Source: Cirrosporium novae-zelandiae
Lineage: Eukaryota
NCBI GenBank assembly: GCA_026023565.1
Contig: JAPETS010000023.1
Span: forward strand, 372,001 to 436,000
Length of the DNA: 64,000 bases
Reading direction: 5' to 3'
The notes under the pieces were generated by a model. The model searched no databases and was not told the origin of the DNA. It worked only from the letters and a program-made list of their open reading frames with translations. The position numbers were made by a program, and so were the translations under genes. Of this stretch, positions 1-64,000 are shown one piece after another; position 1 is the stretch's first letter; each line of letters opens with the position of its first letter.

Positions 1-2127
1 AAGAAAATAGGCTAGAATTCGACGCCCAAAAAACTGAGATTATAGCGTTTTTTAGGCTACGTAAACACCAAGCTTAGGTGAATACGAAACCGAAAATTAG
101 GGTCAATAGTCACCCGATCGAATACAAAAAAGATTACGTACGGTAATTAGATATATAGCTAAACCCGAAACTTAATTTCTAAATCTACCACGCCCAGCGC
201 CTAGCCAAGGCCAGGCGCGCGGAAAACGTAATTAAATATATATACCACCGAAACGGACTACCTACGGGGCTTGCGCGCTAGATAGCCGTAACGACGATAA
301 TATTAACCTATATATACGGATACGAGATCTGGTGGAACGGGCAGGTCGGGTACCAAACAGAATTTCAAAAATTGCTGAATAGGTTTATAAAATTAATAAC
401 GGGGGTCTATAAAATAACCCCAATAATAGCGGTTATATAAAAAATCTATATATATTTTATAAACGTAATATTAAATATTACGTAAAAAAAATATAGATTT
501 CGGTATTTTTAAAAAATCGAAAAAAATTTAACGAATCTAATATTATCGATAACGTTTAAAATAAAAAACGTAAATATTTAATTAAAAAAATAACCGTTGG
601 AAAATTTCTAATAAATTTAAAAAATTAAAAAAAATATATTAAATTAATATTTAATTATAACGATAATCTAAAAAATAATAAATTTAAATTTTAAAATCAA
701 AAAAATCTAAATAACCGAAAAAAATAATAATATTTCTAAAATAATAGGTTTTTAGCGAAACGCTAGCGTAGAACTGGAAAAACGTATATTAATCGGACGG
801 ATCTAAACTAAAAAACCGCAAAATAGGGGCGGGAATAATCTAGAAAATAGCCGAAAAAACCCTATAAACGATACGGAAATACTATCTAAATCAAAATAAA
901 GAGGTATTCGACGCAGAATTTTGGGGGGCGCAAGCAGCCTTGTAAATAGCGGCTAAGGCGTACCCAAATAATTATAAAACCCCCAGAAAAAAAATAGTAG
1001 TATTATTTAATTCGCAAACGGCTATTAGACGGATCGAAAAAAAAAAATTAAAAAAAAATTAAACGATCGTATAAAAAATATACGAATATACCAAATATTT
1101 GGTCGATTAAAAAAACGAAAATCATTATTAAATAAATCCCGGAATATTACGGAATATTAAAGAACGAAATAATAAATTAAACGGTTAAAATAAATACGGC
1201 GTTAAAAAATAATAAAATGATCGAATAAATTTTGTTAATTTATATAATTTATAATATAACGGAAAAACGGATTATAAAAACGTACAATTAATTATATAAT
1301 TAAAAAATAAAAAAATCGCCCGATAAACCGTATTAAATATACCCGAGATATAAAAAAAATCGGATATTAAAATACGCGTTTAAAAAATTAATAAATAGGT
1401 TTTATTAAATAAAAACGGGGTACGCCGTTATCGGGGAATATATATACCGCACGAAAACCACTATTATCCCGGAATACTGGTGATACGGGATCCCGTATTA
1501 AAACGTTTTTTATTTAATATTAATATATCCGCGCTAGAGAGCGGCTAGGGCCCGATTACGGGAAATAATAAAAAAATAGGGGGGCCAGTAATCTAATATA
1601 ACCGAAAAAAAAAAACTAATATTCGTATTAAAAAACCGAAGATTTTTTAAAAATTAGATACGTTTTTTAGGCGATACGGAAATAAGGAAACCTTAATCCT
1701 AAACCAGACACGAAACGGAAAATCGTGAGGCGTACCTGGATTAGGGGTAGGTAGAACCCGGATATAAAAGGGAAAAGGACCCAAACGTAAATATTAAATA
1801 AAAATTAGGCCCGTAATAGATACGTGGAATAAACGTATATATAAACAAAAATTGAAAAAATCGAAAATAAATACGAATAAACCTATTTATAGATTACGAA
1901 TATCGAAATAACGCTAAAAAATTATCCGATTAAATAAATTAGATAATTCTAAAAAACCCAAAAAAGAGGGGAAACTATATAGCCGAACTAAAAAAATAAC
2001 CCCTACCACCTTAGCTAAAAATAAGCCCGAAAAAAGATACGAAAAAATCTAAAAACCCCTAAATAGAGCCCGTCATAGCTTCTAAACGGCATATAGATAT
2101 AAAACAATGAATAATCATCATTATCAT
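1..2127 (+). mobile_element. Tad1-like LINE copy A, 3' part (end of RT, RNase H, CCHC, 3'UTR, (CAT)n tail); runs off the left edge
   Basis: Frame from nt 3 reads ENRLEFDAQKTEIIAF...YVR*LDI*LNPKLNF (RT C-terminal FD..KTE / VRWLGVWLDPKLNF after RIP reversion). ~1472 reads EYW*YG..*...YL...YPR* (CWWCG...HL...CPRW). Tail aaaacaatgaataatcatcattatcat at 2101-2127. Confidence 0.92.
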
Positions 2128-4010
2128 AATACGTAAAACGATTATATAACGTTTTTTCGGCGTTTTTTTTTATATATATTTTATTTTTATTTTTCGGGTA
2201 ATTAGATATTTTCCGTCTGTGGTTATATAGGGGCTTAGACAGTTTATATATTTCAATAAAATATATATATAAACCCCCGTGTACGCGGGTTTATATTCTA
2301 TTATCCGATATCGGTGGTTTTACGTTTCGTATATTTCCGCGTATATCGTGTATTTAAGGGCTTTATTCCTATATTCCAAAAATAATTTATATTTTAATTA
2401 GATATATTTTAGATACGTTTTATTTATTTTTAACGTAAATTATCGGATATATCGAAATCTATATTCCGTTAAATAATAATTTTCGATTTTTTATTTTTCG
2501 TATATTATAAACGGGAATTTTATTTTAATCGAAATAATATATTTTTTTAATATAAACCCGGTTCGTATTCGTTTTTAACGATATTTTTCCGGCGTTATTT
2601 ATACGATTATCATATTTCGGAATAATTAATAAATTTTTTTTAAATTTTTTTTTATTAAATTTAATTTATTTAAATTTTTAAATATTTTTAAAAATATTTT
2701 TTATATTTTTATTTAATATAAAATTTTTAATAAATATATATTTATTATCGTATTATTTATTTTTATTATAATTTTTAGAATTTTTTATTTATATTTAAAT
2801 ATTAATATATCCGTATTAATTTTTTTATCGAACGTAATTTTTAAATTATTTTTTTTATTAATATAGATTTCCCGTATTCGTAATTCAGACGGTACGTTTA
2901 AATCAATAAATTTAACGTTAATCGCCGTTATTATTAATATTATAGAACCCGGATATTTAATTTTTTTTTTATTAAAAATCAGTATTTTCTAATTTTCAAT
3001 TTTTATATCCCTATTTATAGAATCAGTACGTTTTTTTTTACGGGATTTAATTATTTATTATTTTTTATTAGATTTATCTACTATTTTATTAATTATTTTG
3101 GTATAAATAAACCCCGTAAATTCCGGCGTTATTTTTATAGAAATCTATTTCGGGGCTTTCGGTATTAACGGTAGGGTTTTCTGTTTAATTATTTTTACCG
3201 TTTATTAAAAATTTTTTTAAATTTTTTTATCCGTTTATATTATTGTCCGCGTATTAAATATTTACGATCTGGTTATTATATCCGTTCGGGATATTATTAG
3301 AAAAAATATTATTTTTTTTTTTTTATTATTCGTTCGGGTTTAATTATTAAGATTATATAATTTTTATTTATAAAATTTTTTATTCCGTTATATATAATTT
3401 TTACGGTTTTTATTTAAATTTATAATATTTAAATTATTGTTATAATTATTTTTTTAATTATTAAAAATTTTTATTTAATCGTATATAATTTTTTTTAATT
3501 TTTTTTTTAAATTTTTATAATTTTATTATATCGTTTTTTTAAAACGATTATTCGGATTTTTAAACCGAATAATATCTCCCGTAATTATACCGTAAAATTA
3601 TCGGTTTTTAGAATTTAATATATTTTTTCCCCGATTACGGGAAATATATATATTATTATATATTTAATCGTTTATTTAATGAAAATATTTTGATTATTAA
3701 TTTATTTTTTTTTAAAAATTTTTTTTTTTCGTAAAATCTTTCGACGATATTTTTTCGTTTAATCGTTTTTTTTTTAAAATAAAAATTATAATACCGAATC
3801 GCTAAATTTTATTATAAAATTTTATTTTAATTCGTTCGATTCGTTTTTTCGTATCCGTTTAATTTTCGTTAACGGTACGGATTTTTTTAATTCCCGATAT
3901 TTTTTTACTGTTACTAAATTTTATAGATTTTAAATAAACGTTAATTATTTCGTATAACGGTCGTCACAATAATGAATTGATTTGGAGGCGCGGGGTTATC
4001 AAAAAACGTT
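2128..4010 (-). mobile_element. Tad1-like LINE copy B, 5' part (5'UTR + ORF1), interrupted by copy A
   Basis: Colinear with 29838-31736 and ~57470-59350. Shares the conserved 5' terminus cgtcacaataatgaattgatttgg.ggcgcgggg..a.caaaa at ~3962-4005. Confidence 0.92.
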
Positions 4011-4799
4011 TTTTGATCTCCCAAAAAAACAATAAATATTCTATATTAAAACTAGATAATATAGATAATATATTTTTTATAAATTCAAATTTATAATCCT
4101 TATATAAAATAACGAAAAAAACCCGTATTATTTTTAATATATCTACTATAATTTAATTACTGGAATATATTATATATTATTTTTAATTTCTATTATAATT
4201 AAATCCTATTATTCGAATCTAAATAAAAATAAAATAATATCAGAATAATATTATTATTATAAACTGGTAATTATTATTTAATAACAAATATTATAATAGG
4301 ATCCCGTTTTATAACTAATAATATTCTATTTAAAAATACTATTATTTAATCTATTTTTTAAATTAATTTATTTCTTAATTTTCGGCCGTAAATCAAGTTT
4401 TTGACCTATATTCGAGAATTGATTTAAATTAATTAAATCCTTAAATTAATTTTCTGATTTAAATTAATTTCTGTTTTTATATTTATTTTATTTTTTATAG
4501 CGTATATTAAGAATAGAATATTCGATTTATTAATTTATTGCAAATTTTTGAAATTATAAAAAACGAAATCGAAAATATTTAACGGTCTAATTTAGCGTTT
4601 TCGAATATAATAAAACAAATAAAATATATATTATAATATTATTTATAAATATTAAAAATTATAATTTAATAAAATATATAATTTATAAATAAAACGTGAA
4701 TTAAAAAAAAAAATATTTATTATAAAAAATAATATTTTAATTTTTTAGAATTAATATTAATTTAATAAATAAAATTAATAATAATTATAATTCTAATAC

Positions 4800-5560
4800 T
4801 AAAATTTTTTTATATATTAAATTCTCGTCTATTATAAAATCCTGATTTTATATTAATATTTTAATAAAAATATAACGTATCAATTAAAATTTTTTATTCC
4901 GAAATCGCGAATAATATTCGAATTTTTCTCTAAATCGATTATAACCAAAAATTAATAATTATTATATTTATAAAATCTAAAAAAAAAAAATTTACTAATT
5001 CGGATATAAAAAAATATTCTGATAAAATTTTTTTAAACGTTAATAATATCCGGAATAAAATATTTTAGAATATTAATTATATATATAATAAATTTTTTAA
5101 TATTTTTATAAAAATTTCTAATAAATCGTATAATAATCGATTAAATCAATTCTATTAATTTTATAAAACGAAAAACGGACATTATTTAGAATAAATAATA
5201 AAATCAAAACGAAAAACGGACATTATTTAGAATAAATAATAAAATCAAAACGGAATCGTAATATTTTTATATAAATAATAAAATTGATTTATTATTATTA
5301 TTATTATTATCGTTTAACTATTAATTATTTTATTTCGGACCGGAATTACGTCGGTCTACGATCGGACGAGAATTGGGTAAAAATATCGAAACTACAATTA
5401 ATTTTTAGAAAAATCTAGAAAAAATAATTATAATTAATTATATATTAATATTCCTCGATATTAATTAGATACGATTAGATCGAATCGAAAATATATTATA
5501 TCGTTCTAATATTCGGGGATTTAATAGAAACGTAAAATTCTATAAAAATAATTCCGTTAA
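4800..5560 (+). pseudogene. RIP-degraded ORF relic, unknown protein
   Basis: Long frame whose stops are nearly all TAA/TAG (RIP-type), e.g. EIANNIRIFL*IDYNQKL... and FGPELRRSTIGRELGKNIETTI. No family recognised. Confidence 0.4.
5165..5246. repeat. Perfect 41-bp tandem duplication
   Basis: aaaacgaaaaacggacattatttagaataaataataaaatc occurs twice (5165-5205, 5206-5246). Confidence 0.95.
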
Positions 5561-5949
5561 TTATTAAATTTTCGATTATTATTTTTTTATTATTTTATCT
5601 ATTTAATTTTGATAGAAACGTTTACAAAAAAAATAATATATAAAATTAATAAATTTCTATTGGATTTTTTCTGAATTGGCTGGAAATTGAGTAATTTTAT
5701 TAAAAAATTTTTAAATTTTGGTTCGGATTATTTTAGCAATAATAATTTTGTATTTTCGATTTTTAGAATAAATTATACCGATACAACTAATATTTTTTTT
5801 AGAATCAATATATAGAATATCAAAAAAATATTAATTAAAAATAGAAAAACGTGAAAATTATATAATAAATAATATTTAAATAATTAGAATAAAATATGAA
5901 TATATAGGATTAGAAAAAAAACGGTAATCGAATAAAATAAAAATAGAAT

Positions 5950-6750
5950 AACAATCAGTTTAGAAAAAAAAATTATTTTTTATATATTTAGATATTTTTA
6001 GGCCAAAATAAAAATATAATTTTATTTCCCGAAATTTAATACGATCGTCGCCGACAATTTTTCGTATCTCAATATTTTCTAATATATATAAAATTTTCAC
6101 GTTAATTCGAATAAAATCAATATTAAGGCCGCTTCAATTATAATTATTATTTTATCAGACTATATATAGGTCTAAATCTAGTATAAAATTTCGATTCGAG
6201 GAATAGCAATATTAGCAATATATAATTAGAATATAATATATTATAAATTAAATATTTATTATAATTAAATCGATATATTTAAAAAAAAAATCGTTTAAAT
6301 AAATAAATAAAAAAATTATATATTTTAATTAATTCGTTAATCGATATATTATAATTTTTATTAAATTATATATTATATTACAAAATATATATTAGATCTA
6401 ATATCGTATCGTAAATATAAATAATAAAATAATATAACCGGATATAAAAATATTAAATATATTTTCGCTATATCAGAACAGCGAAAAAAACTGACCAAAT
6501 AAATAAATAAATAAAAAATATAAAAAATCACCGGAGAAATAATTGAAAATATATATTTGGATTTCTAAAATATATTTAAAATCTGGACCAAATATTTATA
6601 TTATATAAAATTCTATTTTTTAAAAATATATTTATTTTATTTCTGGGACCTTTCTATTAAGATTTTTGAATCTATTTAAAATCTTTATTTTATTATAAAA
6701 TAATGGAGCTAATAAATAGATTTTAAAAAATAATAAAATTAATCCTAAAA
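5950..6750 (+). pseudogene. RIP-degraded ORF relic, unknown protein
   Basis: Frame near 6394 reads DLISYRKYK**NNITGY..KYIFAISEQRKKLTK*INK*...KIWTKYL...YFWDLS. Protein-like once RIP is reverted; unassigned. Confidence 0.4.
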
Positions 6751-8149
6751 TCTTTAAATTATTATATTCCGTTAGAATCAATAAAATTATTTAATAAAAT
6801 TAATATTAATTAATAATTTATTATAATTAATTAATATATTAATATTTTATATAATAATTATTATATAATTTTATTTTTATATCAAATTTAATTATTTAAT
6901 AATAAAGAAATAATACCGATTTTTTGATTTATATTATTGCTCCTATTATTATTCGTTAAAAAAATAGAAATTTATTTATTAATTTTTTCTATAGAAATTC
7001 TAAACTTTCAGAATATAGCGTTGGAAATCGGATTATAAACGTAACGTTATTTAATATAAATATATTCAATTATCTATTTTTAAGGAATAATATTTAGGCT
7101 GACGATAATTTATTTGAATATATTTAATAATTATATATTTGAATAAACGATATAATTAAAATAAAAATTATATAAAAAAAATTGGTTTTAATATATTTAC
7201 GAATAATAAATTTGGAAGATTATATTAATAAACAAATATTTATTTAATCGATAATTTTTTATGGATTCGCTATTCTGTTTAATTATTATAGAATAGAAAA
7301 CTCGTATTCGATTAAAAAAAATTAAATTATAAAAAAAAAATAATATATAAAAAAAATTATAATCGCAGAATTCTAATATCGTATAAAATAAATTTAAATT
7401 ATTTATTTTTTTATTTATAAAATCAAAAATATATATATTCAGAAAAAACTACGATAATAAAAACAAAAATCAAAAATACGGTAAATATAAAAATAATAGA
7501 ATTTAAAATATATTCGAAAAAATTATATATTAACAAAAATAATATTCGGTAATATATTATTTTAGCGTAACCGGAATTAATATAAAAACTAGATTATGGA
7601 AAAAAAAAATAATAATTAATTGAAAAATAAATTTATATAAAATCTATATTTTTCTAAATTAGAAAAAATCTATCGATAAATAAATTCTAAATTATTTTTT
7701 TTATTAATATAATTTTTGGTTCGTATCTTTAAACTAAGATTTATAAAATATAGATTCAAACCCCGACCAAATACGGTATACAAATATTAAAAATTATATT
7801 CGTTCTCGATCTTAATCAATTAATCTGTATTATATTATGATTTTTTATAAAAATCAATTAATACTATAATATATTATATTATTAATTTATTTTATATTAA
7901 TTAAACTAATATTAATATTATAAAAATATAAAACAAAAATTATAATATAAATTATAATATTATCTAAAATAAAAGTTTTTTCTAAAAAAAAAATTCTATT
8001 ATTTTATATAAAAATATAAAAATAAATCTATAAAAAATATATTAATTATATTATCTAATTTTAGTACGGAATTTTCCGGAATATTATTTTATATCCTTAT
8101 TTATAATTGTAATTTTTGCTACTATTCGTTATTTAATCGCGAAACGGAT

Positions 8150-10230
8150 AATTTAGTTTTAAAAAAAAACTGTAGCGTTTTTTCCTAATAAACGGATTCC
8201 GATATCCGCTCCGCGTATTAATCGATAATCGTCTAGTTTTTCAATTTTGGTTATTTAAAAAATATATTTCTATTTTTTTTATTAAATTAATTTATATAAA
8301 TAGAGGTTTTCGTTATCGTTATATAATAAAACTGGGGATAATTTATAAAATATTAATAAATTTTTTCGACTAATTAAACGAATTTGAAAAATCCGTCAGA
8401 TTTTTTATTTTTATATTTAATAAATATTTACAATCTTTTTCAAAAAAAAATTAATATATTTAATAGATATAATAATAAAATTAAACGATTCGGAATTTTT
8501 TATATATTAAATATATATTAATATTTTTTTTTGATTTTTATTAATTATTTAATAATATTATTATTATTTTATATATTTTATTAAATATTATAATATCCCA
8601 AAATTATAATATTATTAATATATCCGTACAAAAATTCGATAATATTTATTTTAAATTTTTAACCGTTTTAATCAAAAAACGTTAATAAAGAATACGTACC
8701 TATATTTTTCTAAAAACCGAGGAATCAAATAATTAAAATCAATATTAATAAATTACGGTTTTATTCAATTTATTATTTATATTAATTAAAAATAGCCCGT
8801 TTATATAAATAAACGAAAGCCCGTAATCCGATATATTAAATTTTATACTCGATAACGAAAAAAAAAATTCTATAAACGAAACTGGATTATTAATAATAAA
8901 TTTTATATTTCAATCGTATTCGATAATATTAATTATATCAGAATAATCAAAAAAAATTTACCGCAAACGAATAATTAATTTCAAAAATTATTAATAAAAA
9001 AAATATTAAAACGAAAAAAATAATGATTCAGAAATATTTAATTATATAAAAAAATATTTAGATACCGGCAAATCAACTAAATAACGCTCAAAAATTAATT
9101 AAAAATTTCGAAAAACGGAATAATTTACGAAAGAAATCTCGAAAACGCCAGTTTTAATTATAAAATAACGAATAATAATAACAAAAATTACGGATTCTAA
9201 ATTAATTAAATACAGAATAAATTTTTATATCGAGAAAAAATTACTGGAATTATTAATTATAATAATAAAAACTTTTTTAATTTTAATTCTATTTTTTTAT
9301 ATAGATTATTTATTATATTATCAATATTATTTATTAATCGGATATAATTTTTTAAATAAACATTATTTTAATTTTTTTAATTCTAAATAATAATTGATTT
9401 CTGGTTTTTTTCAATTCGAATTATTATTCAAAAAAATTAATAAATATTAATATTCTAAATTATAAAAAATCTCGCGAATATTAGAATCCTATATTTAATT
9501 AATACCGACTAACGATTATTATATTTTTATCAAAATTATAATATTTAATAAAATTATAAAAATCTTTATAATTCGATAAATCTAATTTAAAATATATTAT
9601 ATTATAAATTATTTTAAAGAACCGTAAAATATTTTTATATTTTATCAATAAAATAGTTTTTTATTCTATTATTTTTATATTTAATTAATTTTTAAATCGC
9701 TAAAAATATTATATTTAATAAATTATTAAAAAATATCGTTCTAGAATTATTTATTTTTAATTAATATTTGTGGTTATCTATTTATTTTAAAAATAATAGA
9801 TCCGAATTATATCTATAATATTCGTCGATATATAGATTATTATATTATTTCTGTGTTTAATAAATTATTTTTTTATTTTTAAAACTAGATTTATTAATAA
9901 ATTTTATTTATTATTAATTATTATTAACGAATATTTTTTTTTTTTTTTTAATCGTTATATATCCAATCGTACTAAATAAATTCAAATATTAAAAATATAT
10001 ATATAATTTTTAGCGATTCTTTATATTTATTTTTTCTAAAAATATATAAAAGCAATTCTTAAAAACTATCCGGAAACTATAAATTCGGATATTTCGTTAT
10101 TTTTTATTCTAGATAGTTTATATATAAAAAAATTATAAAAATCCGGAATTTTTATTAATAAATTTTATATTAAATAATTAAATAAATAATACCAATTTAG
10201 AGAATAAATCGATTCCGATAAATATATTAG
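8150..10230 (-). pseudogene. RIP-degraded ORF relic, large unknown protein
   Basis: Minus-strand segments NSGFL*FFYI*TI*NKK*RNIRIYSFRIVFKNCF, NIFSDL, IFYGSL and NWRFRDFFRKLFRFS. Unassigned; extent uncertain. Confidence 0.35.
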
Positions 10231-11599
10231 ATTTTTCTGATATAGATTTTTTTTATAATATTTAATATTAATAAAATATTAACGATAAAAAATTTTTCGA
10301 TAATAATAAATAAATTACCGAAATTATAAATAAAAAAAAAAAAAAAAAATTAAAAAAAAAATAATTTAATAATATTTTATTTAATAATATTTTTTAATTA
10401 AATCAAAATAAATATTAACAAATTATTTCAAAGATTCTCCAGAATTAATTGAAGATTTTGAGAAACGGGATAAATCGCGGGGAAAACCTATTTAGTTTGG
10501 TAAATTTAATAATTAATAAATAAATAAAAATATTATAAATTAAAAATAAAAGTAGAACCTATTTTTAAAAAAAAATTGATTAATTAATTTATTTTATTAA
10601 ATTTTTTTACAATCCTTTAAATATATATAGTTTTTCGATAGTATTAATCTGATTTTATATTTTTATATTATTTAATTTATAATTTTATATATAATTTTTT
10701 AATTTTATTATAATCGTAATAGCTAATTAATTATATTATTATAATTATATAAAATTTTTAATTTTATTTAATAAAAAATAGTTTAATTTAAATCTATAAT
10801 TAATTATTTTACGTTATAATCATGATAATCCGGATCGGGTTCCAGTTTCTGACTAAATATAATATCTTTTCCATATTAGATTAGATTTTTTTGGTAATTT
10901 ATAATACGGTTTCAGAATATAGTTTTCTATAGAGGTTGAAATAATATTCCGGAAGATTCTATATTAAAATTAAATAATATAATTAAAATAATTAAAATAA
11001 TTTTAATTTATTATTTTTATATAAAATAATAAAAAAAAATAAATAAATTTATATTTTTTATTTAAATTAATATTTTTTAATATTAAATAACGGTTATCAA
11101 ATATTAAAAAAAAAAATACGTATAATAATACAAAATATATTTTATAAAATTCGTAAAAATAATTTCGACCAATTTTAGAATCTATAATATAGCCGATATT
11201 TTTTAAATAATATTTTATATTATTAATACGATTATTTTATTAATTATAGAAAAATTTTTAAAATTTTTTTTTTTTATTTCGTATTAATTTATTCTGAATA
11301 TCGTTAGATTATAAATTTTAAATATAAATTTAGGAATTTTTTTTTTATTATTTAATTTATCGGAAATTTGAATTCCGGTTTTTATTTTTCCGGAAATCCG
11401 TCGACCGAATTTTCTCGTTTTATTTTTAAAATATCTAGATTTAATATTGGAAATCGGTTTTTTAATAAACGTTATTTATTATAATATTATTTATATTTTT
11501 TTTTTAATATTCCGTTATTATAAAAATTGTTTTATTAATTATTTTTTTCGATTTTCTTCAAATTCGTACGAAATTAGTTCGAGATTTCTAAATTCTTTT

Positions 11600-12400
11600 T
11601 CTGTCGATCTATTTAATTTTAACGTAAATATATAGATATTTTATTTCTGGATTATATATTTTATTTTCGGCTAATATATCGGGATCTAATACGTCCAAAA
11701 TTTTTTTTCTAAAATCTTTATTAAATATTTATATAATTCTTTAAATAATTATAACGTTTTTATTAATATATATCTATTTTTTTTATATTTTTAGATATTT
11801 TTTTTTATTTTTTAAATCGGTAATATCAGGATTTTTTTTTATCGTAAATAATATCGATATTTATAATATCTTTGAATCTAAATATAGAAATATTTCGTAG
11901 ACCGTATTCTAGAAATAATTATATTTTCCGTTCAATTTCTTTTTTAATTACGATGCGTCCGCTATAATTTAATTCTAAACGTTTCCGGAATATTTCTAAA
12001 ATAAATAAAATTTTTAGATTATAATCGTTAATATTTAACGGTAATAAAATAGTTCTGTTCTTAATATCCGTAATAATTATTTTTAATATAAATAATAGAA
12101 AATTTTTTTCGGTAATTATATTATTTTTATCCGTTTAATTATATTTAGATTTTTTAAATAATTCTTTATTATTGTTTAGTTCTATCGTATTTTTTTTTAA
12201 ATTTTTTTTTTTTTTCAAACTTCTACCGTTTTTCGTCGCTCGAAATATTACGTAAATTTTTTTTAATTTTTTTTTTATAAACGTTATATTTTTTTTTTCG
12301 TTTAATTATTTTTTCCCGAATTTTATAAATTTCTAATTTCGGTTTTTTTTTTAGGATATTATTAGGAATTATAATAATTAATTTAATAATAGATTTTTTA
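11600..12400 (-). pseudogene. RIP-degraded ORF relic, unknown helical protein
   Basis: Continuous minus frame SSDEKR*KFEK...LLRILRTELFYYR*ILT...IIADAS*LKKKLNGKYNYF*NTVYEI...LFTIKKIL, with only TAA/TAG stops. Confidence 0.45.
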
Positions 12401-12471
12401 TATTAATAATTTTGATTTTTATAATATTTTAAATACGTAAATTCAATCGGGAAAATTTTTAATAATTAATC

Positions 12472-12730
12472 GGTATAATCAGAGGGTTAGTATAATTCGA
12501 AAACCAATATAATTCGAAAACCAGTATAATTCGAAAATTAGTATAATTCGAAAACTAATATAACTCAAAAATTAGTACAATTCGAAAACCAGTATATTTA
12601 TTTGGAGGGTACGTTTATTTGGAGGGTATTATTAATTAAAATAATCTAAAAATTGGTTATTAGTATCGTTATTTAAAAAACCCCAGAATTGGAGGGCCAC
12701 GTTATTTAAAAATATTTAGGAATTGAATTC
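12472..12730. repeat. 17-bp tandem array (~7 units, agtataattcgaaaacc) followed by related GGAGGG-containing units
   Basis: Units start at 12472, 12489, 12506, 12523, 12540, 12557 and 12574. These are followed by tttatttggagggta twice and aattggagggcc at ~12687. Confidence 0.9.
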
Positions 12731-12789
12731 TAATATTTTGTAGGACTTTAATAATTAATAATAGAAATTATTTTTTAATTATTTCCTAT

Positions 12790-13230
12790 ATTTTAGTTTT
12801 TTAAAGATCTGTAATATCCAATTTATTTAATATTTTCAGATATAAATAGATTGAATATCGCAAATTAAAAAATTCAATAAAAAAAAAATATAAAAATTAC
12901 GTAAAATATAATTTCTATTTTAATAATAAAAATAAAGAATTATATTTTTTTCGTATAAAAAATATTCGATATTATATATTTAAAATTATTAAAATAATTA
13001 ATATTATATTTTGATATTTATTTCCGATAATAATAATAAAAAGATCGCGTTATATTAGATATTCGTATCTGAAATACTAATTAAACTATTTAAAAATCGC
13101 GGATTAATAAATAAAAATTAATTTAGATATTATAAAAAATTTTGTAAATTTAAAGAATATTTAAAAAATCGGGAAATAGAAAAATAAAAAATTTATAAAA
13201 CCAGAAATTCGATTATTTACGTATATTTTT
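12790..13230 (-). pseudogene. RIP-degraded small ORF relic, unknown protein
   Basis: Minus frame FLVL*IFYFSISRFFKYSLNLQNFL*YLN...LICDIQSIYI*KY*INWILQIFKKLKYR. Confidence 0.4.
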
Positions 13231-13449
13231 TTTTTATATTATTTAAACAAAAAAACAAATAAACAAAAAAATTATATAAAAATTAAATTATATTTAAATA
13301 TAATTATTTATTTTTTCTAATATATTTTCTAGATTTTGAATTCGATTTTTAATTAAAAAATATTCTATAATTATTATTAATAGACTTTCTATTTTAATTA
13401 AAAAAAACAGGGTTTTTTCGGTAGATATTCTATTATCGTTTATTATAAA

Positions 13450-13870
13450 CGGTGATTTAAATAAAAAAAAATAATTTAAAATCGAGGGATTTTGAATTTT
13501 AATTTTCGAGAACGATTTAAAATTAAAATTTATAGGATTTTTACGAATTAATAAAAAATAATATCGTTTTTAATATAATTAATAAAAAATTCTTAATTTT
13601 TGAATTAAAAATAAAAAAAAAAATTTATAAAATTATTTTTTTTTAATAATTATAATAATAGGTTTTTAGAATTATAAATTATTAATCGATTTTTTTTTTA
13701 ATAATTATATAGATTTTAGTATCTGAAATTTTTACGATATCGTTTATTTTTTTTAAAAAATTATTTCGGCGTTTACGAAATTATTTATTCAAAATTTTAT
13801 TAAATTTTTTGAAATCGTTTAATTTATTCGTTTTTTTAGATATATTTATAATAAAATATATACGTAATAA
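13450..13870 (-). pseudogene. MADS-box/SRF-like small DNA-binding protein (RIP-degraded)
   Basis: Minus frame NK*FRKRRNNFLKKINDIVKISDTKIYIIIKKKNRLIIYNS reverts to FRKRRNNLLKKA.D.A...DA..Y.VI....YNS, matching the MADS core F.KRR.GL.KKA.EL..LCDA.V.LI. Confidence 0.65.
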
Positions 13871-14129
13871 ATATAATAATTTGTTTTTTTAATCGAATAT
13901 TCGATATTAATATAATACGTTTTAATTTATTAATTACGGCGATATCCGTCAGCTAAAAAAATAGTTTTTTTTTAATTAAATTCCTTCCCCCCCCCCCTGA
14001 AATAAATTTTTTTCAAAATATATAGAATAATTAAATTATTTTTTAAAATATTTAGGCGTTCTATTAAATCTTATTTTGGAAAATATAATATTTATCGAAA
14101 TAAACGTAATTATTTAATACGGAATTTTT

Positions 14130-15900
14130 TTTTATAGAATATTTATTTTCTGGATTTTTTTACGTTTATTTATTCGGTTTTTTTTATAGATCGGATTTTT
14201 TTTCGTTTTTTTATTTTTAAAATATTTTTTTTATTCCAATTTTTTTTTACGTACTCGACTGGTTCGAATTTATATTCGATTTCGTTCATTTAATATTATA
14301 ATATATTTTATAACGAATATCGTATATATAATTATTCGAATAAATTCGAAAAATTAATTCGCGGATAGAACAAATTTATTATCCATGATTAATTTAATCT
14401 TTTTTTTTATCGGATCACGGTTTTATTTTATTTCGAATTATTTAGGAATTTTTTTCGATAATTTTATAATTATATATAAATGGATTAATAAAATAATTAT
14501 TTTCTAAAAAGTTTTCCGTATCGTCCTTTATTTATTGAATAATTTTTTATTGAATTAATATTCGGCAAATATTATAATAATATAATGATTTTTTTATATT
14601 TTTTTTTCTATAATTTTATTTGCTGGGGCTAATATATATATTTATTAGAATAATTCTATTATATTATTAATAAATATTATATTTTTAATTTTTTTCCGAA
14701 AATTCGTTTATAAAATCTTCCTCCAATATTATATAATATTTTTTATTATTATTATTATCGTTTTTTAGCGATATAATCGATAAAAAAAAATAAATATAAT
14801 ATTTTTATTTAATAATATCGGTTTCTAGTTTTATTCAACGATTATTTATTAGGGTATATTAATTTTTAAAAATTTTTTATTTTATAAACCTTTTATAAAG
14901 GCCAGAATTTTTTTTATTAATATTAATATTTTAAAAATTACTTTAGCCGTTCCTAAAAAATAAAATATTAAAACGGGGCAATATATATTATTATATATAC
15001 CACAAATTAGTTTCTAAAAAATTTTTTAAAACCATTTTTTTATAATAATTTGGTAGAACTAAAACGAAAACAATAATTTACAGATTATTTATTTAATTTA
15101 ATACCGAAAAAATTTTACCGTTCCATTTTTGAAATACCGAGATTAATTATTATTAATTATTATTAATAAATCCTATAAAATATCTTACGATTTCGATTTT
15201 TTCGGTATAATTATTATATTTATAATTAATATCGGAATTACGGGCTATTTATTTTATTTAAACAAATTTATATACGGCTATAATAATCGTATAATTCGGA
15301 TTCGATATATTATATTTATCTAATAATTTAATAAAAAATATAAATAACGTTTTTAATTTTAAAAATTATTTTTTATTACTGAAATTTATTTTAGATTATT
15401 AAAAATAAATTAGCGAATAAATAAATAAAATATTATAAATTAATATTAATTATATATAAAATCCCGAATAATAATTTTATAATAATTTTAATATATTTTA
15501 TAGATTCTCAAAATATTTTTTTATATATTAAAGAATTATTTTGTCCCGAAATATTTTATTAAAATCGTTTTTTATAAATATTATAATAAAATTCGTATTA
15601 TATATACCTCTGCGAAAATTAATAAAATTCTGAAAAATAAAATTATTAATCGAAAAAAAAAAAATTTTATTTCAAATTTATATATAATATTTTAAAATAG
15701 TTCAAAATTTATATTATTAATTTATAAATAATATATATAAATAAAATCAAAAATAATATAATTAAAAATTGTATTACGAATAAAATAAATAATAATCTAC
15801 GTTTTATTTAATTAAATTTCTATTTTTCTATTAAACCGCGACCGTTATTATCGGAATTAGATTATTAGTATCAAAAAAAAATATCGGAAAAAATTATTAA
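14130..15900 (+). pseudogene. Ferric reductase-like (FRE/NOX family) flavocytochrome, RIP-degraded, with introns
   Basis: TM region ADRTNLLSMINLIFFFIGSR...LGI...YKWIN (RAGLLSMINLIPLF.G.R; H.W.G). FAD region LAVPKK*NIKTGQYILLYIPQISF*...NHFFIIIW* (P..W...GQY...P...HPF..WW) and RKNFT (R.GFT). NAD region INKSYK (DGPYG), FGIIIIFIINIGITGYLFYL (GTVVMFA.GIGIAGHLPYL) and RIR.I.FI** (..WQ). Confidence 0.85.
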
Positions 15901-17599
15901 ATTCCGAAATAATCAATCGTAATAAATAATTAATTTGAAAATTTTTTATTTTCGTTAATTTTTTCAATTAATATATTATTATTTACGGTTAAATATCGTT
16001 ATATTTAATTTTGAATATACCAAAAATTTTAATAAATTAAAAAAGATTTTTTAAATTTGAATTATATTTATATTTAGTGAATTTTATTATTATTAGCGGA
16101 AATTTTTACGTATTTAGTTTTTTTTTATTTAACGAAATTATTTTTTTTTATAACGAAATTTTTTATTATGAAACGTATTTTCTAATTTTTAATAAATTAA
16201 ATTTTTTAAATATTAAGATCTAAAAAATTTGGTTTTAATAATAAAATTTTTTAGTCTATATTATTTTTAAATATTACCTATTTATTGGATAACGGAATAA
16301 AATATATTTATATATTTAAATTAATATACAATTCTATTATTTAGGAAATTCCAAAAAATTATAATCAATTAAATATATTAATAAAAACCTAATAAACGAA
16401 AACCTAAAAATTAAAAAAAAAAATCCGGTTAATATTATTATTTTAATTATAATATATTTCTAACGGCAATAAAATCTAGATATCCTTAAGTAAAAAACGA
16501 TTAAAATAATAGAAATATTTATAATCTATCTGTTAATTAAAAAATATAATTAAAATTTATTAATACTATTTAATATATTTAATAAAAAATTAATAAATAA
16601 TAATAAAAAAACTAATAAATAAATTTTATTTTATTTAAACGTAAATATCTAAGGCAACAATATATAATTGAAAAAAAATTTATAATATTTTTACGTTACA
16701 ATAGAAATATATTAAAAAAAATATTAATAAAAAAATTGATCTAAACGATACTAAAATATTAAGAATCTCTAACGTTAATAATAAATAAAATATATAATAC
16801 GGTTATAATATAAATATTAAATTTAATAAATAACTATTATCTAAATATCTATATTTAATATATTCCAGAAATTAAACTATTTATATTCTGTTCTAATTTA
16901 TTTATCCGTAAATTATTCAATTTTATTATTTAACGTAAATATATATTCGTATTCAATTTTTATAATTATTTTTTTTTTTAAAAATAATATACGACCTTAA
17001 TTTTTTACGCAAATTAATAAATATTATCTCGGAACTATTATAATAAATCAAAATATTTTCGATAAAAACTGATTTTTAAACGTAAATAACTAAATCTTTT
17101 TATAATTTTTTCAAATTATTATTTTATATTTAATAATAAATATTTTTTAGCCGTTCGTAATCGAAAAAATTAATTTCCGGCGGTTTAATTTTTATATATT
17201 TTATATTTAATTTTTGGGATTCTATAATTTTTGATAGTTCTAGAAAAAATATATTAAAAAATTAAGAAATCTGAAATTTATTTTTAATTTATTTATAAAT
17301 AATATAGATTTAGAAAATATCGGATCTATAATATTTTAATAATTAAAAAAAAAAATAATAAAAATATTGAAATTAAAAATTTTTTAAATTAAAATTTTTT
17401 ATAAAAAAAACGTTTATATTTATATTTATATTACGAAAAAATAAACGGTCGAATTTTTTAATATTAAATTTTTTTTATATAAATTATTAATTATACATTC
17501 GTTACGTATAATATTATTTTTTAAAAATAATTATTCTATCAATTTAAAAAATAAAAATAAATTATCCACGAAATTATAGATTAACGAATCTTATAATAT

Positions 17600-18560
17600 T
17601 TCTAAATTATATAAAAAAGGCTAATTATATATTTAGAACTAAAAAAATTTACGTCCGTTTCAATTACCGTTACCGGAAAAATTGAAAATCAAGAATTTAA
17701 TCGAAAAATTTATATAATTTTTTAATTAAAAAATAAAATTTTTTTTTAATAATTATTAAAAATATTTTAAATTAAATTATAATAATTTAATCGTTTTCGT
17801 TTATTAGAAAAACCCGTTATTTAAAATTATAATTATTAAAAAAAATTCTATTTATATTAATAAAAAAAAACTAATATTTTTCAAAAAATTATATTATTTT
17901 AAGATTTTGATTTTATTTAATATATATATTTATAATAGTTTTATTACTATTATTTATAAATACCGAAATATATATATTTTTCTATCTAATATTATTATTT
18001 ATCCGTTGAATCTAAAAAAATATTATATTACAACGATTTATTCCGAAATAAAATTAATTTATTTATTTTTTTTTAAAATAGAATTAATTTATTTAGATTT
18101 TAAATAATATTTATTTTTTTTACGGTATTTTTTATTATATATATAGTTTTATTTAATCTAATAATATATTTTTTTTTATTTATAATAATATTAAGATCGG
18201 TAATATTTTTAAAATTTTCTAAAAATTTTTAGAATACTAAATTTATTAATATAACGAATATTAACGATAATATATTATATAAAAAATATATTTTTATTTT
18301 TTTAATAAAAAATCTTCAGAATCTCAATCGATTGATTTTACAAATAATAAAAATAAATACCGATTAAAAAAAATTAAAATTACTATATTTTAAAAATCCT
18401 GAAAAATAATTTTTTGAAACACAGGATTTAACGACGAAAAAATATATTTTATATAATTAAAATAAAAATTTCTAAATAAAAAATAATTAGAATTATTAAA
18501 AAAATATAATATAATTTATTTAGAACGATTAAAAACCGAGAATATTATAATAAAAAAATA
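17600..18560 (+). pseudogene. Protein kinase-like (pseudokinase-like) gene, RIP-degraded
   Basis: Includes the given ORF 17907-18107 (..IIYKYRNIYIFLSNIIIYPLNLKKYYITTIYSEI, reverting to VYEY...SL..VVACPL.L.E..IATIC.E). Upstream IIIIKK (VAIK); downstream YSFI*SNNIFF..YNNIKIG (H..I..SNVLL...G.VKI) and LKNPEK*FFETQDL (P..WS..A.DF). Confidence 0.7.
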
Positions 18561-19399
18561 TAAAACGTTATTTAAATCCGCCGTAAAAATAGTTCTCGAT
18601 TTTTATTTAGGAAATATTAATTTTTTTATTTTTTTAAAATTATTATTTTCTGAAAAAATCCTAATATTTTTTTCCTCGATATTTGCCGAATTATTTCCAA
18701 TTTCCGAAAAAACGGCGTTTAACGATTTAATAATATTTATAGAATTTTTTATAATATAAATATTAGACCGAAAAATTATTTTATTCGATAATAATATTTA
18801 TATCGAATTCCTAAAAATCGTTAAAAACGAAAAATAATTTCTGAAAAATAATAATATTAATACTAATATATCTAATAATTTATTCTCCGAAAAATATATA
18901 AATTACGTATTTTATAATAGTATTTTTTAATAAATCGATTTTTATTTTATAAATAATATATATTTTTCCGATTAAAATCCCGAATTCTAAAGATTTTCTA
19001 AAAAAAATATATTATTTCAGAATATTGAAATAATTAAAGGTAATTCTAATTTTTAATCTCGAGTTTTTTAAACGTAAAATAATATAGATTTTATTAATCT
19101 GAATTTAGATTCAGCCACCTAAAATCTATTAAATTTAGAAAAACCGAGTTCGTTAGAATATATAAATAAAATTAAAAAAATATTATTAATAAATATTTTT
19201 ATATATTATAAAAAATAAAACGGATTTAATTCCAGTTAAAATAATAGATCTATAAATAATAAAAAATATTAGTAGATTATTATACGTATATAATTATATA
19301 ATATAATTTAGATATATTTTTTATATAAAAAAATAGAGCACAGTTTTATTTTTTTAGAAAATTTTTAATTTTGTATTTTTGAAATAATAATAAACGTGA

Positions 19400-20200
19400 A
19401 TATTTAATTATATAAATAGCTAAATATATTTAATAAATATTTCGTTAAAAAAAATAATAATTTTTTATTTTTAACGTCCAGATTTTATATTTATAAATAA
19501 AAATTACGGTAAAAACGAAATCGATTTTTTTAAAAATCGTTCAATATACCGAATAATATTAAGAATTTTATAAATTTCTAATATTTTTATACTGCGTAAT
19601 ATATATTATATAATATTAACGTAAATTAAAATATTTATTAGAAATATTAAAAACGATCAATCCTTTAATTAAGATTTTTTAAAAAAATTCTATTAATACG
19701 TGAATGAAACTGAAAAAATTAAAAAAATCTCCTAAAAAAAATTAAAATAAAAAATAATTCGATACGTTTATTATTAATAGATTTTAAATATTAAACGTTA
19801 TTAATATTTTTTATACAAAAAAACTCTAATATCTAAACGATATAAATATTAGATATATAGAAATATTTTTTAAATAAAATATAATTAATATAAAAAATTT
19901 CAATCAGTTTTTAATATAATATATAACGTTACGCAAAAAAATAAACGATTTATAAATAAATTTATAAAAACGAATAATAATTTATAAATATAATCGGAAA
20001 AAATAAAAAAAAAATCGAACGATTTTAAAACGTTTATCGGTAATATTATAAAAAATTATAACGTATTAAATAATTAATTAATATTAACCCAGCGGCGACT
20101 AAAAATAACGAAAAAAAATTAATAAAATCTGAATTCTTTCAATCGATAACGAGTTTAGAAAAATTAAAAAAAAATTAAAAAAAACACGATTTATTTAATT
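19400..20200 (+). pseudogene. Possible coiled-coil protein relic
   Basis: Purine-rich, E/K/Q-like frame including LILTQRRLKITKK. Weak evidence. Confidence 0.25.
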
Positions 20201-21149
20201 TATATATATAATAATATTTTATAATATAATATTTTATTTTTTGAGAATTACTAATATATTTTATAAAATAATTGAGTATTAATAATATTATAAAATTATT
20301 AATTCTTAAAATATTTATTATAAAATCTTAATTCTTTAATTATTTTTAGGATTTTTTTTATACGTATTAATCGTAGATTAATATTTATAAGAATAATATA
20401 ATTAAAATAAATATTATATTTCGTAATTTTTTGGAATAATATAATAATAAAACTGCTGCGAAATAATATTTTAGAATTTTATAAAAATTATTTTTTTGAA
20501 ATAATTTATACTAACGTAATCGGTAATATTCGATATAATTAATTAAATCAAAATATAATCAGATATTTATAAACTAATAAATTACGGAAATATTTCCGAA
20601 AATACATAATAAATCTTATTTTTTTTATTTATCGATACGATCGTTTTAAAATTATTTTTTAGCGGTTACCGAAAACAAATATTAAATTATAATTATATAA
20701 AATTAATAAATAATCTTTATTATAATTTATCTCTTAAAATTAAATACCGAATTCGAGATTTTTATATAAAAAAAAATATTGTGAATCTAGAGTATAGGCC
20801 AGAATTAGATTATACGTAGGAAAAGCCGGGGATAATAATATTATAGGGATATAAATTATATTAGAAATTATTTTAAAAAAATTTTATTTATAGGAAATTT
20901 AGAGCTCAAATCCGAGTATAATTACGATTCATAAATTTAAATTATAAAATTTTTATTTATAATTTTATATAGATTTATTTATAATATTTAAAAATATTAT
21001 TTATTATTTTATTCAAAAATAAATATTATAAAGATTATAAATATAATTAATCTAAATTTATAGAATTTTTATTAAGATTTTATATAAGAAAAATTTGTAT
21101 TAATAAAAAAAACTAAATATTTAATATCGAAATTTTTTAGAAAAAAACA

Positions 21150-24100
21150 GAATATTATATAAAATAATTTTTTTCCGTCCGGCCTTTTCGCAACGGCCAG
21201 AATATCGATACTAACGATAAAATAATAGATCAATTATTTAATAATTTAGCGTACCAAATTTTATATCTAATATTTATTGCTATACGAACCAAAAAATCGG
21301 ATAAAAAAATCTATTGATTTTTCGAAAAAATAAATTATTTAGAATTAAATAAATAAAAATATTTTCGTCGAAATATTAAATATTAAATACGATATATTTT
21401 TTAAAATAATCGTATATTTCGTATCCGTCCTAGTAATTCAAAATACCCAGAATGATTTTGTTATAAATTATAAAACGAACCGTTGGAAATAATCGAATTA
21501 TTTTATTAATAAACGCGTAATTATTAAAACTACGATTTAATATTAATTTATAATATCTATAAATATCTCTAAAAAATAATAGAAAATCGTCGAATTCAAA
21601 ATAAAATATTATAATCTATAATATTTTAATAATAACGTATAAATTATTATACGTAAAAAAATAATAAATTATATTATAACGAAATTCTTCTATTTTATTT
21701 ATATTATTAAAATCTGGTTCCTTTCTTTATAATATAAAATTGAGCCGAAAATAATTATTTTTTATTATTTTATTTAAATAATTAATATAATTATTCCAGC
21801 TAATCTAACCGTTTATAAAAAAAATTATTTTTAAATTCGGAATAATTATAAAATAAAATTATCGTAAAAAATACTTTTAATAAAAAATATTTTAGATAAT
21901 ATAAATTGAAAAAAAAAAATCGGTACCGACGGAAATTATAATATCCGGTTTTAAATCTATCGGCTAGATTTGGAATATTTTTTATAATTAAATATCGATA
22001 AAATTATTATATTTCAAATCTCCGTTCTATAATAATCCAAATTTAAAAAAATACGGAGAAAAATATTTTATATTAATTAATCTGGGTATAAACGAATAAT
22101 TAGAATTTTTATATTTATAATTTATTATAAAATAGCTAAAATATATTTAATATTTTTTAAACGATTAATATAAGAGTTTAAATAGCAAAATAAAAAAATA
22201 TACGTTTTTTAAATTATAATTTTGTTTATAAAATTCTTCGGTCGGAATATTTTGTAATCTATAATTATATCGTCAGGGATATTATTAAAAAAAAAACTAA
22301 AAATATAAAAATAAAAATAATATTTATTTAAATTAATTCCACGATTTCCAGTTCTATTATAATTGGTAAAAAAATAAAATTTAGCGTTAATAATAATAAT
22401 TGCGGTAACTACGATTTTAATATTAAATAATTTCGAGATTATAATATCAAACAAACGGCGATTTATTCCAAAATTTTTTTATAAATATTTCTTTATAATT
22501 ACAGGGTTATAATAGCTATTAAAAAAAAATCACGAAACGATTAAAACGATTAAAAAACGTTTTATTTTAATTAAAATTTTGAAAAAAAATACGTTTAACG
22601 AATTTATTAAAATCGGATTTATAATTTTCTATATTCGAATATTAAATAAATAATTTAAGAATAAAAAAACTATTTATAAATAATTAATAAAAAAAAATAA
22701 TTAAATAACCCGTTATAATAAATCTGAATTAATATTAAAAACGTAGTTAAAATATTTTTAAAAAAAATAAAATAGATTTAAAATTTATTAAAAGATTTCG
22801 AGAAATTCTAATATAATAATATTTCGTATATTTTTTCCGTTAATATATAGTAGACGTAGTTTAATAATTAATAATTTTAAATTTATCGATATATTTATTT
22901 ATTTTATATATAAAATACACTCGGTAAAATCATAATAATACGGATTATTTTTTTGGGATATACCGAAAATACGGACGCAGATATTACAGATACTATATTT
23001 ATAGATAAAAATATATTTAGAATTACGGCGAAAACAGAAAAAATACGTTTTCGTATTTTTAAAAACGGTCCAAAATATAGACCAGGATTGGAGATTTTTA
23101 TAATATATTTCAGAAACACGGCTATCTATTTTAATCCGTTAGAATAAAATCACGAGACGATTTTTAATAAATTAATAGAAAATTTATATTCGAATTAAAA
23201 AATAATAATTATAGATAATATTTAAATAGAAATTTTCGTATATCTATTAGAAAATAACCGTTAAATCAAAATTTATTAAAAAATTATTAATAACGTCGTA
23301 ATTTATAAAATAAATTAATATTTTTAATAATTTACGAGATATATATATAAAATAATTATTGAAAAAAATAACGGAAATTATATATATTATAAAAATTTCT
23401 TTAAAAATATCGTTTATTAAATATATTTATTTAAAAATATTAAAATATATAATAAAATTTTTTATTACGATATTTTTTTTTCGGTATATTTAAATATAAT
23501 CGAACGATTAATTAATAATCGATACAATATATTTATACGTACGATCGAAAAATACACTGAAATAGATAGCAGAAAATAGGGTATAAAATCGAATTCGAAT
23601 ATCCCGTATATTATTAATTTTTTTCGAAATCGTTTTTTAGAACGGTAAGTACGCCGAAAATCTTAATAATTGATTTCTATATAAAAAAAATAAAAATTTA
23701 CAAAATAAAAAAAACTAAAAAAATAAAAATAATTTAATAACGAATTCTTTAGAATTAATTTCAGAAATAATAATAATAATTCGAGATCGAACTAAAAAAA
23801 TAGATGAATTATATTAAATTTATATCTATAATTAATTAATAATATTTATTAAATCACCGTAATTATCAGCGAATAAATAAAAAATATCTATAAAAATAAA
23901 AAATAGTCGAGTATAAATAGCGTTCATAAAATTCTGATAATTCAGATTTTCAGCCCTATTTAGGATTCGGAATTAAATTATTTCGTAATAATTATCGTAG
24001 TAAATAATTTTAATAGATTTATTATTAAAATTATTATCGATAAATAACGTTAAATATATATTATTAATCGATTTTTAATCGATATAAAAATTTACGATAT

Positions 24101-24330
24101 TATAATTTCGACGTTTTAAAATATTATTATCGCGGTAAAAAATTTAAAATATTTCCGTTTTGATTTTTTTACCGGAAAAAAAAATCAATATCGGATATTA
24201 TTTAATAAAATAAAATAATTTTTTAATAATTTAATTAAAACGAATTCTATACATTAATAATTAATTATAATTTTTTTATTTTTTTTTTTAATATCTGTAA
24301 TTATTGAACGTGTATATAATTTATTATAAT
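21150..24330 (-). pseudogene. Patatin-like phospholipase (PLP) with upstream RING-like Cys cluster, RIP-degraded, with introns
   Basis: Minus strand, in order: KTYFFCFRR.SKYIF.YKYSICNICVRIFG (C..C.RR.PEH...CGH.ICD.C..FG, ~23050-22960); LKLLIIKLRLLYINGKNIRNI (KPPTAG.RLL.IDGGG.RG); YFNYVFNINS (FD..FGTSSG); RRLFD..KIVVTA....AKF.FFTNYNRTG.R (given ORF 22209-22454); *NGDLKYNN (QDGGL.HNN); PDIIISVGT; RKINRFF...WFV*Q* (KISGFP...WF.QQ). N-terminal RFN*IIKKL....*YPIL.F.GKK near 24230. Confidence 0.9.
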
Positions 24331-24849
24331 TATTAAAAATAAAAAAAAAAAAATATTAAAATTTTTTTTAATAACGTTAGATTCTTTATTTTTTAATAAT
24401 TAATTATATAATCCAAATAATAGAGATTCACCGAATATTAAAAATATAATTATAATATCGTTTATTATCAAAATTAAATAAATATTTTTTTATAAAAAAA
24501 ATAATAATTTAATAAAAAACTAATTTCAAAATTATTTCTATTTTTATAATATCATTAATTTAATCGACCAAATTTATAAAAAAAAATAATCCTGTTTTCG
24601 CGGAATAATACGTATAGATTTATAATATCTCTAATTTAAACGTTTAATACGGGAGCTCGATTATATCAATATATTTCGTCTAATTAACGTATTCAAAAAT
24701 AAATAAAATTATAATCGATTAAAACCGGAATATTATATTTTTATTTTTATTAACGACGAAAATTTGAATCTAATATTATAAAAATTTAATATAAATCTAA
24801 TCGATTTTTTTAAATTATAAACGGAATTATATTATTTTATTAAAAAAAA

Positions 24850-25442
24850 ACGTTTTTTAGTGATCCTACACCACTAAATCAATTCACTATTATAACGACC
24901 GTTATACGAAATAATTAACGTTTATTTAAGATTTATAAAATTTAACAGTAATAGAGAAATATCGGGAATTGAAAAAATACGTATTATTAACGAGAATTAA
25001 ACGGATACAAAAAAATAATAATATTTAAAAAACGAATCGAACGAACCAAAATAAAATTTTATAATAAAATTTAATAATTCGGTATTACGATTTTTATTTT
25101 AAAAAAAAAACGATTAAACGAAAAAACGTCGTTAAAAGATTTTACGAAAAAAAAAAATTCTAAAAAAAAATAAATTAATAATCGGAATATTTTAATTAAA
25201 TAAACGATTAAATATATAATAATACGTATATTTCCTATAATCGGGAAAAAAATATATTAGATTTTAAAAACCGACGATTTTATAATATAATTACGGGAAA
25301 TATTTTTCAATTTAAAAACCCGAATAATCGTTTTAAAAAAACGAAATAATAAAATTATAAAAATCTAAAAAAAAAACCAAAAAAATTATACGCGATTAAA
25401 TAAAAATTTCTAATAATTAAAAAAATAATTATAATAATAATT
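24850..25442 (+). mobile_element. Tad1-like LINE copy D, 5' portion (interrupted by copy C)
   Basis: Begins aacgttttttagtgatcctacaccactaaatcaattcactattataacgacc, the reverse complement of the family 5' terminus. Resumes at 31754. Confidence 0.9.
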
Positions 25443-25789
25443 GATGATGATGATTATTCATTATTTTATATCTATATGCCGTTTAGAAACTATAACGGAC
25501 TCTATTCGGGAGTTTTTAGACCCTTTCGTATCCTTTTTCGGGCTTATTTTTAGTTAAAGTGATGGGGGTTACTCCTCTGGTTCGGCTATATAGTTTCCCC
25601 CTTTTTTTGGGTTTCCTAGAATTATCTGATTTATTTAACCGGATAATTTTTTAGCGTTATTTCGGTGTTCGTAACCTATAAATAGATTTATTCGTATTTA
25701 TTTTCGATTTTTTTAGTTTTTATTTACGTATACGTTTATCCCGCGTATCTATTACGGGCCCAGTTTTTATTTAATATCTACGTTTGGGT

Positions 25790-28700
25790 CCTTTTTTCCC
25801 CCGTATCCGGGTTTTATCCACCCCCAATCTAGATACGTTTCACGATTTTCCGTTTCGTATTTGATTTAGGATTGGGATTTCCTTATTTCCGTATTATTTA
25901 AAAAACGTATTCAATTTTTAAAAAATTTTCGGTTTTTTAATACGAATATTAATTTTTTTTTTTTAATTATATTAAATTATTAATTTTTTTATTTTTTTAT
26001 TATTTCCTATAATTAAATTTTAATCGTTTTTTAATGTAGGTATATTAATATTAAATAAAAAACGTTTTAATACGAAATCCCGTATTATTAATATTCCGGA
26101 ATAATAATAATTTTCGTACGATATATATATTTTTTAATAACAGCGTATTTCGTTTTTATTTAATAAAATTTATTTATTAATTTTTTAAACGCGTATTTTA
26201 ATATCCGATTTTTTTTATATTTCGGATATATTCGATACGATTTATCGGACGATTTTTTTATTTTTTAATTATATAATTAATTATATATTTTTATAATCTA
26301 TTTTTCCGTTATATTATAAATTATATAAATTAACGAAATTTATTCGATTATTTTATTATTTTTTAACGCCGCGTTTATTTTAATTATTTAATTTATTATT
26401 TCGTTTTTTAATATTCCGTAATATTCTAGAATTTATTTAATAATAATTTTCGTTTTTTAATCGATTAAATATTTAATATATTCGTATATTTTTTATACGA
26501 TTATTTAATTTTTTTTTAATTTTTTTTTTTCGATCCGTTTAATAGCCGTTTGCGAATCAAATAATATTATTATTTTTTTTTTAAGAATTTTATAATTATT
26601 TAAATACGTTTTAATCGTTATTTATAAAATTATTTACGTCCCCCAAAATTTTATATTAAATATTTTTTTATTTTAATTTAAATAATATTTTTATATTATT
26701 TATAAAATTTTTTTAATTATTTTTTAAATTATTCCCGTTTTTATTTTATAATTTTTTAATTTAAATTTATTCGATTAATATACGTTTTTCTAATTTTACG
26801 TTAATATTTCGTTAAAAATTTATTATTTTAAAAATATTATTATTTTTTTTTAAAATTTATTTTTTTCGATTATTTAAATTTTTTCGATTTTAAAATTCGG
26901 ATTTATTATTTTTTAAATTATCGTTATAATTAAATATTAATTTAATATATTTTTTTTAATTTTTTAAATTTATTAAAAATTTTTTAACGATTATTTTTTT
27001 AATTAAATATTTACGTTTTTTATTTTAAATATTATCGATAATATCAAATTCGTTAAATTTTTTTCGATTTTTTAAAAATATTAGAATTTATATTTTTTTT
27101 ACGTAGTATTTAATATTACGTTTATAAAATATATATAAATTTTTTATATAATCGTTATTATTAAAATTATTTTATAAATTTCCGTTATTAATTTTATAAA
27201 TTTATTTAATAATTTTTAAAATTTTATTTAATATCCGATTTATTTTTTTTATTAAATTTCGTATCCGTATATATAAATTAATATTATCGTCGTTATAATT
27301 ATTTAACGCGTAAATCCCGTAAATAATCCGTTTCGATAATATATATATTTAATTACGTTTTTCGCGTATTTAATTTTAATTAAACGTTGAACGTAATAAA
27401 TTTAAAAATTAAATTTCGGGTTTAATTATATATTTAATTATTATACGTAATTTTTTTTATATTTCATCGAATAATTATCGATTTTAATTTTTAATTTTAT
27501 ATTTATTTAAATTTAATATTTATATAATTTAAAAAATATTATAATTTTAATTTTTTAAATATCGAATTTTAATTTTTTTTTTTTTTTATTAAACCGCCGT
27601 TTTTATTATTTATTAAATAATTTTCCGGATTTATTTATTATTTATATAAATAATCGAGAAATTTATATCGTTTATAAATAATAAAATTTTAATTATAAAA
27701 ACCGTTTATTTTATAATTATAAATAATCCGTTGCAATATATTAGGAATAATATTAGAAATACGAATAATTTTTATAATATCCTTATTTCTATATTAATTC
27801 AGAATTATATTTTTCCGTCGATTATTAATTCGACGTTTCGTTAAATTATAAAACTAATTATTTATTTAATAATATTTTTATCGATTTTTAATTATTTTAA
27901 ATATTATATTAATTTAAATTATAATATATAATTAAACGCTTTTTTTATATTTATAAATAAAATATAAATTATTTATTTTCGATTAAATTTTTTTTTATTT
28001 AATATATTAAATACGTAAATATATCGATTACGTTCCGATTATATTTCGATTTAAATTAATTTTTATATAATTTATTTAAATTTTCGTATATATTTATTAG
28101 CGCGTTAATTATAATTTTTTCGATTATTTTATTTAAATAATATAATAAATTTATTATTTTATAATTTTTAATTAATATTTTATCGGTTTTTCCGGATTTA
28201 AATAATAATATTTTTTAAATATATTTTTATTATATCGGATAATATTTTAATTAGAAATAATATTAGATTATTTTTATTATTTTATTAAAATTTTATTATT
28301 ATAATATACGTAACGTTTTAAATTAAATACTGTCGTATTTTAAAATTTTATTCGTATTTTATACGTATAACGTTTTCCGTACCGTTTTTTCGAACAATTA
28401 TTAGGCGAATATCCCCCCGATCGGAGACCGAGATTCAGGGTTTTTTAGAAATAACGGGAACGTCCGTTCCTATATAAAAGTTTTTTTATTTTTAATTTTT
28501 ATCGCTATTCTCCCGTTTTTTATACGGAACGCTAATATCGGATCTCGGTTTTAAAATTTATAATATTTTAATATTTTTTATAGATCCGGCGTTTTTATTT
28601 CGTTTTTTTAAATATTATATAATATTCGTATTTTTTAGCGGTATATTCGGGATTTTATTAAATTTTCGATTAAACGTATACCCGTTTAGATTTTACGTAT

Positions 28701-29620
28701 TTATTTAGAATAATTTTTAATTAAATAATAATTTTTTATATTTCGTTTTTTAATTACGTTTCCGTATAATCTACGATTAATATATTTTTTATAATTAATT
28801 AAAATTTTTATTTTTATTTCGTTTTAATTTATTATTAAAAATTTTCTAACGATTTTAAATTTTATAAATTCGGGATTAGCTGGCCTATTTTTGGACGGTA
28901 ATTCTTTTATTCGAATTAAATAAAAACGTTGTTTAAATTAATTCCTAATTTATTATTTATATTATCGATTATCGTGTTTATTAATTATTTTTAAAATAAT
29001 TTTATCGTAGAATTAATTATTATTAAATTAATTATTAAATAACGAATCGATTTTTTTCCGAATCAAATATTTTAAACGGTATCGTTCTATATTATTAAAT
29101 TCTATTTTTTTATAAATATTATTAAAAACGCGTCGTTTATATAAATAATTTATTTAGATTTTTATATTAAATTATAAATATTAAAATTTTTTATTAATAT
29201 TATTTTATTATTATTAAAAATAAATCTTTATTTTACGTTTTATAAAATTTTTTTAGATTTTTATTATCGATTTTATTTTTAAAAATATATATTTTTTAAT
29301 TTTTGATCGTAAACGTTAATTATTCTGACCGAATTTTTTATTTTTCCGTCTACGTTTATTATACTGATATCTAGCGCTATAAAATAAAAATAATTAATTA
29401 GATCGGTTTTTGCGATTATTTTAAATACGTTATTTTTTCGGTTTTTACGTATAATAATGACCGTTTTTACGATTTTATTCCTTATTTAGGCCTTTAATTC
29501 GGGCCAATAAAAATCTTACGCCGGATATAATATTTTTTTTTTTAATTTTTAGCTAGATTCCTATAATAATATTATATCCGTTCCGGTTTATATAATTGAT
29601 TTTAAAATTATAATCGTTAT
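25790..29620 (-). pseudogene. LINE ORF2 (APE endonuclease - reverse transcriptase - RNase H - CCHC), RIP-degraded
   Basis: APE motifs VRIINVYDQ (~29320) and ILIKNFNIYNLI* (..GDFNAH...W, ~29185). The RT motifs GVP*...VS.ILF and FVDD are clearer in sister copies (35328-35345, ~55410-55530). Confidence 0.85.
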
Positions 29621-29699
29621 ATCATATTTTTTATAATAATTATATTATAATATTTTTATTTATAACTCGGATATATCGCTATTTATTTACGGTACGGGT

Positions 29700-31650
29700 A
29701 TTACTGGTGTTTTCGGTATTATCGGTATTTCGGGCATTATTTGCGTTTTTTCCCCTATTTTCTCCTGGGTTTCTGGTTCGGGGGCCTTTAGTCTTTGGTT
29801 AAGATTTTATAGGTTTATTTTTTTTTTTGGGGGGACTAGCACGTAGAACGATTATATAACGTTTTTTCGGCGTTTTTTTCTCGTATATTCTGTTTCTGTC
29901 TTTCGGGTAGCTGGGCACCTTCCGTCCGTGGTTATATAGGGACCTAGATAGTTTGTATATTTCAATAGGATATATATACAAGCCCCTATATACGCGGGCT
30001 TGTATCCTGCTATCCGACACCGGTGGTCTTGCGCTTCGTGTGTTTCCGCGTATATAGTGCACCTAAGGGCTCTATCCCTATATTCCAGGAATAATTTATA
30101 CCCCAATTAAGCGTATTTTAGATACGTTTTATTTATTTCTAACGTGAACTATCGGATGTATCGAAATCTACGTCCCGCTAAATAATAGTTTTCGATTCTT
30201 TATTTTTCGTATATTATAAACGGGAGCCTTATTTTAACCGAAATAATATATTTTTTTAATATAAACCCGGTTCGTACCCGTTTTTGGCGATATTTTTCCG
30301 GTGTTATTTATATGACTATCGTATCGCGGAATAATTAATAAATATTTTTTAAATTTTTTTTTATTAGATTTAATTTATTTAGATTTTTAAATATTTTTAA
30401 AAATTTTTTTTATATTTTTATTTAATATAGGGTTTTTAATAAATATATATTTATTATCGCGTTATTTATTTTCGTTACGATTTTTAGAATTTTTTATTTA
30501 TATTTAAATATTAATATACCCGTATTAGTTTTTTTATTAAATATAATTTTTAGATTGTTTTTTTTATTGATATAGATTTTTCGCACCCGTAATTCAGGCG
30601 GTACGTTTAAATTAATTAATTTAGTATTGATCGCCGTTACTATTAATACTGTAAAACCCGAATATTTAGTTTTTTTTTTATTAAAAATCAATATTTTTTG
30701 ATTTTTAGTTTTTATATCCCCGTTTACGGGGCTAATGCGTTTTTTTTTACGGGGTTTAATTATTTGCTATTTTTTATTAGATTTATCTGCTATTTTATTA
30801 GCTATTTTGGTATAAATAAACCCCGTAAATTCCGGCGTTATTTTTATAGAAATCTGTTTCGGGGCTTTCGGTATTAATAATAGGATTTTTTATTTAATTA
30901 TTTTTATTATTTATTAAAAGCCTTTCTAAATTTTTTTATTTATTTATATTATTATCCGCGTGCTAAATATCTACGATCCGATTATTATATCCGCTCGGGG
31001 TATTATTAAAAAAAATATTATTTTTTTTTTTTTATTATTCGTTCGGGCCTAATTATTGGGATTATATAATCTTTATTTATAGAATTTTCCGCCCCGCTAT
31101 ATATAGTTTCTGCGGTTTTTATCCGGATTTATAATATCTGGATTATTATTATAATTATTTTTTTAATTATTAGAAATTTTTATTTAATTATATATAATTT
31201 TTCTTGGTTTTTTTTCTGGATTTTTATAATTTTATTGTTTCGTTTTTCTAAAACGATTATTCGGGTTTTTAAAGCGAAAAATATTTCCCGTAATTATACC
31301 GTAAAATCGTCGGTTTTTAGAGCCTAATATATTTTTTCCCCGATTACGGGAAATATACGTATTATTATATATTTAACCGTTTATTCGATTAAAATATTCC
31401 GGTTATTAATCTATTTTTTTTTAGAATTTTTTTTTTTTCGTGAAATTTTTCGACGACGTTTTTTTATTTAATTGTTTTTTTTTTAGAATAAAGATCGTAG
31501 TACCGAATCGCTAAATTTTATTATAAAATTTTATTTTAATTTGTTTAATTCGTTTTTTAGACGTTATCGCTTTTTTATATCCATCTGGTTCTCGCTAACG
31601 GCACGTATTCTTCTAATCCCCGATATTTCTCTACTGCTATTAAATTTTAT
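29700..31650 (-). pseudogene. LINE ORF1 gag-like nucleic-acid-binding protein with Cys-His knuckles, RIP-degraded
   Basis: Given ORF 29852-30106 (RCTIYAETHEAQDHRCRIAGYK...LKYTNYLGPYITTDGRCP) reverts to C..C...H...H.C / KCANC.GPH......CP, typical of fungal Tad-clade ORF1. Confidence 0.85.
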
Positions 31651-31753
31651 AGATTTTAGATAAACGTTAATTGTTTCGTATGACGGTCGTCACAATAATG
31701 AATTGATTTGGTGGCGCGGGGTCACCAAAAAACGTTCGAATTCGTCGGTCTTT

Positions 31754-34700
31754 TTATAATAATAATTTAAATATTATAAATCCGGGTAAAAACCGTAGAA
31801 ATTATATATAACGGAACGAAAAATTCTATAAATAAAAATTATATAATCCTAATAATTAAACCCGAACAAATAATAAAAAAAAAAAAAAAATATCTTTTTT
31901 AATAATATCCCGAGCGGGTATAATAACTGGATCGTAAATATTTAGTACGCGGATCATAATATAAATAGATAAAAAAACCCAGAAAAATTCCTAATAAACG
32001 GCAAAAATAATTAAATAAAAAACCCTACCGTTAATACCGAAAGCCCCGAAACAGGTTTCTATAAAAATAACGCCGGAAGTTACGGGGTTTATTTATATTA
32101 AAATAGCCAATAAAATAATAGATAAACCTAATAAAAAATAGTAAATAATCAAACCCCGTAACAAAAAACGCACTAATTCCGCAGATAAAAATATAAAAAC
32201 TGAAAATCAGAAAATATTAATTTTTAATAAAAAAAAAAAAATTAAATATTCGGGTTTTACGATATTAATAATAACGGCGATCAACACTAAATTAATTAAT
32301 TTAAACGTACCGCCTAAATTACGAATACGGGAAATCTATATTAATAAAACAAATAATCTAAAAATTATATTCGATAAAAAAATTAATATAAATATATTAA
32401 TATTTAAATATAAATAAAAAATTTTAAAAATTATAATAAAAATAAATAATATAATAATAAATATATATTTATTAAAAATTTTATATTAAATAAAAATATA
32501 AAAAATATTTTTAAAAATATTTAAAAATTTAAATAAATTAAATTTAATAAAAAAAAATTTAAAAAGAATTTATTAATTATCCCGAAATACGATAATCGTA
32601 TAAATAATATTAAAAAAATATCGTTAAAAACGGGTATAAACCGGATTTATATTAAAAAAATATATTATTTCGATTAAAATAAAATTTCCGTTTATAATAT
32701 ACGAAAAATAAAAAATCGAAAATTATTATTTAACGGAATATAAATTTCGATATATTTAATAATTTACGTTAAAAATAAATAAAACGTATTTAAAATATAT
32801 TTAATTAAAATATAAATTATTTTTAAAATATAAAAATAGAGTCTCTAAATATATTATATACGCGGAAATATACGAAATATAAAATTATTAATATCGGATA
32901 ATAGAATATAAATCCGCGTATATAGGGATTTATATATATATTTTATTAAAATATATAAATTATTTAGATTTTTATATAACTACGGACAGAAAATATTTAA
33001 TTACCCGAAAAATAAAAATAAAATATATAAAAAAAAGATATTAAAAAAAAGTTATATAATCGTTCTACGTATTAATTTTTTTAAAAAAAAAAATAAATCC
33101 AGAAAACTTTAATTAAAAATTAAAAACCCCCGAATTTTAAAAAAAAACGGAGGAAAAAACGTAAATAATACCCGAAATATCGATAATATCGAAAATATCG
33201 GTAATATTCGTATCGTAAATAAATAACGATATATCCGAATTATAAATAAAAATATTATAATATAATAATTATAATTCTAAAATTAATTATATAAATTAGA
33301 ATAAATATAATATTATTATAAAAATCTAATTAAAAATTAAAAAAAAAAATATTATATTTAATATAAAATTTTTATTAATCCGAATTAAAAATTTAAACGA
33401 AAAATAAAATCGTAAAAACGGTTATTATTATACGTAAAAATCGAAAAAATAACGTATTTAAAATAATTATAAAAATTAATTTAATTAATTATTTTTATTT
33501 TATAACGCTAAATATTAATATAATAAACGTAAATAAAAAAATAAAAAATCCGATTAAAATAATTAATATTTACGATTAAAAATTAAAAAACGTATATTTT
33601 TAAAAATAAAATCGATAATAAAAATCTAAAAAAATTTTATAAAATATAAAATAAAAATAAAATAATATTAATAAAAAATTGTAATATTTATAATTTAATA
33701 TAAAAATCTAAATAAATTATTTATATAAACGACGTATTTTTAATAACGTTTATAAAAAAATAAAATTTAATTATATAAAACGATACCGTTTAAAATATTT
33801 AATTCGGAAAAAAATCGATTTATTATTTAATAATTAATTTAATAATAATTAATTTTATTATAAAATTATTTTAAAAATAATTAATAAATATAATAATTAA
33901 TAACGTAAATAATAAATTAAAAATTAATTTAAATTACGTTTTTATTTAATTCGAATAAAAAAATTACCGTCTAAAAATAGATTAATTAATCCCGAATTCG
34001 TAAAATTTAAAACCGCTAAAAAACCTCCAATAATAAATTAAAACGAAATAAAAATAAAAATCTTAATTAATTACGAAAAATATATTAATCGTAAATTATA
34101 CGGAAATATAATTAAAAAACGAAATATAAAAAATTATTATTTAATTAAAAATTATTTTAAATAAATATATAAAATTTAAATAAATATACGTCTGATCGAA
34201 AATATAATAAAATCCCGAATATATTATTAAAAAATACGAATATTATATAATATTTAAAAAAACGAAATAAAAATACCGAATTTACGAAAAAATTAAAACG
34301 GTATTTAAAAAATTTATAAAATTAATAAAAATTAAAAAAAAAATAAATAAATTAATTTTTTTTAAATATATATAAAAAAAAACGATTTAAATAAATTTTT
34401 AAATCCCGAAAATATTTAACGGAAATAAAAAATATTAAAATATTATAAATTTTAAAACTGAAATCTAATACCGGCGTTTTATATAAAAAACGGGAGAATA
34501 ATAATAAAAATTAAAAATAAAAAAGCTTTTATATAAAAACGAATTTTCCCGTTATTTCTAAAAAATCCCGAATTTTAATTTTTAATAAAAAAAATATTCG
34601 CCTAATAATTATTCAAAAAAATAATATAAAAAATATTATATATATAAAATACGAATAAAATTTTAAAATATAACGGAATTTAATTTGAAATATTCCGTAT

Positions 34701-37545
34701 ATTATAATAATAGGATTTTTATAAAATAATAAAAATAATCCGATATTATTTCTAATTAAAATATTATCCGACGTAATAAAAATATATTTAAAAAATATTA
34801 TTATTTAAATCTAAAAAAATCGATAAAATATTAATTAAAAATTATAAAATAATAAATTTATTATATTATTTAAATAAAATAATCAAAAAAATTATAATTA
34901 ATATATTAACGAATATATACGAAAATCTAAATAAATTATATAAAAATTAATTTAAATTAAAATATAATTAAAATATAATCGATATATTTATATATTTAAT
35001 ATATCGAATAAAAAAAAATTTAATTAAAAATAAATAATTTATATTTTATTTATAAATATAAAAAAAACGTATAATTATATATCATAATTTAAATTAATAT
35101 AATATTTAAAATAATTAAAAATCGATAAAAATATTATTAAATAAATAATTAATTTTATAATTTAATAAAATATCGAATTAATAATCGACGGAGAAATATA
35201 ATCCCGAATTAATATAAAAACGGAAATACTATAAAAATTATTCGTATTCCTAATATTATTTTTAATATATTGTAACGGATTATTCGCAGCCGTAAAATAA
35301 ACGGTTTTTAGAATCAAAATTCTATTATTCGTGGACGACGTAAATTTCTCGATTATTTATATAAATAATAAATAAACCCGGAAAACTATTTAATAAATAA
35401 CGAAAACGGTGATTTAATAAAAAAAAAAATAAATTAAAATTCGATATTTAAAAAATTAAAATTATAACGTTTTTTAAATTATATAAATATTAAATTTAAA
35501 TAAATATAAAATCGAAAATTAGAATCGATAATTACCCGATTAAATATAAAAAAAATTACGTACGATAATTAAATATATAATTAAATCCGAAATTTAATTT
35601 TTAAATTTATTACGTTTAATATTTAATTAAAATTAAACGCGCGAAAAACGTAATTAAATATATATATTATTAAAACGGATTATTTACGGAATTTATACGT
35701 TAAATAATCGTAATAACGATAATATTAATTTATATATATAAATACGAAATCTAATAAAAAAAATAAATCAGATATTAAATAAAATTTTAAAAATTATTAA
35801 ATAAATTTATAAAATTAATAATAAAAATTTATAAAATAATTTTAATAATAACGATTATATAAAAAATTTATATATATTTTATAAATATAATATTAAATAT
35901 TATATAAAAAAAATATAAATTTCGGTATTTTTAAAAAATCGAAAAAAATTTAACGAATTTAATATTATCGATAATATTTAAAATAAAAAATATAAATATT
36001 TAATTAAAAAAATAATCGTTAAAAAATTTTTAATAAATTTAAAAAATTAAAAAAAATATATTAAATTAATATTTAATTATAACGATAATCTAAAAAATAA
36101 TAAATTTAAATTTTAAAATCGAAAAAATTTAAATAATCGAAAAAAATAATAATATTATTAAAATAATAAATTTTTAACGAAATATTAATATAAAATTAAA
36201 AAAATATATATTAATTAAATAAATTTAAATTAAAATTATAAAATAAAAACGGAAATAATTTAAAAAATAATCGAAAAAATTTTATAAATAATACGGAAAT
36301 ATTATTTAAATTAAAATAAAAAAATATTTAATATAAAATTTTAAAAAACGTAAATAATTTTATAAATAACGATTAAAATATATTTAAATAATTATAAAAT
36401 TCCCGAAAAAAAAATAATAATATTATTTAATTCGTAAATAATTATTAAACGGATCGAAAAAAAAAATTAAAAAAAAATTAAATAATCGTATAAAAAATAT
36501 ACGAATATATTAAATATTTAATCGATTAAAAAACGAAAATCGTTATTAAATAAATTTTAAAATATTATAAAATATTAAAAAACGAAATAATAAATTAAAT
36601 AATTAAAATAAATATAACGTTAAAAAATAATAAAATAATCGAATAAATTTCGTTAATTTATATAATTTATAATATAATTAAAAAACGGATAATAAAAATA
36701 TATAATTAATTATATAATTAAAAAATAAAAAAATCGTTTAATAAATTATATTAAATATATCCGAACTATAAAAAAAATCGGATATTAAAATATATATTTA
36801 AAAAATTAATAAATAAATTTTATTAAATAAAAATAAAATACGTCGTTATTAAAAAATATATATATTATACGAAAATTATTATTATTTTAAAATATTAATA
36901 ATACGGGATTTTATATTAAAACGTTTTTTATTTAATATTAATATACCCGCGCTGGAAAACGGTTAAAACCCGATTACGAAAAATAATAAAAAAATAAAAA
37001 AATTAATAATTTAATATAATCGAAAAAAAAAAATTAATATTCGTATTAAAAAACCGAAAATTCTTTAAAAATTAAATACGTTTTTTAAATAATACGAAAA
37101 TAAAGAAACCCCAATTTTAGACTAAATACGAAACGGAAAATCGTGAAACGTATCTAGATTAAAAATAAATAGAACCCGGACATAGAAGAAATAAAAACCC
37201 GGACGTAAATATTAAATAAAAACGGGGTCCGTAACAGATACGCGGGGTAAGCGTATACGAGAATAAAAATTAAAAAAATCGAAAATAAGTGCGAATAAAT
37301 TTATTTATAGGTTACGAACACCGAAATAACGCTAAAACATTATCCGGTTAAATAAATTAAATAATTCTAGGAAATCTAAAAAAAGGGGGAAACTATATAG
37401 TCGAACCAGGGGGGTGACCCCCACCACCTTAGCTAAAAGTAAGCCCGAAAGGGGATACGAAAAGATCTAAAAACCCCCGAATAGAGTCCGTCATAGCTTC
37501 TAAGCGATATATAGATATAAAACAATGAATAATTATCATCATCAT
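31754..37545 (+). mobile_element. Tad1-like LINE copy D, remainder (ORF1 3' part, ORF2, tail)
   Basis: Reverse complement of copy C. RT FVDD at 35328-35339 (ttcgtggacgac). Tail aacaatgaataattatcatcatcat ends at 37545. Confidence 0.93.
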
Positions 37546-37863
37546 TATAAATATAGATCTGCGAAAAATATACGAATTCTAAAATATTTTCGGATAGAAA
37601 TATATATCAGAAATTTCGTTATTATAATAAATATAACAACAAATAAAATATAAAAAAATAAAAAATTCGTTTTAACGTAAAAAAACTATCAAATTATCGG
37701 TAATTTAAAAAAAATCATTAATTAATTTAAATATTTAATATTTTATTATTTTTCTATAAATTATGGCCGGCCTTAAAATTAAAGATTTTGAATCGGATAT
37801 TCCTATTATATTATTAAAAAATATATTATCCGTTTTACGTTATATATATTTATATTAATTATA

Positions 37864-40800
37864 TATTTATTAAAAGATTATTTATTATTTCGAATTTATT
37901 TTAAATACGTGGTTTATAATTATCTATTATTAAACGGATTAAAAAACGTTTATAAATATATAAATTATAGAATATTTATAATATCTAATATCTAATTCTT
38001 GCCGAATAAACCGTATTTCGGTCCAGAAATTAATAAATAATAACAAAATTTTTAAACGAATAAAAAATCTAAATTATCGATCGGAAATTTTTTCGTAAAT
38101 TTTGAATATATTATATATAATATTTTTTTTATATATTTTCTAAAAAAATACGATTTACCTAGAATTATATATAAAAATTATAAAAATAATACTACCTAAA
38201 AAATTCCAGAATTCAATTTAGCGGGAGTATTTTAAAATTTATATAAATAAAAAAAACGATCTAAATAAATATTTAATTAAAAAAAATTCAGAAATAATAG
38301 AATTTATTAAAAAAAAAAATTTCTCGATTATTATATTTTTTGATTATTTTATATACGATATTATCCCGATATAATTAATATTAATTTTTTAAAAAATCTA
38401 CGTTAATCTAAATTAATAATTAAAAAATCTAATAACGATTATTAAAGCGATTTTGCGAATTTAGTTTTTAATTTTAGATTTCGATCTAAAAAGATTCGGG
38501 AAATTCGTTATACGCCGATATATAATACTCGTAAATATAACGTTCTCAATTTTTCTCAATTAAATATGGATATTGGAAATACGTTTATAAATAAAAAATA
38601 TAAAATATTATAAATAAATAATTATCGATACGATAAAAAATATTTATTTTTTAAATAAATAGATTATTATTTAATTAAAAATTTATATAAAAAAATTATA
38701 TTATTTATAATTAAATATAATATATTTTATATTTTTTTTGGCTACGAAATTTCCCCGTTCTTTTTTTCAGATAATCTGATTTTTAAAATAATTTCCGATA
38801 TTGAATTTTTCTTAGATAGCGAAATTCTATAAAAAAACCAAATTTTTGGAAATAATAAAAATCGAAATATAAAAAACGAAAATATAGAAATTTTAAATAA
38901 TTATAGAAATTTTAAATAATTATAGAAATTTTAAATAATTATAGAAATAAATATAAAAATAAAATAATAATTAATAATTTTTTAATTCTATTTAATCTAG
39001 AAATTATTGTTTCGGTAAATTAAGGATTTCCTACTACAAAAACTGCCGTCACGAAACAATTAAAAGATTTATTAACGCAATATTTCCGAGAAATTTAAAT
39101 TATTTTTTTCCAATTCAAGACTGGGAAATATATAAAAATATTAAACGAAAAAAATTTAATTCAGAAATAAATTAGATTCGTAACAGAAGATTATTACGTA
39201 GGATTAAATAATAAAAAACAAATATTAATTATTTTAAAAAATAATTATTTTAAAACGATTTAAATATTTAAAATTTATAAAATAATTAATTCCTCTGATT
39301 TTAATTACAAAAAAATAATATTTTTTAATAAAAAAAATTAAATTAATAAAATTAAAATATTCGAATATTTATCTTAAATATAATATTTTTATCACAACGT
39401 TGGATAATTAAAAATTAAAAAATTACGAAAATAAAATATTTTATAAAAAAATAAAAAACGTATTTAAAAAAAAATATATAAAAGTTTTTTGATATAATAT
39501 AAACGAAATTATAATTTTAGAAATCTGAAAATTAATTTTTATTTATTGAAATAAAGAACTCGTATATTTTATTGAAAATTATAAAAAAAATAGAATCGAC
39601 GAATCAAATCTATATATTATCCGAGTCTAAAATCTATTTTAGCGGATAATTAATAAAATTTTTTAATAAATTTTTTTCTATTATTATTTTATTTATTTTA
39701 TTAATATATATCGTTTTTTCTAACGTATTTATAGTTTTGGAAAACTACGTTATAATTCTATAAATAATCGTAAAAATTTATTATTTTTTATTTCTATTTT
39801 AATAGTAAATAATATCATAAATAAATAACACCGGAATTCTGAAATTTATAAATAAAAAAAAATCAGAATCCTCTAAAATTTATTAGAAAAAAACGAGATA
39901 ATAATAATAATTTTTTAGGAATCGATATTTTTTATTATTTTTATATAAATAATAATTATCCGATTTCTATTATTTTAAATATTAATAATTAATTAAAAAA
40001 TATTTTCGTTAATATAAATATATTAACGATAAAAAATAAATTAATAATTATTAATATAGCGTTTTTATTAAAAAATAAATAAAACCGTTAATATTACGTA
40101 AATTTTTATTCTAAAAAATCGTTAATATTTTATTATCATTAATAAAACGTAAAAATATATTTTATTTGAATGGACGATAATTTATTTAATTTAAATTAAT
40201 CTAATTATGGTTTTGTATATTTTAATATTAGAAATATATCGTATTAAATAAAAATTATTAATTTCGGCGGATTTTTATTTTATTTTATATTATAGATTGT
40301 TTTTCACAATTTAATTTTAATATATTCCCGTTAAAAATAAAGATTTTTTTATTTATTTGGATTATTAATTAATAAAAATACAAATTTGGTTTATAATTAT
40401 TATTATTTTACGTTTTATTTTAATTATATCGGATAATTCTATCGTTAAATATTTTCAAAAATTTTTACACTAAACAGAATAATAAATTAAATAAATAAAA
40501 CGACGAATTAAAAAAAAAAAATCGAAAAACCCGCTAATAATATTCAAAAAATATTTTAAAATTTATTATATATTTTTTTCTAAACTTTTTATTATTTAAA
40601 CCGATAAATTTTTTATTTTAAAAATCTCCGGTAATTATAATAGACGTAACTCGCCGACGATTATTTAGAACGATATTCCAGAATTTTCGAATAAATCGAA
40701 TAATAAATTAGATATTATAAATATATTAAATTAATATAAATAAATAAAAAAAAAATAAATATTAAATTAGAATTTTTTATTTCCTCGAATTAAAAATTCA

Positions 40801-43800
40801 GTCCGAGATTAGATTCAAAAAATTATTTTTATAAATTTTTAAAAATCCGGAAAACGAGATTCGAAAAAAATTAATACGTTCCGAAAATTTTCGCCGAATT
40901 AAAAAAAAAAATAAATAAAAATAGAAAATTAAAAAATAAAAAAAATTAATCCGTTAAATATAGATTTCGCTGAAATTATTTGAAAATCGATTAAAATATA
41001 TTTTTATAATATTATTTTATTTAATATAAAATTTTTTTTTTTTAATATTTTTTAGATCTCAGATTAGGAATAGAATTTTTATAAATAATAACCGAATTAA
41101 TTTTATTTTATTTCTATTAAAATAAAATAAAATCTACGATAAAATAAAAATAATAATAGATATTTAATTCGTTTATAAAATATAACGAGAATATAACGTA
41201 AAAATTTTATTAATTTAAAATAAAATAATAATTATTAGAAATTTCGTAAATATAATTAATAATATTTTTTTTTTAATTTATATTAAATTTTATTAAATAA
41301 TTATAAATAAATAATTTAACGTTTTTATTAATATTATTTCAGTTTTAGCCGTTTTATTTTTTTTAATTCGAATAAAAAATCTATAATTACCCCCGTTTTC
41401 AATAAATACGATATTATTTTATAAATTTAATATTAAAACGAAACACGAATTTATATTTATACGATAAAAAAATATTATTTTTTATCGATTATTTTTTTTT
41501 AAATAATAATTATTTGATAATTAATCGTTTTTTATTTTTTTTTAATTCGGAATATCGTAATTTCGACGCGTTAATTATCTGTATTAATAAATAAAACAAT
41601 ATAATATATATTTAATATAATTTAAATTCGATAATTTAGATATTTTGGTATAAATATATATAGATAGACGTTAATAATTATAATTATTAAATTTTAACGA
41701 TTAATTAGCGGGATATTTCAATAAAATATTTTAATAAAATAGAGATCTTTATAATTTGTCGCTTATTTATTTATAATCTTTTAATATAAATAGACCCTTT
41801 ATTTATTAATTAAAAAAATATTTTTTATTATTAATTCTGCCGTTATAGGTATCCCTCCAATTTTAAAAAAAAAAAAAATTTTAATAATATTATTAAAATA
41901 TTTTTTCGATAATACGATCAAATTTCAGAATTTTAATTAATTTTTACGAATATATATACCGTATTAAAATAAATACGTTTCTTAAATATTAATAATATAA
42001 CGCTGTATATTAAAACGTCCTTTAATTTATTATAATTTATTTTAAATAAAAAACGGTTAAAAAATCTATACGAATTATAACGGAAAAACGAAAGATATAA
42101 TAGCTTTATATAATAAATAGGAAAAAACTGGCGGTATTATTAAAAATCTATAAATTATAAAAAATATAATTAAAATATTTCGAGATTATAGAAATAGAGA
42201 GATTTTAATATTAAATAAAAATCTAAAAAAAAATTAATAAAACGTATTTTAATTAAAAATTATATAAATGGCGCAGATAAAAAAATTCTGGATAATTTAG
42301 AATAAAATAAAAAAAATTATTATTTAAAATAAAAATATCCTATTCAAAAAAACGTTAAAAAAAATCTGGTTAAATTTTTATATAACGTTTTATTTTATTT
42401 TTAGAATTATAGACTGAATATTAAATTTAAACGAAAAAATTATTTCTATAATCCCGTATAATAAATAATATTTATAAAAAAGCGCTAAAAACGTAGAAAT
42501 TACGAAAAATAGCCGGAAAATCTTTTTAACGATATCCGTTATCGTTTAAAAATAATTATATAAATAATAAAATAAATTATTATTATTAATTAATTTTTAC
42601 GATAGATCTCAAAAGTTTTTCGTATCGAAAATTAAAATATTCTAAAAAATAAAAATTTTAATTATTAATATAATTTTTATTATTTTATATTTGACGTTCG
42701 TTCTAAAAATAAAATCAAAACTATAGTTCTAAAAATCTGAAATAATAATATTTCTATAAATATTTAATTTTATTTTATTTTAATAAATTTTATTCAATTT
42801 CTAAAATCTATAATTTTATAAATAAAAATTAAATCGCTGTCGTATTTGCTAATATATAACGAATAATTATTCCAAAATCTTTTATATATAAATAATATAT
42901 ATATAGAAAAAAAAAAAACAGAAAAATAAAAATAAGATTATATTATTTTAATTAATCTAATTAATATATTTCGTTTTATATTATTTTTTTTTAATAAATT
43001 CGTTATAATACTCTCAATTATCGTTATATAAAATAATATTATAAATATCGTCGTTTTAATTCTCGTAATTTTAAATAAAGAAATAAGAATCGATTAAAAA
43101 TTAAATATATTAATTTCCGATATAATAATAATTAAAAATATCTGAGCGGATTAGAATATAAAGAATATATTAATTATTAAAAATAAAAAAATTATAATTA
43201 TCAATTTAAATAAAAACGAGTTTTCCGTTATAGAAATAAAAGTTAAAAAATTAATTCCGTTAGATATATTATATATTAATATAGATATATAATCGCAGAA
43301 ATAAAAGATTATAGATTTAGAATTAAATATATTAATAATACTATTAATTTTTTAAAAACTCTTAATTTAGATATTATTATAATTAATAATATAACTGAAC
43401 TATAATCCGGAAAAAAAATTTCGAAAAAAAAAATATCGTTTTATCCGATTATTAAGCGTATTAAATCCTGTCGTTATCGAAAAATCCGAAAATAAATTAA
43501 TATAATTTAATCAGATATTTACCGACCCGGATTTAATTAAAAATAAATAAATCTCGGTATAACGATAAATTGATAGAATTTTATTAAATAAAATAATATA
43601 ATAATTAATTAAAAAATCTAAAACCGTTATAAAATATAAAAAAAAAATTATTAAATATATATTAATTAATTTCTGAGCGTCAAAATAAAATAAATTATAA
43701 AAAATACGTAAAACCGAATAAAAATTATTATTAATAAATAATAGATAAAAATATAAATTCTAATTTAAAATAGTTTATAAAATAATCTTTATAATAAATC

Positions 43801-44288
43801 CGATTATATTATTATTTTTTTAATATAAATACTTTATTAATATTAATGGTTTTCGAATTTATATAATTATTCTAATATTAAGGTTTTTTTTATATAGATA
43901 TTCCGTTAGAAATAATTATTTATCTAATACTGTTTTTTCATTAAAATTACTATTATCTATATTTTTTATTTTCGAATAAAATATACAATTTTTTTTTAAA
44001 AATTGTGCGGTATATTATTTAAAATATTTTGGTAAAATTTTCCAAATATTAAAACCTATATTCTAGGTTATCGGAATTATTTTCGATTCGAATATTACGA
44101 GATTTACCGTAAAAAAATTTATAATAACCAATAACGTTTATATAAATAATGAATTTCAACGATTCTATAAACGTTACGATAGGGAAAACGTAATATATTT
44201 AGAGTTTTTTATTAAATTTTTTTCTATTATTATTTAATATATTTATATTGTTTTTTATTATATAAATAATTTTATTTCGATTAATAAA
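37864..44288 (+). repeat. Segmental repeat copy 1 (~6.4 kb, RIP-degraded, unknown ORF relics)
   Basis: Colinear with 49265-63396 once the LINE insertions there are removed, e.g. tgccgtcacgaaacaattaaa at ~39044 and ~50384, and ctccaatttt at ~41856 and ~59577. Confidence 0.93.
38883..38947. repeat. 19-bp tandem repeat x3 (tatagaaattttaaataat)
   Basis: Three perfect units here versus a single unit in the paralogous position at ~50258. Confidence 0.9.
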
Positions 44289-47200
44289 AAAATAAATTAA
44301 TTAATTCTGAATTTATAAAATTTAAAATTATTAAAAAATTTTTAATAATAAATTAAAATTAAATAAAAATAAAAATTATAATTAATTATAAAAAATATAT
44401 TAAAAATAAATTATATAAAATCGTAATTAAAAAATAAAATATAAAAAATTATTATTTAATTAAAAATTATTTTAAATAAATATATAAAATTTAAATAAAT
44501 ATATATTTAATCGAAAATATAATAAAATTCCGAATATATTATTAAAAAATACGAATATTATATAATATTTAAAAAAACGAAATAAAAACGCCGAATTTAT
44601 AAAAAAATTAAAATAATATTTAAAAAATTTATAAAATTAATTAAAATTAAAAAAAAAAATAAATAAATAAATTTTTTTTAAATATATATGAAAAAAACGA
44701 TTTAAATAAATTTTTAAATTCCGAAAATATTTAACGGAAATAAAAAATATTAAAATATTATAAATTTTAAAATTAAAATCTAATATTAATATTTTATATA
44801 AAAAATAAAAAAATAATAATAAAAATTAAAAATAAAAAAATTTTTATATAAAAACGAATTTTTTTATTATTTTTAAAATATTCCGCATTTTAATTTTGAA
44901 TAAAAAAAATATTCGTTTAATAATTATTTAAAAAAATAATATAAAAAACGTTATATATATAAAATATAAATAAAATATTAAAATATAACGGAATTTAATT
45001 TAAAATATTCCGTATATTATAATAATAAAATTTTAATAAAATAATAAAAATAATTTAATATTATTTTTAATTAAAATATTATTCGATATAATAAAAATAT
45101 ATTTAGAAAATATTATTATTTAAATCCGGAAAAATTAATAAAATATTAATTAAAAATTATAAAATAATAAATTTATTATATTATTTAAATAAAATAATCG
45201 AAAAAATTATAATTAATATATTAATAAATATATATAAAAATTTAAATAAATTATATAAAAATTAATTCAAATCGAAATATAATCGGAATATAATTAATAT
45301 ATTAATATATTTAATATATCGAATAAAAAAAATTTAATCGAAAATAAATAATTTATATTTTATTTATAAATATTAAAAAAACGTTTAATTATATATTATA
45401 ATTTAAATTAATATAATATTTAAAATAATTAAAAATCGATAAAAATATTATTAAATAAATAATTAATTTTATAATTTAATAAAATATCGAATTAATAATT
45501 AATAAAAAAATATAATCTAGAATTAATATAAAAATAAAAATATTATAAAAATTATTTATATTTTTAATATTATTTCTAATATATTATAATAGATTATTCG
45601 TAAGTATAAAATAAATAATTTCTAAAATCAAAATTCTATTATTCGTGGACGATATAAATTTTTCGATAATCTATATAAATAATAAATAAACCCGAAAAAT
45701 TATTTAATAAATAACGAAAACGGCGGTTTAATAAAAAAAAATATAAATTAAAATTCGATATTTAAAAAATTAAAATTATAATTTTTTTTAAATTATATAA
45801 ATATTAAATTTAAATAAATATTAAATCGAAAATTAAAATTAATAATTATTTGATCTAATATAAAAAAAATTATATATAATAATTAAATATATAATTAAAT
45901 CCAAAATTTAATTTTTAAATTTATTACGTTTAACGCCTAATTAAAATTAAACGCGCGGAAAAAATAATTAAATATATATATTACTGAACCGGATTATTTA
46001 TAGAATTTACGTATTAAATAATCGTAACGATTATAATATTAATTTATATATATAGATATAAAATCTAATAAAAAAAATAAATCGGTTATTAAATAAAATT
46101 TTAAAAATTATTAAATTAATAATAAAAATTTATAAAATAATTTTAATAATAATAATTATATAAAAAATCTATATATATCCTATAAACGTAATATTAAATA
46201 CCGCGTAAAAAAAGTATAAATTTCGATATTTTTAAAAAATTAAAAAAAATTTAATAAATTTAATATTATTGATAACGTTTAAAATAAAAAATATAAATAT
46301 TTAATTAAAAAAATAATTATTAAAAAATTAAAAAAAATATATTAAATTAATATTTAATTATAACGATAATTTAAAAAATAATAAATTTAAATTTTAAAAT
46401 CGAAAAAATTTAAATAATCGAAAAAAATAATAAATTTTCAGCGAAATATTAATATAAAATTAAAAAAGCGTATATTAATTAAACGAATCTAAATTAAAGA
46501 ACCGTAAAATAAAAATAATTTAAAAAATAATCGAAAATTTTTTATAAATAATACGAAAATATTATTTAAATTAAAATAAAAAAATATTTAATATAAAATT
46601 TTAAAAAATATAAATAATTCTAAAAATAATAATTAAAAAATATTTAAATATTTATAAAATTTTTAAAAAAAAAATAATATTATTATTTAATTCGTAAATA
46701 ACTATTAAATAAATCGAAAAAAAAAAATTAAAAAAAAAAATTAAATAATCGTATAAAAAATATACGAATATACTAAATATTGAATAAATTAAAAAACGAA
46801 AATTATTATTAAATAAATTTTAAAATATTATAAAATATTAAAAAACGAAATAATAAATTAAACGATTAAAATAAATATAATATTAAAAAATAATAAAATA
46901 ACGGAATAAATTTTATTAATTTATATAATCCGTAATATAACCGAAAAACGGATTATAAAAATATATAATTAATTATATAATTAAAAAATAAAAAAATTAT
47001 TTAATAAATTTTATCGAATATATTTAAAATATAAAAAAAATAAAATATTAAAATATACGTTTAAAAAATTAATAAATAAATTTTATTAAATAAAAACGGA
47101 ATATATCGTTACTAAAAAATATATATATTATACGAAAATTATTATTATTTTAAAATATTAATAATATAAAATTTTATATTAAAATATATTTTATTTAATA

Positions 47201-47810
47201 TTAATATACCCGCGTTAAAAAATAATTAAAATTCGTTTACGAGAAATAATAAAAAAATAAAAAAATTAATAATTTAATATAATCGATAAAATAAAACTAA
47301 TATTCGTATTAAAAAACCGAAAATTTTTTAAAAACTAAATACGTTTTTTAAATAATACGGAAATAAAAAAACCTTAATATTAGATTAAATAGGAAATAAA
47401 AAATCGTGAAACGTATTTAGATTAAAAATAAATAGAACCTAGACACGAAAAAAAAACGATCCAGAAATAAATATTAAATAAAAATTAGATCCGTAATAAA
47501 AACGTAGAATAAATATATATTTAAATAAAAATCGAAAAAATCGAAAATAGATACGAATAAATTTATTTATAAATTACGAACACCGAAATAGCGCTAAAAA
47601 ATTATCCGGTTAAATAAATTAGGTGATTCTAGGAAATCTAAAAAAGAAAAGAAATTATATAATCGAATTAAAAAAATAATCCCTACCATCTTAATTAAAA
47701 ATAAGCCCGAAAAAAGATATAAAAAAATCTAAAAACCCCTGAGTAGAGTCCGTTATAATTTCTAAACGATATATAAATATAAAACAATGAATAATCATTA
47801 TTATTATCAT
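44285..47810 (+). mobile_element. Tad1-like LINE copy E, 5'-truncated (~3.5 kb), no TSD found
   Basis: Aligns to copy D from ~33972. FVDD at ~45642. Tail aaaacaatgaataatcattattattatcat at 47781-47810. Confidence 0.9.
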
Positions 47811-49264
47811 TATAAAATTTTCGTTGAAATTTTATTGATCGAGTTTTTTCCCGGCCTTATTTAGGAGCGTCCGGAAATTTCGGATAATCGATATATTTAA
47901 ATCAACCGCTAAATCTATTAGCTGTTTTTTATTTTTAGAAATATTAAATATCGTCGGGGTACTAAATTAAAAAGGCTGAAAAAATAGAATAACCGCTCTA
48001 AAAAAAAGAATATTCGAATTTTTGAATTCGGGGGAAAAAACACTCGGTCAGAATTAAAAAAATATAAACTAGCTTTTTTCCACCCAGCTATAATTATCCG
48101 ACGAATCAGATATTTAATACGAGCTTAATTATATACTCGTATAAAATTTTTTTTTTAATAGGTACGGTATTATTCTATATAAAAAGATTTTCAATATCAC
48201 GTTTATATACGTTTTTATTTAAAAACTGCAGTAAATAAAATAAATAAATAAATATAAATATTAAATATTATTTTAGTAATATATTTATATAAATTCGGGG
48301 ATTATATAATTATTATATTTATCAATTATTAAAATTCTAATTTCGAGGAACGTCAGCGAGATCCGGGGAATAAACACCGTATTTAATTATTTGATTCTAA
48401 TATTATTGCTCGTTTATTTATTCGGGAACACTATATAATATAAATCGGGAATATAATTATCGAATTAAAACGTAATAAACGATATTTTTTTGAATATAAT
48501 AATATACGGAATATATTTCTCTCGTATAGATACGGTTTCTAATATAGAAATTTAGTTACGGTTACCAGATATAGTTTTAATCGTAGCCCGCTAATTTGCC
48601 CGTTTTACTATTTTAATTATAGTATTATATATTTTTATTAAAATATTTATTTCGTCTATATGCTATATATTTTCTAGTTTTATATTATATTCAGTTTTAA
48701 TACGATCGAATAAAATAAAAAAAATAATAAAGTTTTGAACCGTAACAGAAATTCGGTCGGTCGAAATAAAATAATTCGGAAGAATTTTAATATTTGAATA
48801 TCGATTCACAAATCGAATTATTTATTTCTGATTAAGTTTGTTTTGACCAACGATATATTTCGCGATATTAAAAATAAAACGACGTATAATTTTAAATATT
48901 AGAATTTAATTTTAATTATTTAAAATTTTTATTTTATTAATTATAGCGTTTTCCTAATTTTCAAACAAAATTTGCTGATTTATATACGAATTACGTATTA
49001 CTCTAATTTTCCCAATCAATCGATTAAATAAAATAAATCGGATAATTCTATAAACTACCGTACAAGCTCGAAAATTTAAAAAAATACTTTTTTTATAATT
49101 AGTAATTACAATTTAAAAAACTGATTTATTAATAAATAAATTATAAAATATAATAATAATATTGAATTAAATAAATTAATTGAGAGGTAAGTTAGGGATG
49201 AATTGAGAAATTGTAGTGTTTTCGGCTAAAAACTAGGGCTGTCCATAGACCCGTCCGACCTCTC
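47811..49264 (-). mobile_element. Fot1/pogo-like Tc1-mariner DNA transposon, 3'-truncated, RIP-degraded DDE transposase
   Basis: Minus frame, in order: HTH region RACTVVYRIIRFILFNRL (..STL..R); QQILFEN*ENAI; NQK*IIRFVNRY (G.KW..RF..RH); ENI*HIDEINI (N.W.MDETG); GNRN*ISILETVS; PNK*TSNNI..K*L..VFIP (NGWTSN..W); RILIIDKYNNY (LILDGHGSH). The end gagaggtcggacgggtc... abuts a TA (49265-66) that is an empty site in repeat copy 1 (37864-65). Confidence 0.9.
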
Positions 49265-52200
49265 TATTTGCTAGAAAATTATTTATTATTTCGAATTTAT
49301 TTTAAATATATAGTCTGCAATTATTTATTATTAAACGGATTAAAAAACGTTTATAAATATATAAATTATAGAATATTTATAATATCTAATATTTAAGTTT
49401 TGCCGAATAAACCTTATTTCGGTTTAAAAATTAATAAATAGTAAGAAAATTTTTAAACGAATAAAAAATCTAAATTATCGATCGGAAATTTTTCGCAAAT
49501 TTTAAATATATTATATATAATATCTTTTTTATATATTTTCTAAAAAAATACGATTTATCTAGAATTATATATAAAAATTGTGAAAATAATAGTATCTAAA
49601 AAATTCTAGAATTGAATTTAACGGGAGTATTTCAAAATCTATATAAATAGAGAATAATCTAAATAAACGTTTAATTAAAAAAAATTCAGAAATAATAAAA
49701 TCTATTAAAAAAAAAGATTTCTCAATTATTATATTTTTTGATTATTTTATATACGATATTATTCTAATATAATTAGTATTAATTTTTTAAAAAATCTAGA
49801 TTAATCTAAATTAATAATTATTAAAACGATTTTATAAATTTAATTTTCGATTTTAGATTTCGATCCGAAAAAATTCGGGAAACTCGCTATACGCCGATAT
49901 ATAATATTCGTGAATATAACGTTCTCAATTTTTTTTAATTAAATATGGATACTAAAAATACGTTTATAAATAAAAAATATAGAATATTACGAATAAATAA
50001 TTATCGATACGATAAAAAAATTTTTTTTTAAATAAATAAATTACTATTTAATTAAAAATTTATATAAAAAAATTATATTATTTATAATCAAATATAATAT
50101 ATTTTATATTTTTTTTAATCACGAAATTTTTCCGTTTTTTTTTAGGTAATTTAATTCTTAAAATAATTTCCGATGTTAAATCCTTTTTAAATAACGAAAT
50201 TCTACAGAAAAACTAAATTTTTAAAAATAATAAAAATTAAAATATAAAAAACGAAAATATAGAAATTTTAAATAATTATAGAAATAAATATAAAAATAAA
50301 ATAGCGATTAATAATTTTTTGGTTCTATTTAATCCAGAAAAAAATTATTATTTCGGTAAACCAAAAATCTTCTACGATAGAGATTGCCGTCACGAAACAA
50401 TTAAAGGATTTATCAACGTAATATTTCTAAAAGATTTAAATTATTTTTTTCTAATTCAAAACTGGGAGATATATAAAAATACTAAACGAAGAAAATTTAA
50501 TTTAGGAATAAACTAGATTCGTAACAAAAAAATATTTCCTAAAATTGGACAATAAAAAATAGATATTAATTATTTTAAAACGGTCTAAATATCTAAAATT
50601 TATAAAATAACTAATTGTTTTAATTCTAATTACGAAAAAATAATTTTTTTTGGTAAAAAAAATTAAATTGATAAAATTAAAATATTCGGATATTTATTTC
50701 AAATATAATATTTGAAAATTAATTTTTAATTATCGAAATAAAAGATTTGTATATTTCATTAAAAATTATAAAAAAAATAGAATCGACGAACCAAATTTAT
50801 ATATTATCCGAATTTAAAATTTATTTTGGCGGACGATTAATAAAATTTTCCAATAAATTTTTTTATTATTGTTTTGTTTATTTTATTAATATATATCGTT
50901 TTTTCTAACGTATCTACGATTTTGGAGAACGACGTTATAATTATATAAATAATCGTAAAAATCTATTATTTTTTATTTCTGTTTTAATAGTAAAAAATAT
51001 AATAAATAAATAAAACCGGAATTGTGGGATTTATAAATAAAGACAAATAAGAATCCTTTAAAAGTTATCCAAAAAAACGAGATAGTAATAACGATTTTTT
51101 AAAAACTAATATTTTTTATCATTTCCGTATAAATATTAATTATCTGATTTTTATTATTTTAAATATTAGTAATTAATTAGAAAATATTTTTATCGATATA
51201 AATATATTAATAATAAAAAATAAATTAATAATTCTTAATATCAATAAATATTTATAAATTATTTTTTTTTTAAAAAAATCGATTATATATATAATTAAGA
51301 ACGTCGAGAATATATTATAAAGTTTATTGTATCAATTTCTTTAAAATTATAAAAATTTAAATTTAAAATTATAATAAATATTATTAATACAATTATTATA
51401 AAAATATAATATATTTTTCGAAATTTTTAAATAATTATAAATAATATTTTTCAATCTTTATCGGGTTAAATATTATAGATAAACGTATTAATAGAATTTA
51501 TTAATTTTAATTTTGCTAATACAGAATAAAATATTAAAAATTTTTTATAAAATTTGATATAAAAATATTTTATCGGATATTATTATAAAATTAATTTATA
51601 CAATTATTAATAAATAAATTAATAATATAAAAAATTAATCGGATAAAATAAAAATGTAATTTTAATAATTTTATTTTTATAATATTTTTGTTAAAAAATA
51701 AATAAAATCGTTAATATTACGTAAATTTTTATTTTAAAAAATCGTTATTATTTTATCGCCGTTAATAAAATATAGAAATATATTTTATTCGAACGAGCGA
51801 TAATTTATTTAATTTGAATTAATTTAATTACGGTTTTATATATTTTAATATTAAATAAAAATTATTAATTTCGCCGGCTCTCCTTTTTATTTTATATTAT
51901 AGATTGTTTTTTATAACCTAATTTTAATATATTCCCGTTAAAAATAGAAATTCTTTTATTTATTTTAATTATTAATTAATAAAAATATAAATTTAATTTA
52001 TAATTATTATTATTTTACGTTTTATTTTAATTTTATCGAATAATTTTATCGTTGAATATTTTTAAGAATTTTTACGCTAATTAAAATATTTTGAAATCTA
52101 TTATATTTTTTTTGTAAATTCTTTATTATTCAAACCGATAAATTTTTTATATTAAAAAATTCCGGTAATTATAATAAACGTAATCCGCCGGCGGTTATCC

Positions 52201-53189
52201 GGAATAATATTCCAGAATTTTTAAATAAATCGGATAATAGACTAAATATTATAAATATACTAAACCAGTATAAATAAAAAAAAATAAATAAATATTAAAT
52301 TAAAATCTTTTATTTCCTCGAACTAAGAATCAAGTCCGAAATCAGATTTAAAAAATTATTTTTACGATTCTCCAAAAATCCGGAAAACGAAACTCGAAAA
52401 AAATTGATACGTTTCGAGAATTTTTCGCCGAATCAGAAAAAAGATAGATAGAAATAAAAAATTAAAAAATAAAAAAAATCCGTCGAATATAAATTTCGTT
52501 AAAATAATTTAAAAATCGATTAAAATATATTTTTATAATATTATTTTATTTAATATAAAATTCTTTTTTTGTAATATCCCTCAGATTTTAAATTGGGAAT
52601 AGAATTTTTATAAATAATAAACGAACTAATTTTATTTTATTTTTACCGAAATAAATTAAGATTTACGATAAAATAAAAATAATAATAAATATTTAATCCG
52701 TTTATAAAATATAACGAGAATATAATATAAATATTTTATTAATTTAGAATAAAATAATAATTGCTAGAAATTTTATAAATATAATTAATAATATTTTTTT
52801 TTAATTTATATTAAATTTTATTAAATAATTATAAATAAATAATTTAACGTTTTTATTAATATTATTTCAGTTTCAACCGTTTTATATTTTTTAATTCGAA
52901 TAAAAAATCTATAATTACCCCCGTTTTTAATAAATACGATATTATTTTATAAATTTAATATTAAAATAAAATACGAATTTATATTTATATAATAAAAAAA
53001 TATTATTTTCTAGCGATTATATTTTTTTGAATAATAATTATTTAATAATTAATCGTTTTTTATTTTTTTTTAATTCGGGATATCGTAATTTCGATACGTT
53101 GATTATCTGTATTAATAAATAAAATAATATAATATATATTTAATATAATTTAAATTCGATAATTCAGATATTTTGGTGTAAATATATAT

Positions 53190-56100
53190 GATAATGATGA
53201 TTATTCATTATTTTATGTCTATATGCCGCTTAGAAGCTATAACGGACTCTAATTAGGGGTTTTTAGACCCTTTCGTATCCTTTTTCGGGTTTACTTTTAG
53301 CTAAGGTAATAGGGGTCATCCCCCTAATTCGGCTATATAGTTTCCCCCCCTTTTTGGGTTTCCTAGAATCACCTAATTTATTTAATCGGATAGTTTTTTA
53401 ACGCTATTTCGGTGTTCGTAATCTATAAATAAATTTATTCGTATTTATTTTCGATTTTTTTAGTTTTTATTTACGTATACGTTTATCCCGTATATTTATT
53501 ACGGGCTCAGTTTTTATTTAATATCTACGTTTAGGTCTTTCTCCCCCCCGTATCCGGGTTCTACCCACCCCTAATCTAAATACGTTTCACGATTTTCCGT
53601 TTCGTATTTGGTTTAGGATTGGGGTTTTTTTATTTCCGTATCGTTTAAAAAACGTATTTAATTTTTAGAAAATTTTCGGTTTTTTAATACGAATACTAAT
53701 TTTTTTTTTTCGATTATATTAAATTATTAATTTTTTTATTTTTTTATTATTTTCCGTAACCGGGCTTTAACCGTTCTTTAGCGCGGGTATATTAATATTA
53801 AATAAAAAACGTTTTAATACGGGATTCCGTATTATTAATATTCCGGGATAATAATAATTTTCGTGCGGTATATATATTTCCCGGTAACGGCGTACCCCGT
53901 TTTTATTTAATAGAATTTATTTATCAATTCTCTAAACGTATATTTTAATACCCGATTTTTTTTATATTTCGGATATATTTAATATAATTTATTAAACGAT
54001 TTTTTTATTTTTTAATTATATAATTAATTATACGTTTTTATAATCCGTTTTTCCGTTATATTACGGATTATATAAATTAACGAAATTTATTCGGCTATTT
54101 TATTATTTTATAATATCGTATTTATTTTAATTATTTAATTTATTATTTCGTTTTTTGGTATTCCGTAATATTTTAGAATTTATTTAATAATAATTTTCGT
54201 TTTTTAATCGATTAGATATTTAATATATTCGTATATTTTTTATACGATTATTTAATTTTTTTTTAATTTTTTTTTTTCGATCCGTTTAATAATCGTTTAC
54301 GAATCAAATAATATTATTATTTTTTTTTTAGGGATTTTATAATTATTTAAATACGTTTTAATTATTATTTATAAAATTATTTACGTTTTTTAAAATTTTA
54401 CGTCGAATATTTTTTTATTTTAATTTAAATAATATTTTTATATTGTTTATAAAATTTTTTCAATTATTTTTTAAATTATTTTTATTTTTATTTTATAATT
54501 TTTTAATTTAAATTTATTCGATTAATATACGTTTTTTTAATTTTATATTAACGTTTCGTTAAAAATCTATTATTTTAGAAATATTATTATTTTTTTTAAA
54601 AATTTATTTTTTTCGATTATTTAAATTTTTTCGATTTTAAAATTCGGATTTATTATTTTTTAAATTATTATTATAATTAAATATTAATTTAATATATTTT
54701 TTTTAATTTTTTAAATTTATTAAAAATTTTTTAATAATTATTTTTTTAATTAAACGTTTACGTTTTTTATTTTAAACGTTATCGATAATATTAGATTCGT
54801 TAAATTTTTTTCGATTTTTTAAAAATACCGAAATTTATATTTTTTTTATATAATATTTAATATTACGTTTACGGAATATATATAGATTTTTTATATAATT
54901 ATTATTATTAAAATTATTTTATAGATTTCCGTTATTAATTTTATAAATTTATTTAATAATTTTTAAAATTTTATTTAATACCCGATTTATTTTTTTTATT
55001 AGATTTCGTATTTATATATATAAATTAATATTATCGTCGTTACGATTATTTAGTACGTAAATCCCGTAAATAGCCCGTTTCGGTAATATATATATTTAAT
55101 TATATTTTCCGCGCGTTTAATTTTAATTAAACGCTGGACGTAATAAATTTAAAAATTAAATTTCGGGTCTAATTATATATCTAATTACCGTACGTAATTT
55201 TTTTTATATTTAATCGGGTGATTATCGATCCTAATTTTCGGTTTCGTATTTATTTAAATTTAATATTTATATAATTTAAAAAACGTTATAATTTCAATTT
55301 TTTAAACGTCGAATTTTAATTTATTTTTTTTTTTATTGAACCGCCGTTTTCGTTATTTATTAAATAGTTTTTCGGGTTTGTTTATTATTTATATAAATGG
55401 TCGAGAAATTTACGTCGTCCACGAATAATAGGGCTTTAACTCTAAAAACCGCCTGTTTTACGGCTGCGAATAGCCCGCTGTAATATATTAGGAATAATAT
55501 TAGGGATACAAATAATTTTTACGGTACCCCTATTTCTATATTAATTCGGGATTATATTTTTCTACCGATTATTAATTCGACGTTTCGTTAGATTATAAAA
55601 TTAATTATTTATTTAATAATATTTTTATTAATTTTTAATTATTTTAAATATTATATTAATTTAAATTATAAAATATAATTAAACGTTTTTTTTATATTTA
55701 TAAATAAAATATAAATTATTTATTTTCGATTAAATTTTTTTTTATTCGATATATTAAATACGTAAATCTATCGATTACGTTCCGGTTATATTTCGATTTA
55801 AATTAATTTTTATATAATTTATTCCGGTTTTCGTATATATTTATTAATACGTTAATTACGATTTTTTCGATTATTTTATTTAAATAATATAATAAATTTA
55901 TTATTTTATAATTTTTAATTAATATTTTATTAATTTTTCTAGATTTAAATAATAATATTTTTTAAATATATTTTTATTACGTCGGATAATATTTTAATTA
56001 AAAATAATATCGGATTATTTTTATTATTTTATTAGAATTTTATTATTATAATATATATAATATTTTAAATTAAATATTATCGTATTTTAAAATTTTATTC

Positions 56101-59100
56101 GTATTTTATATATATAACGTTTTTCGTATCGTTTTTTTAAATAATTATTAGGCGAATATTCCCCCGATCGGAAATTAAAATTCAGAATTTTTTAGAAATA
56201 ACGGAAACGTTTATTCCCGTATAAAAATTTTTTTATTTTTAATTTTTATCGTTATTCTCCCGTTTTTTATATAAAACGCTAATATCGGATCTCGTTTTTA
56301 GAATTTATAATATTTTAATATTTTTTATTTCCGTTAAATATTTTCGGGATTTAAAAATTTATTTAAATTATTTTTTTTATATATATTTAAAAAAAATCGA
56401 TTTATTTATTTTAATTTTAATTAATTTTATAAATTTTTTAAATATTATTTTAATTTTTTCGTAAATCCGGCGTTTTTATTTCGTTTTTTTAAATATTATA
56501 TAATATTTATATTTTTTAACGATATATTCGGGGTTTTATTAAATTTTCGATTAAATATATATCCGTTTAAATTTTACGTATTTATTTAAAATAATTTTTA
56601 ATTAAATAATAATTTTTTATATTTCGTTTTTTAATTATATTTCCGTATAATCTACGATTAATATATTTTTCGTAATTAATTAGAATTTCTATTTTTATTT
56701 CGTTTTAATTTGTTATTAAAAATTTTCCAGCGGTTTTAAATCCTACGAATTCGGGATTAATTAGCTTATTTTTGGGCGGTAATTTTTTTATTCGAATTAA
56801 ATAAAAATATAGTTTGAATTAATTTTTAATTTATTATTTATATTATCGATTATTACGTTTATTAATTATTTTTAAAATAATTTTATCGTAGAATTAATTA
56901 TTATCAAATTAATTATTCAATAATAAATCGATTTTTTTCTTAATCAAATATTTTAAACGGTATCGTTCTATATTATTAAATTTTATTTTTTTATAAATAT
57001 TATTAAAAACGTATTATTTATATAAATAATTAATTAAATCGGTTTTTATAATTATTTTAAAAACGACGTTTTTTCGATTTTTACGTATAATAATAACCGT
57101 TTTTACGGTTTTATATTTTATTTAGGCCCCCAATTCGGGCCAATAAAAATTTTATGTTAAATATAATATTTTTTTTTTTAATTTTTAATTAAATTTTTAT
57201 AATAATATTATATTCGTTCTAATTTATATAATCGATTTTAGAATTATAATTATTATATCGTATTTTTTATAATAATTATATTATAATATTTTTATTTATA
57301 ATTTAAATATATCGTTATTTATTTACGGTATAAATATTACCGGTATTTTCGGTATTATCGATATTTCGAATATTATTTACGTTTTTTCCCCCGTTTTTTT
57401 TTAAAATTCGGGGGTTTTTAATTTTTAATTAAAATTTCTTAAATTTATTTTTTTTTTTAAAAAAACTAGTACGTAAAACGATTATATAACGTTTTTTCGG
57501 CCTTTTTTTTTTATATATTCTATTTTTATTTTTTAGGTAATTAAATATTTTCCGTTTATAATTATATAAAAACCTAAATAGTTTATATATTTTAATAAAA
57601 TATATATATAAATTCCCGTATACACGGATTTATATTTTATTATCCGATACCGGTGGTTTTATATTTTATATATTTCCGCGTATATCGTGTATTTAGAGAC
57701 TCTATTTTTATATTTTAATTAAATATATTTTAAATACGTTTTATTTATTTTTAATATAAATTATCGGATATATCGAAATTTATATTCCGTTAAATAATAA
57801 TTTTCGATTTTTTATTTTTCGTATATTATAAACGGGAATTTTATTTTAATCGAAATAATATATTTTTTTAATATAAATCCGGTTCGTACCTATTTTTAAT
57901 AATATTTTTCCGGCGTTATTTATATAATTACCGTATTTCAGAATAATTAATAAATATTTTTTAAATTTTTTTTTATTAGATTTATTTTATTTAAATTTTT
58001 AAATATTTTTAAAAATATTTTTTATATTTTTATTTAATATAGAATTTTTAATAAATGTATATTTATTATCGCGTTATTTATTTTCGTTACAATTTTTAGA
58101 ATTTTTTATTTATATTTAAATATTAATATATCCGTATTAATTTTTTTATCGAACGTAATTTTTAAATTATTTTTTTTATTAATATAGATTTTTTATATCC
58201 GTAATTCAGGCGGTACGTTTAAATTAATTAATTTGGCGTTGATCGCCGTTATTACTGGTACCGTAGAACCCGAATATTTAATTTTTTTTTTATTAAAAAT
58301 TAATATTTTCTGATTTTCAGTTTTTGTGTCCCCGTTCTACGGAACCAGTGCATTTTTTTTTACGGGGTTTAATTATTTGTTATTTTTTATTAGGTTTATC
58401 TACTATTCTACTGGCTATTTTGGTATAAATAAACCCCGTAGATTCCGGCGTTGTTTTTACAGGAATTTGTTTCGGGGTTTTCGGTGCCAGCGGTAGAATC
58501 TTTTATTTAATTATTTTTGCCGTTTATTAAAGGTTTTTCTGGATTTTTTTATTCGTTTATATTATTGTCCGCGTACTAAATATTTACGATCCGGTTATTA
58601 TATCCGTTCGGGATATTATTCAAGAAAATATTATTTTTTTTTTTTTATTATTCGTTCGGATTTAATTACTGGGATTATATAATTTTTATTTATAAAATTT
58701 TCCGTTCCGTTATATATAATTTCTGCGGTTTTTATCCGGATTTATAATATTTAAATTATTATTATAATTATTTTTTTAATTATTAGAAATTTTTATTTAA
58801 TTATATATAATTTTTTTTAATTTTTTTTTTAAATTTTTATAATTTTATTATTTCGTTTTTTTAAAACGATTATTCGGGTTTTTAAATTAAAAAATATTTT
58901 TTATAATTATACCGTAAAATCGTCGGTTTTTAAAATCTAATATATATTTTTTTTCGATTACGGAAAATATACGTATTATTATATATTTAACCGTTTATTC
59001 GATTAAAATATCCCGGTTATTAATCTATTTTTTTTTAGAATTCTTTTTTTTTCGTAAAATTTTTCGACGATATTTTTCCGTTTAATCGTTTTTTTTCTAA

Positions 59101-59381
59101 AATAAAGATTATAATACCGAATCGCTAAATTTTATTATAAAATTTTATTCCGATTCGTTCGATTCGTTTTTTAGACGTTGTCGTTTTTTCGTATCCGTCT
59201 GATTTTCGCTGACGGCACGTACGTTCTTAATCCCCGATATTTCCCTATTGCTGCTAGACTCTATAGGCCTTAAATACACGTTAACTATTTCGTATAATGG
59301 TCGTCACAATAATGAATTGATTTGGTGGCGCGGGGTCACCAAAAGCGTTTTTTTTTATAAATATTTTTTTTATGTAATCCC
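53190..59381 (-). mobile_element. Tad1-like LINE copy F, near full length
   Basis: 15-bp TSD ggtgtaaatatatat at 53175-53189 and 59382-59396; the empty site is visible at ~41647 in repeat copy 1. Tail at 53190 and 5' terminus at ~59350. ~250-bp deletion in the APE region near 57030. Confidence 0.96.
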
Positions 59382-60043
59382 GGTGTAAATATATATAAAT
59401 AGACGTCAATAATTATAATTATTAGATTCTAACGATTAACCGGCGAAATATTTTAATAAAATAGAGATTTTTATGATTTGTCGCCTATTTATTTATAGTT
59501 TTTAAATATAAATAGACCCCCTATTTATTAATTAAAAAAATATTTTTCGCCGCTAATTCTGCCCTAATAGGCACCCCTCCAATTTTGAAAAGAAAAATGA
59601 AATTTTGATAATATCACTAAAACACCCTTTCGATAATACGATCAGATTTCAGAATTCCAATTAATTTTTACCAATATATATACTATATTCAAATAAATAT
59701 ATTTCCTAAATACTAATAATATAGCGTTTTATATTAAAACGTTTTTAAATTTATTATAATTTATTCTAAATAAAAAACGGCTAAAAAACCTATACGAACT
59801 ACAGCGGAAAAACGAAAAATATAATAATTTTATATAATAAATAAAAAAAACTGGCGGCGCTATTAAAAATCTATAAATTATAAAAAATATAAATAAAATA
59901 TTTCGAAATTATAAAAATAGGGAAACCTTAATATTAAATAAAAATTTGAAAAAAAATTAATAAAACGTATTTTAATTAAAAATTACGTAAACGGCGTAAA
60001 TAAAAAAATTCTGGATAATTTAAAATAAAATAAAAAAAATTAT

Positions 60044-60107
60044 TATTTAAAATAAAAATATTTTATTTAAAAAAATATTTAAAATAAAAATATTTTATTT
60101 AAAAAAA
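60044..60107. repeat. 32-bp tandem duplication
   Basis: tatttaaaataaaaatattttatttaaaaaaa occurs twice; single copy at ~42321 in repeat copy 1. Confidence 0.8.
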
Positions 60108-60702
60108 TATTTAAAAAAATCTGATTAAATTTTTATACGACGTTTTATTTTATTTTCAGAATTATAGACTAAATATTAAATTTAAACGAAAAAATTATTT
60201 TTATAATTCCGCGTAATAGATAATATCTATAAAAAAACGTTGAAAACGTAAAAATTACGAAAAATAACCGGAAATTTTTTTTAACGATATCCGTTATCGT
60301 TTAAATATAATTATATAAATAATAAAATAAATTATTATTATCAATCAATATTTACGATAGATTTCAAAAATCTTTCGTATCGAAAATCAAAATATTTTAA
60401 AAAATAAAAATTTCAGTTATTAATATAGTTTTTATTATATTATATTTAACGTTCGCGCTAAAAATAAAATCAAAACTACGATTCTAAAAATCTAGAATAA
60501 TAATATTTTTATAAATATTTAATTTTATTTTATTCTAATAAATTCTATTCAATTTCTAAAATCTATAATTTTATAAATAGAAATCAAATCGCTGTCGTAT
60601 TTATTAATATATAGCGAATAATTATTTCAAAATCTTTTATATATAAATGATATATATATAAAATAAAAGAAAATAAAAAAATAGAAACGAAATTATATTA
60701 TT

Positions 60703-61742
60703 GATAATAATGATTATTTATTGTTTTATATCTATATATCGCTTAGAAGCTATGACGGACTTTATTCGGGGGTTTTTAGGTCTTTTTGTATCCTCTTTCG
60801 GGTTTATTTGTAATTAAAATAATGGGGATTATTTTTTTGATTCGGCTATATAATTTCCCCCTTTTTTTAGATTTCCTAGAATCATCTAATTTATTTAACC
60901 GGATAGTTTTTTAACGTTATTTCGGTGTTCGTAACCTATAAATAGATCTATTCGTATTTATTTTCGATTTTTTCAGTTTTTGTTTACGTATACGTTTATC
61001 CCGCGTTTTTATTACGGGCCCAGTTTTTATTTAATACCTGCCTCTGGGTCGTTTTCCCTCCCGTATCCGGGTTTTATCCACCCCTAATCCAGATACGTCT
61101 CACGATTTTTTATTTCGTATCTGGCCCAGTACTAGGGTTTTCTTATCTCCGTATCGTTTAAAAAACCTATCTAATTTTTAGAAAATTTTCGGTTTTCTAA
61201 TACGAATACTAGTTTTTTTTTTTCGGCTATATTAGGCTATTAATTCTTCCGTTTTTCTATTATCTCCCGCAAACGGGCCCTAGCCGCCCTCTAGCGCGGG
61301 TATATTAATATCAAATAGGGTATATTTTGATATAGGGCCCCGTATTACTAGTATTCCGGGGTAATAATAGTTTTCGTGCGGTGTATATATTCCCCGGTGG
61401 CGGCGTGCCCCGTTTTTATTTGATAGAATCTATTTATCAGTTTTTTAGGCGTATATTCTAGCACCCGATCTTTTTTATATTTTAGATGTATTCGATAAGG
61501 CCTATCGGGCGATTTTTTTGCCCCCCAACTGCGCAGCTGGTTATACGTTTTTATAACCCGTTCTTCCGTTATATTACGGGCTATATAGGCCAGCGAGGTC
61601 TATTCGGCTATCCTGCTATTCCCTAGCGCTGCACCTGCTTTGGCCGCTTGGTCTGCTGCTTCGTTCCCTGGTACCCCATGGTGCCCTGGGACCCACCTAA
61701 TAGCGACTTTCGCCCCTTGATCTACTAGGTGTCTAGTATGCT
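60703..61742 (-). mobile_element. Tad1-like LINE copy G, 5'-truncated (~1.04 kb), lightly RIPed
   Basis: 14-bp TSD gaaattatattatt at 60689-60702 and 61743-61756; empty site at ~42935. Reads HTRHLVDQGAKVAIRWVPGHHGVPGNEAADQAAK (RNase H) and RFYQIKTGHAATGEYIH. Confidence 0.96.
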
Positions 61743-64000
61743 GAAATTATATTATTTTAATTAATCTAATTAATATATTTCGTTTTATATAATTTTTTTT
61801 AATAAATTCGTTATAATATTTTTAATTATCGTTATATAAAATAATATTATAAAAATAATATAATTTAATAAATTTTTTATATTCCGTCGTCCCTAATTTA
61901 ATTATATATAAAAAAATTTTTTATTATATAAATAATTAAAATATAAAAACGTATATATTTTATATTAAAATCTTTTATCACTATTTATAAAAATTCAAAA
62001 TTGCAGAATTTTTCCGTTATATTTATATAAAAAACTGTACTATTATACGAATATAATAAAAAAATAATATTAATATTCTCGTTATAATCTAGATTATAAT
62101 CCGTAATATTTTATTAATTGTTCTAATTAATATTAATATAATTTACGAGTTGCGTATATTATAAAAATATTATAAATATCGTCGTTTTAGCTCTCGTAAT
62201 TTTAAATAAAAAAATAAGAATCGATTAAAAATTAAATATATTAATTTCCGATATAATAATAATTGAGAATATCTGAATAAATTAAAATATAAAGAATATA
62301 TTAATTATTAAAAATAAAAAAATTATAATTATCAATTTAAATAAAAACGAATTTTCCGTTATAAAAATAAGAATTAAAAAATTAATTCCGTTAAATATAT
62401 TATATACTGTTATAAATATATTATCGCAGAAATAAAAAATTATAAATCCAGAATTAAATACGTTAATAATATTATTAATTTATTAAAAATTTTTAATTTA
62501 AATATTATTATAATTGATAATATAATTAAATTATAATCTAGAAAAAAAATTTCGAAAAACAAATTTCGTTTTATTTAATTTTCCAACGTATTAAATTTTA
62601 TCGTTACCGAAAAATCCGAAAATAACTTAATATAATTTAACCAAATATTCACCGATCTAAATTTAATTAAAAATAAATAAATCTCGGTATAACGATAAAT
62701 TAATAGAATATTATTAAATAAAATAATATAATAATTAATTAAAAAACCTAAAACTATTATAAAATATAAAAAAAAAATATTAAATATATATTAATTAATT
62801 TCTTAACGTCAAAATAAAATGAATTATAGAAAATATAGAAAATCGAATAAAAATTATTATTAATAAATAATAAATAAATATATAGATTTTAATTCAAAAT
62901 AATTTATAAAATAATTTTTATAATAGATCCGATTATATTATTATTTTTTTAATATATATATTTTGCTAATATTAATAGCTTTCGAATTTATATAATTATT
63001 TTGATATTAAAGCCTTTTTTATATAAATATTCTGCTAGAAATAACTATTTATTTAATATTATTTATATTTTTTATTTTCGAATAAAACACGCAATTTCTT
63101 TTCAAAAATTATACGATACGTTACCTGAAATATTCTAATAAATTTTTCCAAATATTAAAAACTAAATTCTAGATTATCGGAATTATTTTCGGTTCAAACG
63201 TTACGAAATTTACTGTAAAAAAATTTATAATAGCTAATAATATTTATATAAATAATAAATTTTAATAATTCTATAAACGCTACGATAAGAAAAACGTAAA
63301 ATAATTAAGGTTTTTTATTAAATTTTTTTTTATTATTATTTATTATATTTATATTGTTTTTTATTATATAAATAATTTTATTTTTATTAATAAAAATATA
63401 CTATTTTAGAATATAATATATCCCTGAATCGCAGAATAAAAATAAATAATATTAAATTATTCAGCCAACCAAAAATATCTCTAATTTTCGAATATAAAAA
63501 AATTGAAAAATCGGTTTTAATATAATTTCAATTTTAGATCGTATTTATTTTAGAGTTTTAAAATAACATTTTACTATTATAATTAAATTTGGACGTATAT
63601 TTATTTTTCCGTTATTTACGTACAATATTTAAAATATTTATATTTATAATTTTAATAATTATTCTAACGTTTATATTTTTAAATTATATTAGCGGAAAAA
63701 ATATTATCAACGGTATTTATAATTTAAATTAATTAAATTAAACGAATATAAATTATAAATATATAATCCGTTATTAAAATTATTTTATATTAATTTTAAT
63801 TATAATAATTTACGTATATTATATAATATATCGTGAATTACGTGTTTATATTCGTATACGATAAATATATTTTATTTTATTCGTTTAATATTATTAAATT
63901 TTTGCAGTTATTATATTAATAATTAAAATATTAAAAAAATTATTTATAATTAAAATTTTAAATAATTTATATAATAAATTTCCGGAATTTATTAAAAAAA

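Follow-up and report, generated by a model that had tools for sequence, protein, structure and literature searches.

At this locus, a 20.8-kb block of RIP-saturated DNA lies between LINE-like repeats and carries the pseudogene of a ferric reductase (FRE). The relic of a small conserved gene, 'X', adjoins the pseudogene, and the relic of an RSN1/CSC1-like channel gene is found outside the block. The window is the whole 64-kb stretch of DNA that was analysed.

An AT-rich block between LINE-like repeats

The block and its immediate flanks are arranged as follows:

2171-4014, minus strand: 5′ part of a LINE-like 6.3-kb repeat (copy c5), left flank, whose 5′ end abuts the block
4015-24844, no strand: RIP-saturated block, unique within the window (28-mer cover, GC, terminus of the flanking repeat)
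24845-25442, plus strand: 5′ end of LINE-like copy c3, right flank, which resumes at 31743-37543
25443-31742: LINE-like copy c1, nested in c3 and interrupting it

The GC content of the block is 14.5% (11.9-16.8% in 2-kb steps), in a window with 8-29% GC per 2 kb. Along the entire window, CpG observed/expected ranges from 3.7 to 10 per 4 kb, CpA from 0.13 to 0.41, TpG from 0.10 to 0.44, and (CA+TG)/(AC+GT) from 0.17 to 0.73. RIP is evident from these dinucleotide indices, from the transition bias among repeat copies, and from comparison of FRE with an unmutated homologue. No ATG-to-stop ORF of at least 100 aa is present across the entire 64 kb.

Because RIP makes only transitions, the purine or pyrimidine class of every base survives. 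Self-comparison of the window with transition-blind (purine/pyrimidine) 28-mers gives 34,272 direct and 39,162 inverted seeds, compared with 55 in the reversed decoy that served as control. Cover by these 28-mers is 0.00-0.16 per kb inside approximately 4015-24840 and 0.66-1.00 for nearly every kb outside. Neither this comparison nor recoded blastn detects a second copy of the block within the 64-kb window. The first-pass annotation had described approximately 20 kb without an intact ORF, RIPed near saturation and single-copy in the window, and it was correct on all of these points. The block edges coincide with the shared terminus of the flanking 6.3-kb repeat, and both are ends of LINE-like insertions.

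The LINE-like 6.3-kb elements are present as seven copies or fragments in the window, some of them nested. Between repeat copies, transitions amount to 10-27% and transversions to 0.1-1.7%, and the rejoined c3 aligns with c1 across 6232 nt. The element lacks an LTR or TIR; its sense strand, as judged by a RIP-aware coding score, is A-rich and coding-like over approximately 6 kb, its 3′ end has an (ATC/ATT)n tail, and copies are inserted into one another. This structure fits a putative LINE. Its six frames have no match in Pfam, with tools of little power on RIPed DNA, and a group-II-intron RT profile is negative against it; its de-RIP consensus reaches a GC content of only 32%, with a longest ORF of 127 aa. 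The earlier view that LINE-like elements colonized the area holds: they stand on both sides of the block, and next to it one is inserted into another.

The ferric reductase relic and its neighbours

Three host-gene relics are identified in the window:

14100-15919, plus strand: FRE/NOX-family pseudogene (Pfam, phmmer, tblastn, RIP-aware alignment, RIP-blind profile)
17002-17178, minus strand: relic of 'X', a small conserved ascomycete hypothetical gene (five orthologous ORFs; profile)
63490-63855, plus strand: relic of an RSN1/CSC1-like channel gene, N-terminal (RSN1_TM) part, outside the block (blastn, nhmmer, profile)

The FRE-like relic named at first pass is real, as Pfam, phmmer and a RIP-blind profile all recover it. 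It runs in frame 3 from 14100 to 15674 and, after a 65-nt gap (an intron or an indel), in frame 2 from 15740 to 15919. In the raw X-read translation, Pfam FAD_binding_8 matches at approximately 14895-15086 (E 0.0049), and two RIPed motifs approximately 66 residues apart are of the HPFT and GxGxT types. A phmmer search of 1.84 billion representatives returns 370 matches at E≤1e-3, and 19 of the top 20 contain Ferric_reduct, FAD_binding_8 or NAD_binding_6. The top match (E 1.7e-38) aligns query residues 57-463 with residues 7-408 of a 418-aa FRE. A RIP-blind profile built from 149 matches, excluding the public protein P0008, recovers 14088-15674 at E 3.8e-72, with a decoy best of 52. P0008, which contains NAD_binding_6, aligns through the C-terminus at 15916 in the tblastn map, and Ferric_reduct, FAD_binding_8 and NAD_binding_6 follow one another in colinear order. 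The relic shares with the fungal FRE/NADPH-oxidase family a full-length colinear match of approximately 585 codons with three domains. Unlike living members of the family, it is dead: it has one frame break, its start codon has changed from ATG to ATA, and it has 34 stops in frame, of which 32 fall within the first 525 codons and 2 within the last 60.

Comparison with P0008 identifies the mutations responsible. Of 235 aligned codons, 93% are RIP-compatible with this protein, whereas the runner-up reaches 69% and the median of 125 matches is 53%. C>T or G>A changes are found at 105 of 153 inferable G/C positions (69%), so that about two thirds of FRE G:C positions have been recoded by RIP, while 8 of 207 A/T positions (4%) have changed. 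Each of the nine aligned stops faces Q (6 cases) or W (3 cases). The FRE gene was inactivated by C-to-T and G-to-A transitions that turned Gln and Trp codons into stops. P0008 was not found in the JGI metagenome contigs. Its high RIP-compatibility shows that a close intact copy exists somewhere, perhaps in the same genome.

The 'X' relic is located approximately 1.1 kb downstream of the FRE relic on the opposite strand, and an 'X' homologue adjoins FRE in six metagenome contigs. The 'X' ORFs of loci L266, L265, L261, L267 and L269 each match 17.0-17.2 kb on the minus strand at E 0.0012-0.018, and the sole decoy match in this search has an E of 0.21. A profile built from five 'X' sequences reaches E 0.002, and its best decoy match has an E of 0.32; taken alone, this is modest. 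'X' has no Pfam family. Its nearest Atlas clusters, at a score of 0.88 that amounts to no more than a lead, consist of hypothetical proteins from Ascomycota.

FRE relatives are encoded at 74 metagenome loci. Reduced-alphabet blastn places 41 of 45 HSPs in the FRE relic (16 loci) and the other four at 63583-63842, with none in the decoy. A search with 518 ORFs, taken from the 17 loci that are closest, yields 44 hits in FRE and 2 on the RSN1 relic (E ~1e-10), and 5 orthologous 'X' ORFs match at 16.9-17.18 kb on the minus strand. The RSN1 relic scores 63-65 bits in reduced-alphabet blastn (decoy HSPs 0), E 1.2e-10 and 1e-9 in nhmmer, and E 2.2e-14 with a two-sequence profile. The RSN1-like ORFs of the contigs carry Pfam RSN1_TM and RSN1_7TM, and in L266 and L269 a distance of 5-8 kb separates this gene from the FRE relative. 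The FRE and RSN1 relics in the window are 47.6 kb apart, with LINE-like elements and a duplicated segment of approximately 7 kb between them. The order FRE, 'X', RSN1 is common to the window and two un-RIPed fungal contigs, and the orientations FRE(+), 'X'(-), RSN1(+) are identical in L266 and the window. The neighbourhood is not rigid, since the orientation of FRE relative to 'X' differs between L269 and L266.

A neighbour-domain scan covered ORFs of at least 140 aa at seven loci. FRE relatives are accompanied by ordinary genes, with GH18, P450, RSN1-like, APH, chromo and weak, sub-threshold SRF-TF domains. DUF3435, DUF3723, Patatin and NACHT are absent from all 68 ORFs scanned at distances of up to 10 kb from the seven FRE relatives. 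The metagenome contigs that carry FRE relatives could be mobile cargo themselves.

Other stop-depleted frames and candidate genes

The block contains further frames with few stops and a short internal repeat:

4033-4110, plus strand: internal ~100-bp repeat, copy a (recoded blastn)
5606-6790, minus strand: stop-depleted frame (score 11.0; no Pfam match)
7995-8090, minus strand: internal ~100-bp repeat, copy b, an inverted pair with copy a, 4 kb apart
10937-11034, plus strand: internal ~100-bp repeat, copy c (recoded blastn)
11767-13317, plus strand: stop-depleted frame (score 12.1; no Pfam match)
11829-12305, minus strand: stop-depleted frame (score 9.3; 2 stops in 150 codons; no Pfam match)
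16845-18104, plus strand: stop-depleted frame, phase 2 (score 10.0; no Pfam match)
18327-18902, minus strand: stop-depleted frame, phase 2 (score 9.8; no Pfam match)
18487-18927, plus strand: stop-depleted frame, phase 0 (score 8.5; no Pfam match)
21283-24197, minus strand: largest ORF relic (phase 2 from 24197 to 22128, then phase 0 from 22272 to 21283)

Ten stop-depleted segments score at least 8, compared with 1.7 expected from shuffles, and period 3 in purine/pyrimidine space exceeds the 95% shuffle level in 16 of 68 900-nt windows. More coding relics probably exist in the block. The roughly ten gene relics proposed at first pass are plausible as a number, but gene identity is confirmed for FRE alone. 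The largest ORF relic has stop-depletion scores of 22.4 and 10.2, where shuffles reach at most 15.4, and its period-3 signal spans 21.0-24.6 kb. It has no match in Pfam, PADLOC, PDB or word-based searches, and the patatin profile is negative there. Most of the block, including this relic, is without gene assignment. Matches among the internal repeats have E values of 1e-7 to 3e-4, with none in the decoy (recoded blastn). The frame at 5606-6790 sits within a 4-kb unit bounded by inverted repeats of approximately 60-100 bp.

The patatin, kinase, MADS and RING genes that the first-pass annotation had also read in the block are not borne out. A RIP-blind profile of 73 bacterial patatins recovers 29 of 30 held-out loci at 24-40% identity, and its best E is 20 in the window and 12 in decoys; Pfam and PADLOC searches of the block give no match to the patatin domain (PF01734). 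RIP-compatible GGGxRG, GxSxG and DGG-type motifs occur at 22841, ~22740 and 22032 on the minus strand, where approximately 0.4 is estimated by chance. The largest ORF relic holds short RING-like and patatin-like motifs, which are probably what the first-pass annotation saw. A RIP-blind profile of 30 bacterial Hanks-type kinases finds 15 of 15 controls at 34-73% identity and reaches a best E of 110 in the window; Pkinase (PF00069) has no Pfam match, and the kinase active-site pattern has no exact RIP-compatible match (0.25 expected). For MADS, no site comes within 3 of 18 mismatches to a RIP-compatible PROSITE-type pattern. An ORF beside the FRE relative at L270 has a weak SRF-TF match (E 4.6e-5, 23.2 bits, below the 26-bit cut-off); used against the window as a single-sequence query of low power, it gives a best E of 8.6, with 1.3 in the decoy. 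RING patterns match three RIP-compatible sites against 1.7 expected, which is chance level.

Origin of the block

The block is probably a remnant of ordinary chromosomal gene-bearing DNA, now within an AT-rich region that repeats have invaded and RIP has saturated. Transposon insertions would have stretched a gene neighbourhood some 10 kb in size, and RIP on those repeats would then have degraded the resident unique DNA too. RIP may have spread from nearby repeats across many sexual cycles, or the segment may once have been present twice. RIP is saturating (GC ~13-15%) at 9-10 kb from the nearest recognised repeat, and saturation so far from repeats exceeds textbook leakage. The segment, mobile or not, may thus have been duplicated in the past. 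The close intact homologue P0008, the modest 'X' match and the variable orientation of FRE relative to 'X' also count against a purely ordinary chromosomal origin. The remaining stop-depleted frames would be further dead genes or old transposons.

It is possible, if somewhat doubtful, that the block is instead a mosaic of old, unrecognisable transposons in which FRE is the sole host gene and transposon ORFs account for the other relics. The inverted repeats at 4033-4110 and 7995-8090 enclose a stop-depleted frame and recur in a third copy, and nearly all of the window outside the block consists of repeats. However, the 'X' relic beside FRE corresponds to a gene of the host in other fungi. No transposon domain turned up in the block, with tools of little power that failed on the LINE-like element too.

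A large non-Starship duplication of FRE-'X'-RSN1, segmental or whole-chromosome, could also have been RIPed while a better copy survived elsewhere. RIP needs duplicated DNA and here saturates far from recognised repeats, and the gap in RIP-compatibility between P0008 and the next match is in keeping with such a copy. Segmental duplication has taken place at this locus, since the segment of approximately 7 kb at 37.8-44.3 kb is present in two copies in the window. This origin is nevertheless unlikely: the block has no second copy in the window, P0008 is absent from the metagenome contigs searched, and RIP normally damages both copies.

Starships are defined by a DUF3435 tyrosine-recombinase captain at the 5′ end, TSD bounds and insertion polymorphism, and FRE is one of four gene families described as colocalising with captains (PMC9156397). 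The same source describes captain-less degraded Starships, recognised by at least three hits among DUF3723, FRE, PLP and NLR without DUF3435 (PMC9156397). The first-pass proposal was a RIP-killed, multicopy, captain-driven Starship with FRE cargo, later cut by LINE insertions. Beyond FRE itself, it draws on RIP that saturates all 20.8 kb of window-unique DNA and on a close intact FRE homologue in public data. The largest ORF relic also starts approximately 650 bp inside the right edge and runs inward, which is the place of a captain if the element were inverted. These points are outweighed, and the proposal is not supported and quite improbable. One of four accessory families is present; patatin is negative with a profile whose control was sensitive, and a NACHT profile of low power, built from six sequences, is negative in the window. 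Pfam hmmscan of X-read translations across the entire block finds no DUF3435 or DUF3723 in any piece, a scan with little power because it recovered one of three domains of the proven FRE. FRE keeps 'X' and RSN1 as in un-RIPed contigs, whose 68 scanned ORFs lack any hallmark. The RSN1 relic is not in the block but on the far side of the LINE-like elements, which makes the conserved neighbourhood wider than the element that was proposed. The ends of the block are LINE-like insertion points rather than termini of its own. Synteny, which the first-pass annotation itself had counted against a Starship, is largely what was found, with neighbour order kept as in other fungi. An inverted, RIP-killed Starship with the 2.9-kb minus-strand ORF relic at 24197-21283 as captain, FRE-'X' as cargo and P0008 from a live copy in this or another species is very improbable.

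The block resembles the 'Derelict' regions known as degraded Starships (Gluck-Thaler et al. 2022, PMC9156397) in containing FRE without a recognisable DUF3435, in being RIP-affected and in its colonization by other mobile elements. It differs in having one conserved family (FRE) where at least three are required (PMC9156397), and its FRE neighbourhood is common to contigs whose scanned ORFs show no Starship genes.

RIP-degraded AT-rich isochores of Pezizomycotina are repeat-rich and gene-poor, and their resident genes are RIP-mutated. The locus shares with them a very low GC content, depletion of CpA and TpG but not of CpG, retroelements that are nested and show little but transitions between copies, and resident genes that Gln/Trp-to-stop changes have made into pseudogenes. 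Its GC content (8-29% per 2 kb, and 14.5% in the block) is below classic isochore values, and it differs in preserving at least three identifiable host-gene relics in ancestral order over approximately 50 kb.

The locus is biologically ordinary and represents gene loss to RIP inside a transposon-swollen, AT-rich region. Finding FRE in RIPed DNA does not speak for a Starship; here, neighbourhood comparison said the opposite. The locus serves as a worked example that a dead gene and its ancestral neighbours are recoverable even at approximately 14% GC, with a reduced-alphabet profile detecting FRE at E 3.8e-72, compared with E 0.0049 when Pfam is run on the raw translation.

RIP signature and a ferric reductase relic

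The window has a GC content of 16.4%, ranging from 8% to 29% per 2-kb step and from 11.9% to 16.8% in such steps within the block, the AT-rich, RIP-saturated interval at 4015-24844. It contains no ATG-to-stop open reading frame (ORF) of at least 100 aa, in agreement with the first-pass annotation, which saw no intact ORF in the block. A RIP-type dinucleotide pattern extends across the whole window in 4-kb steps, with per-step ranges of 3.7-10 for CpG observed/expected, 0.13-0.41 for CpA, 0.10-0.44 for TpG, and 0.17-0.73 for (CA+TG)/(AC+GT), and a TA/AT ratio of approximately 1. RIP produces transitions only and leaves the purine/pyrimidine class of each base unaltered, so the window was compared with itself in a two-letter alphabet. 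For RIP-blind profiles, the first two positions of each codon were reduced to purine or pyrimidine in proteins and in all six window frames, giving a four-letter alphabet; hmmbuild --dna and nhmmer were then run, and reversed frames served as decoys.

The ferric reductase (FRE)-like gene proposed for the block is confirmed by Pfam, phmmer, tblastn, and the RIP-blind profile. Pfam places FAD_binding_8 at ~14895-15086 (E 0.0049, 17.4 bits, below the 22-bit cut-off) in a 500-residue piece picked by stop depletion and periodicity; other short pieces gave only CSD_RNase_II at a noise-level E of 0.24, and long translations of 4001-14500 with stops read through as X gave 0 families. The same type of translation of 13950-15899 matches 370 proteins by phmmer at E<=1e-3, 70 at <=1e-10, and 3 at <=1e-30. 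Ferric_reduct, FAD_binding_8 and/or NAD_binding_6 occur in 19 of 20 matches checked, 18 of these 20 being from the top 20; phmmer against the PDB returned no match for the relic. The RIP-blind FRE profile (149 matches, with the protein P0008 left out) aligns to 14088-15674 at E 3.8e-72, against a best decoy E of 52. A profile of the 12 weakest FRE matches still reaches E 9e-42, and one weak match alone reaches E 1e-9. The relic maps by tblastn to 14118-15674 (frame 3) and 15740-15916 (frame 2), with no second copy in the window, and RIP-aware alignment sets its start at 14100, where the codon is now ATA, and its end at 15919 (+ strand).

P0008, a public protein of 239 aa, is a nearly unmutated form of the relic gene. 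C>T or G>A changes alone derive 93% of 235 aligned codons from its residues at a raw identity of 46%; the same RIP-compatibility is 69% for the runner-up protein, with a median of 53% over 125 matches. Relative to P0008, C>T or G>A changes occupy 105 of 153 inferable G/C positions and other changes 10, and 8 of 207 A/T positions are changed. Each of the nine aligned stops faces Gln (6) or Trp (3).

Gene order around ferric reductase relatives in other fungi

A joint alignment of P0008 with three further proteins (P0007, P0009, and P0010) retrieved 74 JGI metagenome loci with FRE relatives, which show 23-52% identity to the query over their best segment and have flanks of up to 10 kb; P0008 on its own found no relative in JGI metagenome contigs. 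Reduced-alphabet blastn of the window against the loci placed 41 of 45 HSPs, from 16 loci, in the FRE relic and the other four at 63583-63842, with 0 decoy HSPs. With each of 518 ORFs, taken from the 17 closest loci, as a single query, 44 matches fell in FRE and two at ~63490-63852 (E 1.2e-10 and 1e-9), and five orthologous ORFs matched 16.9-17.18 kb (-) at E 0.0012-0.018. The decoy run of these 518 queries gave one match, at E 0.21.

The distal matches define one further relic:

63490-63855 (+): N-terminal part of an RSN1/CSC1-like channel gene relic (profile E 2.2e-14)

The ORFs matched here carry the Pfam domains RSN1_TM and RSN1_7TM, and the relic probably continues beyond the window end. 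The counterpart of the 17-kb relic is a small conserved ORF of 165-184 aa without a Pfam family, here called X, whose profile reaches E 0.002 against a best decoy of 0.32. Its nearest Atlas clusters are Ascomycota hypothetical proteins at a score of 0.88, which serves as a lead only.

X adjoins FRE in six loci (L259, L261, L265, L266, L267, and L269), and an RSN1-like gene lies 5-8 kb from the FRE relatives in L266 and L269. In L266, FRE(+), X(-), and RSN1(+) lie within ~10 kb; in the window, the three relics agree with this in order and strand and span ~50 kb. In L269, FRE is inverted relative to X and RSN1. Judged from these comparisons, the securely identified relics are host-type genes in conserved order, and their neighbourhood reaches past the block, across LINE-like insertions. 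Pfam analysis of 68 ORFs of at least 140 aa from seven FRE loci found FRE domains, GH18, P450, RSN1, APH, Chromo, and a weak SRF-TF match, and none of DUF3435, DUF3723, Patatin, NACHT, or HET.

Further ORF relics and proposed gene families

The first-pass annotation counted roughly ten gene relics in the block, including kinase-like, MADS-like, FRE-like, and RING-plus-patatin genes. This number is plausible. Ten stop-depleted segments score >=8 against 1.7 expected; among the families named, only FRE was recognised. Period 3 exceeds the 95% shuffle level in 16 of 68 windows, and this excess together with the ten segments makes several further dead ORFs likely. A RIP-aware codon log-odds scan, of low power, exceeds the shuffle 95% level in 15% of block windows and 11-25% of windows in LINE-like copies.

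The strongest stop-depleted frame of the block contains or adjoins several motifs:

22128-24197 (-), with another phase on to 21283: stop-depleted frame, score 22.4 against a shuffle maximum of 15.4
near 23003 (-): RING-like YKYSICNICV, within this frame
22841 (-): NGKNIRN, a possible RIPed DGGGxRG, with NINSD ~29 residues further
22032 (-): DGG..NNP-like site

The relic at 24197-21283 (-) is a genuine ORF remnant. It returned no match in Pfam, PADLOC, PDB, or word-based homologue searches, the last of which was probably blind to true relatives through length filters and similarly skewed candidates. Its RING-like and patatin-like motifs at 22032-23003 (-) are probably what the first reading saw; the chance expectation for such a motif chain, estimated from motif counts, is ~0.4.

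Targeted searches found none of these other families. The patatin, kinase, and NACHT profiles were built from bacterial genome sequences, not fungal ones. The RIP-blind patatin profile (73 bacterial sequences) gave a best E of 20 against a decoy of 12; rebuilt without cyanobacteria as a power control, it finds 29 of 30 cyanobacterial loci at E<1e-3 with a nearest identity of 24-40%. The kinase profile gave a best E of 110, and the active-site pattern had 0 exact matches (0.25 expected); the control for the profile recovered 15 of 15, at an easier 34-73% identity. The low-power NACHT profile, of only 6 sequences, found nothing in the window. The RING pattern gave 3 RIP-compatible matches against 1.7 expected, and the MADS pattern had no site with <=3/18 mismatches. 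RIP-compatible copies of short motifs such as HPFT, GxSxG, DFG, APE, and Walker A turn up as often as chance predicts and have no evidential value. PADLOC returned no match.

One ORF at L270:4446-4949 (-) matches SRF-TF (MADS) weakly (E 4.6e-5, 23.2 bits, below the 26-bit cut-off) and adjoins an FRE relative in divergent orientation. A neighbouring MADS gene in this FRE clade would parallel the MADS-like call, but no MADS relic was found in the window; this ORF and the APH ORF of L265 had no match there as queries. At 7547-7915 (-), weak reduced-alphabet matches (E 5e-4 to 9e-3) came from orthologues of a single ORF in seven distant, nearly identical FRE contigs; with 1646 queries (ORFs of 57 more distant FRE loci) taken into account, they stay within the decoy level.

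Copy structure, flanking repeats, and origin of the block

Purine/pyrimidine self-comparison with exact 28-mer seeds gave 34,272 direct and 39,162 inverted matches against 55 in the reversed decoy. Seed cover is 0.66-1.00 for nearly every kb outside ~4015-24840 and 0.00-0.16 per kb inside, which confirms the proposal that the block occurs once in the window. A gapped recoded-alphabet search of the block, with 0 decoy matches, found small internal repeats only:

4033-4110 (+), 7995-8090 (-), 10937-11034 (+): ~100-bp internal repeat
9059-9138 and 10409-10488: 80-bp direct pair

Codon-class comparison of block and window added nothing to these small DNA repeats, and looser purine/pyrimidine blast matches scored no better than decoys. 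The one sequencing run containing the block is possibly its own source, and is uninformative on habitat or copy number.

At 4033-8090, inverted ~60-100-bp repeats 4 kb apart flank a stop-depleted frame at 5606-6790 (-), and the unit may be an old TIR-type DNA transposon. A short tandem duplication at 12470-12560, with units offset by 17 nt in purine/pyrimidine seeds (12482 vs 12499), appears as a repeated peptide in several frames.

Both flanks consist of a 6.3-kb element present as seven copies or fragments, whose differences amount to 10-27% transitions but just 0.1-1.7% transversions. Copy c1 (25443-31742) is nested inside copy c3 (24845-25442 plus 31743-37543), which aligns over 6232 nt once rejoined and has no recognisable TSD. 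The element lacks LTRs and TIRs, has ends sharply shared among copies, carries an (ATC/ATT)n tail at one terminus, and is coding-like over ~6 kb of its A-rich sense strand, a structure that fits a LINE. Pfam found no reverse transcriptase in six frames of c1 (0 families), a low-power group II RT profile was negative, and the de-RIP consensus of the seven copies has only 32% GC and no long ORF.

Elsewhere, a ~7-kb segment occurs twice, at 37.8-44.3 kb and at 49.2-52.8 kb plus 59.6-63.4 kb, the second copy being interrupted by a full LINE-like copy (53190-59420) and a 1-kb LINE fragment (60696-61730); period 3 in the segment is strong at 42.3-44.1 kb. In purine/pyrimidine space, period 3 peaks across the window at 48.0-49.5 kb (13.0 vs a 99.9% shuffle level of 6.6); this stretch overlaps the sole non-repeated part outside the block (kb 49) and is probably another dead gene.

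The first-pass annotation interpreted the block as a RIP-killed Starship. Gluck-Thaler et al. (2022; PMC9156397) distinguish three classes. Starships are bounded by TSDs and carry a DUF3435 gene at their 5' end; Starship-like regions combine DUF3435 with DUF3723, FRE, PLP, or NLR genes without TSDs; and degraded Starships have at least three matches to DUF3723, FRE, PLP, or NLR genes without DUF3435. Unlike the last class as defined there, the block shows one such family, FRE. A Pfam scan restricted to the raw translation found neither DUF3435 nor DUF3723, and recovered just 1 of 3 domains of the proven FRE. With one accessory family, and relics in a gene order conserved in other fungi, the Starship reading is not supported. 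At both block edges (4014 and 24845) lies the inferred 5' end of a 6.3-kb copy, the two copies diverging, so an inverted pair frames the block; a giant element with such ends was dropped, and the frame taken as coincidence, because the repeat moves independently and also occurs nested in other parts of the window.

Saturating RIP in unique DNA, where the nearest recognised repeat is 9-10 kb away, could reflect repeated spreading from repeats, among them perhaps old elements that escaped recognition, for example the 4-kb inverted-repeat unit. Another possible cause is a past duplication of the segment, at which P0008 hints. The simplest account of the locus would be a gene neighbourhood that transposons enlarged and RIP subsequently destroyed.
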